64,000 nt of DNA from the NCBI GenBank assembly GCA_947170495.1, contig CAMVUB010000002.1, positions 11,781 through 75,780 on the forward strand, read 5' to 3'. A program made the position numbers and the translations under genes. Under the pieces are notes generated by a model that had not been told where the DNA came from, did no database searches, and saw nothing but the letters and a program-made list of their open reading frames with translations. The stretch comes from an uncultured Prevotellaceae bacterium. Its GTDB lineage: Bacteria > Bacteroidota > Bacteroidia > Bacteroidales > Bacteroidaceae. Below are positions 1 through 64,000 of the stretch, piece by piece (position 1 is the stretch's first letter; the number at the start of each line of letters is the position of its first letter).

Positions 1-345
1 GAGTGTCTCCATGCCGATATACGAGACCTCCACGGTAATGGCCTGCCCCTTGGGTACGGCCAGCGTGAACTTACCGTCGGCATCGGCCACGGCTCCCGCC
101 TTCGTCTCGCGCACACGGATGTTGGCACCGGGCAGCGTCTCGCCACTCGTGTCCTTCACCACACCCGTTAACAACAACTGGTCTGCGGAGATGGTAGCAG
201 GCCGTTGGGGCACAACGCCCTGCATGGGCACTTGAGCAAACAAAGCCGAAGACCCACTCCCAACCCCTCCCGTGGGGGAGGGGAGAAAAGTTACTTGAGC
301 GATTGTAAGGCTCAACGTTAATATGACTTTACACGTAATCCTCAT
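1..345 (-). CDS. TonB-dependent receptor (SusC/RagA-type), first 115 codons; gene continues past window start
   Basis: Absent from the ORF track because there is no stop in the window. From ATG 345 it reads MRITCKVILTLSLTIAQVTFLPSPTGGVGSGSSALFAQVPMQ...TGVVKDTSGETLPGANIRVRETKAGAVADADGKFTLAVPKGQAITVEVSYIGMETL. That is a signal peptide followed by the carboxypeptidase-regulatory-like domain that heads SusC-type receptors. Confidence 0.6.
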   Translation of the reverse strand, partial: MRITCKVILTLSLTIAQVTFLPSPTGGVGSGSSALFAQVPMQGVVPQRPATISADQLLLTGVVKDTSGETLPGANIRVRETKAGAVADADGKFTLAVPKGQAITVEVSYIGMETL

Positions 346-405
346 TTTGTTTTTTCTTATTCGGTAATCATCCCTCTCCCTCACGGGAGGGGTTTGGGGT
401 GGGTC
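251..405. repeat. GC-rich inverted-repeat junction cassette (arms 251-285 and 371-405)
   Basis: Arms are GACCCACTCCCAACCCCTCCCGTGGGGGAGGGGAG and TCCCTCTCCCTCACGGGAGGGGTTTGGGGTGGGTC. Confidence 0.85.
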
Positions 406-408
406 TTT

Positions 409-1173
409 CTATGGTTGTGTTTCGCCTTCTATGTAGTTCTCCATCCATAGTTGGTTGCCATCGAAGACGGCATAGGTGAACTGCGTGATCCAGTCGCCGA
501 GGATGAGGACACGAGCTGTGCGGGAGAGCATCAGGTCGAGTTCGATGTGGCGATGGCCGAAGAGGAAGTAATTGACGCCGGGATGCGATTGCAGATACTT
601 CTTGGCAAAGAGCACCAGATGCTCCTTGTTCTCGCCCTGGTAGGGCAGGATGCCGGCCGCTTCATGATCCAGACGGCTGTGCTTGGCCCAAGTCAGCCCC
701 ACCTCCAAGCCCCATCGGGGATGCACGCCGGCAAAGAAGAACTGCGCCACGCGGTTGTGGAAGAGCCAGCGCAGGAACTTGAACTTAGGGTCGGGGTCGC
801 CGAGGCCGTCGCCATGCGCCAAGAAGAACACTTTGTCGCCCAGTTCCAGCGTGAGCGGTTCGCGATGCACGATGACGCCACATTCCTTTTCCAGATAGTC
901 GAAAGCCCATATGTCATGGTTGCCCGTGAAGAAATGCACCTCCACGCCCAAGTCCGTGAGCTCGCTCACCTTGCCCAGGAAGCGGGTATAGCCCTTGGGT
1001 ACGACCAGCTTGTACTCATACCAGAAGTCAAACATATCGCCCAGCATATAGACGGCTCCCGCCTTGTCTTTGATGCTGTCGAGGAAACGAACCAGCCGCC
1101 GCTCCTGTGTGCGGGAGTGCTGGACGGCACGACTGCCCAGGTGGGCATCGGAAAGGAAATAGATGGGCTTCAC
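409..1173 (-). CDS. lpxH: UDP-2,3-diacylglucosamine diphosphatase
   Basis: 254 aa. Metallophosphoesterase motifs SDAHLG, GDMFDFW, GNHD and GHRH occur in LpxH order. GTG start. Confidence 0.8.
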   Translation of the reverse strand: MKPIYFLSDAHLGSRAVQHSRTQERRLVRFLDSIKDKAGAVYMLGDMFDFWYEYKLVVPKGYTRFLGKVSELTDLGVEVHFFTGNHDIWAFDYLEKECGVIVHREPLTLELGDKVFFLAHGDGLGDPDPKFKFLRWLFHNRVAQFFFAGVHPRWGLEVGLTWAKHSRLDHEAAGILPYQGENKEHLVLFAKKYLQSHPGVNYFLFGHRHIELDLMLSRTARVLILGDWITQFTYAVFDGNQLWMENYIEGETQP

Positions 1174-1237
1174 TATTTTACAATTTTACAATTTACAATT
1201 TTACAATTATTCGCCCCCTTGGGGGGCCATAGGGGGC

Positions 1238-1552
1238 TTAAAGCATGCCCAGTTCTAACTTGGCTTCTTCGCTCATCATGTCCTTGTCCCATTCGGGTTC
1301 AAAGACGAGGTTCACGTTGACGGTCTTCAGTCCCTCGATGCTCTCCAGCTTCTGGCGCACATCCTCGAGGATGAAGTCGGCCATGGGACAGGAGGGGGCT
1401 GTCATCGTCATGTCCACGTCGAGCTGCGTGAGGTCGTCGCTCAGCTCGATGCGATAGATGAGGCCCAAGTCATATACATTGACCGGTATCTCTGGGTCAT
1501 AGACCGTCTTGAGCATCTCAACGATTTTATCTTCTAATTGTAACTTATCCAT
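1238..1552 (-). CDS. DUF59/MIP18-family Fe-S assembly protein (SufT/PaaD-like)
   Basis: VYDPEIPVNVYDLGLIY and TMTAPSCPMA motifs. ATG at 1552 is preferred over the TTG at 1564 used by the track. Confidence 0.8.
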   Translation of the reverse strand: MDKLQLEDKIVEMLKTVYDPEIPVNVYDLGLIYRIELSDDLTQLDVDMTMTAPSCPMADFILEDVRQKLESIEGLKTVNVNLVFEPEWDKDMMSEEAKLELGML

Positions 1553-1582
1553 TGAATCATTCAATTTTTCAATCTTTCAATT

Positions 1583-2338
1583 TTATATTCTCCCTTGTTC
1601 CTTATAGCTGTAGTAGCTGCCATCGGTGACGATGATGTGGTCCAGGAACTTGAGGTTCATGAGTTTGCATGCCCTCTGCAGGTGGTCTGTGAGTTGGTCA
1701 TCCTCGGGCGAGGGCTTGATGCTGCCCGAGGGATGGTTATGGGCGAAAGCGACGGTGGGCGCCTGACGTATCAGCGCCTCGCGCACGACCAGTCGCACAT
1801 CCACGGTCACGCCTGTGATGCCTCCTTTGCTAATGAGGAAGGGACGACCAGCGAGGCTGTTGTCGGCACGCAGGTAGATGGCATAGCTCTCCTCGTGGCC
1901 GTGGTCACGCACCAGCGGCAGCATCACGTGGTACAGATCGACGGAGGACTTCACATAGCGTTTCTCCTCAGCGGCCTCCATCAGGCGGCGCTTGCCCAGT
2001 TCGCAGGCGGCCAGGATGCTGACGGCCTTGGCGGGGCCAAGTCCCTTATAGTTCTTTGTCAAGTCGTTCAGGGACAGACGGCTCAACGTCTTCAGACTCC
2101 CCCCGCAGTCGGCCAGCAGGCGCTGCATGAGCTGCACGGCCGTCTCCTCCGTGTTGCCCGAGCCAATCAGGATGGCCAGCAACTCAGCAGGCGACAAGGC
2201 TGCCGCGCCCTGCTCCATCAACCGCTCACGCGGCCGCTCGTCTATGGGGAGTTGCTTAAGAGTTAGGGACCCACCCCCAACCCCTCCCGTAATGGAGGGG
2301 AGTTGTTGGCGCGTTGTAGTATGATGAATTTTTTCCAT
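1583..2338 (-). CDS. radC: RadC-family JAMM protein (UPF0758)
   Basis: PIDERPRERL, LSPAELLAILIGSG and a C-terminal HNHPSGSIKPSPED motif. The first ~25 codons are encoded by the repeat cassette at 2268-2426. Confidence 0.8.
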   Translation of the reverse strand: MEKIHHTTTRQQLPSITGGVGGGSLTLKQLPIDERPRERLMEQGAAALSPAELLAILIGSGNTEETAVQLMQRLLADCGGSLKTLSRLSLNDLTKNYKGLGPAKAVSILAACELGKRRLMEAAEEKRYVKSSVDLYHVMLPLVRDHGHEESYAIYLRADNSLAGRPFLISKGGITGVTVDVRLVVREALIRQAPTVAFAHNHPSGSIKPSPEDDQLTDHLQRACKLMNLKFLDHIIVTDGSYYSYKEQGRI

Positions 2339-2426
2339 TTGTTTTTTCGATATTCCGTTATTTCGATTTCCTCATCCCGTCTTTTCCCCTTCTCCCCTCC
2401 ATCACGGGAGGGGTCGGGGGTGGGTC
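2268..2426. repeat. GC-rich inverted-repeat junction cassette (arms 2268-2302 and 2392-2426)
   Basis: Arms are GACCCACCCCCAACCCCTCCCGTAATGGAGGGGAG and CTCCCCTCCATCACGGGAGGGGTCGGGGGTGGGTC. Confidence 0.85.
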
Positions 2427-3508
2427 TATTTATACAGTAACTCATTTCCATCGAAGCCTTCGTCTTTGCGCTTCAGGATCATGCGTTTCCAGAAAGCGCT
2501 GAGGAAGCCTGCGCCGTAGCCCGTCAGCTGGATGAACGAGGCGGGGATGCTGAGCAGGCCCACCCATAGACTGCGATTACGGATGGAGGAGTCTATGAGA
2601 ATGAGGAGGGAAAAGAGGAGCAGGGGGAGTAAGGCCAGCGCCATCACACCAGCGCCCAGATAGGCCACCGCCATCCCCATATTGCAACCTTCTTGCGTGC
2701 AGGTGCCCAAGCCCAGGAGCACAAGCACCAGCCCGAAGAGAAAGAGCAAGGCCAAGAGCGCACAGCCCACGGTGAAGACCGCCGGCAACGCATGCACCAG
2801 CTTCATCGTACCGGGATGCAGCAGCTGCAGGTTGATGCGCGCCACGCCTGAGTTGCGCACCTGTCGGAAGAACTTACGGAAGTCCGTGCGACGTTTGTGC
2901 CACACCCATGCATCGGGGAACAGCCGGCAACGGGCACCGGCCTCGCAGATGCGGTAGCTGAAATCGATGTCCTCGCCGAAGCGCATTTTGCGGAAGCCGC
3001 CCAGCTGCTGCCACAGCGCGCGACTCACGCCCATATTGAACGAGCGGGGGTAGAACTTGTCGAGTTTCTGTTTGCCACCTCGGATGCCACCCGTGGTGAA
3101 GAACGAGGTCATCGAGTAGCTGATGGCCTTCTGCACGGGCGTGAAGTCGGGGTGAGCACGGTCGGGACCGCCAAAGGCGTCGCAAGGCGTGTCCTCCAGT
3201 GCCGTCGTGATGGCGGCAAGATAGCCGGGCGGCAGCACCACGTCGGAGTCCAGCACGATGAGATAGTCCCCCGCAGCCCGCTCCGCACCATAGTTGCGGG
3301 CAGCCCCCGGGCCACCGTTCTCCTTCATGTAGTAATGGATGTCCAGTCGGTTGGCGAAGTGGTCACAGACCTCGCGGCAGGGAATGTCCGAGCCGTCCTC
3401 CACGATATGGACATCGAAATCCCGGCAGGTCTGCTTCGACAGGCTCGCCAGCAACTCCGCCACCTCCTGGGGGCGGTTATAGACGGGAACAATGATGCTG
3501 TATCTCAT
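2426..3508 (-). CDS. Family 2 glycosyltransferase with C-terminal membrane segments
   Basis: The start was moved to ATG 3508 (MRYSIIVPVYNRP..., VEDGSD, LDSD). The track's 61-aa extension runs through the promoter repeat. A hydrophobic C-terminus follows. Confidence 0.75.
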   Translation of the reverse strand: MRYSIIVPVYNRPQEVAELLASLSKQTCRDFDVHIVEDGSDIPCREVCDHFANRLDIHYYMKENGGPGAARNYGAERAAGDYLIVLDSDVVLPPGYLAAITTALEDTPCDAFGGPDRAHPDFTPVQKAISYSMTSFFTTGGIRGGKQKLDKFYPRSFNMGVSRALWQQLGGFRKMRFGEDIDFSYRICEAGARCRLFPDAWVWHKRRTDFRKFFRQVRNSGVARINLQLLHPGTMKLVHALPAVFTVGCALLALLFLFGLVLVLLGLGTCTQEGCNMGMAVAYLGAGVMALALLPLLLFSLLILIDSSIRNRSLWVGLLSIPASFIQLTGYGAGFLSAFWKRMILKRKDEGFDGNELLYK

Positions 3509-3530
3509 CTTTTGTGTTCGTTTTGCGGGA

Positions 3531-3538
3531 CAAAGATA
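3531..3538 (-). promoter_or_regulatory. -7 box TATCTTTG for GT2 gene
   Basis: 22 nt upstream of ATG 3508. Confidence 0.5.
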
Positions 3539-3542
3539 CATC

Positions 3543-3676
3543 TTTTTTAATTGACAATTGACAATTGACAGTTGAAAGTTGCCGTAAGAATCTAAAAAAT
3601 GTTCAAAATCATCCTCTTTGCAGATAAAAACTTTAAACTTTAAACCATCAACTTTAAACTTTTTATTTACCTTTGC
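3543..3676 (+). repeat. ~132-bp duplicated divergent-promoter module, copy 1
   Basis: T6-(TTGACAA)x3-GTTGAAAGTTG...TAAGAATCTAAAAAATGTTCAAAATCATCCTCTTTGCAGATAAA...(AAACTTT)n...TTACCTTTGC. Near-identical to 8723-8854. Confidence 0.9.
3668..3675 (+). promoter_or_regulatory. -7 box TACCTTTG for GH35 gene
   Basis: 35 nt upstream of ATG 3711. Terminal part of the duplicated module. Confidence 0.5.
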
Positions 3677-3710
3677 CCTCGAAATGTTCACAAATCAACG
3701 CTTCACACGC

Positions 3711-5813
3711 ATGAAACTCCGTCATCTCCTCACCGCCTTGGCACTCGCAGGTGCCATCGCCGCCTACGGCGCCCCTACCCTCTCTGACAACGCCTCCGTG
3801 TTCGGCCAACCCGTCACATGGGACCGCCATAGCCTCCTCATCAACGGCCAGCGCCTCTGCGGTGTGATGGGCGAGGTGCACTACTCCCGCATCCCCGCCA
3901 GTGAGTGGCGTCAGGAGGTGCAGAAGATGAAGGCGGGCGGCATCACGATGATCGCGTGCTACGTCTTCTGGAACCATATCGAGGAGCTGGAAAACCAGTT
4001 CGACTGGAGCGGACAGCGCAACCTGCGCGCCTTCCTGGAAGTGTGCAAGGAGGAGGCTCTACCTGTCGTGCTGCGCATGGGCCCCTTCTGTCACGGCGAA
4101 GTGCGCAACGGAGGCATCCCCGACTGGGTGGTGCGCTCGGGCTGTAAACTGCGCTCCGAGGACGCCCGTTTTCTGGCCTACACAGAACGCTTCTACAGAC
4201 AGATCTTCACACAGGTGCAAGGCCTGCAGTGGAAGGACGGCGGCCCCGTGGTGGCGGCTCAGTTCGACAACGAATATGGCGGCCACGGCTCCTACCTGAT
4301 GGCCCTCAAGCGCATCGCCCTCGCCATCGGCTTCGACCTACCCTTCTACACCCGTACGGGGTGGCCCGAGCTGGCATCCCCGGTGCCCTTCGGCGAGATG
4401 ATACCCCTCTACGGCGACTATGCCGACGGCTTCTGGGACCGCAGCACCCGCGAGGGAGCCGGCACCTACTACAAAGCTTTCAACTTCCGCGCCCAGCGCA
4501 CCAGCACCGCCATCGCCAGCGAGCAGTTGCAGCAGCAGGAGGGCACGGCCGCCAACGCCGGCGCACAGCAGTATCCCTATTTCACCTGTGAGCTGGGCGG
4601 TGGCATGATGCAGAGCTACCACCGCCGCATCTACACCTACCCCATCGATGCCTATGCGATGGCTGTGGTGAAGCTGGGCAGCGGCTCGAATCTGCTGGGC
4701 TACTATATGTACCACGGCGGCACCAACCCCTATAGCAAGGTGGCAGACACCTACCTGAATGAGACACAGCGCTGTCTGGTCACCAACTACAACGACCTGC
4801 CCGTGCTCAGCTATGACTTTCAGGCTCCGCTGGGCGAGTTCGGACAGGTGAACCCGCACTACTTCCTCCTGCGCAAGCTGCATCTCTTCATGCAGGACTA
4901 CGGCACGCTCCTCGCGCCCATGGAAGCGGTCTTCCCCTGCGCACAGGACATCAAGCAGCGCGATGACAGCCACCTGCGCTGGAGCTACCGCAAGGGCGAC
5001 GGCCCCGAGGCCTTTGTCTTCGTCAACAACTACGAGCGCTTCGCCGACCTCACACCTAAAGCCAACGTGCGCTTTGAGGTCAGCGGCGTGACCTTCCCCT
5101 CGAAGCCCATCACGATACCCGCCGCCACCGCCTGCATTTTCCCCGTGAATGTCGATGGTATCCGCTATGCCACGGCACAGCTCATCGCCCATCGCGACGG
5201 CAAGATCTTTCTGGAACAGATTCCGGGCATCCCCACCGAGATTGCCCTGCAGGACGGCAAGGTGCTGAAGAACGTCAAGGCACGCGGCACCGCGAAACCC
5301 GTCTATCAGAACATCTATCTCATCGACAGCGAGACGGCAGGCACACTGAGCTTGGAACAGCCCGTGCGAGGCCTCGCGAAAGGGGCTGAACAGCCGGTGT
5401 CCTTCACGCGGTTGAGGGAAGCGTCCGCCCTGCGCACCATCACGGTGGGCGCCAAGAAGGTTGCAGAAGGACCCACGGATGCCGACTTCGAAGCCGCAGC
5501 GGTCTATCGCATCGACCTCCCCGCTGACAGCACTGCACGTCAGCGCCTGCTGCGCATCCACTACCGCGGCGACGTGGCACGCCTCTACGCTATCACCCAG
5601 GAGGGAGATGCAAAAAAAGCCCATCTCATCGATGATAGTTTCTATAACGGGCTACCTTTCCTCTATGGTCTTTGGCGCCTGCCGGAGGGCTGCCACACGT
5701 TGGAGCTCCGCATCCTGCCCCTGCAAAAGGAGATGCCCGTCTATTTCCCTCGCGAGGCCGACACGACACCCGGAGAAGCCGTCACTTCCGTCAGCATTCA
5801 GGAACTTTTCTAA
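3711..5813 (+). CDS. GH35 beta-galactosidase, secreted
   Basis: Signal peptide MKLRHLLTALALAGAIAA. GH35 N-terminal block GEVHYSRIP...YVFWNHIE...LRMGPFCHGEVRNGGIPDW. The start is ATG 3711 (3684 is possible). The track start at 3618 lies upstream of the -7 box. Confidence 0.8.
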   Translation: MKLRHLLTALALAGAIAAYGAPTLSDNASVFGQPVTWDRHSLLINGQRLCGVMGEVHYSRIPASEWRQEVQKMKAGGITMIACYVFWNHIEELENQFDWSGQRNLRAFLEVCKEEALPVVLRMGPFCHGEVRNGGIPDWVVRSGCKLRSEDARFLAYTERFYRQIFTQVQGLQWKDGGPVVAAQFDNEYGGHGSYLMALKRIALAIGFDLPFYTRTGWPELASPVPFGEMIPLYGDYADGFWDRSTREGAGTYYKAFNFRAQRTSTAIASEQLQQQEGTAANAGAQQYPYFTCELGGGMMQSYHRRIYTYPIDAYAMAVVKLGSGSNLLGYYMYHGGTNPYSKVADTYLNETQRCLVTNYNDLPVLSYDFQAPLGEFGQVNPHYFLLRKLHLFMQDYGTLLAPMEAVFPCAQDIKQRDDSHLRWSYRKGDGPEAFVFVNNYERFADLTPKANVRFEVSGVTFPSKPITIPAATACIFPVNVDGIRYATAQLIAHRDGKIFLEQIPGIPTEIALQDGKVLKNVKARGTAKPVYQNIYLIDSETAGTLSLEQPVRGLAKGAEQPVSFTRLREASALRTITVGAKKVAEGPTDADFEAAAVYRIDLPADSTARQRLLRIHYRGDVARLYAITQEGDAKKAHLIDDSFYNGLPFLYGLWRLPEGCHTLELRILPLQKEMPVYFPREADTTPGEAVTSVSIQELF

Positions 5814-5853
5814 GTTTTTACGACCTTTTCTTTGTCTGTTAACTAAAAACCCT

Positions 5854-5861
5854 TACCTTTG
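5854..5861 (+). promoter_or_regulatory. -7 box TACCTTTG with -33 TTTG (5831-5834) for fumB
   Basis: 19-nt spacing between the boxes, and a 96-nt leader. Confidence 0.55.
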
Positions 5862-5957
5862 TGGCGCAAAATCCCTTTTGAGCCCTTGAACCCTTGAGCC
5901 CTTGAACCCTTGAACCCTTTAAACTTTAAACATTAAACTTTAAACTTTATATACAAT

Positions 5958-7604
5958 ATGGCTAACAAACCCGATTTCAAGTACGCCCCGATGTTTCAGC
6001 TGGGCGAAGACAAGACACAGTATCGCCTCCTGACGAAGGAGGGCGTCACCACCTCCACTTTCGAGGGCAAGGAGATCGTGAAGGTCTCCAAGGAAGCCCT
6101 GACACTGCTGGCCCAGCAGGCCTTCCACGATGTGGAGTTCATGCTGCGCCGCGAGCATAACCTGCAGGTGGCTGCCATCCTCAATGACCCCGAGGCCAGC
6201 GAGAACGACAAGTACGTGGCCCTGCAGTTCCTGCGCAATGCCGAGGTGGCCGCCAAGGGCATCCTGCCCTTCTGCCAGGACACCGGCACCGCCATCATCC
6301 ACGGCGAGAAAGGCCAGCAGGTGTGGACGGGCTTCGAGGACGAAGAGGCCCTCTCACGCGGCGTCTTCAACACCTTCACGCAGGACAACCTGCGCTACTC
6401 GCAGAACGCCCCGCTGAACATGTACGACGAGGTCAACACGCGCTGCAACCTGCCCGCACAGATTGACATCGAGGCCACCGAGGGCGCCGAGTACCGCTTC
6501 GTGATGGTCGCCAAGGGTGGCGGCTCGGCCAACAAGACCTATTTCTACCCGATGACCAAGGCCACCATCCAGAACGAGGGTACGCTCATCCCGTTCCTCG
6601 TGGAAAAGATGAAGAGCCTCGGCACGGCAGCCTGCCCGCCTTACCACATCGCTTTCGTCATCGGCGGCACTTCCGCCGAGAAGAACTTGCTGACGGTGAA
6701 GCTGGCTTCGATCAAGTACTACGACAGCCTGCCCACGACGGGCGACGAGACGGGTCGCGCCTTCCGCGACATCGACCTGGAGAAGAAGCTGCTGAAGGAA
6801 GCTCACAACATCGGTTTGGGCGCCCAGTTCGGCGGCAAGTACGTGGCCCACGACATCCGCGTCATCCGTCTGCCGCGCCACGGCGCCAGCTGCCCCATCG
6901 GCATGGGCGTGAGCTGCTCCGCCGACCGCAACATCAAGGCCAAGATCAACCGCGACGGCGTGTGGCTGGAAGTCATGGACAGTAACCCCACCGAGCTCAT
7001 CCCCGAGGCACTGCGCCGTCCGGGCGAGGGCACGAAGGGCATTGAGATCGACCTCTCGAAGGGCATCGATGCCGTGCGCGCCGAACTCACCAAATATCCT
7101 GTCAGCACGCGCGTGAACCTTAAAGGTACTATCATTGTGGCGCGCGACATCGCCCATGCCAAGCTGAAAGCACGCCTCGACGCCGGCGAGGGTATGCCCG
7201 AATACTTCAAGAAATACCCTGTCCTCTATGCCGGTCCCGCCAAGACGCCCGAGGGCTACCCCTGCGGCTCCATGGGTCCCACGACGGCCAACCGCATGGA
7301 CCCCTACGTGGATGAGTTCCAGGACAATGGCGCCAGCCTCGTGATGATCGCCAAGGGCAACCGCTCGCAGGCCGTCACCGATGCCTGCAAGAAGCACGGC
7401 GGCTTCTACCTGGGCACCATCGGCGGCGTCGCTGCCGTCCTCTCGCAGTCGAGCATCAAGTCCATCGAGTGTGTGGAATATCCCGAGCTGGGCATGGAAG
7501 CCATCTGGAAGATCGAGGTCGAGGACTTCCCCGCCTTCATCCTCGTGGATGACAAGGGCAACGACTTCTTCCAGCAACTCAAGCCCCTCTGCTGCAAGAA
7601 CTAA
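5958..7604 (+). CDS. fumB: Class I (Fe-S) fumarate hydratase
   Basis: 548 aa fused alpha/beta class I fumarase. Contains CQDTGTAII, a GGGSANK-type block and a C-terminal GPTTANRMD block. Confidence 0.9.
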
Positions 7605-7616
7605 GAAGCAAAAGAA

Positions 7617-7650
7617 GAAGGCGCAACCTGCGGGCTGCGCCTTCTTTTTG
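7617..7650. terminator. Bidirectional Rho-independent terminator between fumB and asd
   Basis: GAAGGCGCA-N10-TGCGCCTTC, a perfect 9-bp stem. It is flanked by TTTTT on the plus strand and a T-rich run on the minus strand. Confidence 0.75.
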
Positions 7651-7663
7651 TGTCTGCTTTTGT

Positions 7664-8674
7664 TTATTTGATGTTGCCGACCTTGATGAGGTACTCGGCA
7701 ATCTGCACGGCATTGAGGGCCGCGCCCTTCTTGATCTGGTCGCCGCAGAGCCAGAATGTCAAGCCGTTCTCGTTGGCCAAGTCCTTACGCACGCGGCCCA
7801 CAAAGACCTCGTCCTTGCCGGCCGTGAACAGCGGCATCGGGTACTTCTTGTTGGCGGGATCATCGATGAGCGTGATGCCCTCGGCGTTGGCAAACGCCTC
7901 GCGCGCCTGCTCCGGCGTGATGGGCGTCTCGGTCTCTATCCAAACGGCTTCGGAGTGGCTGCGCAGCGAGGGCACACGCACACACATGGCGGAGCAGGCG
8001 GCATCGGTGTGCATGATCTTGCGCGTCTCGTTGAACATCTTCATCTCCTCCTTCGTGTAGCCGTTGTCGGTGAAGACATCGATCTGGGGGATGACGTTGT
8101 AGGCCAGCTGATAGGCGAACTTCTCCACGGGCGGCTCCTTGCCGTCGAGGACGGCGCGGTACTGCTGCTCCAACTCAGCCATCGCGGCGGCACCGGCACC
8201 GCTGGCAGCCTGGTAGCTGGCGATGTGGATGCGCTTGATGTGGGAAATCTTCTCCAGGGGCTGCAGGCAGACGACCATCATGATGGTGGTGCAGTTCGGG
8301 TTGGCGATGATGTTGCGCGGGCGGTTGAGGGCATCCTCGGCATTGCACTCGGGAACGACGAGGGGCACGTCGGCGTCCATGCGGAAGGCGCTGGAGTTGT
8401 CGATCATCACGGCACCGTGCTTGGTGATGGTCTCGGCAAACTCCTTGGAGGTGCCGCCGCCAGCGGAGGTGAAGGCGATATCTACGCCCTTGAAATCGTC
8501 GTTGTGCTGCAGCAGCTTCACTTCATACTCCTTGCCGCGGAAGGTGTATTTACGGCCGGCGCTGCGCTCGCTGCCGAAGAGCACGAGGTCATCGATGGGG
8601 AAATGGCGCTCGTCGAGAACGCGGAGAAACTCTTGGCCTACGGCACCGCTGGCGCCTACGATTGCTACTTTCAT
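7664..8674 (-). CDS. asd: Aspartate-semialdehyde dehydrogenase
   Basis: 336 aa. [17 protein letters not shown]-binding motif, active-site region NPNCTTI, and a C-terminal [17 protein letters not shown] block. Confidence 0.9.
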
Positions 8675-8710
8675 TATTCTTCGTTTAACGTTTTGCGTTT
8701 AAATCGGGCG

Positions 8711-8718
8711 CAAAGGTA
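8711..8718 (-). promoter_or_regulatory. -7 box TACCTTTG for asd
   Basis: 36 nt upstream of ATG 8674. Confidence 0.5.
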
Positions 8719-8722
8719 CGTA

Positions 8723-8854
8723 TTTTTTAGTTGACAATTGACAATTGACAGTTGAAAGTTGATATAAGAATCTAAAAAATGTTCAAAATCATCCTCTTTG
8801 CAGATAAATCTTTAAACTTTAAACTATCAACTTTAAACTTTTTCTTACCTTTGC
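8723..8854 (+). repeat. ~132-bp duplicated divergent-promoter module, copy 2
   Basis: See copy 1. It differs only by a handful of substitutions and two short indels, judged by eye. Confidence 0.9.
8846..8853 (+). promoter_or_regulatory. -7 box TACCTTTG for antiporter, 8 nt before ATG
   Basis: Terminal part of the duplicated module. Implies a leaderless or near-leaderless mRNA. Confidence 0.5.
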
Positions 8855-8861
8855 ACCCGCA

Positions 8862-10958
8862 ATGGAACCATTGATTACCAATCCGACGTGGATATTCCTC
8901 GTCATGCTCTTCGTCATCCTGCTGGTGCCCATCCTCCTGCGGCGCCTGCGCATACCCCATATCATCGGCCTCATCGTGGCCGGTGCGGTGCTGGGTGAGC
9001 ACGGACTGAATGTGCTGGCGCGCGACACCTCGTTCGAGCTGTTCGGACAAGTGGGCATCTACTACATCATGTTCCTGGCAGGGTTGGAGATGGACATGGG
9101 CAGCTTCCGCCGCCACGGCGCCAAGGGAGCGGCCTTCGGCGCATGGACCTTTGTCGTGCCCTTCATCCTGGGCTTCATCTCCATGCGCTACGCGCTGGGC
9201 ATGAGCCGCCAGACGGCGGTGCTGGTGAGCTGCATCCTCTCCTCGCACACACTCGTCACCTACCCCATCGTGGGGCGCTACGGACTGGGCAAGCATCCCA
9301 GCGTGGTCTATGCCATCATCGCCACGGCCATCGCCTCCTTCACGGCGCTGCTGACGCTGGCCATCGTGGTGCAGAACAAACGGGGTGGCGGCGATGCCGT
9401 CTATTGGCTCCGTTTCGGCGTGGGCATCGTATTGTACATCATCACCGTGGCCTACACCTTCCCCAAGATCGGGCGCTGGTTCCTGCGTCGCAACGAGGAC
9501 GCCGTGACGCAGTACATCTTCGTGCTGGCCATGGTGTTCATCAGCGCATTCCTGGCGGTGTCCGTGGGACTCGAAGGGCTGCTGGGTGCCTTCCTGGGGG
9601 GCCTGGTACTCAACCGCATCATCCCACATGGCGGGCCGCTGATGAGCCGCATCGAGTTCGTGGGTAACGCGCTGTTTGTGCCGTGGTTCCTCATCGGCGT
9701 GGGCATGCTCATCGACGTGGGCATCCTCGCGGGCGACTACCAGACGCTGCTGCTCTGCGTGGCGTTCATCGCCGTGGGCACACTGGGCAAATGGCTCGCA
9801 GCGCTCATCATGGAACGCCTCAACGGCCTCGAGCGCGTGGATCGCTTCATCATGTTCGGCCTCACCAACTCACACGCCGCCGGTGCCCTCGCCATCGTGA
9901 TGATCGGCACACAGCCTGGACTGGACCTGATGAGCCCCGAGATCCTCAACGCCACCGTCATCCTCATCCTCTTCTCCTGCATCATCAGCTCGCTGGCCAC
10001 CGAGAAGGGGGCGCGACAGCTGGCGCTGCACACCAACGAGATGGACCGCAACCGAGGCAGCTACCACGGCAAATGTCTCACGGCCTATGCCTACCCGCGC
10101 ACCGTGGATGCCCTCACACAGCTCAGCATCCTCATCCGCAACCCGCTCATCCCCGACAGCCTCATGGGCCTCGCCGTGTCGATGGACGATGACGACGACG
10201 ATATGCTGCGTGCCCGTGGCGTCAGCAATCTGGAGAAGGCGCAGGCCATTGCGGCTGCTGCCAACGTGAAGATGTCCGTCATGAGCCGCATCAGCAGCAA
10301 CGTGGCCAGCGCCATCGTGCACACGATGCGCGAGGTGGATGCCGGCGAAATCATCCTCGGCCTCCACGAGACCGACGAGGGGCAGCCCTCCGGCAAGCTG
10401 GGTGTCACGGCACAGAGCGTGCTCAGCGCCACGCACCGCGAGGTGCTGCTGGTGCGCCTGCAGATGCCGCCGGGCACCATCCGCCGCATCATCGTGGCGG
10501 TGCCGCCGATGGCGGAGTACGAGGTGGGCTTCTACAAATGGGTGGAGCACATCTGCCGCATCGCGGAGCTCACGGGGCAGCCTGTGCGCTTCCACACGCT
10601 GGGAGACACCGGCTTCTATATCAAGGAATACCTAACCACCCACCACCCACTCGTGCAACAGGAGGTGGTCACGGAGCGCGGCTTCGGCAACCTGCTCATG
10701 CGACTGCCCTCCGAGGTGAATGCCGACCACCTGCTCGTCATCGTGACGGCGCGCGCCGGCTTCATCTCACACACGCCAGCCCTGAACACCCTGCCCCATT
10801 TCATCGCACAACATTTTGCAAATAGCAACGTCATCCTACTCTACCCCGACCAATACGGCGACCCGCAGGAGTCGCTCTCTGTGTTCGCGCCCAACGGGCA
10901 GAGCGTCACGCAGCGCCAGCTGCTGTTCGAGAAATGGCTGAATAAAATGAGGAGTTGA
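8862..10958 (+). CDS. Cation:proton antiporter (CPA1/CPA2 family) with ~300-aa cytoplasmic C-terminal domain
   Basis: About 390 aa of polytopic Na+/H+-exchanger-like sequence, followed by a soluble tail of two USP-like halves. Confidence 0.75.
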
Positions 10959-10960
10959 TA

Positions 10961-11650
10961 ATGATTCAGTTAAGAAATATACACAAGAGCTTTGGCTCAT
11001 TGGAAGTCCTGAAAGGCATTGACCTGGACATCGCACAAGGCGAGGTGGTGAGCATCGTAGGCCCCAGCGGCGCCGGCAAGACCACCCTGCTGCAGATCAT
11101 CGGCACGCTGGACAGCGCCGACAGCGGCTCCGTCGTCATCGACGGCACCGACATCTCCACCCTCGGTCAGAAGGCGCTGGCGCGCTTCCGCAACCAGCAC
11201 ATCGGTTTCGTGTTCCAGTTCCACCAGCTGCTACCCGAGTTCACGGCGCTGGAGAACGTGATGATTCCTGCGCTCATCGCAGGACGCAGCCAGGGCGAGG
11301 CCCGCAAGCGCGCACAGGAGCTGCTGGCGTTCATGGGCCTCAGCGACCGCGCCACCCACAAGCCCGCAGAACTCAGCGGCGGCGAGAAGCAGCGCGTAGC
11401 CGTAGCCCGCGCACTCGTAAACAAACCCGCCGTGGTGCTGGCCGACGAGCCCAGCGGCAGCCTCGACAGCGCCAACAAGGCGGAGCTCCACGCCCTCTTC
11501 TTCCGCCTGCGCGACGAGATGGGGCAGACCTTCGTCATCGTCACCCACGACGAGGAACTGGCCAAGACCACAGACCGCACGATACAGATGAAGGACGGCA
11601 TGGTGAGGGGAAGCGAGATCGAAGATGAAACAGGAGGAACGATTCTATGA
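10961..11650 (+). CDS. ABC transporter ATP-binding protein (LolD/MacB-type)
   Basis: Walker [10 protein letters not shown], signature LSGGEKQR, Walker B VVLADEP. First ATG is at 10961. The track's TTG at 10955 overlaps the upstream stop. Confidence 0.8.
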
Positions 11651-12480
11651 AATTGGAATTAGGAAAAACAAATACATTGCGTGTGGTGCGGCGTGCCGAG
11701 CAGGGACTCTACCTCAGCGGAGGCCCCGAGGACATCCTGCTCCCCAACCGCTATGTGCCGGAGGGTACAGAGATAGGCGATGAAATCGACGTTTTTGTAT
11801 ATCTCGACAACGAAGAGCGCCTCATCGCCACCACCGAGACACCCAAGGCACAGGTGGGCGACTTCGCATGGCTCGAGGTGGCGTGGGTCAACAACTACGG
11901 TGCCTTCCTGGACTGGGGACTGATGAAAGACCTCTTCGTGCCCTTCCGCGAGCAGAAGATGAAGATGCAGAAAGGCAAGAGCTATCTCGTGCACTTGCAC
12001 ATCGACCCCGAGACCTACCGCATCATGGCCTCCGCCAAAGTGGAGCGCTACCTCAGCACCGACTTCCCGTCCTACCACGGCGGCGACGAAGTGGAGGTCC
12101 TCGTGTGGCAGAAGACAGACCTGGGCTTCAAGGCCATCGTGGATAACCGCTTCCAGGGGCTCCTCTTCGACGACGAGATCTTCCGCTCCCTGCACAGCGG
12201 CGACCGTCTCAAGGCATACGTCAAGCAGGTGCGGCCCGACGGCAAGATAGACCTCTCGCTACAGAAGAAGGGGCAGAAAGCCGTCCACGACTTCAGCGAT
12301 ATCCTGCTGGAACACCTGCGCGCCAACGGCGGCACCACGCCCTTGGGCGACAAGAGCCCTGCGGAGGAGATCTACGCCCTCTTCGGCGTCAGCAAGAAGG
12401 TGTTCAAGAAAGCCGTCGGCGACCTCTACAAACAACGCCTCATCACGATTGAACCCGAAGGGCTGAAATTGAAAGTTTAA
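11647..12480 (+). CDS. S1-domain RNA-binding protein, CvfB/YitL family
   Basis: 277 aa with repeated S1-like segments ([27 protein letters not shown]) and a C-terminal winged-helix-like tail. Its ATGA overlaps the upstream stop. Confidence 0.7.
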
Positions 12481-12639
12481 AAAAGCGGCCAAAGAAAGGT
12501 CCGAAATATCGATATAACGATATAACGAAATAACGAAGGCCGCCGGAAAATTTAAAATTGAAATATCGAGAATTGAACGAAATATCACTCAACTTGAAAC
12601 TTTCAACCTGAAACTTGAAACTATTCCGATAGGAATGTG

Positions 12640-12647
12640 TACCTTTG
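12640..12647 (+). promoter_or_regulatory. -7 box TACCTTTG for gpmI
   Basis: 64 nt upstream of ATG 12712. Confidence 0.5.
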
Positions 12648-12711
12648 CGCCCGCAAAACGCTCTAACCGCTAACCTCTAAACTTTAAACTCTCAACTCTA
12701 AACTAAATAAT

Positions 12712-14232
12712 ATGGCAAAGAAAGCTCTGCTGATGATCCTCGACGGATGGGGCATCGGCAACAAACAGAAAGGCGACGTCATCTATCAGACGCCTACGCC
12801 CTACATGGACTACCTCAACGCAACCTACCCCCACAGCCAGCTGCAGGCCAGCGGCGAGAATGTGGGTCTGCCCGACGGACAGATGGGTAACTCCGAAGTC
12901 GGCCACCTCAACATCGGTGCCGGTCGCGTGGTCTATCAGGACCTCGTGAAAATCAACCGCGCCTGCAAGGACGGCAGCATCCTGCAGAACAAGGAGGTGC
13001 AGAACGCCTTCGAGTATGCCGTGCGCGAGGGCAAGGCCATACACTTCATGGGTCTCACCAGCAACGGCGGCGTGCACTCCAGCCTCGACCACCTCTACAA
13101 GCTCTGCGAGATCTCCCAAGAATATAAGGTACGCGAGACCTATGTCCACTGCTTCATGGACGGCCGCGACACAGACCCCCGCTCCGGCGTGGGCTTCATC
13201 CGCGAGCTGCAGGAGAAGTGCAAGGAGACCGGTGCACACATCGCCAGCATCATCGGCCGCTTCTACGCCATGGACCGCGACAAGCGCTGGGAGCGCGTGA
13301 AGATTGCCTACGACCTGCTCATCAGCGGCGAAGGCTTCCAGGCCAAGGACATGGTGGAGGCCATGGAACTCTCCTATGCCGACGGCGTCACCGATGAGTT
13401 CGTGAAGCCCATCAACAACGCCAATATCGACGGCACCATCAAGGAAGGCGATGTCATCATCTTCTTCAACTACCGCAACGACCGCGCCAAGGAGCTCACC
13501 ATCGTGCTCACCCAGCAGGACATGCCCGAGCAGGGTATGAAGACCATCCCCGGCCTGCAGTACTACTGCATGACCCCCTACGATGCCAGCTTCAAGGGCG
13601 TGCACATCCTCTTCCCCAAGGAGAACGTGGAGAACACCCTCGGCGAGTACATCAGTCGTCAGGGCCTCAAGCAGCTCCACACCGCCGAGACCGAGAAGTA
13701 CGCCCACGTCACCTTCTTCTTCAACGGCGGCCGCGAGCAGCCCTACGAGGGCGAGGACCGCATCCTCGTAGCCAGCCCCAAGGTTGCCACCTACGACCTC
13801 AAGCCTGAGATGTCCGCTTATGAGGTCAAGGACAAGCTAGTAGCTGCCATCAAGGAGGACAAGTACGACTTCATCGTCGTCAACTTCGCCAACGGCGACA
13901 TGGTCGGACATACCGGCGTCTATGAGGCCATCGAGAAGGCCGTCGTTGCCGTCGATGCCTGCGTCAAGGAAGTCGTGGAGACCGCCAAGGCCACCGGCGA
14001 CTACGAGGTCATCATCATCGCCGACCACGGCAATGCCGACAACGCCATCAACGCCGACGGCACCCCCAACACCGCCCACAGCCTCAACCCCGTGCCCTTC
14101 ATCTACGTCACGGCGAACAAGACTGCCAAGGTCGAGGACGGCATCCTGGCCGACGTGGCTCCCAGCATCCTCCACATCATGGGCCTGCAGCAACCCGCCG
14201 ACATGACCGGCCGCTGCCTCATCAAAGACTAA
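12712..14232 (+). CDS. gpmI: 2,3-bisphosphoglycerate-independent phosphoglycerate mutase
   Basis: 506 aa with [22 protein letters not shown] and ADHGNAD motifs. Confidence 0.95.
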
Positions 14233-14250
14233 GGCATTCCCAATAAAATA

Positions 14251-15006
14251 TTGGAAGCAATATTCAAGCGTGCAGAACGGCTGCTGGGCGATCAGGCAAT
14301 GGATCAGATCGCCCGGCAGCGGGTCATTCTTTTCGGCGTGGGCGGCGTCGGGTCGTGGTGCGCCGAGGCCCTGGTGCGCAGCGGCATCCTGCGGCTGACG
14401 ATTGTCGATAGCGACCGCGTCAGCATCACCAACATCAACCGCCAGCTGATGGCCACGACGACGACGGTGGGACAGGTGAAGGTAGAAGCCATGAAAGAGC
14501 GCCTGCTCACGATCAACCCGTCAGCAGAAATCACAGCATTGCAAAAAATCTTCTCGCAGGAGACGGCTGAGGAATTCCACCTCGACAGCTACGACTATAT
14601 CATCGATGCCATCGACTCGCTGAAGGACAAGGCGCTGCTGATTCTCATGGCCTGCCGCACAAAGGCCAGGTTCTTCTCCTCGATGGGCGCCGCCCTGAAA
14701 CTCGACCCCACCCGCATCCAGGTCACCGAGTTCTGGAAGGTGAAGGGCGACCCGCTGGCGCGTGCCCTGCGCAACAAGTTCAAGAAGGAGAAGCTGTTCC
14801 CCCAGCGTAAGTTCCAATGCGTCTATAGCGATGAGCTCTTAGAGAACAAAAAGCCCATCGACCCTGACGACAGAGGCAACGGCAGCCTCGTCCACATCAC
14901 CGCCATCTTCGGCTTCACCCTCGCCGGCTTAGTCCTTCAGGACGCCGCCCTTACGCCTCCGCCACCACTTCAATCTCCACCAATGCGCCCTTCGGAAGCG
15001 TCTTGA
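14251..15006 (+). CDS. tcdA: tRNA threonylcarbamoyladenosine dehydratase (ThiF/E1-like)
   Basis: GVGGVGSWCAEALVRSG...DSDRVSITNINRQ. TTG is the only start upstream of the conserved N-terminus. The Pro-rich tail overlaps convergent ridA by 56 bp. Confidence 0.75.
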   Translation: MEAIFKRAERLLGDQAMDQIARQRVILFGVGGVGSWCAEALVRSGILRLTIVDSDRVSITNINRQLMATTTTVGQVKVEAMKERLLTINPSAEITALQKIFSQETAEEFHLDSYDYIIDAIDSLKDKALLILMACRTKARFFSSMGAALKLDPTRIQVTEFWKVKGDPLARALRNKFKKEKLFPQRKFQCVYSDELLENKKPIDPDDRGNGSLVHITAIFGFTLAGLVLQDAALTPPPPLQSPPMRPSEAS

Positions 15007-15328
15007 CAGCCACCGCAGAACGAGCGGGATAGGGCTCAGCGAAGAACTCCGCATAGACGGTGTTCATGTCGGCAAAATCATTCATGTCCGCCATGAACAC
15101 CGTTGTCTTTACCACATTCGCCATGCTCACTCCAGCCTCTTCCAGAATGGCCTTCACGTTGGTCAGCGACTGACGCGTCTGTTCCTTGATGCCGCCCTCA
15201 GGGAAACTGCCCGTGGCCGCATCGATGGGCAGCTGCCCGGAGGTATAAATGAGATTTCCCACCTTGACGGCCTGACTATACGGCCCAATGGCAGCAGGTG
15301 CCTTTGTTGTACTAATGATCTTTTTCAT
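14951..15328 (-). CDS. ridA: RidA/YjgF-family reactive-intermediate deaminase
   Basis: MKKIISTTKAPAAIGPYSQAV...PARSAVAVKTLPKGALVEIE. Start moved to ATG 15328. Confidence 0.9.
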   Translation of the reverse strand: MKKIISTTKAPAAIGPYSQAVKVGNLIYTSGQLPIDAATGSFPEGGIKEQTRQSLTNVKAILEEAGVSMANVVKTTVFMADMNDFADMNTVYAEFFAEPYPARSAVAVKTLPKGALVEIEVVAEA

Positions 15329-15415
15329 ACACAATCCTTTTTTAGACGAGGACAAAATTACGAATATTTACGGATACATGCTTCACTTTGCCGATGTTTT
15401 TAAGAGATTTTAGAC

Positions 15416-15555
15416 AAAATAAATGATGCATGCCTCCAAAAAGACATGCATCATGATGTTTTTGCAACCTTCATCATTTCTGCCTTAAATAGCTGAATAA
15501 CAAATGATTGCTACGTAACAAACCTACATCAAACCTACATTATATCAGCATCTTT
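15416..15555 (+). repeat. R1: ~140-bp dispersed repeat, 3' of the LRR gene
   Basis: Aligns with 18207-18347 over its full length; the two look close to identical by eye, with scattered substitutions. Contains hairpin ATGATGCATG-N12-CATGCATCAT (15423-15454) and tandem AAACCTACATC AAACCTACAT (15520-15540). Confidence 0.85.
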
Positions 15556-15570
15556 TCAAGTAGTGAAGGT

Positions 15571-18099
15571 TTACCTTACTACTACCTTACGTGAAGTGCC
15601 GTCATTCATGCGAAGGATATTGATTCCGTGTTGAGGGCGCGTGCTTTTAAGGCCGTTAAGCTGGTAGTACTCAACAGTGCTGGCATCCTTAAGTACAGGA
15701 CGGAGGGCGTCGGGTACGCCCTCGACAATATGCACGAAATCCTTCCAGCCATTCGTCGTCTGGTATTGGTTCAATGTTCCCTCTGGCACATACAGGAGCG
15801 CTTCATCAAAGGTCTTTTCGGAGAATGCCTGAAAAGAGTTCTCCGCTTGCTTCCCATAAATCTCAAACGGGTGCTCTATCAGCGACACGACGGTGGTCAG
15901 GCCGCAATAATTGAAAGCTGACTGTCCAATTTCCTCTACAGAATTGGGAATGATGATTGAAGTGATACCACAGCTGTTGAAGGCATAACCGCCGATGCCC
16001 TTCACTGATTCACCAAGGGAAACAGAGGTGAGACCGAAACAATTAGAAAATGCGCTGTATCCGATTCCTTCCACAGAGTTGGGGATGCTGACAGAGGTGA
16101 GTTTCCCACAACTGGAGAACGCGTAATCTCCGATGCTCCTCACGGATTTTCCAATCTTAAGAGAATTAAGATTACTGCATTGCTCGAACGCGCGTTCTCC
16201 TATGGTAATGACTGAGTTGCCTATGACGGCAGAAGTGAGGTTGCGGCATTGGTAAAATGCACGTTTTCCCATTGTTTTCACGGAATTGGGGATGGTCACC
16301 GAGGTAACGCCTGATTGTTCGAAAGCATAACTCCCAATATTTTCAACAGCACTGCCTATGACGACGGAGGCGAGGTTGCCGCAGTTATAGAAAGCTGATT
16401 CTTCAATGCTTGTCACCGAGTTGGGAATGATGACGGAAGTAAGATTCTTGTATTCTCCAAATGCGTATTTTTTGATTTTAGTCACGGAGTTGGGGATGAC
16501 TACATCTTTCGCTTCCACGCCATTGAGGAATAATTTTTTTGCATATTTAAGAGGATTGGGACTAGAACTTCCATTATCTAAAAAGTCAATATTGCACCAT
16601 GCGGCCAGATCTGTAATATTGACAGCGTCAAGCCCCCAACAGCTACTAAAAGCTCTGTATCCGACGGTTTCCACTGAGCTCGGGATACTGATGGAAACAA
16701 GATTACTGCATTTCTCAAATGCCGTGGCGGCAATTTCTGTGGTCCCTTCCTTCAAAACAATCGAGGTATTACTTGGCATCGTACCTTTATATTTATAGGC
16801 TACCGACCCTATATATATTAAACCGTCTGGCAGGTTGTTAAACCAAGGTGTATCGGTTAGCGCAAAGCCGCCGATGCTGGTCATCGCATCGCCAACCTCA
16901 AAAGTAGCAAGGCTGCTACAGCCAAAGAAGGCATAGTGATCGATGCTCGTTAAGGCATTGCCATTAGTGACCGAAACAAGACTGCTGCAACCACTGAACG
17001 AATAAAATCCAATGCTGGTGACGGAGTTGCACAAATCGAAAGAGACAAGGCTACTACAATTCCTGAACGCATATTTCCCAATGCTCGTGAGACCATTTCC
17101 CGTCTCGATGGAGACAAGGCTACTGCAGTCTTGAAAGGCGTAATCACCTATATTAGTCAAGGACTTACCATTCGTGACAGAAGTAAGGCTGGTGCAGCCA
17201 TTGAAGGTATAAGTCTCAACGCTGGTCACTAAATCAGGAATAGCGATAGAAGTAAGTGATGAACAATTCCAAAAAGCCTGAGATCCGATGCTTGTCACAG
17301 AGTTGGGAATGCTGATGGCTGTCAGACCGCTGCAACCATAAAATGCCATACTTGAAATTGCTGTTGTCCCTTCCCGCAAAACGACAGAAGTATTATCCGG
17401 CATCGTACCCTTATATTTATAGGCTATCGACCCGATATACACCAACCCGTCAGGTTGGTTCTCATACCACGGTGTTCCTCCGAACGCGGATGCTTCAATG
17501 TTTGTGACAGACTTGCTGATTTCGACGGAGACAAGGCTGCAGTCAGCAAAGGCGCCCGATCCGATGTAGGTCACACCATTGGGAATAACGATAGAAGCGA
17601 GGGAGCTACAGCCATAGAAAGCATAATGCCCGATGCTCGTTACGCTTGCTGGAATCAGGGTTGTCTGACACCCCGCGATGAGCGTATTGCTGGCGGTCTC
17701 TATGATAGCATTGCAATGATCGCGCGAATCATATACAGGATTGCCCGGATCTACAACAATTGCCGTTAGGGCGCTGCAATTACGGAACGCAAACATATCG
17801 ATACTATTCACGCTCGCAGGAATGGTGATGGATGTCAGATCAGTGCAATTAGAGAAAGCATTCATCTCGATACCTGTTACATCATACCTTACCCCGTTAT
17901 TGGTGGCGGACGCAGGAATGACGATGTCACCCGCATAAGGCGCAGATGGATAACCAACGACTTTCACCGTAAGATTTTCTTTTGAGGTGATTTGATAGTT
18001 GATTCCATCGAATCTGAATGCATCTTGGCCCATGACAGCTAAGGGAGCAAGCAGCGCCAATAGCGCCGAAAACAACAATCTGAATACCGAATGTTTCAT
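15571..18099 (-). CDS. BspA-like leucine-rich-repeat surface protein with T9SS C-terminal sorting domain
   Basis: 842 aa with a signal peptide. It holds dozens of ~23-aa repeats (IPNSVTSIGxxAFxxCxxLTS) and a C-terminal YYQLNGLKS...GINILRMNDGTSRKVVVR tail typical of T9SS CTDs. The gene is visibly more A/T-rich than its neighbours. Confidence 0.8.
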   Translation of the reverse strand: MKHSVFRLLFSALLALLAPLAVMGQDAFRFDGINYQITSKENLTVKVVGYPSAPYAGDIVIPASATNNGVRYDVTGIEMNAFSNCTDLTSITIPASVNSIDMFAFRNCSALTAIVVDPGNPVYDSRDHCNAIIETASNTLIAGCQTTLIPASVTSIGHYAFYGCSSLASIVIPNGVTYIGSGAFADCSLVSVEISKSVTNIEASAFGGTPWYENQPDGLVYIGSIAYKYKGTMPDNTSVVLREGTTAISSMAFYGCSGLTAISIPNSVTSIGSQAFWNCSSLTSIAIPDLVTSVETYTFNGCTSLTSVTNGKSLTNIGDYAFQDCSSLVSIETGNGLTSIGKYAFRNCSSLVSFDLCNSVTSIGFYSFSGCSSLVSVTNGNALTSIDHYAFFGCSSLATFEVGDAMTSIGGFALTDTPWFNNLPDGLIYIGSVAYKYKGTMPSNTSIVLKEGTTEIAATAFEKCSNLVSISIPSSVETVGYRAFSSCWGLDAVNITDLAAWCNIDFLDNGSSSPNPLKYAKKLFLNGVEAKDVVIPNSVTKIKKYAFGEYKNLTSVIIPNSVTSIEESAFYNCGNLASVVIGSAVENIGSYAFEQSGVTSVTIPNSVKTMGKRAFYQCRNLTSAVIGNSVITIGERAFEQCSNLNSLKIGKSVRSIGDYAFSSCGKLTSVSIPNSVEGIGYSAFSNCFGLTSVSLGESVKGIGGYAFNSCGITSIIIPNSVEEIGQSAFNYCGLTTVVSLIEHPFEIYGKQAENSFQAFSEKTFDEALLYVPEGTLNQYQTTNGWKDFVHIVEGVPDALRPVLKDASTVEYYQLNGLKSTRPQHGINILRMNDGTSRKVVVR

Positions 18100-18145
18100 A
18101 AATATGTATGTTGTTTAGTATTATCGATTATATTAATATTGCCTG

Positions 18146-18153
18146 CAAAGATA
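18146..18153 (-). promoter_or_regulatory. -7 box TATCTTTG for LRR gene
   Basis: TAnnTTTG match 46 nt upstream of ATG 18099. Confidence 0.5.
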
Positions 18154-18206
18154 CGCACTATAATCAGAAAAGAAGCAGAGAACGGCGAAAAATGCAGGAA
18201 ATGCTG

Positions 18207-18347
18207 AAAAATTAAATGATGCATGCCTCCGAAAAGACATGCATCATGATATTTTCACAACCTTCATCATTTCAGCTTAAACCGCTGAATGATAAGTTGT
18301 TGCTTCGAAATAAACCTACATCAAACCTACATGGTATCAGCATTTTT
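18207..18347 (+). repeat. R2: second copy of the ~140-bp repeat
   Basis: A direct copy of R1. It lies between the VirE-like stop (18375) and the LRR promoter. Confidence 0.85.
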
Positions 18348-18374
18348 TACTTTTCATGCTATCACTTTTCATTT

Positions 18375-19634
18375 TTATGCTGCCGCCTGCATGGGGATTG
18401 CGTAGTAGTGAGCGCCGCTGGCCTTGCGCAGACTCTTGAAGCCCAGCTTGCGGAGGATGCGACCGAGGTAGAGGTTCAGGTTCTGGATGCATTTCACAGC
18501 GGGGAAACGGGATCCGATGGTATTGGCGATATCATCGAGCGCGATGGGCTGGCTGTTCTCATCGTTCTTGGGCAGGCGGTAGAGGGCCTGCACGAGAGGC
18601 GTGAGATCTATTTCCTCCTGGAACTGCTCGTTGACCTGTTGGATGCGCTGCTCCTCCGCGTTGGTAAACCAGTAGCGGCGCTGCTCCTCGCGCAGGGCAT
18701 ACAGCACCTGGGCGTAGAGTTGTTCATAGTCGATGGCTGCCTCATTATCTATAAGGTGCCCCTCAGGGATGCTCACGCAGATGTAGCGGCGCGAGCCGGT
18801 AGGATCGTGCAGGGGATACTGGCTGTTGGTGGTGGCGATGAACGAGGCGTAGCGAGGCTTGTCCTCCTGCACGCGACCGAAGATGGGACGTCCGTTGACC
18901 TTGTTCCTCGAAACGGCAAACTTCAGGTTGGCCTGCTGCGTGGAGGTGATGCGGTCGAACTCGTCGATGATGACGAGGCCGTTGTTGGAGAGTGCCAGAT
19001 CGCAGTCGAACTTATTGCCCATGTTGAAGTGGTCGAGGACGTACTCCTGCAGGTGCTTGGGCAGCAGGCGGCGGCAGAAGATGGTCTTGCCACAGCCCTG
19101 AGGACCAATCAGCACGGGCACACTCTCGTTGGCGTGTAGCGTGTCCATCTGCAGCCAGTGGGCTACCATCGACAAATGCCAGATTTTAAGCCATTCCACC
19201 GTCTCTTCGCTGATGCCGGGCAGGCGGCTGTAGAGTTCGTGGAGGTAGTCGGTACCGTCCCACGCGGGCAGGTGGTCGAGCCAGTCGCGGAAGGGGTCGT
19301 ACTCGGGCACCTCGGTGGAGAAGACATATTCAATAATGTTCGTGCGCGCGTGAGCCACCTCGGGCAGCATCTTCTTGGCAGCACGCACGATGGTGTTCAT
19401 CGCCGCATCCGTAAGCGGCTGGAAGCGAGGCTCCACAGGCAGGTACAGCTGCAGGCCGTCCGGCGTGATACCAGCGGGCTCCAAGTCCGTACCGTCGCGC
19501 TGCTCGCGATACTCGATCTTCTTGTTAAACGTGTTACGACGGAATTCGTAGCGCTGGAGAAATTGCTCCGTCAACTCAATTTCCTGCGACACACCCTCCT
19601 GGAGGGCTGCCGCCTGATTTGCATTGTTTTTCAT
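18375..19634 (-). CDS. VirE/VapE-like P-loop NTPase (BT4734-like N-terminus plus DUF3874-type C-terminus)
   Basis: 419 aa. Walker A GPQGCGKT and Walker B LVIIDEFD. The overall pattern is that of the Bacteroidota 'virulence-associated E' primase-helicase-associated family. Confidence 0.7.
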   Translation of the reverse strand: MKNNANQAAALQEGVSQEIELTEQFLQRYEFRRNTFNKKIEYREQRDGTDLEPAGITPDGLQLYLPVEPRFQPLTDAAMNTIVRAAKKMLPEVAHARTNIIEYVFSTEVPEYDPFRDWLDHLPAWDGTDYLHELYSRLPGISEETVEWLKIWHLSMVAHWLQMDTLHANESVPVLIGPQGCGKTIFCRRLLPKHLQEYVLDHFNMGNKFDCDLALSNNGLVIIDEFDRITSTQQANLKFAVSRNKVNGRPIFGRVQEDKPRYASFIATTNSQYPLHDPTGSRRYICVSIPEGHLIDNEAAIDYEQLYAQVLYALREEQRRYWFTNAEEQRIQQVNEQFQEEIDLTPLVQALYRLPKNDENSQPIALDDIANTIGSRFPAVKCIQNLNLYLGRILRKLGFKSLRKASGAHYYAIPMQAAA

Positions 19635-19689
19635 AGTGTTTTTAAGGTTGATTCAGTGCCAGACAACATGTACTGGTTGAAATCGGCTG

Positions 19690-19697
19690 CAAAGTTA
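19690..19697 (-). promoter_or_regulatory. -7 box TAACTTTG for VirE-like gene
   Basis: TAnnTTTG match 55 nt upstream of ATG 19634. Confidence 0.5.
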
Positions 19698-19761
19698 CAA
19701 ATAATTTTTCATATTTTCGGGCTTTTTTCACATATCGTTAGGGAAAAGTCACGATGCTGGT

Positions 19762-19863
19762 TTCATGTAGGTTTGATGTAGGTTTATTTTGAAGTAGCTA
19801 CTTGCTAATCAGCTGTTTAGCCAGTAAATGATGAAGGTTGCCCAAACATCATGAGGTGTTGCC
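19762..19863 (-). repeat. R3: inverted, 5'-truncated third copy of the repeat
   Basis: The reverse complement aligns with the distal ~100 bp of R1/R2. It includes ATGTAGGTTTGATGTAGGTTT (19765-19785) and lacks the first hairpin. Confidence 0.8.
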
Positions 19864-20176
19864 TTTTATCGCTGTGCTGAGTTCCACCGGTGGAACTCGT
19901 CGGAAGATCGTGGTCTTATGCCCGTAAGAGCGCGGTCTTACAGCCAGAGGACCGCACTCGTCCGAGTGGCCCACCGTGGTGATCCACCTAACGCACCGCG
20001 GTGCGATGGCATTTGCACCGCACTGCATCGCGCTTCGATGCCTGGTGCATTGATTTCACTTCATTCGCGATGGCAAAGGTACAACATCGCCATTGCGGTT
20101 CACGAATGTTTTGGCAACTTTTTTCAGCAGCCGATGATTTTCAGTCGCTTTTTTGCGGGCGTATGGAAATAATGTG

Positions 20177-20184
20177 TATCTTTG
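20177..20184 (+). promoter_or_regulatory. -7 box TATCTTTG for ORF6N gene
   Basis: TAnnTTTG match 20 nt upstream of ATG 20205. Confidence 0.5.
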
Positions 20185-20204
20185 CAGCGTAAATCATTTA
20201 CCAC

Positions 20205-20828
20205 ATGGCAAAGAAGAAAAAGAATGCAGAAGAGGAGCCCAAAGTGGTCGCAAATAGAGACCAGCTAACGGACTATTCGCAGCTTGAAGTCGCAAATTGC
20301 GATATCAAAAAGATCAATATAGAGAGTCTTATCCGCATCATACGAGGGCAGAAGGTGATGTTGGACTCTGATTTAGCAATGCTCTATGGTGTAACTACAA
20401 GTCGCCTTAATGAGCAGGTTAAACGTAATATCAACCGCTTTCCGGATGATTTTATGTTCCAGCTTACAAAAGAAGAATGGAATGCTTTAAGAACACAAAT
20501 TGTGACCTTAGAAGATTTGAAGTCACATAATGTGATATCAGAATCAGATCATCTACAAAGTGTTGCATCTTTAACATCGCAAATTGCGACCTTAAAGAGT
20601 GGACGTGGACAACATAGGAAATTTCTCCCTCATGTGTTTACTCGCAACGGAATAGGAATGTTGAGTAGCGTACTGAGGTATGAAACCGCTGTTGGTGTGA
20701 ATATCCGCATCATGCGTGCATTCACGGCTATACCCGAAATCGTGAATAATAACGTACTGATGATGCAGCGTATCCTTAACATTGCACCTGCTGCCAACGG
20801 GCTGTATAGTCAGACGGTTTCGATGTAG
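20205..20828 (+). CDS. ORF6N (KilA-N-related) DNA-binding protein, probably 3'-truncated
   Basis: IRGQKVMLDSDLAMLYGVTTSRLNEQVKRNINRFPDDFMFQLTKEEW...RKFLPHVFTRNGIGMLSSVLR...IRIMRAF is the ORF6N signature. The usual C-terminal coiled-coil is missing. The last 19 nt overlap a convergent gene. Confidence 0.7.
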   Translation: MAKKKKNAEEEPKVVANRDQLTDYSQLEVANCDIKKINIESLIRIIRGQKVMLDSDLAMLYGVTTSRLNEQVKRNINRFPDDFMFQLTKEEWNALRTQIVTLEDLKSHNVISESDHLQSVASLTSQIATLKSGRGQHRKFLPHVFTRNGIGMLSSVLRYETAVGVNIRIMRAFTAIPEIVNNNVLMMQRILNIAPAANGLYSQTVSM

Positions 20829-21109
20829 AAGCTGAAGGGGCGGAAGCCGTCGTTGCAGCTGATCATGGCGCTCATGGGGTTCTGCATCCAACCGTCGAAG
20901 AAGTTGCCTTCGCCCCGGGCCAGCGACTCCACAAAGGGCCTCATGGATTCCCATGCTGACGGGCACAGGCCTGCGGGACGCTGCCCATCGACGGAAATCC
21001 ATTGCTGTCCTACGCTGACGTCGCAGGTGTGCTCGATGGGGTTTTCGTACTGCGCCATCAGGTCCTCATAGACTGTCTGGCGAATGGCTGTGATGCGAAC
21101 CTTATTCAT
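20810..21109 (-). CDS. TIGR04076-family small protein
   Basis: Start moved to ATG 21109 (MNKVRITAIRQTVYEDLMAQYENPIEHTCDV...). The track's N-terminal extension is a translated tRNA. Confidence 0.65.
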   Translation of the reverse strand: MNKVRITAIRQTVYEDLMAQYENPIEHTCDVSVGQQWISVDGQRPAGLCPSAWESMRPFVESLARGEGNFFDGWMQNPMSAMISCNDGFRPFSFYIETV

Positions 21110-21126
21110 AGGAAGAAGATTAGAAG

Positions 21127-21150
21127 AAGGCCACCTTGTGGGGTGGCCTT
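21127..21150 (-). terminator. Hairpin downstream of tRNA-Met
   Basis: AAGGCCACC-N6-GGTGGCCTT, followed on the minus strand by a C/T-rich tract. Confidence 0.45.
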
Positions 21151-21159
21151 CGTTGTGGG

Positions 21160-21233
21160 TAGCGGGAATCGGGATTGAACCGATGACCTCATGATTATGA
21201 ATCATGCGCTCTAACCAGCTGAGCTATCCCGCC
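21160..21233 (-). tRNA. tRNA-Met (anticodon CAT; an Ile2/lysidine tRNA cannot be excluded)
   Basis: Folded by hand: GGCGGGA TA GCTC AGCTGGTTA GAGC G CATGA TTCATAA TCATG AGGTC ATCGG TTCAATC CCGAT TCCCGCT A. 74 nt, with no encoded CCA. Confidence 0.9.
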
Positions 21234-21272
21234 ATCGCAAGGGGAAATCGGAGGATTTCTCAAATGCGGGTG

Positions 21273-21280
21273 CAAAGGTA
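21273..21280 (-). promoter_or_regulatory. -7 box TACCTTTG for tRNA-Met
   Basis: TAnnTTTG match 39 nt upstream of the tRNA 5' end. Confidence 0.5.
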
Positions 21281-21336
21281 GGCTGTTTTTTCGGAACTGC
21301 CAAACGTTTTGGCGAAAATGTCTGCATGAGGACATG

Positions 21337-21366
21337 AAAAAACCTCTTTCCACAGGAGGAAAGAGG
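21337..21366 (-). terminator. Rho-independent terminator of ferredoxin gene
   Basis: On the minus strand, CCTCTTTCC-N6-GGAAAGAGG followed by TTTTTT. Confidence 0.8.
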
Positions 21367-21390
21367 CTTGTAACGGGATTGTGTTGCTGC

Positions 21391-21558
21391 TTAGCCGAGG
21401 CTGATAGCGCCAGAGGGGCAAGCATCAGCGCAGGTGCCGCACTCGGTGCACTCGTCGGGGTTGATGCTGTAGATGTCGCCCTCAGAGATAGCGCCAACGG
21501 GGCATTCGTCGATGCAGGTGCCGCAAGCAACGCAGTCTTCACTAATTACGTAAGCCAT
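21391..21558 (-). CDS. 2x[4Fe-4S] ferredoxin, 55 aa
   Basis: Below the ORF-track size cutoff. Hand translation: MAYVISEDCVACGTCIDECPVGAISEGDIYSINPDECTECGTCADACPSGAISLG*, with two CxxCxxCxxxCP motifs. Confidence 0.9.
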   Translation of the reverse strand: MAYVISEDCVACGTCIDECPVGAISEGDIYSINPDECTECGTCADACPSGAISLG

Positions 21559-21601
21559 AGTTTAAGAGTGTTTAAATGAATAATTCGGTCTATTTGCGCG
21601 G

Positions 21602-21609
21602 CAAAAGTA
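21602..21609 (-). promoter_or_regulatory. -7 box TACTTTTG for ferredoxin
   Basis: 43 nt upstream of ATG 21558. Flanked by the inverted repeat ATTTGCGCG / CGCGCAAAT. Confidence 0.5.
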
Positions 21610-21676
21610 CTCACTTTTGGTGATTCGCGCAAATAATCGGGCATTTTTTTCACTTGGGAATACCTAAAAGGTGTGA

Positions 21677-22645
21677 TTACATGCGGCGCGCTTCCTTGCG
21701 CATGGCCTTGGCAGCCTTCTCGGCTTCCTTGGCAGCGCGGCGCTGTTCCTTGGCTTCGCGGCGGATGGCCTCCGCCTCGCGCTTCATGCGCTCAGCCTCC
21801 TGTTTCTGGAGGGCTGCCTGTTGCTTGAGGGCATTCTCCTGACGGCGCTGCTCGGCTTCAATGCGTTTCTTTTCCAAGGAGATCGCTTTCTTGCGGGCGG
21901 CAGCCTCGCGCTTCAGCTCGCGGGCCTCGCGGCGCAGTTCCTCGGACTCGAAGCGTTTGTCCTCAGCAGCCACACGCATATCGTTGACTTCCTGGCGCAT
22001 GCGTGTCTCGGTGTCGCGCTTCAGGCTGGCGGTCTCGCGACGGCTGTCCCTGGCTTCCTGGCGCTTGGCCTTGGCTTCGCGCTCGGCTTCCTTAGCGGCC
22101 TGACGGGCTTCTTTAATGGCTTGCTTGCGTGCCTTGGCCTCTTCCTTCATCTGCTTGGCGCGCAGCTTCATCTCTGCGGCTTCGCGTTTCTTCTCTTCCT
22201 TGAGGCGCTTCTGCTCTGCCTTCTCCAGTTTCTTGCGGGCTTTCTCCTGTGCGCGCTCTGCCTTCTCCATGTAGCGGTTGGCCTGCGGCGACGTGTAGGA
22301 CGAGGCAGCTGTGGCCGTGGCAGCGGCGGCAGCGGGTGCGGCCGTGGCAGCAGGGGTGGAAGTGGAGGGTGCGGGTGCGGGACTCTGACCGCTCATGCAC
22401 ACGGGGCAGGCCGAGAGGCCTTTGCTCTTGGCCGTCGTGGGTGTCAAGGGCATTACGACACCATTGCAGCCGTGCAACTCGGAACAGGTCTTCAGTTTAT
22501 GATAGTAGCCACCGCCCGCGCCCGTACAATAATATACTAGACCGGGCGAGGGGGGCACCGTGTGCGAACGGGCCTGCAGTGATGCGTTGCCGAGGGCTGT
22601 CAGCAACAGCAGCAAGATGGCTATATGGAAGGTTCTCTCTCTCAT
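21677..22645 (-). CDS. Secreted hypothetical protein: Cys/His-rich small domain, Pro/Ala/Thr linker and ~200-aa Lys/Glu/Arg/Ala coiled-coil
   Basis: 322 aa. Signal peptide MRERTFHIAILLLLLTALGNASLQA, then YYCTGAGGGYYHKLKTCSELHGC...LSACPVC, then a charged helical tract that runs to the C-terminus. Confidence 0.7.
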   Translation of the reverse strand: MRERTFHIAILLLLLTALGNASLQARSHTVPPSPGLVYYCTGAGGGYYHKLKTCSELHGCNGVVMPLTPTTAKSKGLSACPVCMSGQSPAPAPSTSTPAATAAPAAAAATATAASSYTSPQANRYMEKAERAQEKARKKLEKAEQKRLKEEKKREAAEMKLRAKQMKEEAKARKQAIKEARQAAKEAEREAKAKRQEARDSRRETASLKRDTETRMRQEVNDMRVAAEDKRFESEELRREARELKREAAARKKAISLEKKRIEAEQRRQENALKQQAALQKQEAERMKREAEAIRREAKEQRRAAKEAEKAAKAMRKEARRM

Positions 22646-22655
22646 GAGGTTGACC

Positions 22656-22663
22656 CAAAGCTA
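22656..22663 (-). promoter_or_regulatory. -7 box TAGCTTTG 10 nt before the ATG of the coiled-coil gene
   Basis: TAnnTTTG match abutting the T-run of the tRNA-Lys terminator. Confidence 0.45.
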
Positions 22664-22699
22664 AAAAATCCCTGATACTCGGACGAATACCAAGGATTT
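22663..22699 (-). terminator. Imperfect hairpin plus T6 downstream of tRNA-Lys
   Basis: On the minus strand, AAATCCTTGGTA...TATCAGGGATTT followed by TTTTTT. Confidence 0.5.
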
Positions 22700-22715
22700 C
22701 TGTGGCAATTGCAGG

Positions 22716-22788
22716 TGATCCGTTTGGGGCTCGAACCCAAGACCCCAACATTAAAAGTGTTGTGCTCTACCAGCTGAGCTAACGGATC
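22716..22788 (-). tRNA. tRNA-Lys (anticodon TTT)
   Basis: Folded by hand: GATCCGT TA GCTC AGCTGGTA GAGC A CAACA CTTTTAA TGTTG GGGTC TTGGG TTCGAGC CCCAA ACGGATC A. 73 nt. Confidence 0.9.
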
Positions 22789-22828
22789 ATAATGACCAAA
22801 AAATGCGACATCGCCCGTTTTTGCGCGG

Positions 22829-22836
22829 CAAAGGTA
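22829..22836 (-). promoter_or_regulatory. -7 box TACCTTTG for tRNA-Lys
   Basis: 40 nt upstream of the tRNA 5' end. Lies inside the left arm of the 22-bp inverted repeat. Confidence 0.5.
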
Positions 22837-22899
22837 AGGAGTTTTTGCGACACAGCCAACTTTTTCATAGTTTTTTTGTCGTGGCACGCAAAAACTCCT

Positions 22900-22907
22900 T
22901 ACCTTTG
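22900..22907 (+). promoter_or_regulatory. -7 box TACCTTTG for flippase-like operon
   Basis: 16 nt upstream of ATG 22924. Lies inside the right arm of the 22-bp inverted repeat. Confidence 0.5.
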
Positions 22908-22923
22908 CAGCAGATTTACAGAG

Positions 22924-23913
22924 ATGCGTCAAAAGATAAAGAACATATTGTTCCTCATAGGCCTGGCCTCCGTGGTGGTGATGCTGGTCACCTTCGACGT
23001 CAGCTGGGAGGTGTTGTGGGGCGACCTCTGCCACGCCGGCTACTGGCTGGTAGCCATCCTGATGCTGTGGGTAGTGCTGTATGCGATGAACACGCTGACG
23101 TGGTGGCTCATCCTGCGCGAGAGCGGTGCGATGCCGCTCAGCTTCATGACGCTCATGAAAATCACCGTCTCGGCCTTCGCGCTGAACAGCGCCACGCCCA
23201 TCGGTCTGCTGGGCGGCGAGCCGTATAAGATCATGGAGCTGACACCGCTAGTGGGCACGCAGCGCGCCACGTCGTCGGTGCTGCTGTTTGCCATGATGCA
23301 TATCTTCACGCATTTCTGTTACTGGGTCACCGCCATCGTGCTGTGGCTGGTGCTGAAACCGCTGACAGCGGGCATGGCCGTACTGCTGGCCGCGTTCGCC
23401 TTGTTCTGCGCCGGGGGTATCTACCTGTTCCTGCGGGGCTACAAGTACGGCCTGGTGGTGAAGGGCATCCGCTGGCTGGGGCACATCCCCGGCTTGAAGG
23501 GCTGGGCGCAGCGCTTCGCCACGCAACACGAGGAATCGCTCCACCGCATCGACGACCAGATAGCAGCCCTGCACACACAGAGCCGCCGCTCGTTCTACAC
23601 CTCCCTGGCACTGGAATATACAGGGCGCATGATGCAGTCGCTGGAGATCATGTTCATGCTCCTGCTCTTCGGGGCACCACTGAGCTGGATGACCTTCGTG
23701 GACAGCGTGCTCATCCTGGCTTTCACCTCGCTCTTCGCCAACCTGTTGGGCTTCATCCCCATGCAGCTGGGCGGCCGTGAGGGCGGCTTTGCCATGTCCA
23801 CGGCCCAGCTGGGACTCACGGGGGGCATGGGGCTCTTCATCTCCATCATCTGTCGCGTGCGCGAGCTGTTCTTCACCACCCTCGGGCTGGGGCTGATGAA
23901 GGTGAAAAACTAA
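22924..23913 (+). CDS. Flippase-like membrane protein (UPF0104 / lysyl-PG-synthase TM-region family)
   Basis: 329 aa from ATG 22924, polytopic. The track's extension covers the promoter. Confidence 0.6.
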   Translation: MRQKIKNILFLIGLASVVVMLVTFDVSWEVLWGDLCHAGYWLVAILMLWVVLYAMNTLTWWLILRESGAMPLSFMTLMKITVSAFALNSATPIGLLGGEPYKIMELTPLVGTQRATSSVLLFAMMHIFTHFCYWVTAIVLWLVLKPLTAGMAVLLAAFALFCAGGIYLFLRGYKYGLVVKGIRWLGHIPGLKGWAQRFATQHEESLHRIDDQIAALHTQSRRSFYTSLALEYTGRMMQSLEIMFMLLLFGAPLSWMTFVDSVLILAFTSLFANLLGFIPMQLGGREGGFAMSTAQLGLTGGMGLFISIICRVRELFFTTLGLGLMKVKN

Positions 23914-23941
23914 TTGGAAGTTAAATAGGAAGTTATATAGA

Positions 23942-25471
23942 ATGAAGTTCAATAGGAAGTTTTACACGCTGTGCGGGGTGCTGCTCTTCGCGATGCCGCT
24001 GATGGCCGCAGAGGAGGCGGACAGCACACGGCGCAACTGGCTGCACGAGACGGAGGTGATGGCTGAGCTGTCCGGCACCGCCAGCACCGGCTCCTACGCC
24101 CCGCTGTGGCTCACTGCCAACCGCTACGGACTGAGCAGCGTGAAACAATATTCAGGGTATCTGCGCGCACGCGTGGAGCGCGACATCGCCAACGACTCCA
24201 CGCGTAAATGGCGCGTGGGCTACGGCCTCGACCTGGCTGTGGCGGTGGGGCATGAGCGCGTGGGCATCGTGCAACAGGCGTATGTCGAGGGGGCGTGGAA
24301 GATGCTGCGCCTGACACTCGGCGCGAAGCAACAGCCTCTGGAGACACAGAACCCGGAGCTGAGCAGCGGCGCGATGGGGTTAGGCATCAATGCGCGTCCG
24401 ATCCCGCAGATTCGTTTCGACATAGACTGGTTCGGCTTCCCCGGCACCAAAGGGTGGTGGCAATGGAAGCTGCATGGCTCCTACGGTTGGATGACCGACG
24501 GCCGCTGGCAGGAGCACTGGGTGCTGGACGGCACGCGCTACGCCACGCACACGCTCTACCACGAGAAAGCGCTCTACTGGCAGTTCGGGCGCAAGGACAT
24601 CTTCCCCCTCACCTATGAGATCGGCATTCGCATGATGGCGGAGTTCGGAGGCACCAGCTATAATGTGCAGACCGTGCGCGCCCACGAAGGTCAGAAGACG
24701 GAATACCGCCATGACAACGGTCTGCGTGCCTACTGGGATGCACTCCTCTGTCGCGGCAGTGATGCCACGGACGGCAGCAATCCCAATGTCTCGGGTAACC
24801 ACCTGGGCAGCTACATCATGCAGCTGCAATACCACGGCAAGAAATGGCAGGCACGCGCCTACTGGGAGCGTTTCTTCGAGGACCATTCGATGCTCACCGT
24901 GCAATATGGCATTCGCGACATGCTTATCGGCGCGGAGGTCACCGTGCCCCGCAACCCGTTCATCACCACCGCCGTGCTGGAGTACATCACCACCACGGAC
25001 CAGAGCGGTGCCGTGTATCACGACGGTACGCACAACATCCCGGATGCGATGGCGGGACGCGACGACTACTACAACCACCTGCACTATGCTGGATGGCAGC
25101 ACTACGGGCAGACGCTGGGCAACCCGCTCCTCACATCGCCCCTCTATAACGGAGCCTTAGGCCATGACGGGGAACTGATGTTCTACAACAACCGCATGAA
25201 AGGTTGGCACGTAGGTCTCTCCGGCGATCCCTCAGCGCAATGGCACTGGCGCATCCTGGCCTCCTTCACGCGCAACTGGGGCATCTACGCCCTTCCCTTC
25301 GACGAGATGCAACGCCAGACATACCTGCTGGCCGAGGGGCGCTTCAGCCCCACACGCCGCGCGAAAGGCTGGGACTTCGTCCTTGGCATCGGCTACGACC
25401 ACGGCGGCCTCCTCGGAAACAGCCTCGGCTTCCAGGCAACCATCCGCAAAACCTTCCGCCTGGCGAAATAG
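23942..25471 (+). CDS. Outer-membrane beta-barrel protein, capsule-assembly Wzi-like
   Basis: 509 aa with a signal peptide. The N-terminal SGTASTGSYAPLWLTANRYGLSSV block resembles Bacteroidota proteins annotated as Wzi family. Composition is aromatic/Gly-rich and barrel-like. The family call is tentative. Confidence 0.5.
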   Translation: MKFNRKFYTLCGVLLFAMPLMAAEEADSTRRNWLHETEVMAELSGTASTGSYAPLWLTANRYGLSSVKQYSGYLRARVERDIANDSTRKWRVGYGLDLAVAVGHERVGIVQQAYVEGAWKMLRLTLGAKQQPLETQNPELSSGAMGLGINARPIPQIRFDIDWFGFPGTKGWWQWKLHGSYGWMTDGRWQEHWVLDGTRYATHTLYHEKALYWQFGRKDIFPLTYEIGIRMMAEFGGTSYNVQTVRAHEGQKTEYRHDNGLRAYWDALLCRGSDATDGSNPNVSGNHLGSYIMQLQYHGKKWQARAYWERFFEDHSMLTVQYGIRDMLIGAEVTVPRNPFITTAVLEYITTTDQSGAVYHDGTHNIPDAMAGRDDYYNHLHYAGWQHYGQTLGNPLLTSPLYNGALGHDGELMFYNNRMKGWHVGLSGDPSAQWHWRILASFTRNWGIYALPFDEMQRQTYLLAEGRFSPTRRAKGWDFVLGIGYDHGGLLGNSLGFQATIRKTFRLAK

Positions 25472-25482
25472 AATCGGTTAGC

Positions 25483-25554
25483 GTTTAAAGATTAAAGATT
25501 AGAGATTAAAGATTAAAGATATCCCTCAACCATAAACCCTCAACCATAAACCCC
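25483..25554 (+). repeat. Word-repeat spacer (GATTAAA/GATTAGA array, then CCCTCAACCATAAAC x2)
   Basis: Degenerate tandem 7-15-bp units between the Wzi-like and lipoprotein genes. Confidence 0.8.
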
Positions 25555-25556
25555 AC

Positions 25557-26003
25557 ATGCATAACCGCCCCCTCCTCAGCCTCTCCACGCTCCTCGTTTT
25601 CCTCCTGACGGGTTGCGACAAGGTGCCCATGAACGGTGACCTCGACGGCCTGTGGCAGCTCACCACCGTGCAAACAGATCAGGACGTCCGCGACGTGAAG
25701 AGCGACCGCGCCTATCTGTCCTTCCAGCTACATCTAACGCAATGGGATCACGTAGGCTTTCGCTACTTCGCACACTTCACCCACGAGGGTGACAGCATCC
25801 GCTTCTATGACTTCGCCCACGACTCGCTGCACCGCTCTAAGGCCGACGACAACGAATGGGTCACAGAGGAGGAGATGCGCGACGGCGCCATGGACGCCTG
25901 GGGCATCCATAACCTCGACGCGCGCTATCGTGTGCGACAGCTCGACGGCGAGGCGCTGATACTGGAAAAAGCAGATACCACACTCTTTTTCCGAAAATTC
26001 TAA
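25557..26003 (+). CDS. Small lipoprotein, lipocalin-like
   Basis: Lipobox LLTGC followed by DGLWQL..., a lipocalin-like start. Confidence 0.6.
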   Translation: MHNRPLLSLSTLLVFLLTGCDKVPMNGDLDGLWQLTTVQTDQDVRDVKSDRAYLSFQLHLTQWDHVGFRYFAHFTHEGDSIRFYDFAHDSLHRSKADDNEWVTEEEMRDGAMDAWGIHNLDARYRVRQLDGEALILEKADTTLFFRKF

Positions 26004-26014
26004 GAGACACTCAC

Positions 26015-26962
26015 ATGACAACCAACTCATCCTCATTCCTACAGCGCGTGCGCGCCACGATGAAGTCCGAAGAGACCGAGGGACGCTTCGAGCTCCTCTT
26101 CACACGCACCCCCGGCTACGTATGGGCCTTGGTCTTCAAGGCTCTGCACATACACCCGATTGCCGTCACACTCATCAGCATCGTGCTGGGAGCCGCCTCG
26201 GCATTCTTCTTTGTGAAGACAGACCTGCAGAGCAATGTCATCGCCGTCGTGCTCCTCATTACCGCCAACTGGCTGGACTGCGCCGACGGGCAGCTGGCAC
26301 GCATGACAGGGCAGAAGACACTCATCGGACGCATCCTCGACGGCTTCGCCGGCGATGTGTGGTTCCAGTTCATCTATGTCGCCATCGCCCTCCGACTCAC
26401 ACCTTGGTTTGCGGGCATCGGCGGCTGGCCATGCGTAGTGGCAGGATGGCTGTTCGGCGCCTATGCCGGCTACTGGTGTCACGTACATCAGGCGAACCTC
26501 GCCGACTACTATCGCAACCAGCACCTCTATTTCCAACTCGGCCGTGGGCGCAGCGAGCTGGACCGCAGCCGTCAGCTCACAGCGCGCTACGACAGCCTGC
26601 GCTGGCGCAGCAACGACTGGTTTGAGAAGCTATACCTGTTCTTTTATATCCGCTATACCCTGCGTCAGGAGCACATGACACCCCGCTGTCAGGAGATGCT
26701 CGACGCGATGCAGGCCACCTATGGCGATGACATCCCCGACGAGCTGCGCCAAGAGTTCTGCCGCCGCAGCCGTCCGCTGCAACCGGCCTGCCAGCTGCTG
26801 ACTTTCGACCTGCGCATCTTCGTGCTCTATGTCAGCGCGCTGCTCAATATCATCTGGCTCTATTGGCTCTTCGAGGGTACGGTGCTACAAATCATCTTCC
26901 TGCGGCTGCGACGCCAGCACGAACAACTCTGTGCCGACATCACCCAACGCATTAAAGGTTAA
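26015..26962 (+). CDS. CDP-alcohol phosphatidyltransferase-family membrane enzyme
   Basis: DCADGQLARMTGQKTLIGRILDGFAGD matches D-x2-DG-x2-AR-x8-G-x3-D-x3-D. Confidence 0.8.
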   Translation: MTTNSSSFLQRVRATMKSEETEGRFELLFTRTPGYVWALVFKALHIHPIAVTLISIVLGAASAFFFVKTDLQSNVIAVVLLITANWLDCADGQLARMTGQKTLIGRILDGFAGDVWFQFIYVAIALRLTPWFAGIGGWPCVVAGWLFGAYAGYWCHVHQANLADYYRNQHLYFQLGRGRSELDRSRQLTARYDSLRWRSNDWFEKLYLFFYIRYTLRQEHMTPRCQEMLDAMQATYGDDIPDELRQEFCRRSRPLQPACQLLTFDLRIFVLYVSALLNIIWLYWLFEGTVLQIIFLRLRRQHEQLCADITQRIKG

Positions 26963-26967
26963 CACAA

Positions 26968-26997
26968 TAAAAAAGAGCCGCGACAGCGACTCTTTTT
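26968..26997. terminator. Bidirectional terminator between convergent genes
   Basis: AAAAAGAGCCGC-GACA-GCGACTCTTTTT, with one mismatch in the stem. Confidence 0.65.
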
Positions 26998-27000
26998 CAT

Positions 27001-27711
27001 TTATAACACACTGGCTAAGCGGCTGAAGAACCAGATGTCCTCGGGGTTGGTGATCTTGAGGTTCACGCGCTCACCACGGGACTTATACAACGGCCAGTGG
27101 CCGAGCTCAGCCATGAGCGTATAGAGAGACTGCGAGGTGGTGACGCCACGCCTGTCAGCCTCGGCGAAAGCCTGCACGAGGGTGGCAAGGGGGAAGGTGT
27201 GAGGGGTTTGTGCGCCCCATAGCTGCTCGCGGGGGAACATCTCGGTGGCTTTCTCCTCATCGCCGGCCATATACGCTTCCTCGCCCTGCATGGCAGCGAT
27301 GGCGTTGCCGTGGAGAGTGCAGACGCGGATGCTGTCGCTGATGATGTCGGCAGAGACAAGAGGCCGCACGCCGTCATGGACAAGGACGACGGCATCGTCA
27401 GGTTCCGCATCGGCAAGTCCCTGAATGCCGTTGCGGAGGCTGTCAAAACTGCTCTCGCCACCGATGAACGTGCCTTTGAACTTACTGAATCCCAACTCGG
27501 CGGTAAAGCGTTCCACATAGGCGCGCCACTTGTCGCGACAGACCACATAGATGGCATCGATGAGCGGATGGCGGTCAAAGGTGCGCAGCGTGTAAGCCAA
27601 CACGGGGATGCCCTCAATCTGGACATACTGCTTGGGCACAGGCTGTTGTGCACGTGTGCCCTCGCCACCGGCAAGGATGAGAGCTATGTTATGGGATCGC
27701 GTCATGGGCAT
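27001..27711 (-). CDS. IspD/TarI-family cytidylyltransferase
   Basis: LILAGGEGTRAQQPVPKQY, VLVHDGVRP, QTPHTF and NLKITNPED motifs. VVCRDKW and GGESSFDS resemble TarI-type enzymes at least as much as MEP-pathway IspD. Confidence 0.75.
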   Translation of the reverse strand: MPMTRSHNIALILAGGEGTRAQQPVPKQYVQIEGIPVLAYTLRTFDRHPLIDAIYVVCRDKWRAYVERFTAELGFSKFKGTFIGGESSFDSLRNGIQGLADAEPDDAVVLVHDGVRPLVSADIISDSIRVCTLHGNAIAAMQGEEAYMAGDEEKATEMFPREQLWGAQTPHTFPLATLVQAFAEADRRGVTTSQSLYTLMAELGHWPLYKSRGERVNLKITNPEDIWFFSRLASVL

Positions 27712-27730
27712 TCGTCATGCGTTTCTATAG

Positions 27731-27802
27731 TACTCCCGAGGGGAATCGAACCCCTATCTAAAGTTTAGGAAACTTCTATTCTATCCGTTGAACTACAGGA
27801 GC
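27731..27802 (-). tRNA. tRNA-Arg (anticodon CCT)
   Basis: Folded by hand: GCTCCTG TA GTTC AACGGATA GAAT A GAAGT TTCCTAA ACTTT AGAT AGGGG TTCGATT CCCCT CGGGAGT A. 72 nt. Confidence 0.85.
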
Positions 27803-27865
27803 CCCTTGAATTCGGCCGCGAAGGTACTACTTTTTACGTTCGCGGCCAAATTTTCGTCCTAAAAC

Positions 27866-29203
27866 TTAGAACGTGATGGTAAATGCGGGGGCGTCGGAGT
27901 CTTCCTCAACGGCAGGCTCTTCCTCAACAATGGTGGTCTCGCGGTTGGATTTCTCCTGGATGCGACGCAGCTCCTCCTTCTTACGATCCACAGTGGGTGT
28001 GGACTCGACCATGGAAATGATATCATCGTTGTCGAGGTCGGTCTCAGCAAAGAGGAAGATCTGACGGCGTGGCTTCTGCGGACGGTTGTCGTCGCCGCCG
28101 TAATAGACCTGGCGACGCGTGTCGCGCTCTTCCTGTTCCTCCTCGCGCTGACGGCGTTCCTCTTCTTCTTCGCGTGTGCGACGATGCTCCACTTCCTCCA
28201 TGCCGGGAATGTTCTGGAGTCCGAAGCCGGATGCGAGGAGGGTGATCTTCACCTTGTCGCCGAGACTGTCGTCGGTACCCATACCCCACTTGGTCTCTAC
28301 GCAGTCCTGGTTGAACTTGCTCATGAAGTCGTTGACCTCGTTCATCTCCTCCATCGTGAGCTGGTTGTTCTGGTCGTTGCGGCTGAAGGTGATGTAGAAG
28401 AGCACCTTCTTGGAGTTGAAGATGTCGTTGTTGTTCAGTAGCGGGCTGTGGAGCGCTTCCTGGAAGGCCTTGGTGACACGGTTCTCGCCCTCGCCGTAGC
28501 CGGTGGACATGATGGCGACGCCGCCATCCTTGAGGACGGTCTTGACATCCTGAAAGTCCAGGTTGATGATGCCTCGCATGGTGATGATCTCGGCGATGCT
28601 CTTGGCAGCGATGCTGAGGGTGTCATCGGCCTTGGCGAAGCCGTTGAGGACGGTGAGTTCGGGGTATATCTCGCGCAGGCGTTCGTTGTTGATGACGAGG
28701 AGTGCATCCACGTGCTTGCTCATCTCCTCGACGCCGTCGAGCGCCTGGTCGATTTTCTTATGTCCTTCGAAGCGGAAGGGGATGGTGACGATACCTACAG
28801 TGAGGATGTCCAGCTCGCGGGCACACTGGGCCACGATGGGTGCCGCACCCGTTCCGGTGCCGCCGCCCATGCCTGCGGTGATGAAGGCCATGCGCGTGCC
28901 GTCGGTGAAGAGCTCGCGGATCTGGGGCAGCGAGTCGAGGGCGGCCTTGCGACCCACCTCAGGACGGTTGCCGGCACCGAGGCCCTCGCCCATCTGCAGC
29001 TTCATAGGCACGGGAGAATCCGTGAGTGCCTTATTATCGGTATTGCAAAGCACGTAGGTGACATCGTGGATGCCTTCGTTGAACATGTGGGTCACGGCAT
29101 TGCCGCCGCCACCGCCTACGCCCACCACCTTGATGATGCTGGGGTTATTGACTTTGAGGTTGAACTGGATGCCTCCAGGTTCGCTGATATTGAAATCTTC
29201 CAT
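27866..29203 (-). CDS. ftsZ: Cell division GTPase FtsZ
   Basis: GVGGGGGNAV, GGGTGTGAAP, and a long acidic C-terminal linker. Confidence 0.95.
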   Translation of the reverse strand: MEDFNISEPGGIQFNLKVNNPSIIKVVGVGGGGGNAVTHMFNEGIHDVTYVLCNTDNKALTDSPVPMKLQMGEGLGAGNRPEVGRKAALDSLPQIRELFTDGTRMAFITAGMGGGTGTGAAPIVAQCARELDILTVGIVTIPFRFEGHKKIDQALDGVEEMSKHVDALLVINNERLREIYPELTVLNGFAKADDTLSIAAKSIAEIITMRGIINLDFQDVKTVLKDGGVAIMSTGYGEGENRVTKAFQEALHSPLLNNNDIFNSKKVLFYITFSRNDQNNQLTMEEMNEVNDFMSKFNQDCVETKWGMGTDDSLGDKVKITLLASGFGLQNIPGMEEVEHRRTREEEEERRQREEEQEERDTRRQVYYGGDDNRPQKPRRQIFLFAETDLDNDDIISMVESTPTVDRKKEELRRIQEKSNRETTIVEEEPAVEEDSDAPAFTITF

Positions 29204-29242
29204 AGTTGTGTCGTTCAGTGTTACGGTCGTTCAACGTTCGGT

Positions 29243-30658
29243 TTACTTCTCTTCCACGAGGTCGGCAGCCAGGTCCTTGAACCATTTGCCCATGCGCGAG
29301 AAGGCACCAGGGCCTTTCGGTTTCGGCTCCTTCTTGGGCTCCTCGGGTTTCTCTTCGGGTTTCTCTGCGGGCTGTTCATCTGCAGCAGGAATCTCCTCGG
29401 TTCCCGCCTTGGGCTGCATCACCACACCGCCTTCCTTAGCGGCGGAGAGGCCTGTGATGGTGGGCTCCTCCTTGCCGGCGGGCTCGAAGAGATCGGGCTG
29501 GATGGGGCGCTCGCTGGTGCACTCGTCATCGCCACGACGCAACATCGCCACGAGGGTGGCCAGGGTGTTGGTCTGGGGATCGAGACGCAGATTGGTGGTG
29601 TATTCTGCGGTAGCCGGCATCATGCGGGTCTTTACCTTGTCGAAATGATGGTAGCGGACGAAGGCGGTCTCCAACTGACGCATATTGGCTGCGCCACCCG
29701 TGAAGATAACGCCCGACAGGAGACGGTCCGAGTAGTTCTTGATCTGTTCCCACACGTTGTACAGGATTTCCTGCTGGCGTGCTTCCACGATGTTGAGGAT
29801 GCGCTTCTCCTCTACTCGGCGGTCGTTGCTGATGTTGATGGTCTGTGCCTCGGGCATGTCGGCCTCCTCGGTGTATGCCGAGCCATGGGTGCGCTTGAGG
29901 TTCTCAGCTTCTTCATGCTCGATATGCAGGGTTGAGGCGATGTCGGTGGTGATATTGTCGCCGCCGAGGGGGATGACTGCCAGGTGGCGCAGGATGTTCT
30001 TCTCATAGATAATGACTGTGGTCGTCTCGGCACCGAAATCCACGAGGGCGCATCCGGAGCGCTTCTCAGGGTCGCTCAGCAGGTAGCCTGCCAGCAAGAG
30101 GGGCGAGATGAAGATGTCCAGCGGCTCCAGCTTGGCACCTTCGAGGCAGCGGCGCACGTTGTCGCAGAGCACCTTACGCGCCACGATGTTCTTGAAGCAG
30201 CCCTCGATGTGGTCGGCCATAATGCCCACAGGATCCATCGTGAGGTGATTCCCTACGCGATACTCCTGTGTCACGAAATCTAAGATCTCAGCATTGGGAT
30301 AAGGCTGCAGGCGGTTCTCATCACGAAGGCTGTCGATGATCTCATCGTTGATGGCCACCTTCACATCAAGCTGACGCTTGACGGTGTTACCGATCGTGCG
30401 GAGCGACTGTCCGGTGACACCGACATAGACCTTATTGACAAACACCTTCTGGCGCTCCTCGATGCGCTTGATGACAGCGGCAATGGCCTGAATGGTCTTG
30501 TCAATGTTATACACAACCCCCTTGTGAATGCTGTCGGGGGCACTTTCTTTTTCGAAGCTCAGGATTTGCAGGCTTCCGTCAGGTTTCTTCTGACCAATCA
30601 TAGCACGGATGGCTGATGATCCGAGCTCAAGGACTACAATGTTCTTTTCTACTCCCAT
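29243..30658 (-). CDS. ftsA: Cell division protein FtsA
   Basis: Actin-like ATPase fold motifs and a C-terminal amphipathic helix (GKWFKDLAADLV). Position in the dcw order supports the call. Confidence 0.9.
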   Translation of the reverse strand: MGVEKNIVVLELGSSAIRAMIGQKKPDGSLQILSFEKESAPDSIHKGVVYNIDKTIQAIAAVIKRIEERQKVFVNKVYVGVTGQSLRTIGNTVKRQLDVKVAINDEIIDSLRDENRLQPYPNAEILDFVTQEYRVGNHLTMDPVGIMADHIEGCFKNIVARKVLCDNVRRCLEGAKLEPLDIFISPLLLAGYLLSDPEKRSGCALVDFGAETTTVIIYEKNILRHLAVIPLGGDNITTDIASTLHIEHEEAENLKRTHGSAYTEEADMPEAQTINISNDRRVEEKRILNIVEARQQEILYNVWEQIKNYSDRLLSGVIFTGGAANMRQLETAFVRYHHFDKVKTRMMPATAEYTTNLRLDPQTNTLATLVAMLRRGDDECTSERPIQPDLFEPAGKEEPTITGLSAAKEGGVVMQPKAGTEEIPAADEQPAEKPEEKPEEPKKEPKPKGPGAFSRMGKWFKDLAADLVEEK

Positions 30659-30704
30659 GACCGTTTGTATGTTTAATGATTATTTGACGATGAAAGATGG
30701 TTGA

Positions 30705-31436
30705 TTAGCGTTTCGTGCAGATGACTTGATCGTGGAACTTCAGGTTGATGGTTTTATACTTATTCCACCCGGCCTTATCAAGACCTTCGGTGTAGAACGT
30801 CCTCATGCGGGCGAGCTTGTTGTCGAGCTCCGAGGTGTCACCCAGCTGGATGATATGGTCGCCCACACGCGGTGTGATCTCTATCTCACCGGCGCTGGTG
30901 ATGTGTATCTCCTCGATCTGCTGGTTCCAGAAAGCGTCCTTGGAAAGCATCCTGCCCATCGGCGCATAAAGACGACCTGCTGTCTTCTTGTTGACATTGC
31001 CTGTCATGACGATGAGGTCTATCTGATGGTGGCCACGTGGCATGATGCCGCCGCAGTTGTCGATGTAGAAGTCTTCGCCGGCACTGTTCAGCACATGCAG
31101 CATAGGGATGCGCGGCGTCACCTGAATACCTACGCGCCCGTCGGCAGCGAGATAGCAGAGTGCCTGGTCGATATAGGGGCTCGCCACCAGCACCTTCTCC
31201 ATCTTTGCCAAGTCGATGTCCTGGATGGCCTTACCCTCGGGGAACAGCTTATTGGCGACCAGCATCTCACGCACCTCATTCTCCGTGATGAAGCCCGTGG
31301 AGTCGGGGTCATGCACGATGATGCCCAAACCACGGCACACCTGATTCTCATCGCTGCGGTTAAACATAGCGACAGCAAAGACGAGATAGGCTCCAACGCC
31401 GATCAGGATGCACACTTTCAGGATGGTCTTCCACAT
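30705..31436 (-). CDS. ftsQ: Cell division protein FtsQ
   Basis: A single N-terminal TM segment plus a POTRA-like domain. Lies between murC and ftsA. Confidence 0.75.
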   Translation of the reverse strand: MWKTILKVCILIGVGAYLVFAVAMFNRSDENQVCRGLGIIVHDPDSTGFITENEVREMLVANKLFPEGKAIQDIDLAKMEKVLVASPYIDQALCYLAADGRVGIQVTPRIPMLHVLNSAGEDFYIDNCGGIMPRGHHQIDLIVMTGNVNKKTAGRLYAPMGRMLSKDAFWNQQIEEIHITSAGEIEITPRVGDHIIQLGDTSELDNKLARMRTFYTEGLDKAGWNKYKTINLKFHDQVICTKR

Positions 31437-31440
31437 ATTC

Positions 31441-31491
31441 AGTTGAGGGTTGAGAGTTGAGGGTTGAGAGTTGAGGGTTAGAGGGTTGAGA
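31441..31491 (+). repeat. Word-repeat spacer (TTGAGGG/TTGAGAG x7) at murC-ftsQ junction
   Basis: Tandem heptamers that overlap the murC stop codon. Confidence 0.8.
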
Positions 31492-32842
31492 CAAGGGCGG
31501 CGATGTCCGCTGAGTAGTCTTCGAGATCACCGGCACCGAGGGTCATGAGGACATCAAACGGGGTGTTGCGAACGACCTCAACGACATCTGCCTTTTGAAT
31601 CAGGCGCCCTTTGACACCAGGACGCAAGTTGTCGAGGATGAGCTGACTGGTGACACCCGGGATGGGAAGCTCGCGGGCAGGATATATCTCTGTGAGGATG
31701 ACTTCATCGAGGAGCGAGAGGGCATCTGCGAACTCGCGGTAGAAGTCGCGTGTACGAGTATAGAGATGTGGCTGGAAGATACCTACGATGCGACGACCGG
31801 CATACACCTCACGGATGCTCTCGATGCATTTGCGCAGCTCCTCGGGATGATGGGCGTAGTCGCTGAGATAGGCCTTGCGCTCGTTCTTCACACGGAAGTC
31901 GAAGCGACGCTCCACGCCAAAGAAGGAGGCCATGCCACGACGGATCTCGTCGGCCTTAACGCCGGCAATCTGCGCCAACGCCATTGCCGCAATGCCATTC
32001 TCAATATTGACACTCACCGGCACGCCCAAGCTGATATCGCTGATATTCCCGAGGGGCGACACGAGGTCGAAGACAATCTGTCCATTGCCGATGCGGACAT
32101 TGTCGGCATGGAAGTCACCATGCTCACGGGAGTAGGTGTAGGTGGTGACGCCTGCAGGAACATTGGGCTGCATCTTCAGCCCCTCGTGAATCACCAGGAA
32201 ACCGTTGGGGCGAATGAGCTCCGTATAGTGGCGGAAGCTTTCGAGGTAAGCCTCCTCGGTGCCGTAGATGTCCAGATGGTCGGGGTCTGTGGCCGTGATG
32301 ACGGTGGCAAAGGGCGCCAACCAATGGAAGGAGCGGTCGAATTCATCAGCCTCGATGACCACATAGTCACTTTTGGGTGCCAAGATGTAGTTGGTGCCGT
32401 AGTTCTTGGTGATGCCGCCAAGGAAGGCGTTGCAATCGACATGGCTCTGGTGGAGCAGGTGGGCGGTCATGCTGCTGGTCGTGGTCTTGCCATGGGTGCC
32501 GGCCACACAAAGACCTTTGTGGTCGTGGGTGAGCGTTCCCAGCACCTGTGCACGCTTCTGGATATCGAAGCCCCCGGCACGGAAGAACTGCAGTTCTGTG
32601 TGTTCTGCGGGAATGGCGGGGGTATAGATGACGAGGGTCGCGTGAGCATCCTTACATGCTTGGGGGATGAGGTTGACATCATCCTCATAGTGTACGAGAG
32701 CACCTTCATGCTCCAGTTCACGGGTGAGGGCACTCGGGGTCTTATCGTAGCCACCCACGATGAGGCCACGCTGCAAATAGTAACGGGCGATGGCACTCAT
32801 GCCAATGCCGCCAATACCTATGAAATAAACTGCACTATACAT
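31478..32842 (-). CDS. murC: UDP-N-acetylmuramate--L-alanine ligase
   Basis: FIGIGGIGMSA, GTHGKTTT. Confidence 0.9.
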   Translation of the reverse strand: MYSAVYFIGIGGIGMSAIARYYLQRGLIVGGYDKTPSALTRELEHEGALVHYEDDVNLIPQACKDAHATLVIYTPAIPAEHTELQFFRAGGFDIQKRAQVLGTLTHDHKGLCVAGTHGKTTTSSMTAHLLHQSHVDCNAFLGGITKNYGTNYILAPKSDYVVIEADEFDRSFHWLAPFATVITATDPDHLDIYGTEEAYLESFRHYTELIRPNGFLVIHEGLKMQPNVPAGVTTYTYSREHGDFHADNVRIGNGQIVFDLVSPLGNISDISLGVPVSVNIENGIAAMALAQIAGVKADEIRRGMASFFGVERRFDFRVKNERKAYLSDYAHHPEELRKCIESIREVYAGRRIVGIFQPHLYTRTRDFYREFADALSLLDEVILTEIYPARELPIPGVTSQLILDNLRPGVKGRLIQKADVVEVVRNTPFDVLMTLGAGDLEDYSADIAALVSTL

Positions 32843-32853
32843 ACTCCTCTTGT

Positions 32854-33960
32854 TTATTCCGCCAGTTTAATGACTTCTTCTGCTATGACCTGTGCTGAAT
32901 TCTTTAGCCCCATCGCCAGCGCGTTGTTGCCCAGACGGCTGAGCGCGGCATCATCGGTGGCCATCGTAAGCGCCAGCGGGATGAGTTGCTCACGCGCCTC
33001 AGCATCGCGGACAATCAAGGCTGCCTCCTTGTTGACAAGCGCCATCGCGTTGTGCGTCTGGTGGTCCTCAGCCACATTGGGCGAAGGCACCAGGATGGAA
33101 GCCTTGCCCAGCAGGCAGAGCTCGGAGATGCTGCTGGCACCGGCACGGCTGATGACCAGGTCGGCAGCGCGGTAGGCCTCGTCCATGTGCTGTATGAAAT
33201 CTGTCACCTTCAGGTTGGCGGGGCATCCTTTCTCGGTGAGCTGACGCTTGATGTTCTCGAAGTAATAGCCACCCGTCTGCCAGATGAACTGCACCTTGCT
33301 GTTCGTGATCTGCTGCAGGTTTTCCATCACACTGTAGTTGATGGTGCGGGCTCCCAGGCTGCCGCCGATGATGAGCACCACGGGACGGATGGGATTGAAG
33401 CCCAGCTTGGTGACGGCTTCGGCACGTGAAAGCTTGCAGTCCAGCAGCTGCTGCCGCACAGGATTGCCCGTGAGCATGATCTTCTCCTTGGGGAAGAAAC
33501 GCTCCATGCCCTCATAAGCCACACAGATCTTCTTCGCCGACTTGGCCAACAGCTTGTTGGTGACACCGGCATATGAGTTCTGCTCCTGAATGAGCGTGGG
33601 AACATGCATGGCTGCAGCCATGTTGAGCGTGGGACCACTGGCATAGCCACCCACGCCGACAGCTACCTGCGGACGGAAGTCCTTGATGATGCGGCGAGCC
33701 ATCCGACGGCTCTTCCACAGCTTCCACAACACACTGACATTACGCCATAAATGCTGGCGGTCGAAGCCCGCCACGGGCAGACCGATAATCTTGTAACCCG
33801 CTGCCGGCACACGCTGCATCTCCATACGACCTTCAGCACCGACAAACAGAATTTCACTATCGGGGCGCAACGCCTTGATGGCATTGGCTATGCTAAGGGC
33901 GGGGAAGATATGGCCACCTGTGCCACCGCCACTGACAATCACTCTAAGGGGTTGATTCAT
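32854..33960 (-). CDS. murG: Undecaprenyl-PP-MurNAc-pentapeptide GlcNAc transferase
   Basis: SGGGTGGHIFPAL. First ATG is at 33960; the track uses TTG 33972. Confidence 0.9.
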   Translation of the reverse strand: MNQPLRVIVSGGGTGGHIFPALSIANAIKALRPDSEILFVGAEGRMEMQRVPAAGYKIIGLPVAGFDRQHLWRNVSVLWKLWKSRRMARRIIKDFRPQVAVGVGGYASGPTLNMAAAMHVPTLIQEQNSYAGVTNKLLAKSAKKICVAYEGMERFFPKEKIMLTGNPVRQQLLDCKLSRAEAVTKLGFNPIRPVVLIIGGSLGARTINYSVMENLQQITNSKVQFIWQTGGYYFENIKRQLTEKGCPANLKVTDFIQHMDEAYRAADLVISRAGASSISELCLLGKASILVPSPNVAEDHQTHNAMALVNKEAALIVRDAEAREQLIPLALTMATDDAALSRLGNNALAMGLKNSAQVIAEEVIKLAE

Positions 33961-34055
33961 TATCTCTCTCAATTTGGGTGCAAAATTAATAATAATTCTC
34001 TTATGATGAATGATTTGGCTCCACTTTTTTACGCTTTCAAGTCATTTTTCTGCAC

Positions 34056-35264
34056 TTAGATGGCAGATGTGGTCACCTCACCGTTCTGACGAGCCGATTG
34101 ACTGATGGAAATCATCATGCCGATATAGGCACAATTCACCATGATGGACGAGCCGCCACGACTCACGAGCGGCAAGGGTTGTCCGGTGACGGGGAAGAGC
34201 CCCACGGCGACCATCATGTTGATGAGTGCCTGCGTCACGATGAGCAGCGCAAGCCCCAAGATGAGGAAGGCCGGGAAGTTCTTTTCACACCTGCTGGCGA
34301 TACGCGCCGCTCGGTACAGCAAAGCGATATAGAGCAGGAGGACAAAGGCACCGCCGATGAGGCCCAGCTCTTCGATGATGATGGCAAAGATGAAGTCGGA
34401 GTAAGCCTGCGGCAGGAAATCACGCACCTTGGAATTACCCGGTCCACAGCCTATCAACCCACTGGTGGCCACGGCAATGTGGGCCTGCGTAATCTGGGGG
34501 TTGGTGTTCAGGTCGAATTCATTGGGGTCTTCGGGCATCTCCGTGTGGTTGCGCACACGGTGTGCCCACGTGGGCAGACGCTTGAGGCCTGGATAGGTGC
34601 TGACCTTCTCCAGGGTTTCTTCAGGCGTGAAGGCCAGCACGGAATAGCCCGCCGAGCCTACGATGGCGAGGAACCCGATGAGCGCGCCCAACTGCTTCCA
34701 GGGCACATTACCCACGAACATCATCATCAGAATGACGATGAAAGTGAACATGGCCGTAGAAAGGTTCTCCTTGACAATCAGACCACAGATGATGATGGAG
34801 AAGCCCATTATCCACTTAAAGGCCTGCGAGGTGGCACCCTTCTCATTACGCATCACGCTGAGCAGCCACGCCACCACGACCACCAAAGAGCCTTTGGCAA
34901 TCTCCGAGGGCTGGAACGAGAAGCCACCGACGCTAAGCCAGCGGTTGGTGTCGTTCAGGCTGCCCGAAGAGAACAGCGCCAACAGCAACAGCAGGACGCT
35001 GAGAATGGGACCTATCACGACCACCCATCCGAAGAAACGGCAGGGGATGCGATGGATGACCCAGGTGATGGCCACGCCAAGAGCCAGATAGAGACCATGT
35101 TTGAGCACAGGGCTCCAGTAGGCTCCCTTCTCAAAGGTCATATTACTGGAGGCACTATACACTTCGAGGATGGAGATGATGCACAAGAAGAAGAGCACCA
35201 TCCAAAGAACCTTATCGCCCTCGAAGAGCCTGCCGATATTCACTGTTTTATTACCGATGGACAT
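34056..35264 (-). CDS. ftsW: SEDS-family peptidoglycan polymerase FtsW
   Basis: Polytopic, with the SEDS C-terminal block PVTGQPLPLVSRGGSS. ATG 35264 is preferred to TTG 35288. Confidence 0.85.
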   Translation of the reverse strand: MSIGNKTVNIGRLFEGDKVLWMVLFFLCIISILEVYSASSNMTFEKGAYWSPVLKHGLYLALGVAITWVIHRIPCRFFGWVVVIGPILSVLLLLLALFSSGSLNDTNRWLSVGGFSFQPSEIAKGSLVVVVAWLLSVMRNEKGATSQAFKWIMGFSIIICGLIVKENLSTAMFTFIVILMMMFVGNVPWKQLGALIGFLAIVGSAGYSVLAFTPEETLEKVSTYPGLKRLPTWAHRVRNHTEMPEDPNEFDLNTNPQITQAHIAVATSGLIGCGPGNSKVRDFLPQAYSDFIFAIIIEELGLIGGAFVLLLYIALLYRAARIASRCEKNFPAFLILGLALLIVTQALINMMVAVGLFPVTGQPLPLVSRGGSSIMVNCAYIGMMISISQSARQNGEVTTSAI

Positions 35265-35297
35265 AGGACTATCTTTCTCTATTATCAATTATCAATA

Positions 35298-36629
35298 TTA
35301 TAGTGCTCTGGCGAGGCTCTTGAATTGCTCGCCGCGATCTTCCATATTCTTGAACAAGTCAAAGCTGGCACAACAGGGTGAGAGCAGCACCGTATCACCC
35401 GGGGAGGCCATCTTGTAGCAGGCAGCGATGCAGTCTTTCATGCTGTGTGTCTCGGCGGTGGGAATGCCCATGGGGTCGAAGAACTCATGCAGTTTGCGAT
35501 TATCGACACCCAGGAAGACGAGGCCCTTGCACTTCTTGGCAACGAGCTCCTTGATCTGGTTGTAGTCGTTGCCCTTGTCCAAACCTCCCAGGATGAGGAT
35601 GGTGGGCTGCGTCATGCTCTCCAGCGCATACCAGCACGCATCGACATTCGTGGCCTTGGAGTCGTTGATGAAAGTGACACCATGCACCTTGCAGGTGAAC
35701 TCCAGGCGGTGCTCCACACCCTCGAAGTCGCTAAGGCTCTCACGGATGACATCGTTGGAGATACCGCTGAGGTCTGCCGTGATGCCCGCTGCCAGGGAGT
35801 TGTACATATTGTGCTTGCCAGTCAAGGCCAGCGACTCCTGCTCCATGTTGAAAGGCGTGGGACGCTCGATATGGTACTCGCCATCAGCGATGTAGCCTAT
35901 CATACCTTCCTTCTCGATGATGCTGAAGGGGCACATCCGGCTCTCGATATGGTATTTCTCCAATTCCCCCTTAATGATGGGGTCGTCGTTCCAGAACACG
36001 AAGGCATCATCCTTCGTCTGGTTCTGCAGAATACGCATCTTGGAGTCTGTGTAGTTCTGCATGCAGTTGTCATAACGGTCGAGATGGTCGGGCGTGATGT
36101 TGAGCAACACGGCGATATTGGCGCGGAAGTCATACATGTTATCCAACTGGAAGCTGGATAACTCTATTACATAGTATTCATGGGGATCCTCAGCCACCTG
36201 CAACGCCAAGCTATGACCTATATTTCCGGCGAGGCCTACATCGTAGCCTGCCTTCTTGAAGATGTGGAAAATCAGGCTCGTCGTGGTCGTCTTGCCATTC
36301 GAACCTGTGATGCAGATCATCTTGGAGTGCGTATAGCGTCCTGCAAATTCTATCTCACTGATGATGGGAATACCTGCATCTTTTATCTTGCGAATCATCG
36401 GTGCCGTATCCGGAATGCCAGGACTCTTGATGATCTCGTCGGCATTCAGGATCTTCGCTTCGGTGTGTTGTCCCTCCTCCCAGGGGATGTGGTGCTCATC
36501 GAGCATTGCCTGGTAGTGAGGCTTGATCTTTCCCATGTCGGTGACAAACACATCAAAGCCTTCTTTCTGGGCGAGTACGGCTGCGCCCACACCGCTCTCC
36601 GCGGCACCAAGTATAACAATTCTACTCAT
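35298..36629 (-). CDS. murD: UDP-N-acetylmuramoylalanine--D-glutamate ligase
   Basis: ILGAAESGVGAA, GSNGKTTT. Confidence 0.9.
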   Translation of the reverse strand: MSRIVILGAAESGVGAAVLAQKEGFDVFVTDMGKIKPHYQAMLDEHHIPWEEGQHTEAKILNADEIIKSPGIPDTAPMIRKIKDAGIPIISEIEFAGRYTHSKMICITGSNGKTTTTSLIFHIFKKAGYDVGLAGNIGHSLALQVAEDPHEYYVIELSSFQLDNMYDFRANIAVLLNITPDHLDRYDNCMQNYTDSKMRILQNQTKDDAFVFWNDDPIIKGELEKYHIESRMCPFSIIEKEGMIGYIADGEYHIERPTPFNMEQESLALTGKHNMYNSLAAGITADLSGISNDVIRESLSDFEGVEHRLEFTCKVHGVTFINDSKATNVDACWYALESMTQPTILILGGLDKGNDYNQIKELVAKKCKGLVFLGVDNRKLHEFFDPMGIPTAETHSMKDCIAACYKMASPGDTVLLSPCCASFDLFKNMEDRGEQFKSLARAL

Positions 36630-36630
36630 A

Positions 36631-36685
36631 TATCTTTAATCTTTAATCTCTAATCTTTAATCCTTAATCCTTAATCCTTAATCCA
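36631..36685 (+). repeat. Word-repeat spacer (ATCTTTA/ATCCTTA x8) at mraY-murD junction
   Basis: Fills the whole intergenic gap. It is the reverse complement of the array at 25483-25520. Confidence 0.8.
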
Positions 36686-37951
36686 TTACCGAATCTTCAG
36701 CGTGACGATAGCAAGGGCGCACATCATAATCGTGATAATCCAAAAACGGGTGGTGATCTTCGACTCCAGCCAACAGCCCTTAGGCCAGTTCAGCAGCACA
36801 CGGAAGTCTGCAGGCAGCTGTCCCGGCTTCACACGGAAGGTGTCATGGATGGGAGCCCGCTTGAAGAAACGGAGCTTCAGACCACGCTTGTTACCAAAAC
36901 GTGCATAGTTGGTCTGCAAGAGGACGCTGACACTCTCGATGAAGAAGATGAAACAGATGAGCGGCAACAGCAGCTCCTTGTGAATGATGATGGCTGTGAC
37001 TGCCACGATACCGCCGATGGCCAGCGAACCCGTGTCGCCCATGAAGATCTGTGCCGGATAGGCATTGTACCACAGGAAACCAATCAGGGCGCCCACAAAA
37101 GCCATCAGGAATACCACCAACTCCTCGGAACCTGGCACAAACATGATATTCAAGTAAGCAGCCATGTTGATGTGTGAGGACACGTAGGCGAGGATGCCGA
37201 GCGTCAGACAGATGATGGCGGAGTTGCCGGCACACATTCCGTCCATTCCATCGTTCATATTCGCACCATTGCTGACGGCCATGACGATGAAAACGGTCAC
37301 GATGACGAAGAGGATCCAGCCGGCAGCGGTCCTGTACTGCCCCAACCACAGGAAGGCATCCGAGTAGCGCAGGTTGTTGTTCTTCACGAAGGGGATGGTC
37401 GTGACGGTGCTCTTGACAGGTTCACTCGTGTGCGTAACCACCTCTACCCCATTCTGACGTTCTGTGATTACATTCTCATGCACCACAGCGTCAGGACTGA
37501 GCCACAGGACAAGGCCTACGACCAGACCCAGCAGCGCCTGACCGGCCAGCTTGAAGATTGGGCGGATGCCGTCCTTGCTCTTGGACATCTTGGTGTAATC
37601 GTCCCAGAATCCGAGCAAGCCCAGCCACACGGTAGTGCCCAGCATGAGGAGCATATAGATATTACGCAAGCGGCCCAGCAACAAGGCTGGAACGACTGTC
37701 GCCACGATGATGATGATGCCACCCATCGTGGGCACACCTTTCTTCTCGACACCATACGGGTCGATGCTGGCATCGCGCTGCTCCTCGCTGAGGTTGCGGC
37801 GTTTCATGTACTTGATGAACCACTCGCCGAACCAGGCGGAGATGATGAGGGAGAGTACCAGCGTTAAGATGGCACGGAAGGAAATATAGGTCCACAGGTG
37901 AGCACCTGAGATGCCGAATTCACTGAGATATCTAAAGAGATAGTAGAGCAT
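36686..37951 (-). CDS. mraY: Phospho-N-acetylmuramoyl-pentapeptide transferase
   Basis: Start moved to ATG 37951 (MLYYLFRYLSEFG...). The track's 49-aa extension is a translated word repeat and overlaps the murE 3' end. Confidence 0.9.
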   Translation of the reverse strand: MLYYLFRYLSEFGISGAHLWTYISFRAILTLVLSLIISAWFGEWFIKYMKRRNLSEEQRDASIDPYGVEKKGVPTMGGIIIIVATVVPALLLGRLRNIYMLLMLGTTVWLGLLGFWDDYTKMSKSKDGIRPIFKLAGQALLGLVVGLVLWLSPDAVVHENVITERQNGVEVVTHTSEPVKSTVTTIPFVKNNNLRYSDAFLWLGQYRTAAGWILFVIVTVFIVMAVSNGANMNDGMDGMCAGNSAIICLTLGILAYVSSHINMAAYLNIMFVPGSEELVVFLMAFVGALIGFLWYNAYPAQIFMGDTGSLAIGGIVAVTAIIIHKELLLPLICFIFFIESVSVLLQTNYARFGNKRGLKLRFFKRAPIHDTFRVKPGQLPADFRVLLNWPKGCWLESKITTRFWIITIMMCALAIVTLKIR

Positions 37952-38003
37952 GGTTGAGGGATGAGGGATGAGGGATGAGGGTTTATGGTTGAGGGATGAG
38001 GGT
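37952..38003 (+). repeat. Word-repeat spacer (GGATGAG/GGTTGAG) at murE-mraY junction
   Basis: Fills the whole gap. It is related to the reverse complement of 25521-25554. Confidence 0.8.
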
Positions 38004-39467
38004 TTAGAGTTCGAAGGCCTCGCGGACGACCTCGTGGTCATCGAAATGGTGCTTGACACCTTTGATGTCCTGATAGTCTTCGTGGCCTTTTCCGGCAATC
38101 AGGATGACATCGCCGGGCTGTGCCATGGCACATGCCGTACGGATGGCCTCGCGACGATCCACGATGCTGAGAACCTTGCGCTTGTCCTCGGCCGTCGTGA
38201 TGCCGGCAAGCATATCATTGATGATGTCCTGAGGCTCCTCAAAACGAGGATTGTCGGAGGTAATGATGACGCGGTCGCTGGCACGCACAGCACTCTGTGC
38301 CATCAGCGGGCGCTTGCCCTTGTCGCGATTGCCGCCAGCGCCGCAGACGGTAATGCACTGACCCTTCTTCTGCAGGATCTCATTGATCGTGGCAAGGACA
38401 TTGTCAAGGGCATCGGGAGTGTGGGCGTAATCAACGATAGCGGTGACACCTTCGCGAGAGCGGATGGTCTCAAAGCGTCCGTTGACAGGTTTCAGCGTGC
38501 TGAGCACCACAAGCACGTCCTCCGGTTTTTTGCCCAAGCAGACAGCAGCGCCATAGACGGCGAGGAGGTTCGAGACGTTGAAACGGCCGATGAATTGAAC
38601 GAAAACATTGCGGTCGTTGATGTTCAGTTCCATGCCATCGAAGCCTTCCTCCAGGATGCGGGCACGGAAGTCTGCCATCGCACGGAGGCTGTAGGTCTTC
38701 ACCGTAGCCTTGGTGTTCTGTGTCATGAAGAGGCCGTTCTTGTCATCGGCATTGGTCACCACGAAGGCGTCTGCGGGCAGACTGTCGAAGAATGCTTTCT
38801 TGGCATCCCTGTAAGCCTCCACGGTCTTGTGGTAATCGAGATGGTCGCGCGTGAGGTTGGTGAACAAGCCGCCCTTGAACTTCAGACCTGCAATGCGGTG
38901 TTGTGCCACGCTATGGGAGCTCACCTCCATGAAGGCATAGCGGCAGCCCGCATCGGCCATGCGACCGAGCAGCCGATTCAGCGTGATGGGATCGGGAGTG
39001 GTATGGCTGGTGGGGATGGCCTCATCATCGATATAGTTGCAGACGGTGGAGCAGAGTCCGCATTGATAGCCAAACGCACGGAACATCTTATATAATAAGG
39101 TGGCGATGGTCGTTTTGCCATTGGTGCCGGTGACACCGATGAGATCGAGCTTTTCTGTGGGGTCGCCGAAGAAATGATGTGCCAGGGGACCCACCACGCA
39201 CTCGCTGTCGGCAACGCGGATGAAGGTGACCTGGGGCGCAGCACTGCCAGCAAGACCATCCGGACGGCTATAGACAACAGCGGCAGCCCCCTGCTCCACA
39301 GCCTTGGGGATGAACTGATGGCCATCCACCTGCGTGCCGGGAACGGCAATGAACAGGGTTCCATCCTTCACCTGACGGGAGTCGATGGCGATATCCGTAA
39401 TCTCAATATCCTGTGCCCCCTGCACGTCAAGGGGTTGGATGACTGATAGAAGTTCCGATAGTTTCAT
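38004..39467 (-). CDS. murE: UDP-MurNAc-L-Ala-D-Glu--2,6-diaminopimelate ligase
   Basis: [10 protein letters not shown] and a DNPR motif (TSDNPRFE). Confidence 0.9.
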
Positions 39468-39478
39468 ATAGTTTGTTT

Positions 39479-41557
39479 TTATTTCATTTCAAGCGTAATG
39501 GTCTGCCCTTTCACAGCTTGCTGACCGGCATGGATGCTTTGTTTATAGATGTGGCCTTGTCCATGCAATGTCACCTTGAGCCCCAAGGGTTCCAGGAGGT
39601 TGACAGCGTCGCGGGCTCCCAAGCCTGTCACGTCGGGAACAGTACCGGCTTCAGCCTCCGGCACAGAGATGGGTGCCGGGGCCTCGAACACGGAAGTGCT
39701 GTCTGCGGCCTCATGAGCCTCGCGGAAGACGCCCTTGGCCATCACATACTGTGCCAGCTCGCTGAAGACCGGACCACACTGGCCGCCACCCGAGGCGGGA
39801 AGGCCGCTCTTCTTGATGCAGACGATACAGGAATACTGCGGTTTCTCGGAAGGATAGAAGCCACAGAAGCTGACCATATAACGGGCAGGAGAGCCGTGGT
39901 AGCTGCCATGCTCGTCGGCAACCTGGGCGGTACCTGTCTTTCCACAGACCTTGAACTGTTTGCAGCCGGCCTTCTTACCCAGACCTGTCGGGTCGTTGAC
40001 GACACGCTCCAGGATCTCATGTATGTCCTTCAGTGTGCTGGGCTTGCAAATGCGCTCCTTCACCACCTCCACGGGGAACTCCTTCAGGGTGACACCATCC
40101 TTGCGAATCTCACGCACAAAGCGAGGTTTCACCATGCGGCCATTATTGGCGATGGCATTATAGAAGGTGACGGTATAGATGGGCGGTATCTGCGTCTCGT
40201 AGCCGATACTCATCCATGCCAGCGCGGTCTTGCTCCAGTTGCTGCCGTCGGGTTTCGGACGACGCACACTGGGGAAGCCCTGTCCTTTGAACGGGAGCGT
40301 GAAGGGAACACCTACGCCTTCGCGATGCAGGCCATCGACATATTTCTCAGGATGCTGGGCGTAGTGCTCATCGATGATGCGGCTGACACCGACATTCGAC
40401 GAGAACATCAGACACTCATCGACCGAGATGGCACGACCGTAACCGCCCTTGCGCCAGTTGTGGTCTTTCATCACACGACCGTGCATGAGATATTGTCCGT
40501 TGCCCACCTGGACACTGTCCTTGCGGGTCACCATGCCATCTTCCAACGCCACCATGATGGAGGCCGTCTTAAACGTGGAGCCGGGTTCCCAGAGGTCGGT
40601 GATGGCATTGTTCTTCACCTCGACATAAGAGTAGTTGCCGGGAGTACCGAGACGGGTCATGTTGACAATCGCCTTCACATCGCCTGTAGCCACTTCCATG
40701 AGGACCACGACACCCACCTCGCCGTTCACCTCGTGCAGCTTCTTCACAAGGATACGCTCGGCGGCATCCTGCATGCCCACATCAATCGTGGAGATGATGT
40801 CCAGACCGTTGATGGGCTCCACATCCGTGCGATCCGTCCACATACGGCGCACCTTCTCGCGGTGCTTCTTACCATTGACACCACGCAGAATGCTGTCGTA
40901 GGCCAGCTCCAGACCATTCATGGCAGAATCGCTGGAGGACATCAGGTCACCCAACGTACGTCGGGCCATATTGCCGTAAGGCTTCTGACGCTGCGGGATC
41001 TCCTCGCCATACATGCCTGATTTGTTGCGGCCATAGCGCACATAAGGCAGTTTCAGGAACTCGCGGTATTGAATATAGGACGCGTTGCGAGCCAGCGTGA
41101 AGGTACGCTTACATTTGCGCGAAGAGTTCTCTATTGCCTTGGCATTGCGATAGGCAGTGGTGAGGAGATCCTTGTACTCCTTGACAGACTTCTTGGGGAA
41201 CAGACGGTTCAACCCGATGCTCAGGCTATCAACGTCCTTTTCAAAGTTCGTGTCACGCCACTGGCGGTGCTTACGCTCGGCAACGCTGTCATTACGATCG
41301 ACAACCACCAAATCGACATACAACGAGTAGATGGGCATAGACCCTACCAACAGCTGACCGTCGGCAGAGTAGATATTACCGCGAATGGCGGGGATGTCCT
41401 GCTGGCGGGAGGCCAGACGCTCACGCACCCGCTCCCAATAGCTCTGCTGGAAGAACATCTGATAACCTGCCGAGACGACGACGGCAACACCCACCAATGT
41501 CAGCAAGATGATGACAAAGGTGTAACGGGGGATAATATGTTTATGGTCGAAATTCAT
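39479..41557 (-). CDS. ftsI: Penicillin-binding protein (class B, FtsI/PBP3-type)
   Basis: N-terminal TM, transpeptidase motifs STFK, SSN and KTGT, and a C-terminal PASTA-like tail. Confidence 0.85.
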
Positions 41558-41622
41558 GACTCCTTATTTTCTATCTATTGACCTCTCTTTTTCTGTGACG
41601 CTCTCTCTTGTTTACATGGTAC

Positions 41623-42165
41623 TCATTCCTTCTTCACCCGGATGATGAACGGCGGCTCCGTGGCACTCATCAGCAGGCTGTCGCCCAACTGGCGCAGCTT
41701 CCGTTCGATGCTGCTCTGGCGGCTGGCCATCGTCAGCGCCGCATATTGGGTGAGGGCGTAGTTCTTCTTCTCCACTAGTTCCTGGCGCAGCTTCTCCTCC
41801 TCGATGATCTCCTGCTGGGCGGCATAGCGATTGGAGATGTACAGGATGCTCAGCAGCACCAACAGGAGGATGAACCAGATGTTACGGCGCAGGTAGCTAC
41901 CCAGCAGGTAGTCACCACCTAGGATCTCACGCAAAGACACCTGCGGCAGGTCCTCGCTGGAGAACAGACGCCAGCCCGAGCGCGGTGCCTCGCGTTCAGG
42001 TTCTTCAGTTTCTGCCACGGGGATATCATCGGGCACAGCTTCCGCTGCCGATGTCTCATCAGCTTCGGAAACTTCTTCGGCGTCCTCTTCCATCAGGACA
42101 TCTTCTTCGAGATTGGTGACGACCAAACGTACGTCGTCCTGCGAATCTTCGTCTTTACGTTTCAT
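41623..42165 (-). CDS. FtsL-like cell division protein (Bacteroidota type) with acidic N-terminal extension
   Basis: A single TM (IWFILLLVLLSILYI) followed by a coiled-coil. Lies between rsmH and ftsI. Confidence 0.6.
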   Translation of the reverse strand: MKRKDEDSQDDVRLVVTNLEEDVLMEEDAEEVSEADETSAAEAVPDDIPVAETEEPEREAPRSGWRLFSSEDLPQVSLREILGGDYLLGSYLRRNIWFILLLVLLSILYISNRYAAQQEIIEEEKLRQELVEKKNYALTQYAALTMASRQSSIERKLRQLGDSLLMSATEPPFIIRVKKE

Positions 42166-42201
42166 GTTGTTCTCTCTCTTTTCTCTAATATTTCTTCTAC
42201 C

Positions 42202-43131
42202 CTAGACCTTCTCTGCCACCCGCAGGCGAGCGCTGCGGCTTCGAGGGTTACATCGGATTTCTTCTTCATCGGCGGCAATCGGTTTGCCTATGAGCCGGTA
42301 TGGAGCCTGACTGCGCCCGAACACATCTTGTTCCACCTCACCTTCCACATTTCCGGCACGCATGAGATTCTTCACCATGCGGTCCTCCAAGGAGTGATAG
42401 GCGATGACCACCAGACGGCCACCGGGGCGCAACAGATCAACGGCGGCCGTCAGCATACTGCGCAAGGCTTCCATTTCGCCGTTCACCTCTATGCGCAATG
42501 CCTGAAAGGCGCGAGCCAGATCTTTCTTTTCGCGGTCGCGGCCCACCAGCGGGGTGAGCACCTGCGCCAGCTGGAACGTCGTCTCGATGGGAGCGGTCGA
42601 GCGTGCCTTGACGATGGCTGTCGCCAACCGTGAGGCCTGATGCAGCTCGCCATACAGGCGAAAGACGGATGTCAGCTGTTCCACAGAATAGCGGTTGACC
42701 ACCTCTGCTGCCGACATGGTCGCGGACTGATTCATGCGCATATCCAGCGGAGCGTCGGCCCTGAAGCTGAAACCGCGGCTGGCCTCGTCCAGATGATGAC
42801 TGGAGACACCCAAGTCAGCCAAGATACCATCAACACCATCCATTTCATAGTAGCGCATCCAATTCCGGAGATAGCGGAAGTTGGAGCGCACCAATGTCCA
42901 CTCGGCATCCGTGGAGTCTTCGGCCTCACGCTGACGCTCACACTTCTCGATGGCATCAGCATCCTGGTCAAAGCTGAAGAGGCGACCACCCGTTCCCAAC
43001 TGCGCCAGCAGTGCGCGGCTATGGCCGCCACCGCCCAGCGTCACATCCACATAAGTTCCATCACGCTTGATGTTTAAGCCCTCTAAAGAGGGGCGCAAAA
43101 GCACTGGAATGTGATAATTATCGGGTTCCAT
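42202..43131 (-). CDS. rsmH: 16S rRNA (cytosine1402-N4)-methyltransferase
   Basis: YHIPVLL, DVTLGGGGHS, GVSSHHLD. Confidence 0.9.
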   Translation of the reverse strand: MEPDNYHIPVLLRPSLEGLNIKRDGTYVDVTLGGGGHSRALLAQLGTGGRLFSFDQDADAIEKCERQREAEDSTDAEWTLVRSNFRYLRNWMRYYEMDGVDGILADLGVSSHHLDEASRGFSFRADAPLDMRMNQSATMSAAEVVNRYSVEQLTSVFRLYGELHQASRLATAIVKARSTAPIETTFQLAQVLTPLVGRDREKKDLARAFQALRIEVNGEMEALRSMLTAAVDLLRPGGRLVVIAYHSLEDRMVKNLMRAGNVEGEVEQDVFGRSQAPYRLIGKPIAADEEEIRCNPRSRSARLRVAEKV

Positions 43132-43135
43132 GGCG

Positions 43136-43143
43136 CAAAGGTA
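43136..43143 (-). promoter_or_regulatory. -7 box TACCTTTG only 4 nt upstream of rsmH ATG
   Basis: On the minus strand, GCTACCTTTGCGCC-ATG. Confidence 0.5.
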
Positions 43144-43348
43144 GCTACTTTATTTCAATTTTGAAGTATCCTTAGCGAAAATAATTCCTTAAAAAATCAT
43201 AATTCACTGTTTCTTGGTTTTTTATACGATTAAAGCTTCACTTTAACTGAAGAAACGGTTTAAGGAGGCGCAAGACAGCAGAAACGCTTTTTCCTATAGA
43301 AAAACGCAATTTTTCTTTACAAAATTTGGCAAAGCGAGCAAAAATACC

Positions 43349-43356
43349 TACCTTTG
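43349..43356 (+). promoter_or_regulatory. -7 box TACCTTTG with -33 TTTG (43325-43328)
   Basis: 20-nt spacing between the boxes. 34 nt upstream of ATG 43391. Confidence 0.55.
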
Positions 43357-43390
43357 TACCCAAATCAGCCTTTGAGGCACGTCTCTTTTT

Positions 43391-43747
43391 ATGAAAAAGA
43401 ACCTGAGGACCATATTATTTGTCATGGCGGCAATGCTCACGGGGGTCGTGATTCCATCACGGATGGCGGCTCAAGAGGAACGGACTGACACGCTCTCCCG
43501 TCAGCCTGCATTGTCCACTCAGAATCCTGAGGTTCAGAACCGAATGATGACAAGCCCGCTGCCGGTGAGCATCCGTCAGCAGGGACGGCAGATCTGCGTG
43601 CAGAGTCGCTATAACCAGATCCTGCCCATCTACACAGAGGGTGGCGTCTTCTACACAGCATTCCGCCTGTCGAAGGGTACCAATTGGTTGTCCGGACTGC
43701 CCAAGGGAACATATTACATCAACAACCGCAAGTTCACGATTTATTAA
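43391..43747 (+). CDS. Small secreted protein consisting of little more than a T9SS-CTD-like module
   Basis: 118 aa. Signal peptide MKKNLRTILFVMAAMLTGVVIPSRMAAQ. The C-terminal 55 aa (ICVQSRYNQILPIYTEGGVFY..LSKGTNWLSGLPKGTYYINNRKFTIY) look like a T9SS sorting domain. Confidence 0.5.
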   Translation: MKKNLRTILFVMAAMLTGVVIPSRMAAQEERTDTLSRQPALSTQNPEVQNRMMTSPLPVSIRQQGRQICVQSRYNQILPIYTEGGVFYTAFRLSKGTNWLSGLPKGTYYINNRKFTIY

Positions 43748-43772
43748 ACTTGCCACCCCAACCCTTCCCACC

Positions 43773-44576
43773 ATGTCTGAACAGAACGAATTAACCATTG
43801 ACCTTGAGCGTATTGTTCGGGAACGGGCAGGCAACAAAGTCCCTGGTTTTGTCATTCGTTGGCTCAAACGCCTCATCCACGAAGATTTTATCAATGAATT
43901 CCTGCGCCGCGGCCACGTGGGCGTTGACTTCTGCACAAAAGCCATCGAATACCTCCGCGTACAACTGAACGTGGAAGGCTTGGAGGAACTGCCGGCTGAC
44001 GGCCACTTCACCTTTGTTTCCAACCACCCGCTCGGCGGCATCGACGGCGTAGCACTTGGTGGTATCATCGGCACGAAGTACGACGGCCACGTGAAATACC
44101 TCGTCAACGACCTGCTGTTGAACCTGAAAGGGTTGGCACCAATCTGTGTAGGTATCAATAAGATGGGGGCTCAGTCGCGCAACCTGCCGCAACAGGTGGA
44201 CAGCGTCTTCCACAGCGACGATCAGGTCATCCTTTTCCCCGCCGGCATCTGCTCACGTAAGATCAACGGAGAGATTCGCGACCTGCCATGGGGCAAGGCC
44301 TTCATACAGAAAAGCATACAAACACAACGCGACGTCGTTCCCGTTCATTTTATCGCACAGAACTCACCCCGCTTCTATCGCATCGCCAACTGGTGCAAGC
44401 GTCTGGGTATCAAGTTCAATCTGGCCATGCTACTGCTGCCCGATGAGATGTACCGTTCCTGCGGAAACCACTATACCGTGCGCTTCGGCAAACCCATCCC
44501 TTACACCACCTTCGACACCACCCGCCGCCCCGTGGAATGGGCTGAATGGGTGAAGGAGAAGGTGTACGAACTGTAA
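43773..44576 (+). CDS. Lysophospholipid/PlsC-family O-acyltransferase (OlsA/GlsA-like)
   Basis: Start at ATG 43773. Acyltransferase block FVSNHPLGGIDG. Paired with the N-acyltransferase downstream. Confidence 0.7.
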   Translation: MSEQNELTIDLERIVRERAGNKVPGFVIRWLKRLIHEDFINEFLRRGHVGVDFCTKAIEYLRVQLNVEGLEELPADGHFTFVSNHPLGGIDGVALGGIIGTKYDGHVKYLVNDLLLNLKGLAPICVGINKMGAQSRNLPQQVDSVFHSDDQVILFPAGICSRKINGEIRDLPWGKAFIQKSIQTQRDVVPVHFIAQNSPRFYRIANWCKRLGIKFNLAMLLLPDEMYRSCGNHYTVRFGKPIPYTTFDTTRRPVEWAEWVKEKVYEL

Positions 44577-44595
44577 ACCATAACGTTCTAAGAAC

Positions 44596-45573
44596 ATGGA
44601 AGAGATCATTGCCCCTATTCCCGTTGACATCCTGATGAGCGAGCTCACCGAGGACAAGCGTCTGCGATTCACCAACAAGAGCAACAACGAAGTGTATGTC
44701 ATCACATGGCAGGACGCTCCCAACGTGCTCCGCGAGATTGGTCGTCTTCGCGAGATAGCCTTCCGCGCTGCTGGTGGTGGCACCGGCAAGGCTTTGGACC
44801 TCGATGAGTTTGACACCATGGAGAATCCCTACAAGCAGCTCATTGTCTGGGATCCCGAGGCAAAGGCTATTCTCGGCGGCTATCGCTACCTGCTGGGCAC
44901 GGAAGCGCGCTTCGATGAAGCGGGGCAGCCCATTCTGGCGACATCCCACATGTTCCATTTCTCAGAACAATTCATCCGTGACTTCCTCCCCTACACCATC
45001 GAGCTGGGGCGCAGCTGGGTCACCTTAGAATATCAAAGCACGCGCGCAGGCGCAAAGGCCCTCTTTGCCCTGGACAACCTCTGGGACGGACTGGGAGCGC
45101 TCACCGTCGTCATGCCAAACGTCCGCTATCTCTTCGGCAAGATGACGATGTACCCGAGCTACGACCGCCAGGCACGCGACATGATCCTCTACTTCCTCAA
45201 GAAACACTTCCCCGACCCCGATCAACTCATCCTCCCGATGAAACCGCTCGAAATTGAAGCGGACAGCGACAAGCTCGCTGCCCTCTTCAGCGAGGATGAA
45301 TTCAAGGCGGACTACCGCATCCTGAACCGCGAGGTGCGTCAGCGTGGCTATGACATCCCGCCGCTCGTCAATGCCTACATGAGCCTCTCGCCGACGATGC
45401 GTATGTTCGGCACAGCCATCAACTACGGCTTTGGCGATGTCGAGGAGACAGGCATCCTGATTGCCGTCGATGAAATCCTCGACGAGAAGCGCGTGCGCCA
45501 CATCGACAGCTTTGCCAAAGACCACCCCGAGGCCATATCATTTACCAGCGGGGCCAACAAACTGATATCATAA
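44596..45573 (+). CDS. Hemolysin-type GNAT N-acyltransferase (OlsB/GlsB-like)
   Basis: 325 aa with REIGRLREIAFRAAGGGTGKALDLDEFD..., characteristic of amino-acid-lipid N-acyltransferases. Confidence 0.7.
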   Translation: MEEIIAPIPVDILMSELTEDKRLRFTNKSNNEVYVITWQDAPNVLREIGRLREIAFRAAGGGTGKALDLDEFDTMENPYKQLIVWDPEAKAILGGYRYLLGTEARFDEAGQPILATSHMFHFSEQFIRDFLPYTIELGRSWVTLEYQSTRAGAKALFALDNLWDGLGALTVVMPNVRYLFGKMTMYPSYDRQARDMILYFLKKHFPDPDQLILPMKPLEIEADSDKLAALFSEDEFKADYRILNREVRQRGYDIPPLVNAYMSLSPTMRMFGTAINYGFGDVEETGILIAVDEILDEKRVRHIDSFAKDHPEAISFTSGANKLIS

Positions 45574-45613
45574 AACTACCTATTATACCTCTTATTAGGC
45601 TTATCATCTAACT

Positions 45614-46768
45614 ATGATTACCATTAAGAAAGTAGAAAGTAAAAGCGAATTACGCGCTTTCATCCGTTTCAACTATCATCTTTATAAAGGAAATCCCTAT
45701 GCCGTGCCCGACTTCCTGGAGGACATGCTCGACACGTTCAACCGCCGTAAGAACGCAGCCTTTGAGTTCTGCGAGGCAGACCTGTTCCTGGCATATCGCG
45801 ACAAGAAAATCGTAGGCCGCGTAGCAGCCATCATCAACCACAAGGCCAACAAGACATGGCAGGCGAAGAACGTCCGCTTCGGATGGATTGACTTCATCGA
45901 GGACATCGAGGTACTGAAGGCGCTGCTGGACACCGTCGAGCAATGGGGCCGCGAGCGCGGCATGAAGAAGATCGTAGGCCCGCTGGGTTTCACGGACATG
46001 GACCCCGAGGGTATGCTCATCGACGGCTTCGACCAGCTCTCCACGATGAGTACCATCTACAACTTTCCCTACTACCCCCGCCTCATCGAGCAGCTGGGCT
46101 ATGAGAAGGAGATCGACTGGGTGGAGCGCAAGGTGATGGTCCCGACCGCCGACGAACACCAGGCCGACATGCAGAAATACTTCCGCGTGGCTGAGATGAG
46201 TATGAAGCGCTACAACCTGCACATGCGCCACTTCAAGAATGCCAGGGAGATCCTGGCCGAGGAGGACGGCAAGTACGTGCAGAAGTGCTTCAACGTCATC
46301 AACAAAGCTTACGCCGACCTCTATGGCTACTCCGAGATGAACGAGCGTCAGATCCAGCAGTACGCCACCACCTACCTGCAGTTCCTGGACATGCGCCTGC
46401 TGGCCATTGTGGAGAACGAGCAGAATGAACCCATCGCGATGGGCGTCGGCATGGGCTCCCTGTCCTATGCCCTACAGAAGGCCCACGGCAAGCTGTTCCC
46501 CTTCGGCTGGTGGCATCTGGCCAAGGCCATCTTCATCAAGCCGGCACCCGTCATCGACCTGCTGTTGGTCGGCGTGCTGCCTGAGTACCAGAACAAGGGC
46601 GTGAACGCACCGCTCTTCGCACAGATCATCAAGGTCGCCCAGAAGATGGGCTTCGTATGGGCTGAGACCCACCCGCAGCTGGAGTCCAACGAGAAGAGCC
46701 AGGGCCAGTGGGCACACCTCGACTGCACCATCCACAAGAGAAGAAGGTGCTACCAGAAGGACCTTTGA
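45614..46768 (+). CDS. GNAT-fold protein of unknown specificity
   Basis: 384 aa with GRVAAIINHKAN...RFGWIDF and a C-terminal VLPEYQNKGVNAPLF block (acetyltransferase motif A-like). Confidence 0.55.
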   Translation: MITIKKVESKSELRAFIRFNYHLYKGNPYAVPDFLEDMLDTFNRRKNAAFEFCEADLFLAYRDKKIVGRVAAIINHKANKTWQAKNVRFGWIDFIEDIEVLKALLDTVEQWGRERGMKKIVGPLGFTDMDPEGMLIDGFDQLSTMSTIYNFPYYPRLIEQLGYEKEIDWVERKVMVPTADEHQADMQKYFRVAEMSMKRYNLHMRHFKNAREILAEEDGKYVQKCFNVINKAYADLYGYSEMNERQIQQYATTYLQFLDMRLLAIVENEQNEPIAMGVGMGSLSYALQKAHGKLFPFGWWHLAKAIFIKPAPVIDLLLVGVLPEYQNKGVNAPLFAQIIKVAQKMGFVWAETHPQLESNEKSQGQWAHLDCTIHKRRRCYQKDL

Positions 46769-46899
46769 CCCCGCCCCCTTACCCCTCCCGAAGGGGAGGG
46801 GAGTAATTTCCATCAAGAACTCATATATAATAAATGGATAGCCACGATATATCAAATGATTCTACTCCCCTCCCTCGGGAGGGGCAGGGGGGTGGGGTC
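46767..46899. repeat. GC-rich inverted-repeat junction cassette (arms 46767-46803 and 46865-46899)
   Basis: Same arm family as the two cassettes above, with a 61-nt spacer. Confidence 0.85.
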
Positions 46900-48864
46900 T
46901 CTTACTCCGAAGACAATATCCGCCACCTCTCCGATATGGAGCACGTGCGCACGCGACCCGGTATGTATATCGGTAAGCTGGGCGACGGCTCCCACGCCGA
47001 GGACGGCATCTATGTGTTGCTGAAAGAAGTCATAGACAACTCCATCGATGAGTTCAAGATGAACGCCGGCAAGCGCATCGAGGTGACCATCGACGAGCAC
47101 CTGCGCGTCACCGTGCGCGACTACGGCCGTGGTATCCCCTTGGGCAAGCTGGTGGAAGCCGTGTCGATGTTGAACACGGGTGGTAAGTACGATTCCAAGG
47201 CTTTCAAGAAGAGCGTCGGCCTCAACGGCGTCGGTCTGAAAGCCGTCAACGCCCTCTCCTCGCACTTCGTAGCACAGAGCTTCCGCGATGGCGAGACGCG
47301 CCGCGCCACCTTCGAGTGTGGCCAGCTCGTCACCGACGAAGGCACCGCCAACAGCGGCGCCGCCTCCGTGGTCAACACGCTGACCGCCGACCCCGAGAAC
47401 GGCACCCTCGTCGTCTTCGAACCCGACAACAGCCTCTTCAAGAACTACCTCTTCCGCGATGAGTTCGTGGAGGTGATGCTGCGCAACTACACCTACCTGA
47501 ACACCGGCCTCGCCATCATGTTCAACGGCCGCCGCATCCTCTCCCGCAACGGCCTTGAGGACCTGCTCACCGACACAATGACCACGCAGCCCCTCTACCC
47601 CATCGTACACCTCAAGGGCGAGGACATCGAGATCGCCTTCACCCACACCAACGGACAGTACGGCGAGGAGTACCACAGCTTCGTCAACGGCCAGCACACC
47701 ACCCAGGGCGGTACCCATCAGAGCGCCTTCAAGAAATACATCGCCGAGACCATCAAGGACTTCTCCGGCAAGAACTTCGACTACAGCGATATACGCAACG
47801 GCATCGTTGCCGCCATCAGCATCAACATACAGGAACCGTTGTTCGAGAGCCAGACGAAGATCAAACTGGGCTCGCTCTCCACAGAGCCCAACGGCGGCGG
47901 TATCTCCATCGATAAGTTCATCGGTGACTTCGTGAAGGAGCAGGTCGATAACTACCTGCGCCGTAATCCCGAGGTGGCCGAGGTGCTGCTGCAGAAGGTC
48001 GGCGAGAGCGAGCGCGAGCGCAAGGCGATGGCCGGCGTGGCCAAGCTCGCCCGCGAGCGCAGCAAGAAAGCCAACCTGCACAACCGCAAGCTACGCGACT
48101 GCAAGATACATTTCAACGACCCCAAGGGCGAGCGCAAGGAAGACTCCTGCATCTTCATCACCGAGGGCGACTCCGCCAGCGGCAGCATCACCAAGAGCCG
48201 CGACGTGATGACGCAGGCCGTCTTCTCCCTCCGAGGCAAGCCCCTGAACTGCTTCGGCCTCACCAAGAAAGTGGTCTATGAGAACGAGGAGTTCAATCTC
48301 CTGCAGGCAGCCTTGAACATCGAGGATGGCCTCGACGGCCTGCGCTATAACAAAGTCATCGTGGCCACGGATGCCGATGTCGATGGCATGCATATCCGTC
48401 TGCTGATGATCACCTTCTTCCTGCAGTTCTTCCCCGAACTCATCAAGAAGGGACACGTCTATATCCTACAGACGCCGCTCTTCCGCGTGCGCCAGCGTCG
48501 CAAGAAGCTCTCCAAAGCGCGCTTAGAGGCCATTGGCGAGGCAGACTCCAAGGGTGACTTCATCACGCGCTACTGCTACAGCGAGGAGGAACGCCAGCAG
48601 AACATCGAAGCCCTCGGGCCGGAGCCTGAGATCACGCGCTTCAAAGGTCTCGGTGAAATCAGCCCCGATGAATTCCGCGGTTTCATCGGCGAAGACATCC
48701 GTCTGGAACAGGTCTCGCTGCATAAGAGTGACCAGGTAGCAGAGCTGCTGGAGTACTACATGGGCAAGAACACCCTCGAACGCCAGAACTTCATCATCGA
48801 CAACCTCGTCATCGAAGAAGATAGGGCAGAGGATGAGGAGGAAGAGCATGAATATAAGGTATAG
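46834..48864 (+). CDS. parE: Type IIA topoisomerase subunit B (topoisomerase IV ParE-type)
   Basis: [15 protein letters not shown] ATPase motifs, Toprim ([14 protein letters not shown]). The first ~22 codons are encoded by the repeat cassette. Confidence 0.85.
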
Positions 48865-48883
48865 GGGGAACAATTAAGCATAC

Positions 48884-49408
48884 ATGAGTAACCACCATAT
48901 CACAAATGATTCTACTCCCCTCCCCCCCCGGGAGGGGCAGGGGGGTGGGGTCTTATTATTCCCAGGCAGCTTCGACCCTTTCACCCTTGGCCACGCAGAC
49001 GTGGTTGAGCGTGCGCTGCAGCTGTTCGACGAGGTGGTGATTGCGGTGGGCATCAACGAGCAGAAGGCCGGATGGATACCTGTCGAGGAACGAGTGCGAG
49101 CCATACGTATATTATATAAGGAACAGGCGCGCGTGCGCGTGGAGAGCTACAGCGGCCTCACCACCGATTTTGCCTATTCCATCGGTGCAAAAGCCATCCT
49201 GCGGGGCGTGCGCAGCATCAAGGACTTCGAGTACGAGATGCAGATGGCCGACGTCAACCGCCAGCTCACAGGCATCGACACCGTCGTCCTCTTCACCGAT
49301 CCCCGCTACGCCTCCCTCTCCAGCTCCCTCGTCCGCGAGCTCGCCCACTTCGGCAAGGACATCACAGCCTTCCTGCCGGAAGGTTTTCTATTGAAGAATG
49401 TTGATTGA
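48884..49408 (+). CDS. coaD: Pantetheine-phosphate adenylyltransferase
   Basis: FPGSFDPFTLGH plus SSSLVRE. The N-terminal 22 aa come from a half cassette. Confidence 0.85.
   Translation: MSNHHITNDSTPLPPREGQGGGVLLFPGSFDPFTLGHADVVERALQLFDEVVIAVGINEQKAGWIPVEERVRAIRILYKEQARVRVESYSGLTTDFAYSIGAKAILRGVRSIKDFEYEMQMADVNRQLTGIDTVVLFTDPRYASLSSSLVRELAHFGKDITAFLPEGFLLKNVD
48915..48952 (+). repeat. Solo right arm of the same cassette family
   Basis: CTCCCCTCCCCCCCCGGGAGGGGCAGGGGGGTGGGGTC. It is preceded by the same ATATCA(C/A)AAATGATTCTA motif as the parE copy. Confidence 0.8.
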
Positions 49409-49505
49409 TGATTGATGAATATAATAAGTTACTATGAAAAGATTCCTATACATAGCGATTGCTCTTCTTTTGCAATCATCAATCATCAATCATCAATCAT
49501 CAATT
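49401..49505. repeat. Inverted heptamer arrays bracketing the ctp start codon
   Basis: TTGATTGATGATTGATGA (49401-49418) versus (CAATCAT)x4 (49473-49505). Confidence 0.8.
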
Positions 49506-51044
49506 AAGGCGCAGCCTTCCTCTGACCCTCGCGAGCAGGCGATACGCAAGCTCATACAGAGCACGGTGATGATCAACCAGCTGTATGTTGATACCGTCAA
49601 CCTCAACCGCCAGGTAGAGGATGCCATCACGGGGATGCTCTCCAAGCTCGACCCCCATTCCACCTACACCAACGCCGAGGACACCAAGAAGATGAACGAG
49701 CCGCTGCAGGGTAACTTCGACGGCATCGGCGTGCAGTTCAACATGCTGGAGGACACGCTCGTCGTCATCCAACCCGTGGCCGGCGGCCCCTCGGAGAAGA
49801 AAGGCATCCTGGCCGGCGACCGCATCGTCAGCGTCAACGACACCGCCATTGCCGGCGTGAAGATGAGCCGCGAGAACATCATGAGCCGCCTGCGTGGCCC
49901 GCGCGGCACCAAGGTGAAGCTGGGCATCGTCCGTCGCGGCATCAAAGATGTGCTGACCTTCAACATCACCCGCGATAAGATCCCCGTCAAGTCCGTAGAT
50001 GCTGCCTATATCGCGGCACCCGGCATCGGCCTCATCCGTTTCAGCAACTTCTCAGCCACCACACACGACGAAGTCGTCGATGCCATCAAGCAGCTGAAGC
50101 GCCAGGGCATGCAGTCCCTCATCCTCGACCTTCAAGGCAATGGCGGCGGCTATCTCGGTGCGGCCGTGGAGATTGTCAGCGAGCTGCTGCCCAAGGGCGA
50201 GCTCATCGTGGACACACGCGGTCGCGACGGCATCCGCGTGGCTGAATACCGCTCCTCGGGCGGTGGCCTGTTCACCGACGGGTGCCTCGTGGTGCTCGTG
50301 GATGAGCACTCCGCCTCGGCAGCCGAGATCCTGTCCGGCGCCATTCAAGACCACGACCGCGGCACTATCATCGGGCGCCGCACCTTCGGTAAAGGCCTCG
50401 TGCAACGCCCCATATCTCTTGAGGACGGCAGTATGATACGCCTCACCGTAGCCCGCTACTACACCCCCTCGGGCCGTTGCATCCAGAAGCCTTATGAGAA
50501 AGGTGATGCGAAGAGTTACGCTCGTGATGTCATCGACCGCTACAACCGCGGTGAGCTCACCAATGCCGACAGCATCCACTTCCCCGACTCGCTGCGCTAT
50601 AAGACCCTGAAAAAGGGGCGCACCGTCTATGGCGGCGGTGGCATCATGCCCGACATCTTCGTGCCACTCGACACCACCCGCTACACACGCCTCTACCGCG
50701 AGCTCACCGCCCGCAGCTATATCAACAACGCCAGCCTCCACTATATGGACGAGCACCGCAAGCAGCTCAGTAAGCAGTACAAGAGCTTCGACGACTTCTG
50801 CGCCACGTTCACAATGCCCCAGGACGTCCTCGATGACATCCTCGCCGACGCCGCCAAGAAGGACAGCCTGCAGGCCCGCGACGACGACGAGCTGCAGCGC
50901 ACCCTACAGAACATGCGCCATGTCCTCAAAGGCCTCGTCGCACGCGACCTATGGGACTACAGCGAATACTTCCAGATCATCTATGCCGACGACCCCGTCG
51001 TCGCCAAAGCCATCGAAGTCCTCTCCGCCACCAAGAAGGACTGA
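49434..51044 (+). CDS. ctp: S41-family C-terminal processing peptidase
   Basis: PDZ region, the catalytic-Ser block EHSASAAEI and the Lys block RRTFGKG. Has a signal peptide. Confidence 0.85.
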   Translation: MKRFLYIAIALLLQSSIINHQSSIKAQPSSDPREQAIRKLIQSTVMINQLYVDTVNLNRQVEDAITGMLSKLDPHSTYTNAEDTKKMNEPLQGNFDGIGVQFNMLEDTLVVIQPVAGGPSEKKGILAGDRIVSVNDTAIAGVKMSRENIMSRLRGPRGTKVKLGIVRRGIKDVLTFNITRDKIPVKSVDAAYIAAPGIGLIRFSNFSATTHDEVVDAIKQLKRQGMQSLILDLQGNGGGYLGAAVEIVSELLPKGELIVDTRGRDGIRVAEYRSSGGGLFTDGCLVVLVDEHSASAAEILSGAIQDHDRGTIIGRRTFGKGLVQRPISLEDGSMIRLTVARYYTPSGRCIQKPYEKGDAKSYARDVIDRYNRGELTNADSIHFPDSLRYKTLKKGRTVYGGGGIMPDIFVPLDTTRYTRLYRELTARSYINNASLHYMDEHRKQLSKQYKSFDDFCATFTMPQDVLDDILADAAKKDSLQARDDDELQRTLQNMRHVLKGLVARDLWDYSEYFQIIYADDPVVAKAIEVLSATKKD

Positions 51045-51094
51045 GCCCACAGAAGCGCAAGATTTGGGCGATGGAGTGCGGGGTATTGATTAAT

Positions 51095-51160
51095 CCATCA
51101 TGATGGATTGATTGTGCCATCATGATGGATTAATGGAGCCATCGTGATGGATTCATCGAA
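51095..51160 (+). repeat. 3 x 22-bp tandem repeat with 12-bp palindromic core CCATCATGATGG
   Basis: Cores lie at 51095, 51117 and 51139. The third is CCATCGTGATGG. Confidence 0.9.
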
Positions 51161-51210
51161 ACAAAGGGGGGCAAGGGTTCAAAGATTCAAGGTTTCAAGG
51201 TTCCAAAGGT

Positions 51211-51864
51211 TCAATTCGAGACGGTGAGGGTGCTGCCGGAGGGGTAGAAGGTGGCGCGGTAGCGGAAGAGGGAGCGGCCGGTGGGGCCGTCGATGACGAT
51301 GCCTTGGGTGTTGAGGTCATAGCGGCGACCGCAGCGGGGACATTCGGCCCGCTGGCTCTCGCGGAGGGTGAGGTTGCGGGTGATGGAAGCTTCCTCGTAG
51401 CAGTTGGCGCAGGCGAGGTCATAGCATACGACATTGGCCTGCGTGCTCAGCTGCTCGGCCATAATGGGGGTACCTACGATGAGGCCGCTGAGGCCAAGTA
51501 CGAAGTTGGACTTACGCTCCAGCTCGGTGAGCTCGTGGACGTAGTCCTCACGCAAGCCGGGGCTGTGGAAGACGTAGGTGTTGTTGTGGGCGGTGATGGT
51601 GCAGAACTCGCCCGGGTTGTTGAGGGAGCTGTTGAGCTGGGGAATAAGGTTGGTGGCCGAGAGGGTCAGGCGAACGAGGATGTTGCTGTAGGGCTGCTCG
51701 GCTTTCTCGCAAGAGGAGAGGAGGATGGAAAGATTGAAAAATTGAAAGATTGAAAGAAGGAGGAGGAGATGGTGGGGGGAATGAGGCCTATTGGGCTTAT
51801 GGGCCTTATAAGGCTTATAGGGCTTATGGGCCGAATGGGCGTTATGGGGAAAGGAAAAGTTCAA
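51211..51864 (-). CDS. Hypothetical lipoprotein with CxxC...CxxC zinc-ribbon-like C-terminal half
   Basis: Lipobox LLSSC; CANCYE...CPRCGRRY. TTG is the only start before the signal peptide, 10 nt after the argH stop. The His/Lys/Pro-rich n-region comes from a 9-bp tandem repeat. Confidence 0.5.
   Translation of the reverse strand: MNFSFPHNAHSAHKPYKPYKAHKPNRPHSPHHLLLLLSIFQFFNLSILLSSCEKAEQPYSNILVRLTLSATNLIPQLNSSLNNPGEFCTITAHNNTYVFHSPGLREDYVHELTELERKSNFVLGLSGLIVGTPIMAEQLSTQANVVCYDLACANCYEEASITRNLTLRESQRAECPRCGRRYDLNTQGIVIDGPTGRSLFRYRATFYPSGSTLTVSN
51785..51849 (-). repeat. 9-bp in-frame tandem repeat (GGGCTTATG-like x7) inside lipoprotein 5' end
   Basis: Encodes the HKPYKPYKAHKPNRPH-type tract. 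Confidence 0.75.
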
Positions 51865-51876
51865 TCTTTCAATTCT

Positions 51877-53217
51877 TCAACAGCCGGTGAGGGCTTTTTC
51901 GGCGGCGGCGACTTTGTCGAAGGGGAAGCCGACGAGGATGTCTTGCATGAGGGCGGCGATGTCGGCGGTACAGAGGTTGCCAATGGAGCCGGCATGGGTG
52001 TGGTGCACCTCCTTGACGGGGGTAAACTGGCCGGCTTCGATGTCGAGGCCCACCTTGCGGTAGGCATCGCGGAAGGGCATGCCGTCGGCTGCGAGGCGAT
52101 TGACTTCCTCGACGGAGAACATCAGGTCGTAGCGGGGATCGTCAAGGATGTGGTCGTTGACCTGCATCTTATTGATGATATAGGTGGTCATGGTGAGGCA
52201 GTCCTTGAGCTCAGCGAAGGCGGGCAGGAAGACTTCCTTGATGATCTGCAGGTCGCGGAAATAGCCGCTGGGGAGGTTGTTCATGATGAGCATGACCTGC
52301 TGGGGCAAGGCCTGCAGCTTGTTGCACTTGGCGCGCGTGAGCTCGAAGACGTCGGGGTTCTTCTTATGGGGCATAATGCTGGAGCCTGTGGTGCACTCGG
52401 CGGGTAGCTTCACGAAGGCGAAGTTCTGGGAGTTGAACAGGCAGGCATCGAAGGCGAGCTTGGCGATGGTGCCGGCCACGGAAGCGAGGGCGAAGCTGAC
52501 GTTGCGCTCCATTTTACCGCGCCCCATCTGGGCATAGACGACGTTGTAGGCCATGGAGTCGAAGCCGAGGAGGTCTGTGGTCATCTGGCGGTCGAGGGGG
52601 AAGCTGGAGCCGTAGCCTGCTGCGGAGCCCAAGGGGTTGCGGTTGACCATCTTATAGGCGGCCTGCAGGAAGAGCATATCGTCGGTGAGGCTCTCGGCAT
52701 AGGCTCCAAACCAGAGTCCGAAGCTGGATGGCATCGCCACCTGAAGGTGTGTGTAGCCGGGCATGAGCACGTTCTTATAGCGCTCGCTCTGTGCCTGCAG
52801 CTCATCGAAGAGTGTCTTCACGAGCTCCACAATGTCGCGGAGCTGGCGGCGCGTCCACAGCTTCAGATCCATGAGGACCTGATCGTTGCGTGAGCGCCCG
52901 CTGTGGATCTTCTTACCGACGTCACCGAGGCGGCGCGTGAGGAGGAGCTCCACCTGAGAGTGCACGTCCTCGACGCCCTCCTCGATCTGGAACTCGCCGG
53001 CGCGTATGTCCTTGAGGATATTGCGGAGCTCGGCGAGGAGGAGGCGCAGCTCGTCGGCAGTGAGGAGGCCGATGCTCTCGAGCATGGTGATATGGGCCAT
53101 GGAGCCCATGACATCGCTTTCGGCGAGGTAGGCGTCCAACTCGCGGTCGCGCCCTACGGTGAACCGCTCAATCTCGGCGGTGGGCGTCACATTCTTCTGC
53201 CAGAGTTTATTAACCAT
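51877..53217 (-). CDS. argH: Argininosuccinate lyase
   Basis: 446 aa with the fumarate-lyase signature GSSIMPHKKNP. Confidence 0.9.
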   Translation of the reverse strand: MVNKLWQKNVTPTAEIERFTVGRDRELDAYLAESDVMGSMAHITMLESIGLLTADELRLLLAELRNILKDIRAGEFQIEEGVEDVHSQVELLLTRRLGDVGKKIHSGRSRNDQVLMDLKLWTRRQLRDIVELVKTLFDELQAQSERYKNVLMPGYTHLQVAMPSSFGLWFGAYAESLTDDMLFLQAAYKMVNRNPLGSAAGYGSSFPLDRQMTTDLLGFDSMAYNVVYAQMGRGKMERNVSFALASVAGTIAKLAFDACLFNSQNFAFVKLPAECTTGSSIMPHKKNPDVFELTRAKCNKLQALPQQVMLIMNNLPSGYFRDLQIIKEVFLPAFAELKDCLTMTTYIINKMQVNDHILDDPRYDLMFSVEEVNRLAADGMPFRDAYRKVGLDIEAGQFTPVKEVHHTHAGSIGNLCTADIAALMQDILVGFPFDKVAAAEKALTGC

Positions 53218-53288
53218 AACGATAACGAAAACCTTAACGTTAACCCTAACCTTAACCTTAAACGCTCAACGATAAACGTTAAACGAAA

Positions 53289-53765
53289 TTAGTACGGGAT
53301 CATGGAGAGCATTTCGGCGAGTTTCTCGACGCCTTCCTGCAGGGGCTTCTTGGCCATCTGCTTGATGAAGAAGTTGAGTTCAGCGCCGATGGTGCATCTC
53401 ATCTTGCTCTCATAGGGGGCCGTGGGCAACACCTGAATCCACAGGTTGGCGGCGATGGGTGCGCCCTCGACCTGGAACTTCACACATTTGGGCTCGTCGC
53501 GCTCCACAATGCGGAGCGTGACGTTGCCCATGGGTGTGCCTTCGATGCTGACGGTGTCCTCGGTGAACGCCAGCTGCTGGGCCATCTGCTGGATCTGTGC
53601 GAGCTTGTCCTCGGGCACTTGCCCGGTGGCCCGCAGCTGGTCCACGACGGCCGGGTCACTGAAGCGCTCCTTCAAGCCTTCGAGGTTGCGGAGGTCTGCG
53701 AGCTTGGCGAAGACGCTCGTCTGCGGATAATGAATCTGCTTTACGCTGCTTTCGAACTTTGTCAT
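53289..53765 (-). CDS. SRPBCC (START/polyketide-cyclase-like) family protein
   Basis: 158 aa. Its ATGA overlaps the pyrE stop. The family call is by overall pattern only. Confidence 0.5.
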   Translation of the reverse strand: MTKFESSVKQIHYPQTSVFAKLADLRNLEGLKERFSDPAVVDQLRATGQVPEDKLAQIQQMAQQLAFTEDTVSIEGTPMGNVTLRIVERDEPKCVKFQVEGAPIAANLWIQVLPTAPYESKMRCTIGAELNFFIKQMAKKPLQEGVEKLAEMLSMIPY

Positions 53766-54394
53766 GCGTTCCAGTGTGCAGGGTCTTTACGCCATGCGTT
53801 TAAGAGTTCCACTTCGCTCTTCTTGATGTAGCCCGTGGCAAGTGCCTCCTCGACGACAGCCTCGTAGTTGGTGAGGGTGATGAGCTCCACCTTGGCCTCC
53901 TTGAATGCCTTCTCAGCGACAGAGAAACCGTAGGTGTAAGCAGCTACCATACCAACGACCTCACAGCCGTTGAGGCGGATGGCCTCGACAGCCTTCAGGG
54001 AGCTGCCGCCCGTGGAGATGAGGTCCTCGACAACAACGACCTTCATGCCAGGCTTCAGCTCGCCCTCGATGAGGTTCTCAAGGCCGTGGTCCTTGGGTTT
54101 CGAGCGCACATAGACGAAGGGCAGTGCGAGGGCATCAGCCACCATAGCGCCTTGCGGGATGGCTCCCGTGGCAACGCCGGCTATGGCCTCCACCTCGGGG
54201 AAGCGCTCCATGATGATGCGCGCCGTCTCGAGCTTCACGAAGCTACGCAGATCGGGGTACGAGAGCGTCTTGCGGTTGTCGCAGTAGAAGGGTGACTTCC
54301 AGCCGCTGGCCCATGTGAAGGGGTTGGTGGGCTGCAGTTTGATAGCCTTCACCTTCAACAGCTTGGACGCGAAAATCTGTTCCAGAGTTTTCAT
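53762..54394 (-). CDS. pyrE: Orotate phosphoribosyltransferase
   Basis: PRPP-binding motif VVVVEDLISTGGS. Confidence 0.9.
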   Translation of the reverse strand: MKTLEQIFASKLLKVKAIKLQPTNPFTWASGWKSPFYCDNRKTLSYPDLRSFVKLETARIIMERFPEVEAIAGVATGAIPQGAMVADALALPFVYVRSKPKDHGLENLIEGELKPGMKVVVVEDLISTGGSSLKAVEAIRLNGCEVVGMVAAYTYGFSVAEKAFKEAKVELITLTNYEAVVEEALATGYIKKSEVELLNAWRKDPAHWNA

Positions 54395-54405
54395 AAAGAA
54401 AGAAA

Positions 54406-54871
<466 letters not shown>

Positions 54872-56770
54872 TTATTTCAGCGGTGCATAGCCAGTGCCCT
54901 TGCCCTCGTAGCCTGAGTTCTTGAAGTACTCCACGAAGTTCAGACGCAGCGGGTGTACGAAGGCCGAGATGGCCGAAAGCAGCAGGTTGAGGAGGTGGCC
55001 GATGACATAGATGAGCACGGCTCCCACAATGGCCACGCCACCGCTGGCGGCGACCATATCACCAATCTGGTTGAAGGCACTACCGAGCGCACCGCCTGCC
55101 AGGCAGAGGGCATAGAGGCGGACATAGGACAGGACATCGCCGAGCAGGCCGCTGGCCATATTGTACGTCTCGTAGAGACCGGCCAGGGGGTTGATGAGCA
55201 AGCCTTTGATCGGCGACGCTTTCATGCGCCCGATGTCGTTGAGGAAGTAGATGCCGATGGCACTGACGGCGCCGATGGCGATAATCGTCAGGCGGGTGGC
55301 GTCAGCTGACAGCGTGCCAACGAGGTATAAGGTACCGACGATGACACCGCCGATGAGCAACAGGTTCCAGGCCCATGTGCCGAGCGTGGCGGCGAGACCT
55401 TCCTTCTGCGTGTAGAGGAGGGCCTTGACCATCAGCGCTATGCACAGGTGCAGGACACCGATGAGGATGGCGCTCGCCATCTGGAAGGAATAGGTGGTGC
55501 CGGGGAAGTTGCCGCCCACGAACTCATAGTAGCTGTGCAGTGGACTGCCCTCGGGGGCGTAGTCCACGAGCGAGAGTCCAAAGAAGGTGCCCAGGGCCAA
55601 GCCCACGAGTGTGGTGGCAGCTCCGAGGGTGAAGACCATATCGCCGCAGCCGTGCAGCATCTCGCCCACGATGGGTGTCTTGCGCGCCTTACCGGCCATC
55701 TCCAGCATACCGTAGAGCATGATGATGAGACCGTAGCCGGCATCGCCCATACAGATGGCGAAGAAGAGCGTGAAGAAGGGTGCCACGATGGGTGTGGGAT
55801 CCCACTCGTTGTAGCTGGGGAAGCCATACATGCGTGTGAGTCGCTCGAACATGCGGTTGAAGCGGTTGTTGCGCAGCTTGATAGGCACATTGTCCGTGCT
55901 CACAGGATCACGCATCTCATAGTACGCCTCCTCGCTGGACAGGAAGCCTTTGATGGCGGCCTCCTCGCGCACGGGGAACCAGCCTTCCATGACGATGACG
56001 GTGTCCATGGCTGCGCGCTGTGTCAGCAGGGTGGCCTCCTCGCGTGCGATGGCGCTGTCGATGAGCTGCTCCAGGGCGCGGATATCGCCGATGCTGTTGG
56101 CAGCGATGTTGGCGCGTTCGGCTTCGAGCTTGGCCTTCTGGCTGACGACCCCTGCGAGCTCGTCCTCCACTTCCTTCAAGGATTTCTCAGGCAGCTTCAG
56201 GCTCTGTGCGGGGATGTCCTCGTTCTCCTGGCCGTCGATGTCGAAGGTGAGGAAATAGACGAACTTATGGTCGCGGTTCACCTCAAGGCCTGCATATTCA
56301 GGGAAGTTGGAGGCGAAGCGTGCGACTGATGCGATGCGGTAGTGCTCGTGAACGCCGGCCTTGTGCAGCGCTTCCATCGTCTCCTTGTTAATCTCACCCC
56401 ACGGGCGGAGTGCTTCAGCATCGCGCTCCAGGGCTGCGATCTGCGGGTTCAGGGCGAGCAGCGTGTTGCCGATCTCCTGTGTCCTGCGCACCAACTGCAT
56501 GGCCTTGGCAGACGCGATCGTGTCTGTCATGCCGGCATCGCCCAGCGGCACCATGTCGAGGATCACGCCCGAGAGTTTCTGCAGGGTGCTGAGGACCTCG
56601 GTGACATCAGCCTTTTGGCGGCGCAACTCGCGCAGCGTGGCCGGCTCGGCCAGCGTCTGGTCGCCGGACTTCTGGATATGCATCACGCCCAAGGCCTGAA
56701 GGTCGCGCAGGAAACGTTCGTAGTCCTTGTGATAGACCAGGAACGTGAGTTTCTTCATTTTCTCAATCAT
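54872..56770 (-). CDS. V-type ATPase subunit I (a-type stator)
   Basis: 632 aa with a soluble coiled N-terminal half and a polytopic C-terminal half containing VLSYVRLYAL. Confidence 0.85.
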   Translation of the reverse strand: MIEKMKKLTFLVYHKDYERFLRDLQALGVMHIQKSGDQTLAEPATLRELRRQKADVTEVLSTLQKLSGVILDMVPLGDAGMTDTIASAKAMQLVRRTQEIGNTLLALNPQIAALERDAEALRPWGEINKETMEALHKAGVHEHYRIASVARFASNFPEYAGLEVNRDHKFVYFLTFDIDGQENEDIPAQSLKLPEKSLKEVEDELAGVVSQKAKLEAERANIAANSIGDIRALEQLIDSAIAREEATLLTQRAAMDTVIVMEGWFPVREEAAIKGFLSSEEAYYEMRDPVSTDNVPIKLRNNRFNRMFERLTRMYGFPSYNEWDPTPIVAPFFTLFFAICMGDAGYGLIIMLYGMLEMAGKARKTPIVGEMLHGCGDMVFTLGAATTLVGLALGTFFGLSLVDYAPEGSPLHSYYEFVGGNFPGTTYSFQMASAILIGVLHLCIALMVKALLYTQKEGLAATLGTWAWNLLLIGGVIVGTLYLVGTLSADATRLTIIAIGAVSAIGIYFLNDIGRMKASPIKGLLINPLAGLYETYNMASGLLGDVLSYVRLYALCLAGGALGSAFNQIGDMVAASGGVAIVGAVLIYVIGHLLNLLLSAISAFVHPLRLNFVEYFKNSGYEGKGTGYAPLK

Positions 56771-57423
56771 GCGGTGCCTCCTTTCTTTTCGCCGTCGGGA
56801 GAACCGGCGGACGCAACGTCCTCTTCGTCCTGCTTCCGTTTCTCCTGCAGGGACTTGAGGATCTTCTGACTGGACTTGGAGAGGTTCTCCTCGTCCTCCA
56901 TGAATCGCTTGATCTTTCGCACCGCCTCCTGGAAGCCCGGGATCTGCACCTTCTCGAAGAGATTCACCTTCTGGGTGGTCTTCTTGCGTGCGTGGTCCAG
57001 CAGACTGGTCTTGGCTTCCACGAATTCGTGCTCAACAGCTGTCTTAGCCAGGCCCTGCAAGAGGTTGATACCATCGAAGTACCATTTCGGGGCGCTGAAC
57101 AGGCCAAAGGGCTGCACCGAGAGACGTATGTTGGCGAGAACGGGTACGCGCACACCGGCGACCTTCTTCACCTCTATCTCCACGTCCTGCAGGCTCACCA
57201 GCGACGCATCGAATTCGCCCCAAAGGGCGTACATCGATTCGTAGCCGGCGATCTGCTCTTGCAGCTTGCGTTCGAGCGCCTCGGCCTCTTCCTTGCAGCG
57301 CTTCACCTCAAGGCGCAGGGCCGTCTCCTTATTCTTGATGATAGGGAGCGTGCGCTGTCGCATCTTGAGTTGCTTCTCAATCTGTTGGAGCGATGTCTTA
57401 TTGTATTGAAATTTGATTGCCAT
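56767..57423 (-). CDS. V-type ATPase subunit D
   Basis: MAIKFQYNKTSLQQIEKQLKMRQRTLPIIKNKE..., a coiled-coil central stalk. First ATG is at 57423. Confidence 0.8.
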   Translation of the reverse strand: MAIKFQYNKTSLQQIEKQLKMRQRTLPIIKNKETALRLEVKRCKEEAEALERKLQEQIAGYESMYALWGEFDASLVSLQDVEIEVKKVAGVRVPVLANIRLSVQPFGLFSAPKWYFDGINLLQGLAKTAVEHEFVEAKTSLLDHARKKTTQKVNLFEKVQIPGFQEAVRKIKRFMEDEENLSKSSQKILKSLQEKRKQDEEDVASAGSPDGEKKGGTA

Positions 57424-57543
57424 AATTTGCACGGACTTTGTCCGTAGTTTAATGTTGAATGTTTAATGTTTAACGATTAAAGCGGTTTTCCGTAGGTCTT
57501 TAAACTTTAAACTTTAAACCTTAAACTTCGCGCAGAGCGCGAG

Positions 57544-58866
57544 CTACTTCCAATAGATATCGGTAAACTCCTTCTTGATGTTGACCTCTTCGAGCTTGAA
57601 GTACTTGCGGAACAGGCCCCAGGTGACGTCGAGCATCTCGGTGGTATCGACGTTGACGTCGATGGCGAGGATGGACGTGGCGTACTCCTTGGCGAAGTCG
57701 AGGCAGCGGTTGTCGTAGTCGGTGAGGTCGAAGCCGTTCTCCAGCTTGGTCTTGGCGTTGGCAGCGTCGGAGTACAGACGGATGGCGGCGTTCATGACCT
57801 GCGAGTGGTCCTTGCGGGTCTTCTTACCGGCCACGAGCTGCTTCAGACGTGACAGCGAGCGGAAGGGATCGACGATGACCTTACCCACATCGGAGTCGCG
57901 GCGCAGGTAGAGCTGACCCTCGGTGATGTAACCCGTGTTATCGGGCACGGCATGCGTGATGTCGCCGCCGGAGAGGGTGGTCACCGCGATGATGGTGATG
58001 GAGCCGCCGCCAGCCTCCTCGGGGAACTGCACAGCCTTCTCGTAGATCTTCGCCAGGTCAGAATAGAGGGAGCCAGGCATAGAGTCCTTCGAGGGAATCT
58101 GGTCCATACGGTTGCTGACGATGGAGAGGGAGTCGGCATAGGAGGTCATGTCGGTCAAGAGAACGAGCACCGTCTCATGCTTCTCCACAGCGAAGTACTC
58201 GGCAGCCGTCAGCGCCATATCGGGGATGAGCAGACGCTCCACGGCGGGGTCCTCGGTGGTGTTCATGAACGAGATGATACGGTCGAGCGCACCGGCCTCG
58301 GAGAAGGTGTTCTTGAAGTAGTAGTAGTCGTCGTTGGTCATACCCATACCGCCAAGGATGATTTTATCGACCTTGGCGCGCAGGGCCACCATGGCCATCA
58401 CCTCATTAAAAGGCTGGTCGGGGTCTGCGAAGAACGGGATCTTCTGACCGGAGACGAGGGTGTTGTTCAGGTCGATACCGGCGATACCGGTGGCGATGAG
58501 CTCACTGGGCTGTTTGCGGCGCACGGGGTTCACGCAGGGACCGCCAATGGGCACTTCCTTGCCTTCGATGGCGGGACCGCCGTCGATGGGCTGTCCGTAG
58601 GCATTGAAGAAACGGCCTGCGAGCTGCTCGCTGACCTTCAGTGAGGGCGCATGGCCGAGGAAGACTACTTCGGCGTTGGTGGGGATGCCACTCGTGCCTT
58701 CGAACACCTGCAGCGTCACGTTGTCGCCCATAATCTTCACCACCTGTGCGAGCTTGCCGTCGATGGTGGCCAGTTCGTCATAGCCTACGCCTGTTGCCTT
58801 GAGCGAGCAGGTGGCCTTCGTGATCTGGCTGATCTTTGTGTATATCTTTTGAAAAGCTTGTGCCAT
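57544..58866 (-). CDS. V-type ATPase subunit B
   Basis: 440 aa non-catalytic nucleotide-binding subunit. Confidence 0.9.
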   Translation of the reverse strand: MAQAFQKIYTKISQITKATCSLKATGVGYDELATIDGKLAQVVKIMGDNVTLQVFEGTSGIPTNAEVVFLGHAPSLKVSEQLAGRFFNAYGQPIDGGPAIEGKEVPIGGPCVNPVRRKQPSELIATGIAGIDLNNTLVSGQKIPFFADPDQPFNEVMAMVALRAKVDKIILGGMGMTNDDYYYFKNTFSEAGALDRIISFMNTTEDPAVERLLIPDMALTAAEYFAVEKHETVLVLLTDMTSYADSLSIVSNRMDQIPSKDSMPGSLYSDLAKIYEKAVQFPEEAGGGSITIIAVTTLSGGDITHAVPDNTGYITEGQLYLRRDSDVGKVIVDPFRSLSRLKQLVAGKKTRKDHSQVMNAAIRLYSDAANAKTKLENGFDLTDYDNRCLDFAKEYATSILAIDVNVDTTEMLDVTWGLFRKYFKLEEVNIKKEFTDIYWK

Positions 58867-58872
58867 AGTTGT

Positions 58873-60612
58873 TTACTTGATGAATTCTTCTATCTGCTTC
58901 TTGAAGTCGTAGTACTGCTCGCTCTTGAACTGGCTGTAGTTCCACTGCTTGCAGAGGTTGATGAGCTTGCGGAAATAGTCTGTGGCATCCTGGAACTTGT
59001 CGAACTTGAAATCGTGCTCGCAGATGGCTGTCACCAGATTCAGGATCTCCTCCTGACGCTCGATGGGCGTCACGGCATCGACCTCGTCGAAGGCATCCTG
59101 CTGGAGCACGACATAGTCGATGATCTCGGACTTCCAGAACGTCACGTGGTAATCCACAGGCACGCCGTCGTCACCGAGGATGTTGATCTGCTCGGCAATC
59201 TCCTTTCCGCGCTGCATACGGGTCTTCAGGTTCAGCACCTTGGGAATCCACTCCTCGTTGATGTGCTCCTTAATATATTCCGCGAACTCGGGGTACTCCA
59301 GGTACTTGGAGTAGGAGTCGATGGGGTTCACAGCGGGGTAGCGCTTCTTGTCGGCGCGGTCCTGCTCAAGGGCGTAGAAGCAGCGGGCCACCTTCTTGGT
59401 GTTCTCCGTGACGGGCTCCTTGAGGTTACCGCCGGCAGGCGACACCGTACCAATGAAGGTGATGCTGCCCACCTCGCCGTTGTTGAGATATACGTAGCCG
59501 GCGCGACCGTAGAAGTTGGAGATCAAGGCGGAGAGGTCCATGGGGAAGGCGTCGGGACCGGGGAGCTCCTCCATGCGGTTGGACATCTCGCGCAGTGCCT
59601 GTGCCCAGCGGCTGGTGGAGTCGGCCATCAGCAGCACGCGCAGACCCATCGAGCGATAGTACTCGGCCATCGTCATGGCAGTATAGACGGAAGCCTCACG
59701 CGCAGCGACAGGCATGTTCGAGGTGTTGGCGATGATGATGGTACGTTCCATCAGCTTGCGGCCCGTGTGGGGGTCTTCCAGCTCGGGGAACTCGGTGAAG
59801 ATCTCCACGACCTCGTTGGCACGCTCACCGCAGGCTGCGATGATCACGATGTCGGCCTCGGCCTGCTTGGAGATGGCGTGCTGCAGCACCGTCTTACCCG
59901 TGCCGAAAGGACCGGGGATGAAGCCCGTGCCGCCCTCCACGATGGGGTTGAAGGTGTCGATGGTGCGAACGCTGGTCTCCAGGAGCTTGAAGGGACGGGG
60001 CTTCTCGCGGTAGTTCGTCATAGCGAGCTTCACGGGCCAGTGCTGGATCATGTTGACGTTGAGGTCCGTGCCGTCCTCCAGGGTGAGGGTAGCGATGGTG
60101 TCTTCCACCTTGTACTGTCCGGCCTTGGCGATGGCCTTCACCGTTGCAGTGCCCTTCATCTGGAAGGGAACCATGATCTTCAGGGGCTGGTGGTTCTCCT
60201 CGACCTTGCCGAGCCAGTCGCTGGCTGCGACCTTGTCGCCGACCTTCACGATGGGCTCGAAGTCCCAGAGGCGCTCGCGGTCGAGCGGATCGGTGTATTC
60301 ACCGCGCTTGAGGAAGACGCCCTCCATCTTGTCGAGGTCGTTCTGCAGACCGTCGAAGTTCTTGCTGAGCATGCCCGGTGCGAGCTGTACTTCCAGCATG
60401 TGGCCCGTGAACTCAGCCTTGGCGCCCACTTTGAGGCCACGTGTGCTTTCGAAGACTTGCACATAGACGTCCTGTCCGATGACCTTGATGACCTCAGCCA
60501 TCAGGCGGTCGCCGCCAGTGGTGATGTAGCATATCTCTCCTTGCTGCACAGGGCCGTCCACGCTGAGGGTGACCATGTTAGAGACTACGCCACTTACTTT
60601 TCCTTGTGTCAT
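58873..60612 (-). CDS. V-type ATPase catalytic subunit A
   Basis: 579 aa with Walker A GPFGTGKT. Confidence 0.9.
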   Translation of the reverse strand: MTQGKVSGVVSNMVTLSVDGPVQQGEICYITTGGDRLMAEVIKVIGQDVYVQVFESTRGLKVGAKAEFTGHMLEVQLAPGMLSKNFDGLQNDLDKMEGVFLKRGEYTDPLDRERLWDFEPIVKVGDKVAASDWLGKVEENHQPLKIMVPFQMKGTATVKAIAKAGQYKVEDTIATLTLEDGTDLNVNMIQHWPVKLAMTNYREKPRPFKLLETSVRTIDTFNPIVEGGTGFIPGPFGTGKTVLQHAISKQAEADIVIIAACGERANEVVEIFTEFPELEDPHTGRKLMERTIIIANTSNMPVAAREASVYTAMTMAEYYRSMGLRVLLMADSTSRWAQALREMSNRMEELPGPDAFPMDLSALISNFYGRAGYVYLNNGEVGSITFIGTVSPAGGNLKEPVTENTKKVARCFYALEQDRADKKRYPAVNPIDSYSKYLEYPEFAEYIKEHINEEWIPKVLNLKTRMQRGKEIAEQINILGDDGVPVDYHVTFWKSEIIDYVVLQQDAFDEVDAVTPIERQEEILNLVTAICEHDFKFDKFQDATDYFRKLINLCKQWNYSQFKSEQYYDFKKQIEEFIK

Positions 60613-60627
60613 AATATCTTTATGTAT

Positions 60628-61479
60628 TTATTTGTAATTCTTGGTGTATGTTCCTTCTTCCTTCTTGGGCATGTAAGCCGTGAACTCTGCAGGAACGGTT
60701 GCGTGTTGCCGCAAGTTCTCTATAATCTGACTAAAGCGTTGTCTGCCCTGTTCGGGATCCAGCCGCGCCCATCGCTCCAGGATGTCGGCCTTCAGGATGT
60801 ACGCGAACAGCGCGTTAATGTCGAAGGGCTCGAAGAAGGTCTCATCATCCATCCACAGCCACTTCAGCGCATCAATGCGGCGCTCCTTCTGCACGGGGTC
60901 GCTGTCCTTGGCGATGTCCTGCAACTGCGACATCAGGTCCTTGTCCACCTCCGTGGGGTCGTAGTCATACGTGTATTGCTCCACAGCCCATCCCTGTCGC
61001 TCGCACAGCAGCGCCGTCAGCGTGTTGGCGATGTCCAGGCTGAGCTCAGCCCAGCGGCGCACGAAACCCGTGCCGTGCTGCTTCAGGTATTTCCAGTAGC
61101 GCACCATCAAGCGGTCTTCGGGGAAATAGCCAGCCTCGCTCTTGCGCTCATAGTACTCGCGCACGAAGTCAGCCATGAAAGCCGGGTAGCGGCTGTCATC
61201 CTCATAGACCTCCTCCAGGGCGTCGGCGATGAGCTCCTGCAGCTCTGCCTTGTCCCAGTTTCCGGCGTAGGGCAGCTCTGCGAGGTTGTCGTCGAGGAGC
61301 GTGATGAGGTTCCGGCAGTCGCCCATGAGGAAGAACATCTCCACCTGCCGACGGTCTCCCTTCTCCATATCGTCCTGCTCCAGGATCTGCTGCTGCAGCT
61401 CTTGGACAGAGGGTGCCGTCTCCAGGGAGTCCAACTTCAGGTCGGGCAGTCCGGAAAGTAAAAAATAGTAATTAGCCAT
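60628..61479 (-). CDS. DUF2764-family protein (occupies the subunit C slot of Bacteroidota V-ATPase operons)
   Basis: MANYYFLLSGLPDL... Lies between E and A. Confidence 0.65.
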   Translation of the reverse strand: MANYYFLLSGLPDLKLDSLETAPSVQELQQQILEQDDMEKGDRRQVEMFFLMGDCRNLITLLDDNLAELPYAGNWDKAELQELIADALEEVYEDDSRYPAFMADFVREYYERKSEAGYFPEDRLMVRYWKYLKQHGTGFVRRWAELSLDIANTLTALLCERQGWAVEQYTYDYDPTEVDKDLMSQLQDIAKDSDPVQKERRIDALKWLWMDDETFFEPFDINALFAYILKADILERWARLDPEQGRQRFSQIIENLRQHATVPAEFTAYMPKKEEGTYTKNYK

Positions 61480-61484
61480 ACAAA

Positions 61485-62072
61485 TCAGAAGAGCATCTCC
61501 ACGAGCTGTGGACGCAGGAATGTTTTAAAGTAGGCTTCGAATTCCTCTTTGCCGAACTGCACCTTGTAGCTGCCATCGGCGGGTTGGATGACAAACAGCA
61601 CATCCTGACCATTGACCTTCTCAATCTTCAGACCTTTGTCCAACAGCGCCTTGGCATTCTTCATGAAGAAAGCCTTCAGGCCTTCGGCATCCTTGGCGCT
61701 GATGACGGCGGGTGCATCGCCCTGCCATTTTTCTGCCAGCGTGACGGCGAACTTGCCTAGGAAGTCCTTGTCGGCGGTGAGCTTTTCAACCTCTGTGCTC
61801 ACGGTGCTGTTCGTCAGCACGTTGGCAATCTCGCTCTTCAGCGCGTTCAGCGCCTGAGCCGTGTACAGCTTCAGCTCGCTCTTGGTGTTCTGCTCCAGTT
61901 CGGTAGCATCTTTCTTAGCTTTCGCAGCGATGGCCTCGGCCTGTGCCTTGGCATCAGCAACAATCTTGGCAGCCTGCTCCTTGGCCTGCGCTACAATCTG
62001 CGCAGCCTCGGCCTGCCCTTTCTCAACACCTTCGCGAAGAATCTTGTCGGTGAGTTCTTGAATTTTTTCCAT
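61485..62072 (-). CDS. V-type ATPase subunit E
   Basis: Start moved to ATG 62072 (MEKIQELTDKILREGVEKGQAEAAQIV...), with an Ala/Lys/Glu-rich stalk helix. Confidence 0.75.
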   Translation of the reverse strand: MEKIQELTDKILREGVEKGQAEAAQIVAQAKEQAAKIVADAKAQAEAIAAKAKKDATELEQNTKSELKLYTAQALNALKSEIANVLTNSTVSTEVEKLTADKDFLGKFAVTLAEKWQGDAPAVISAKDAEGLKAFFMKNAKALLDKGLKIEKVNGQDVLFVIQPADGSYKVQFGKEEFEAYFKTFLRPQLVEMLF

Positions 62073-62115
62073 GTAAAAAGACGTCTTTTTATAGTTATTT
62101 TTGAGTTTTCGCGCG

Positions 62116-62123
62116 CAAAAGTA
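62116..62123 (-). promoter_or_regulatory. -7 box TACTTTTG for V-ATPase operon
   Basis: 43 nt upstream of ATG 62072. Confidence 0.5.
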
Positions 62124-62169
62124 GTCATTATTTGCTGCATGACAAAATAAAAGGGGCAAAAGATGGCGT

Positions 62170-62194
62170 GCGTTAGAGTAATCTAACGCTTTTT
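62170..62194 (+). terminator. Plus-strand Rho-independent terminator-like hairpin in V-ATPase upstream region
   Basis: GCGTTAGA-GTAA-TCTAACGC followed by TTTTT. Confidence 0.5.
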
Positions 62195-62338
62195 CACAAA
62201 AAAACAAGCAGCGATCCTCACGGACCACCGCTTTACAAAATCATTTACCTTATAAACTAACTAACTAAATCTTTGCTTTTTCTATGAATGGAAAACAGTT
62301 TCGCGCTTCACAGTGCCTTTTGTTTCCTTTTTGCGGTG

Positions 62339-62346
62339 CAAAGGTA
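62339..62346 (-). promoter_or_regulatory. Second, distal -7 box TACCTTTG upstream of V-ATPase operon
   Basis: TAnnTTTG followed by the GC-rich CACCGC seen at the other promoters. Confidence 0.4.
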
Positions 62347-62363
62347 CGGCGACTTGACGAAAC

Positions 62364-62403
62364 AACCGCGATTTCCATGTCGCAAAACATAAAAATCGCG
62401 GTT
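62364..62403 (-). terminator. Hairpin downstream of metG
   Basis: AACCGCGATTT-N18-AAATCGCGGTT, an 11-bp stem with a weak T-tract. Confidence 0.5.
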
Positions 62404-62423
62404 TTCCTTGACTTTTATCAAGT

Positions 62424-64000
62424 CTATCCCACTTGACTTCCGGGCTTCACGTCCTTCGTGGTCGTCACCACGCTGAGGCTTTCGTCGAAATCTACGGCTG
62501 ACAGGATCATGCCCTGGCTCTCGATGCCCATCATCTGGCGCGGCTCGAAGTTGGCCACGAAAAGGATGCGCTTGCCGATGAGCGCCGACGGGTCCTCATA
62601 GAAGGCGGCAATGCCCGAGAGGATGGTGCGGTCTGTGCCTGTGCCGTCGTCGATGGTGAACTGCAGGAGCTTCTTGCTCTTCTTCACCTTCTGGCAGTCC
62701 TTGATGAGTCCCACGCGGATGTCGAGCTTCTCGAACGTCTCGAAGCTGACGTTGGGCTTCACGGGAGCGGCCTGATAGCTGGCGGCCTCGTTCTCCTTCT
62801 TGATGCGTGCCAGGCGGTCCATCTGTGCCTGGATGGCCTCATCCTCGATCTTCTCGAAGAGCAACTCGGGCTTCGCCAGCTGGTGGCCAGCCTTCAGCAG
62901 CGCCGTGCTGCCGAGGTTGTCCCATCCCAGCGCCTCCACATTGAGCATTCCATACAGCTTCTTCGAAGAGAACGGAAGGAAGGGCTCGAAGGCGATGGCC
63001 AGGTTGGCGGTCAGCTGGAGGGATATGTTGATGATGGTCTTCACGCGCTCGGGGTCGGTCTTGATGACCTTCCAGGGCTCGCTGTCGGCCAGGTATTTGT
63101 TGCCGATGCGCGCCAGGTTCATGGCTTCCTTCTGCGCGTCGCGGAACTTGAAGTTGTCGAGCAAGGCTTCCACCTTGGCCTTCACATCGGTGAACTCGGC
63201 AATCGTCTGGCGGTCGAAATCGGTGAGCTCGCCACAGGCGGGCACCACGCCGTCGTAGTATTTCTGCGTCAGCTGCAGGGCGCGGTTCACGAAGTTGCCA
63301 TAGACGGCCACCAGCTCGTTGTTGTTGCGTGCCTGGAACTCAGCCCATGTGAAGTCGTTGTCCTTCGTCTCGGGTGCCGAGGCGGTGAGGGCATAGCGCA
63401 GCACATCCTGCTTGCCGGGGAAATCTACCAGGTACTCGTGCAACCAGACAGCCCAGTTGCGGGAGGTAGAGATTTTGTCACCTTCAAGGTTCAGGAACTC
63501 GTTGGCCGGCACGTTGTCGGGCATGATATATCCGCCGTGCGCCTTCATCATCACGGGGAAGATGATGCAGTGGAACACGATGTTGTCTTTGCCGATGAAA
63601 TGGACTAAACGCGTCTCCTCGTCCTGCCACCAGCGCTGCCATGTGCCCCAGCGTTCGGGGTTGCTCTCGCACAGCTCCTTGGTGTTGGAGATATAGCCGA
63701 TGGGCGCGTCGAACCACACATAGAGCACCTTGCCCTCAGCGCCTTCCACCGGCACGGGGATACCCCAGTCCAGGTCGCGCGTCATCGCACGCGGCTGCAG
63801 CTCCATGTCGAGCCACGACTTGCACTGGCCATAGACGTTGGAGCGCCATTCCTTGTGGCCCTCGAGGATCCACTCCTTGAGCCAGCCCTCGTAGTCGTTG
63901 AGGGGCAGGAACCAGTTCGTGGTGTCCTTCAGGATGAGCTTGGCACCGCTCTCCTTCGAGCGCGGGTTGATGAGCTCCGTGGGGTCAAGGTCGCGACCGC
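62424..64000 (-). CDS. metG: Methionine--tRNA ligase, C-terminal ~525 codons; gene continues past window end
   Basis: [18 protein letters not shown], an anticodon-binding region and a C-terminal EMAP/Trbp111-like domain. The reading frame stays open upstream of the track's Met (63806) to the window edge. Confidence 0.9.

Follow-up and report, generated by a model that had tools for sequence, protein, structure and literature searches.

We found that the 159-nt inverted-repeat element at positions 2268-2426 (minus strand), at the junction of a GT2 glycosyltransferase gene and radC, is probably one copy of a family of non-autonomous, REP/MITE-like mobile cassettes in rumen Prevotella that re-supply a stop codon and a start codon. 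Positions refer to the window, the whole 64-kb stretch of DNA that we analyzed, which derives from a metagenome-assembled genome (MAG) of 2.33 Mb with 55.6% G+C. In the course of events that we favor, the cassette would have landed in, or replaced, a four-base ATGA overlap of GT2 and radC, and its insertion would have destroyed both the native radC ATG and the GT2 TGA. GT2 would then gain a new TAG, completed by the first bases of the element. The loop would bring a leader that is A-rich and unstructured, followed by an ATG whose context is good for Shine-Dalgarno-independent initiation, and the stop-free G-rich right arm would let translation exit the element into radC, adding 24 residues. 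Both genes would stay intact because the element supplies the stop and the start that were lost.

The minus-strand reading and the list of open reading frames define the parts of the element. Two 35-nt arms (2392-2426 and 2268-2302) that are 94% complementary flank an 89-nt spacer. The upstream GT2 coding sequence (2429-3508, minus strand; Pfam Glycos_transf_2, 2.2e-27) ends ...LLYK, and its TAG stop (2428-2426) is composed of a native T and A and of a G (2426) that opens the left arm, GACCCACCCCCGACCCC..., so that stop and arm share a base, as the first-pass annotation of this DNA had proposed. The left arm (2392-2426), which is C-rich on the gene strand, consists of a GACCCACCCCCGA tail and a CCCCTCC/GGAGGGG hairpin and alone folds at -14.2 kcal/mol. 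Next comes an A-rich leader of CGAAATA-type heptamer words (2339-2391), homologous to the leaders of unlinked cassettes, whose last bases before the ATG at 2338-2336 are CGGAATATCGAAAAAACAA. This element-supplied ATG is most likely the radC start, as judged from its initiation context (see below), and it lies inside the spacer, as previously claimed. Eleven element-encoded codons (EKIHHTTTRQQ, 2303-2335) follow, with related peptides in other cassettes, and they include a ACGCGCCAAC box (2303-2314) that adjoins the right arm; the consensus of this box, CGCGCCAGCC, recurs beside 39 arms. The right arm (2268-2302), which is G-rich on the gene strand, is translated LPSITGGVGGG(S), a frame and peptide that recur in at least 11 other genes. 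Its translation in the radC frame as LPSITGGVGGGS, followed by LTLKQLPIDERPRERL, agrees with the earlier reading.

Together, these parts would give RadC an element-encoded N-terminal extension of 24 residues, MEKIHHTTTRQQLPSITGGVGGGS. The conserved body of the protein (1583-2267 on the minus strand, including the stop) matches both UPF0758_N and the RadC-like JAB domain (Pfam 2.1e-27 and 4.4e-32), and these matches begin at residue 28, past the extension. Direct reading shows that the G-rich arm is stop-free in all three frames and that the C-rich arm is open in two of three, its closed frame terminating in the hairpin loop. The list of reading frames has no transposase-sized entry within the 159 nt. 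We additionally observed that the arm-encoded peptides are Gly/Ser/Pro-rich and linker-like, a composition that would explain why they are tolerated. The tryptic RadC peptide that spans the arm would be QQLPSITGGVGGGSLTLK.

Comparison with relatives demonstrated that the element is an insertion. In most relatives from the genus, the GT2 stop and the radC start overlap by 4 nt as ATGA with no spacer; the junction reads ...AAATGAAC... and RadC begins MNIKDLP. The string ...TA(C/T)AAATGAA... is found at the junction in no fewer than 13 genomes of the genus and in several metagenome contigs, and the relatives carry AAATGA where the window has the GT2 TAG. Because the ATGA state has zero intergenic bases, the arms, the leader, and the ATG are all added material. 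The left junction falls after AAAT and the AG of the element completes TAG, leaving the end of the GT2 protein (LYK) unaltered. The right junction, GGGTCC-CTAACTCTT, is not derivable from the ancestral GAACCTC without extra changes, and native bases were also lost at other cassette junctions, with native codons and spacers replaced. Thus, either the event was not a clean cut-and-paste insertion or further mutation occurred afterwards. In 37 relatives, the alignable part of the RadC homologs starts at query residue 23-28. It had been suggested that orthologous radC genes with an unrelated, repeat-free N-terminus of the same length and a mapped start elsewhere would refute the cassette reading; orthologous RadC proteins do have repeat-free N-termini, but they start about 24 residues later, which indicates that the extension is new rather than that the cassette reading is wrong.

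The insertion is also polymorphic within the species. Of two metagenome contigs from the same species (97-98% DNA identity), L139 has the cassette and L140 does not. By our own reading of the printed sequences, L139 differs by one substitution within the cassette and one just past it, and since it comes from an independent assembly, it argues against an assembly artefact. In L140, radC starts ATGAACCTCAAGCAA (MNLKQLPIDERPRERL; the start is also given as ATGAACCTCAAG), and a 512-nt segment with a gene for a four-helix bundle of the 23S-rRNA-IVS type is located between GT2 and radC. The radC reading frame is intact and 99-100% identical between strains.

A profile search identified 161 copies of the arm in the MAG, 85 of which carry at most one mismatch in a 21-nt core. 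The number of pairs in "+-" orientation was 31 by strict criteria and as high as 70 by loose ones, versus zero in "-+" orientation: neighboring arms always face outward, with their GACCC ends outside, and 99 of the 161 are unpaired. Across the genus, the core was found in 62 of 121 sampled genomes (0 to 85 copies each), with 0 matches to a reversed-pattern control in the 121 genomes, and the genome of the window has the highest copy number among the 121. The 21-nt core is identical across species whose RadC proteins are only 45-80% identical. Among the matches listed, the repeat-bearing genomes are those of rumen Prevotella/Prevotellaceae; the arm is also multi-copy in Sphingomonadales, where it forms tail-to-tail doublets. 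Viral contigs yielded only four matching stretches, so phages are no obvious vector. We found no description of this arm family in Prevotella in the literature searched.

Most arms in the MAG (143/161) overlap stop-to-stop coding frames, 65 of them internally. We located 48 arms no more than 200 nt into a reading frame, and in almost all of these the sense strand is the G-rich one. In metH, two single in-frame arms occupy variable linkers and are absent in five relatives, and other MAGs have single in-frame arms in a receptor, a glycosidase, and an anti-sigma factor. Fusion to an upstream stop codon is likewise recurrent, with 22 arms adjoining the stop of a co-oriented upstream gene. The upstream stop is at offsets -1 to +2 from GACCC for 28 of 139 arms, compared to a chance expectation of about 0.2 arms (by our own arithmetic, with about 1665 genes in 2.33 Mb), and 28 of the 38 co-oriented stops no more than 45 nt from an arm sit at these offsets. 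For nine additional arms, the stop of the upstream gene is inside the arm.

The complementarity of the arms raises the alternative that the pair is a selected RNA device controlling GT2/radC expression, possibly as a site of RNase III cleavage, a block to 3'-exonucleases, or a structure near the stop that stalls ribosomes, and that its likeness to a mobile element is secondary. The RNA of the element is predicted to form a very stable 35-bp stem (-89.9 kcal/mol, z = -10.75) that leaves the ATG in an open loop. This stem starts at the final nucleotide of the GT2 stop, and both differences between the arms of the radC copy allow G-U pairing on the sense strand. For REP, ERIC, and Correia repeats, effects on the stability of mRNA, on processing by RNase III, or on termination-coupled stalling have been reported. 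However, arm mismatches over 40 cassettes were not biased toward the sense strand (25 G-U on that strand and 28 A-C), so that the complementarity looks like a DNA-level property of terminal repeats. Moreover, the presence of the pair is polymorphic within the species and patchy across the genus, single arms are scattered in frame inside genes such as metH, and Rfam returned just sub-threshold matches to plant miRNA precursors, due to the long hairpin. We consider a selected RNA device unlikely. The 35-bp duplex is better regarded as a probable by-product of the terminal inverted repeats, and the stem may physically affect the mRNA.

As for transcription, a scan of 2150-2550 found no terminator-like or sigma-70-like site, and a pattern search for the -7 box TAnnTTTG found none within the cassette. 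The sole -7-like box on the minus strand between 1037 and 3538 is TATCTTTG at 3531-3538, which resembles the Bacteroidota -7 box and lies upstream of GT2. GT2 and radC are thus probably one transcript, in which the cassette is intercistronic.

Bacteroidota initiate translation without Shine-Dalgarno pairing, on unstructured A-rich mRNA (PMC6847099). We scored initiation context with a position matrix trained on 119 native genes with unambiguous starts. The ATG at 2338 scored 12.0, which is higher than any of 3348 internal ATGs and at the 80th percentile among true starts, while the downstream radC candidates scored -10.8 to -16.2, below every true start. On the basis of these scores we take ATG 2338 as the radC start, and it is probably the one actually used. 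The first-pass annotation had also stated that no start codon separates the arm from the conserved block, and indeed the next in-frame ATG, GTG, or TTG is a TTG at 2221, within the block. Initiation of radC at an internal or non-canonical codon, or decay of the gene, with the open frame of the arm an accident, would leave the cassette ATG unused. Read-through is cheap in a G-rich arm that is open in three frames, and RadC is dispensable in model bacteria. We nevertheless find this somewhat less likely still than a selected RNA structure: the reading frame is maintained between strains, the contexts of the downstream candidates are the poor ones given above, starting at them would remove the conserved ERPRERL block, and hisB, hisC, and a 676-aa topoisomerase-like reading frame rely on the same arrangement.

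The his operon of this genome carries cassettes between hisD and hisC and between hisC and hisB. At the hisC-hisB junction, genome G005 has an ATGA overlap, G000 and G020 have the cassette, and G022 has a cassette of a different arm subfamily, again with the ATG in the spacer. The FIDRDGT motif of hisB, the phosphatase active-site motif, follows directly after the arm, and the next in-frame start past the arm is 135 nt downstream. A start at that position would remove FIDRDGT, so initiation must be upstream of the arm. At two further junctions the native start is likewise replaced, and one such cassette is common to the closest sampled species (G046). Within the window, a third cassette (46766-46900, plus strand) has a variant arm to which the TGA of the upstream gene is fused, and its ATG at 46834 starts the 676-aa reading frame, which we read, without a domain search, as topoisomerase B-subunit-like.

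The cassettes share an internal plan. When oriented by the downstream gene, 19 complete cassettes in the genome show one order of parts: arm, first box, A/T-rich leader, ATG, 5-12 codons, second box, and arm. One inner end carries a GCCTGCGG-type box beside the arm, and the other carries a GGCTGGCGCG box, which is CGCGCCAGCC on the gene strand; the leaders are often tandem CGAAATA-like heptamers. At least 16 genes of the genome, including hisB and hisC, start inside cassettes, with peptides of the M..RQPLPSLTGGVGGGS type (among them MSNKTTSRQPLPSLTGGVGGGS, MSNNKSKRQPLPSLTGGVGGGS, and MKQDIESLRQPLPSLTGGVGGGS) and with three different frames through the G-rich arm in use, and the same peptides occur in other Prevotellaceae MAGs. 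Under a stricter definition that gave 40 cassettes (14 here and 26 in other MAGs), an ATG from which the frame stays open across the right arm was present in 13/14 cassettes here and 18/26 in the other Prevotellaceae MAGs, compared to 4/14 and 5/26 on the reverse strand. The spacers are related even when arms and boxes are excluded: 11 of 171 pairs beat the best of 1500 shuffles, and the best pairs are identical at 43/48 and 38/42 positions.

These data bear on the earlier suggestion that the arms and the A-rich leader travel together as one unit, which now finds support in the spacer-free ancestral junction, in the shared order of parts and the homologous spacers at unlinked loci, and in the directionality of the open ATG (31/40 versus 9/40 on the reverse strand). 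The suggestion had been built on the likeness of the radC leader to the spacer at 251-405, and this comparison was the weakest part of the case. The likeness is real, with a local match of 20/24 whose score was reached by 10 of 2000 shuffles, but it is modest and at a different offset, and a global MAFFT alignment of 2268-2426 with 251-405 leaves the part before the ATG unaligned, the similarity appearing in local alignment. The radC spacer has better matches elsewhere in the genome, namely 33/40 to the hisC-hisB cassette and 31/37 to a cassette elsewhere on the contig, beyond the window.

That the arms are instead two independent REP-type hairpins, inserted separately around a pre-existing leader and start with no travelling unit, is the least likely of the readings that we considered, because, while it would account for the many unpaired arms, for half cassettes with a left arm, leader, and ATG but no right arm (C6 53195 and C21 28577), and for similar heptamer leaders in arm-free intergenic regions of relatives, it conflicts with an ancestral ATGA junction without any spacer, with the homology of arm-adjacent boxes and whole spacers between unlinked loci, and with the exclusively outward orientation of the pairs. 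Parts of the leader could be native-like rather than element-specific sequence, and the arm-free heptamer leaders suggest that the family may stem from two arms capturing a native gene start. For the mobile-cassette reading that we prefer, we infer that leader and ATG form a module that belongs to the element itself and is adaptive, enabling the element to survive in operon junctions.

With respect to mobilization, the flanks of 22 pairs contained no target-site duplication, only an A...T that extends the inverted repeat. We found no transposase tied to the arms, in a search for a parent IS that is limited by the source MAG being 79% complete. Arm pairs 0.7-2.6 kb apart at other MAG loci enclose ordinary genes and not transposases. 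Two Y1 HUH proteins (383 and 429 aa) resemble REP-associated tyrosine transposases (RAYTs), and sequence search found no PDB relative for them. We rejected them as the cognate RAYT for the following reasons: They score 35-43 bits against the 80-bit cut-off of NF047646; they are multi-copy and present in many arm-free genomes; and no arms flank them at 7 loci. A clear RAYT is likewise absent from the Sphingomonad genomes that share the arm.

REPINs are REP doublets that form hairpins and are mobilized by RAYT transposases (PMC3116915, PMC3337134). The Prevotella element resembles REPs and REPINs in its short G+C-rich palindromic arm with a conserved linear tail (PMC3116915, PMC3337134), in inverted doublets that fold as one long hairpin beside many decayed singletons, and in its tens to hundreds of copies per genome, lack of target duplication, and copy number that is patchy from one related species to the next. 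Each arm also folds by itself, as a REP unit does. It differs from them in that no RAYT here is above threshold and none is flanked by arms, in that many arms are not extragenic (the 65 inside reading frames), in a long cassette spacer (about 30-200 nt) that carries a leader and an ATG, and in a doublet that faces outward. Small size, terminal inverted repeats, the lack of a transposase reading frame, and many dispersed copies are as in MITEs; the target-site duplication of MITEs is missing.

A third comparison is with the Rickettsia palindromic elements (RPEs; Ogata et al. 2000, summarized in PMC10969869). The likeness lies in palindromic mobile repeats of about 100-150 bp that occur in frame in unrelated housekeeping genes and encode a family-specific peptide (PMC10969869), and that are tolerated in variable or surface regions, as are the two arms in metH here. 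In-frame insertion of a peptide that orthologs lack is what we found in the RadC N-terminus, hisB, hisC, and the metH linkers. RPEs, according to that review (PMC10969869), are internal in-frame insertions, whereas the Prevotella cassette also lies exactly at stop/start junctions, to which it brings a start codon and a leader. The sequences are probably unrelated, as is the host phylum, and homology to the Rickettsia RPE families is unlikely given the host phylum and the G+C-rich arm. Overall, the element appears to work like a cross between a REPIN, a MITE, and an RPE. Taken strictly, it fails as a MITE in having no target-site duplication, with no parent IS found in the 79%-complete MAG, and as a REPIN, with no cognate RAYT and arms that are not extragenic.

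Correia elements of Neisseria duplicate TA and carry promoter and IHF sites. In contrast, no target-site duplication, promoter, or terminator was seen in the Prevotella cassette. ERIC/RU (Delihas 2007, PMC2759123) and Correia elements are similar to it in being small elements with inverted repeats that lie in transcribed intergenic parts of operons, can extend or fuse annotated reading frames, and can form long RNA hairpins (PMC2759123). For neither of them did we find a description of a conserved internal initiation module in the literature searched. The Shine-Dalgarno-independent starts of Flavobacterium johnsoniae (Baez et al. 2019, PMC6847099) resemble the cassette in the unstructured A-rich loop before the ATG and the lack of a Shine-Dalgarno sequence. 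Unlike such Bacteroidota initiation regions (PMC6847099), the sequence here is a repeated, apparently mobile cassette and not the gene's own 5' region, and the radC cassette has C rather than the preferred A at -3. In the literature searched, we found no description of the conserved internal leader-plus-ATG module or of such precise occupation of stop/start junctions.

On its own, the radC copy is unremarkable; the interest lies in the family to which it belongs. If our reading of the family is correct, a selfish repeat colonizes operon junctions, even 4-nt overlaps, and spares the downstream gene by means of its own start. This would explain odd low-complexity N-termini of the M..RQPLPSLTGGVGGGS type and internal Gly/Pro-rich inserts in Prevotella annotations, and it would affect start-codon calls and protein clustering for Prevotella MAGs. 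The module would be a natural, compact, Shine-Dalgarno-independent initiation module and a candidate genetic part for Bacteroidota, and strain-level differences in cassette content, like that at GT2-radC, would provide markers for the population genomics of rumen Prevotella. More tentatively, and with clearly less confidence than in the family assignment, we propose that a REP-type palindrome has become part of a mobile "portable intercistronic region" that splits stop/start overlaps within operons or replaces short junctions and re-supplies both signals. A transposable element would in that case have adapted to the tightest part of the genome and would be rewriting the N-termini of housekeeping proteins.

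We counted four occurrences of the arm motif in the window, compared to 0.00 expected from 100 shuffles. The copy whose spacer was compared above belongs to a sister cassette at 249-407 (minus strand), which is located at the junction of an lpxH-like gene and a gene for a SusC-like receptor and again has 35-nt arms and an 89-nt spacer. This cassette belongs to a different inner subfamily than the radC cassette, and the inner module of its subfamily reads like the start of a signal peptide.

The arm recurs at gene starts and stops beyond the GT2–radC junction. A junction cassette with a variant arm lies at window positions 46766–46900, where the upstream gene's TGA stop codon is fused with the arm, and an ATG (46834) starts a 676-aa ORF; we read this ORF as a putative topoisomerase B-subunit-like gene. 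The gene that follows it starts at ATG 48884, and its reading frame runs through a solitary right arm (48915–48953; region 48884–48953). In the his operon of the same MAG (L158, G000:C3:55300–59800), two cassettes occupy the hisD–hisC and hisC–hisB junctions, and left arms supply the stop codons of hisD and hisC, whose products end inside the arm as ..THPQPLP-stop and ..RPTP-stop. We additionally found tandem 9-nt units, GGGTCTGCN, downstream of a right arm (L157:1880–1926; also L190, a locus of the closest sampled species, G046). These units are an expanded terminus of the arm and encode AGS repeats located at the new N-terminus of a response-regulator-like gene, with a unit count that differs between the window's genome and G046. 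Single arms also occur inside a gene: metH (L159, G000:C4:7700–11200) carries two in frame, translated as TPLPNGRGQGVG and LPSLTGGVGGGS. Both fall in variable linkers, and five relatives have unrelated linker sequence at these positions.

The GT2–radC junction is a hot spot for insertions. In another strain, represented by a same-species metagenome contig, the junction holds a 512-nt insert (L140:974–1503) that codes for a 129-aa four-helix-bundle protein of the 23S-rRNA-intervening-sequence type and is flanked by inverted TGAAAAA-type heptamer repeats. L141 and L142 also carry this insert, and the G046 junction has a remnant-like 33-nt spacer.

Every G-rich arm contains four G-tracts (GGG-A-GGGG-TT-GGGGG-T-GGG; window 2268–2286, minus strand), which match the textbook motif for a predicted G-quadruplex; the C-rich arm is the complement.

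A Y1 HUH domain lies at the N-terminus of two proteins, of 383 aa (..MPDHLHG.., L154:1180–2328, plus strand) and 429 aa (..MPDHFHV.., L155:706–1992, minus strand). Both bear a distant likeness to REP-associated tyrosine transposases, and their C-terminal halves are uncharacterised. The family is multi-copy, with eight matches in the window's genome, and was found in 67 of the 121 genus genomes.

Five genomes of Sphingomonadales, among them Sphingobium, Novosphingobium and Polymorphobacter, also carry the 35-nt arm, GACCCACCCCCGACCCCTCCCGT...GGGAGGGGAG, in multiple copies (Sphingomonadales contigs L032, L035, L060, L065 and L085). One REP is common to two phyla. Each genome carries 9–25 copies at one mismatch or fewer, compared to none for the reversed control. 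Sphingomonadales doublets are arranged tail-to-tail, about 30–50 nt apart, the opposite of the arrangement in Prevotella.

Heptamers in the cassette leaders are of the CGAAATA type. Many intergenic regions of the window are made up of short units repeated in tandem every 7 nt (1177–1212, 1552–1581, 3545–3575, 3627–3667, 5913–5953, 8806–8846, 25478–25559, 36630–36696 and 37952–38007), the sequences of which differ by region (CAATTGT, AATTGTA, TTTAAAC, TTAATCC, GGTTGAG and others).

Follow-up and report, generated by a model that had tools for sequence, protein, structure and literature searches.

Positions 46767–46899 of the window, the 64-kb stretch of DNA analysed here, hold a 133-bp GC-rich palindromic repeat element that is wedged between a GNAT-like gene and parE. 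It is probably one copy of a short, non-autonomous REPIN/MITE-like palindromic element, from a family that is common in uncultured rumen-type Prevotellaceae, whose full-length members carry a DUF559 gene and whose layout at gene junctions keeps the operon working. Its arms belong to a REP/REPIN-like family that is spread through rumen-type Prevotellaceae.

In the proposed mechanism, full-length members of about 0.5–0.6 kb carry a DUF559 (Vsr-like PD-(D/E)XK) nuclease ORF flanked by these same inverted arms, and long and short forms alike occupy co-directional gene junctions, with a construction that leaves the operon functional. At its outer end (T-GACCCC or TA-GACCC), the left arm would abut or supply the upstream gene's stop codon; the interior would provide an A/T-rich leader and an ATG; and the right arm, open in all frames, would be translated as a Pro/Gly-rich linker leading into the host gene, which would have lost its own start codon and first codons. 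In full-length copies the DUF559 stop is overlapped or immediately followed by this ATG, an arrangement suggestive of translational coupling. Because the cassette would supply both stop and start and its arm would be translated, ParE, CoaD, RadC and probably a SusC-like receptor appear to be made with cassette-derived N-termini in the window, and the cassette ATG is very probably the start codon in use.

Anatomy of the parE cassette and its copies in the window

The upstream GNAT-like gene (45614–46768, forward strand, from the ORF list; Pfam Acetyltransf_1, E 4.7e-8) ends with a TGA at 46766–46768, the last two letters of which, GA, open the left arm, and its product terminates in RRCYQKDL in the window versus RRCYQKSLK in the cassette-free relative L120. 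All parts of the cassette are given on the forward strand. The left arm (46767–46803) is untranslated and consists of a C-rich tail, GACCCCGCCCCCTTA, followed by the hairpin CCCCTCCC-GAAG-GGGAGGGG. A conserved inner module of the left end (AGTAATTTCCATCAAGAACTC, 46802–46822), common to the L178 and L214 cassettes and to the full-length L094 DUF559 element, is followed by an A/T-rich leader (46823–46833), in which an in-frame TAA (46831–46833) stands directly 5' of the ATG. The element-borne start codon and 22-codon tag occupy 46834–46899, and the final 12 codons are the right arm (46865–46899), which is read as protein, comprises the hairpin CCCCTCCC-TC-GGGAGGGG and a G-rich tail, CAGGGGGGTGGGGTC, and matches the G-quadruplex consensus.

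The initial annotation had described the arms as imperfect reverse complements, each with its own hairpin, and this holds: positions 46767–46799 and 46867–46899 are 82% complementary over 33 nt each, and both arms contain the 8-bp CCCCTCCC/GGGAGGGG hairpin. The hairpin motif occurs six times in the 64-kb window versus 0.04 expected, and the window has seven arms in total. Its further statements, that the left arm overlaps the upstream TGA, that ATG 46834 is the single canonical in-frame start ahead of the conserved part of parE, and that the right arm is translated immediately ahead of the conserved N-terminal arm of ParE, were likewise borne out. The parE gene (topoisomerase IV subunit B by Pfam; 46834–48864, forward strand) has its next in-frame canonical start at ATG 46936, beyond the conserved Tyr, and the N-terminal arm that contains this Tyr adjoins the tag directly; the motif Y-x-[ED]-x-x-I-x-x-L-[ST] is kept in 120 of 120 homologues, downstream of a variable leader. 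The gene-proximal arms had also been called stop-free and translated in two frames. Two frames are indeed in use, the 12-residue reading of parE versus QLPSITGGVGGGS and FLPSPTGGVGSGS, but the lack of stops is uninformative by itself because the arms of the window copies contain almost no A or T. An Rfam search at a permissive threshold returned nothing relevant, and an exact-sequence look-up yielded no record for the window ParE. A scan for sigma-70 promoters and intrinsic terminators at the cassette gave nothing useful and no terminator-like T tract, the sigma-70 consensus being unfit for Bacteroidota.

Further copies lie in the window, at the places where they had been reported. A 5'-truncated cassette precedes coaD on the forward strand (48865–48952), with a remnant of the left inner half (GGGGGAACAATT), an ATG at 48884, a 23-residue tag and a right arm, the partial copy noted before (48913–48952), that has three extra nucleotides and keeps the reading frame; position 1 of the CTP_transf_like profile falls on residue 25 of CoaD. 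On the minus strand, an A-type cassette (2268–2426; arms 2391–2426 and 2268–2303, 35 nt and 94% complementary) separates radC from a GT2 glycosyltransferase gene, whose TAG stop (2426–2428) overlaps the arm. Its ATG is at 2336–2338, its tag is MEKIHHTTTRQQLPSITGGVGGGS, and residue 28 of RadC corresponds to Pfam profile position 2. Another minus-strand A-type cassette (251–405; arms 370–405 and 251–286, ATG 343–345) lies between a metallophosphoesterase gene, with its TAG stop upstream at 409–411, and a gene for a SusC-like TonB-dependent receptor, in which the translated arm falls within the signal-peptide region. The window cassettes measure 133–159 bp with arms of 33–35 nt, and their spacers hold no DUF559 remnant. 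The two A-type copies share only their arms and about 20 nt before the ATG, their spacers being otherwise dissimilar, so the A-type start codons could be native, with arms inserted on either side.

Cassettes at other junctions and cassette-free relatives

When the window copies at parE and coaD are aligned with those that sister strains carry at rfbD (L178) and at another gene (L214), the left inner module, the spacer, the ATG, the ten codons before the arm and the arm itself are all conserved, and the parE tag is also found on CoaD in the window, RfbD (L178), one L214 protein and CysN (L131). At L178 the upstream gene stops at TGA-GACCCC and the tag is fused to RfbD, with Pfam profile position 3 at residue 24. 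The distance from ATG to arm is a multiple of three in eight of eight copies compared: it is 27, 30 or 36 nt in the seven compared as DNA, and ten residues in P0013, a ParE with a similar arm from another species that was compared at the protein level only. In parE, coaD, radC, L178 rfbD, L131 cysN, L028 pepP and L270/L271 argC, the stretch from the arm to the first conserved domain residue contains no ATG, GTG or TTG, and the host Pfam domains start right behind the arm in CoaD, RfbD and RadC. Three argC copies retain an in-frame GTG within a degenerate tail as a candidate start, and at L020, L077, L021 and L016 the start codon lies 2–9 nt downstream of the arm.

The initial annotation had pointed to strains lacking the element, and in such relatives parE and coaD have their own start codons and junctions of 9–15 nt. 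In L119, whose ParE is 87% identical, a 15-nt spacer precedes parE, which starts with GTG, and L120 has spacers of 9 nt at parE and 10 nt at coaD, the latter with MEKIAIFPGSFDP. Furthermore, the GC-rich cassette is present or absent at three junctions between strains that are 97–99% identical, as compared partly through three metagenome contigs of the window's own species. The antiporter/lolD-like junction, cassette-free in the window (10953–10976, forward strand) with overlapping stop and start, holds a related cassette in the sister strain L214 (1727–1982), and the junction between the lolD-like gene and the next gene, also cassette-free in the window (11596–11686, forward strand), has a B-type cassette with a MSNHNMPNDSTPLP tag in L214 (2620–2856). 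In L214 the native lolD ATG is changed to ATC beside the arm. At the coaD/ctpA junction (49383–49509, forward strand), the sister strain L263 (4630–4821) carries a GC-rich cassette in place of the CtpA signal peptide, and the window carries an unrelated AT-rich inverted repeat of like layout, its left arm containing the stop, its loop the ATG, and its right arm being translated.

The strains differ by an entire doublet at once. In the comparisons of junctions with and without a cassette, about 50–90 nt of native junction sequence is replaced and no direct repeat, as a target-site duplication, is found at the cassette borders; the codons adjacent to the short cassettes at the three junctions are far more diverged than the 97–99% background. 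It appears about equally probable that spread occurs mainly by homologous replacement of junction alleles and that it does not, cut-and-paste transposition being the other route considered. Within the parE cassette, the sole difference between strains turns an A-U pair into G.U.

The repeat family and its DUF559-bearing long form

The arms are not confined to the window, since a genome scan placed them at no fewer than about 45 Prevotellaceae-type loci among the matches listed, at least, and they were found at 120 metagenome loci as well. Neighbouring arms form 26 tail-out doublets versus one tail-in, with a bimodal spacer of 29–142 nt or 404–522 nt. The upstream ORF ends at or in the arm in 18 of the 26 doublets, and the downstream gene starts in the spacer or at most 9 nt past the arm in 19 of them. 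Arm similarity is higher within doublets than between them, and none of 500 permutations reached the observed value. Single arms and tandem arrays (L009 6065–6250) also exist. No ORF reads out of 83 of the 128 arms sampled from metagenomes; the search pattern, aimed at B-type arms, had for the most part picked up a different subfamily (loop TTCAAG or TTGTAG, outer flank TGTAACTT) of plain intergenic repeats. The initial view of a dispersed element that builds junctions and donates a start codon and a tag is supported, with the correction that many of the family's copies are ordinary repeats between genes, so that only a subset builds junctions.

Doublets with long spacers (404–522 nt) enclose a PF04480 (DUF559, Vsr-like) ORF in three of three cases, and the 118 arm-selected loci contain five DUF559 genes, every one of them bracketed by arms. 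No RAYT gene was found between arms, every enclosed gene in these loci being DUF559 (PF04480), and the 64-kb window itself contains no DUF559 gene. The ORFs match PF04480 with E values of 1e-27 to 1e-35, and 117 of 120 homologues retain the motif D[FY]-x(8-16)-[IVL]E[IVL]DGxxH; 3HRL, the nearest solved structure, is itself without an assigned function. Seven DUF559 proteins that were looked up are encoded at argG/argC or cysD/cysN with the same layout, and in these copies the read-out ATG is located at −17 to +7 from the DUF559 stop. In the long-spacer form the DUF559 stop overlaps an ATG from which the reading frame continues across the right arm and on into the host gene (argC, cysN, cysD, pepP). 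The parE cassette aligns to both ends of the L094 DUF559 element (38/43 nt, 88%, on the left and 47/50 nt, 94%, on the right), in which the DUF559 stop region, ending in CAATAAATGATAAATGGAC, sits just 5' of the read-out ATG and can be compared with the leader of the parE cassette. On balance, we favour the view that the DUF559 form is the source of the short form or is required by it, while the idea that DUF559 is the nuclease driving the spread is plausible but falls slightly short of an even chance.

Across many species, DUF559-bearing forms turned up at the same two or three orthologous junctions, and no presence/absence difference was seen for a DUF559-bearing copy, whereas short cassettes differ at three junctions. 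From its distribution, the long form at these shared junctions looks like old vertical inheritance, with no sign of recent movement. Hairpin inverted repeats also flank DUF559 genes of other phyla: among 79 DUF559 relatives on unrelated contigs, 16 have flanking hairpin inverted repeats of 15–79 nt versus 11.7 at the 99th percentile of the null, and a flanking-repeat score of at least 15 is reached in 11 of 61 real intervals versus 0 of 122 shifted control intervals. A broader and more tentative proposal is that DUF559 proteins are the nucleases of cross-phylum selfish elements bounded by polypyrimidine/polypurine hairpin inverted repeats. The REP-like repeats of Prevotellaceae and Sphingomonadales would then be enzyme-less derivatives, a second, independent analogue of REPIN-RAYT, and the Bacteroidota forms would live in operon junctions, ending the upstream gene, re-starting the downstream one and rewriting N-termini, including signal peptides, of essential proteins.

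Alternative readings and relation to known elements

The arms might be ordinary REP/BIME-like extragenic repeats in short intergenic regions, in which case the coding overlap would be a longest-ORF artefact and the real starts would lie downstream of the arm. The literature documents stop codons supplied by REP termini as well as REPs at the N-termini of ORFs, the latter being judged mostly misannotated (PMC3733652), and this reading also draws on the openness of A/T-poor arms in all frames, the starts 2–9 nt past the arm in L020, L077, L021 and L016, and the metagenome arms with no ORF reading out. It is nevertheless improbable, given the absence of any start codon between arm and domain in the genes named above, the placement of the ATG inside the repeat's conserved portion, spaced so as to preserve the frame, and the loss of the native lolD ATG in L214. 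Separate insertion of single REP units around a native intergenic region with its native start, so that the spacer is host sequence and no cassette exists, would account for the single arms and tandem arrays, for the differing spacers of the two A-type copies, and for the signal-peptide-like sequence encoded by the susC-like and L263 ctpA spacers, which is expected of host DNA. We give this little credence, because four different junctions carry the B-type spacer in conserved form over its full length, orientations are biased 26 to 1, the arms of a doublet co-vary, native spacers are 9–15 nt and not 55–90 nt, and strains differ by the whole doublet.

The inverted repeat could also be primarily a host regulatory RNA (a processing site, stabiliser or translation-coupling stem) that is kept by selection and is not mobile. 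The predicted stems are very stable (−76 to −90 kcal/mol, z −7 to −10.8) and put the ATG in the loop, with a 35-bp GC stem between the arms at −86 kcal/mol for the parE cassette, −89.9 kcal/mol (z −10.8) for radC and −76.4 kcal/mol (z −7.2) for the susC-like gene; the AT-rich inverted repeat of like layout at coaD/ctpA and the A-U to G.U change in the parE cassette point the same way. However, the same sequence is dispersed over unrelated junctions, many species, tandem arrays and non-junction sites, it is gained or lost between strains, it has neither an Rfam match nor a terminator-like T tract, and it is associated with a nuclease gene, all of which make a primarily regulatory role unlikely; a regulatory side effect may exist beside a mobile role. 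For the preferred reading, a mobile cassette with its own start, the predicted 35-bp stem is a difficulty, since a ribosome would need to melt it from codon 11 on.

The initial annotation recognised no described element class, but the cassette is REP/BIME/REPIN-like and has relatives among described classes (PMC3733652). As in REP/BIME and REPIN-RAYT of Enterobacteria and Pseudomonas (PMC3116915, PMC3337134, PMC3733652), short GC-rich imperfect palindromes are present in many dispersed copies. The cassette family shares with REPIN-RAYT the inverted doublets with a spacer, mostly between co-directional genes, and an associated gene that is flanked by the same repeats and far rarer than they are; as with REPs, its termini can provide stop codons and some copies overlap ORF ends. 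The flanked gene is a Y1/HUH tyrosine transposase in REPIN-RAYT, whereas here it is a DUF559 PD-(D/E)XK nuclease. REPs are defined by a conserved GTAG (or CGTC) tetranucleotide 5' of the hairpin (PMC3733652), which the cassette family lacks, and a G-rich tail is an additional feature of every unit in this family. In B-type units CTAC stands 5' of the hairpin, and so GTAG 3' of the hairpin on the other strand, and A-type units have neither tag; CTAC was considered as a GTAG tag and rejected for its wrong polarity. The cassette also differs from REPs in carrying a start codon and in having an arm that would be an obligatory part of host proteins.

Bacterial MITEs (Correia/NEMIS, ERIC, RU-1; PMC3733652, PMC2759123) resemble the cassette in their length of about 130–160 bp, their terminal inverted repeats and their lack of an enzyme of their own, and at 133–159 bp the cassettes fall within the MITE definition (70–300 bp, terminal inverted repeats, no enzyme gene). 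MITEs that are co-transcribed with their neighbours likewise insert beside or into genes, form strong RNA stems and can add peptide sequence. The cassette differs in that native junction sequence is replaced without target-site duplication, and its candidate autonomous partner, the longer element whose ends it shares (L094), encodes a DUF559 nuclease and no known transposase. Rickettsia palindromic elements, reportedly described by Ogata and colleagues in 2000 as palindromic repeats translated in frame in functional, even essential, proteins, are similar to the cassette in this respect; however, they sit inside ORFs and do not supply starts or stops at operon junctions. They are not known to have a nuclease partner. 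PMC3733652 mentions them as well.

Free-standing homing endonuclease genes (T4 seg/mob; PMC2988022, PMC2790892) are, as in the DUF559 form, small nuclease genes wedged between conserved genes. The Vsr-like fold is used by the proven homing enzyme I-Bth0305I (PMC3239194, PMC2677866); the cleavage activity of the Vsr-like DUF559 is putative. Homing genes and, at three junctions, short cassettes occur as presence/absence alleles, and sequence beside a cassette has diverged further than its surroundings, a pattern resembling co-conversion. In contrast to the DUF559 family, known homing endonuclease genes have neither flanking hairpin inverted repeats nor abundant enzyme-less derivatives, and the comparators reside in phages or introns and not in bacterial chromosomes. 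In the literature covered on DUF559, Vsr and homing, Prevotella repeats and the arm sequence, in which subscription journals are scarcely represented, this kind of element was not found described; the DUF559-enclosing doublets at junctions may be new.

If the proposed mechanism is correct, DUF559, a large orphan nuclease family, would be offered a concrete and testable role, and REP-like repeat biology may gain a second enzyme class. The cassette would illustrate how a repeat element stays harmless in tightly packed operons through its own stop and start signals, and because it brings these signals along, essential ParE, CoaD, RfbD, ArgC and CysN would carry repeat-encoded, strain-variable N-termini. 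Near-identical strains can differ in N-terminal regions and signal peptides, and start-codon calling in Bacteroidota genomes and metagenome-assembled genomes may be wrong or inconsistent at cassette sites. In addition, cassette repeats are likely break points in metagenome assembly, and many DUF559 genes lie on contigs shorter than 1.5 kb.

A repeated unit at the GNAT-parE junction

All coordinates proposed in the initial annotation for the GC-rich inverted-repeat cassette upstream of parE (46767-46899) were borne out by the sequence of 46500-47100 and the ORF list. The GNAT-like ORF (Pfam Acetyltransf_1) ends with TGA at 46766-46768, the left arm begins at 46767 (46767-46799), and arm comparison places its counterpart at 46867-46899. 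Over their 33 nt these arms show 82% complementarity, and each contains its own 8-bp hairpin (CCCCTCCC/GGGAGGGG). The parE ORF starts at ATG 46834, immediately preceded by an in-frame TAA, and no other canonical start occurs in frame until ATG 46936. The hairpin motif occurs 6 times in the 64-kb window versus 0.04 expected, and the further copies that had been claimed were all recovered, namely those at 251-405 and 2268-2426 on the minus strand, which read toward a SusC-like receptor gene and radC, respectively, and a partial copy before coaD. That the arms are stop-free is true, but this is no evidence by itself because it results from their base composition.

Folding of the parE cassette, a check suggested in the initial annotation, predicts that the arms pair in RNA as a stem of ~35 bp whose A/U-rich loop holds the ATG (-86.2 kcal/mol, z -7.1); the radC and susC-like copies give -89.9 (z -10.8) and -76.4 kcal/mol (z -7.2). 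In this model ~30 nt on either side of the ATG would be free, which would be enough for a 30S subunit, and the ~35-bp stem would have to melt during elongation. The G-rich tail and hairpin half (GGGAGGGGCAGGGGGGTGGGG), read directly from the sequence, also match the G-quadruplex consensus, and no Rfam match to the cassette was found. A single strain difference, G in the window and A in the sister-strain contig L263, lies at 46779 in the left arm of the parE cassette; it faces T in the right arm, giving G.U or A-U as RNA.

Start codons and N-terminal residues probably supplied by the cassette

A metagenome scan yielded two contigs from the window's own species, L263 (98.8% and 97.2% identity to 44747-52893) and L214 (~98% to 9231-12871), and a further contig, L178, in which the same cassette as that of parE lies between a DUF4924 gene (stop TGA followed by GACCCC) and rfbD, with the cassette-encoded N-terminal tag fused to RfbD. 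In alignment A4 of the window parE and coaD copies with L178 and L214 (B-type copies), conservation extends from the left arm through the inner module AGTAATTACCTTCAAGAACTC, the ATG and ten codons to the right arm. The ATG is thus part of a conserved unit found at different junctions, which supports the proposal that the repeat donates a start codon. In the seven copies for which DNA was compared, 27, 30 or 36 nt separate the ATG from the arm, the same 10-residue spacing precedes the arm in a ParE from another species (P0013), and an additional CCC in the coaD arm keeps the frame; this constant frame is what selection on the reading frame would produce. In the A-type copies (radC and susC-like) the common sequence is limited to the arms and ~20 nt before the ATG (…GAAAAAACAAAATG), and here the start codon may itself be native.

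The order of the GNAT-like gene, parE, coaD and ctpA is conserved in relatives, and a comparison of parE and coaD 5' ends with element-free genomes revealed short junctions of 9-15 nt with starts of their own. The GNAT-like/parE junction of L119, whose ParE is 87% identical, is 15 nt long with a GTG start (MAEELEVTRPVDYTDDNI), while the parE and coaD junctions of L120 measure 9 and 10 nt and its CoaD begins with MEKIAIFPGSFDP. These cassette-free junctions indicate that the window cassette has taken the place of about one codon at the end of the upstream gene, together with the spacer, native start and variable leader.

In GHKL type IIA topoisomerases the N-terminal arm and its Tyr help to form the ATP site of the partner subunit. 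All 120 Bacteroidales ParE homologues compared have a variable leader of 10-35 residues, followed in 120/120 by an invariant block beginning Y-x-[ED]. In the window ParE this block comes straight after the tag, which supports the claim that initiation past the repeat would remove conserved residues; a start at Met35 would lose the N-terminal arm because the Tyr-containing block precedes it. Similarly, Pfam places CTP_transf_like position 1 at residue 25 of CoaD, UPF0758_N position 2 at residue 28 of RadC and RmlD_sub_bind position 3 at residue 24 of the L178 RfbD, in each case immediately after the arm, and the stretch from the arm to the first host-domain residues of these three proteins contains no ATG, GTG or TTG.

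The repeat family and its association with DUF559 genes

The element is dispersed, as had been proposed: when species-representative genomes were scanned, the arm turned up in at least ~45 loci of rumen-type Prevotellaceae/"Bacteroidaceae" metagenome-assembled genomes, and a profile search retrieved ~100 arms. Neighbouring arms are arranged tail-out in 26 cases and tail-in in 1, with bimodal spacers of 29-142 or 404-522 nt, and arms within one doublet are more similar than those of different doublets (0/500 permutations reach the observed value). The upstream ORF ends at -9 to +1 nt from the arm, or within it, in 18/26 doublets, and in 19/26 the gene on the downstream side begins inside the spacer or up to 9 nt past the arm; both apply to 14 of the 26. 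In the metagenome sample another subfamily supplies most arms, and no ORF reads out of 83 of 128 arms; the family at large is therefore REP-like, and the building of operon junctions, originally ascribed to the element as a whole, is confined to a subset. Five arms stand in tandem with a 38-nt period at L009 6065-6250, adjoined by an inverted arm (6344-6379). Other conserved hairpin modules, e.g., CTCTCCCCGCTCCCCCGTGAGGGGGAGAG and CCCCTCTAAATCTCCCCGTAAGGGGAGA, lie at the inner flanks of arms in metagenome-assembled genomes (L099, L101, L079, L011, L027, L086), forming mosaic BIME-like composites.

All three long-spacer doublets enclose an ORF of ~125 residues matching PF04480 (DUF559; E 1e-27 to 1e-35), and the five DUF559 genes among 118 arm-selected loci, including two in Sphingomonas, all lie between two arms. 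In the reverse approach, from the protein, the contigs of seven DUF559 homologues were located; the genes occupy either the argG-argC or the cysD-cysN junction. The layout is constant: the upstream stop at the left-arm tail (e.g., TTCTGA followed by CCCCACCCCCTGCCCCTCCCGAGGGAGGGGAG in L131), a leader of ~30 nt, the DUF559 ORF, and a read-out ATG located between -17 and +7 relative to the DUF559 stop, from which 9-20 codons and the right arm continue in frame with the host gene, as in CysN (MTHSITNENTPLPREGKGGGV-DIRAYLDADERK) and ArgC (MSKQSHTTSLPLGEARRGSILVGILGAAGYTGGEL). An alternative canonical start is absent in 10 of the 13 host genes examined, and three argC copies retain a GTG in a degenerate tail. 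The window cassette matches the left end of the L094 element at 38/43 nt and the right end at 47/50 nt, and the ATG region aligns as well; this would be expected either of a derivative with an internal deletion or of a landing site for the long form. In L094 the initial ~31 nt of the DUF559 ORF (ATGAAGCAGGCATATAACACAGCA) are tandemly duplicated just upstream (5789-5850, minus strand). The motif D[FY]-x(8-16)-[IVL]E[IVL]DGxxH is retained in 117/120 DUF559 homologues; among solved structures the nearest is 3HRL, to which no function has been assigned.

Beyond the Prevotellaceae, inverted repeats of 15-79 nt flank 16/79 DUF559 relatives from unrelated virus-like contigs of 40-70% GC, the 99th percentile of the null being 11.7. 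Scores of at least 15 were reached by 11/61 real DUF559 intervals versus 0/122 controls of equal length shifted inside the same loci. Most of the repeats listed for the viral-type contigs L273-L295 share a polypyrimidine/polypurine hairpin, CCTCTCCC-loop-GGGAGAGG, and several also bear a GGTGAGGG-type box. The G-rich box points toward the DUF559 gene in Proteobacteria-like loci and outward in Bacteroidales-like ones (L273-L295). In Sphingomonadales a near-identical unit, CTCCCCTCCCGCTTGCGGGAGGGG-YYGGGGGTGGGC, is dispersed (56 hits in 35 loci, L001-L118), mostly as tail-in doublets, and DUF559 genes lie between such units at L013 2974-3387 and L113 2040-2480; in L013 the DUF559 ORF may start at the GTG of the tail.

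Known elements and turnover between strains

The cassette noted earlier is real and its interpretation largely right; its link with DUF559 and its turnover among strains add interest beyond the original proposal. Di Nocera et al. (PMC3733652) had already noted REP ends that provide stop codons, as well as REPs located at the N-termini of ORFs. In form the cassette works like a REPIN or MITE, and like the Rickettsia palindromic elements it is translated. It differs from REP-RAYT systems in defining points, lacking the 5' GTAG or CGTC tag and being associated with a DUF559 gene instead of a Y1 transposase gene, and from classical MITEs in showing no target-site duplication and no known transposase partner. 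The DUF559 long form may resemble free-standing homing endonuclease genes in its position between conserved genes; Vsr-fold homing enzymes exist (PMC3239194, PMC2677866). A non-exhaustive literature search found no account of DUF559 genes flanked by such repeats or of junction cassettes donating a start codon.

Three junctions differ between the window and the sister-strain contigs. At 10953-10976, where stop and start codons overlap in the window, L214 carries a ~255-nt cassette of a related subfamily, the LolD N-terminal sequence is changed and the native ATG has become ATC. The L214 counterpart of 11596-11686 carries a B-type cassette (MSNHNMPNDSTPLP…), into whose left arm the upstream protein runs. 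At 49383-49509 the spacer and arm of an L263 cassette replace the CtpA signal peptide (MKSTSKYFFFLLFSFSYL-LPSPFGEGLGVWL-YAQPSSDP versus MKRFLYIAIALLLQSSIINHQSSIKAQPSSDP in the window). Native sequence is replaced, the codons beside the insert are far more diverged than the 97-99% background, and no target-site duplication was seen at the three junctions. This pattern fits better with homologous recombination, by which whole junction alleles would have been exchanged, than with cut-and-paste insertion.

In L214 a ~75-nt insertion (2759-2835) splits a B-type right arm between CCCTCGGG and CAGGGGGGTGGGGTC, and the frame into the host gene is still open. In two secreted proteins, the SusC-like receptor (window 251-345, minus strand) and the L263 CtpA (4630-4821), the spacer encodes the n-region and hydrophobic core and the arm is translated immediately ahead of an AQ-type cleavage motif, which suggests that their signal peptides are partly cassette-derived. 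The window also holds unrelated inverted repeats or palindromes whose arms measure 21-44 nt and are 77-96% complementary (22825-22911, 51083-51162 and 51734-51880). An AT-rich inverted repeat of TCATCAA heptamers (49390-49418/49476-49504; 29 nt, 90% complementary), present at one site only within the window, shares the layout of the GC-rich cassette, with the coaD stop in its left arm, the ctpA ATG (49434) in the loop and a translated right arm (SSIINHQSSI); the in-ORF heptamer run could slip.
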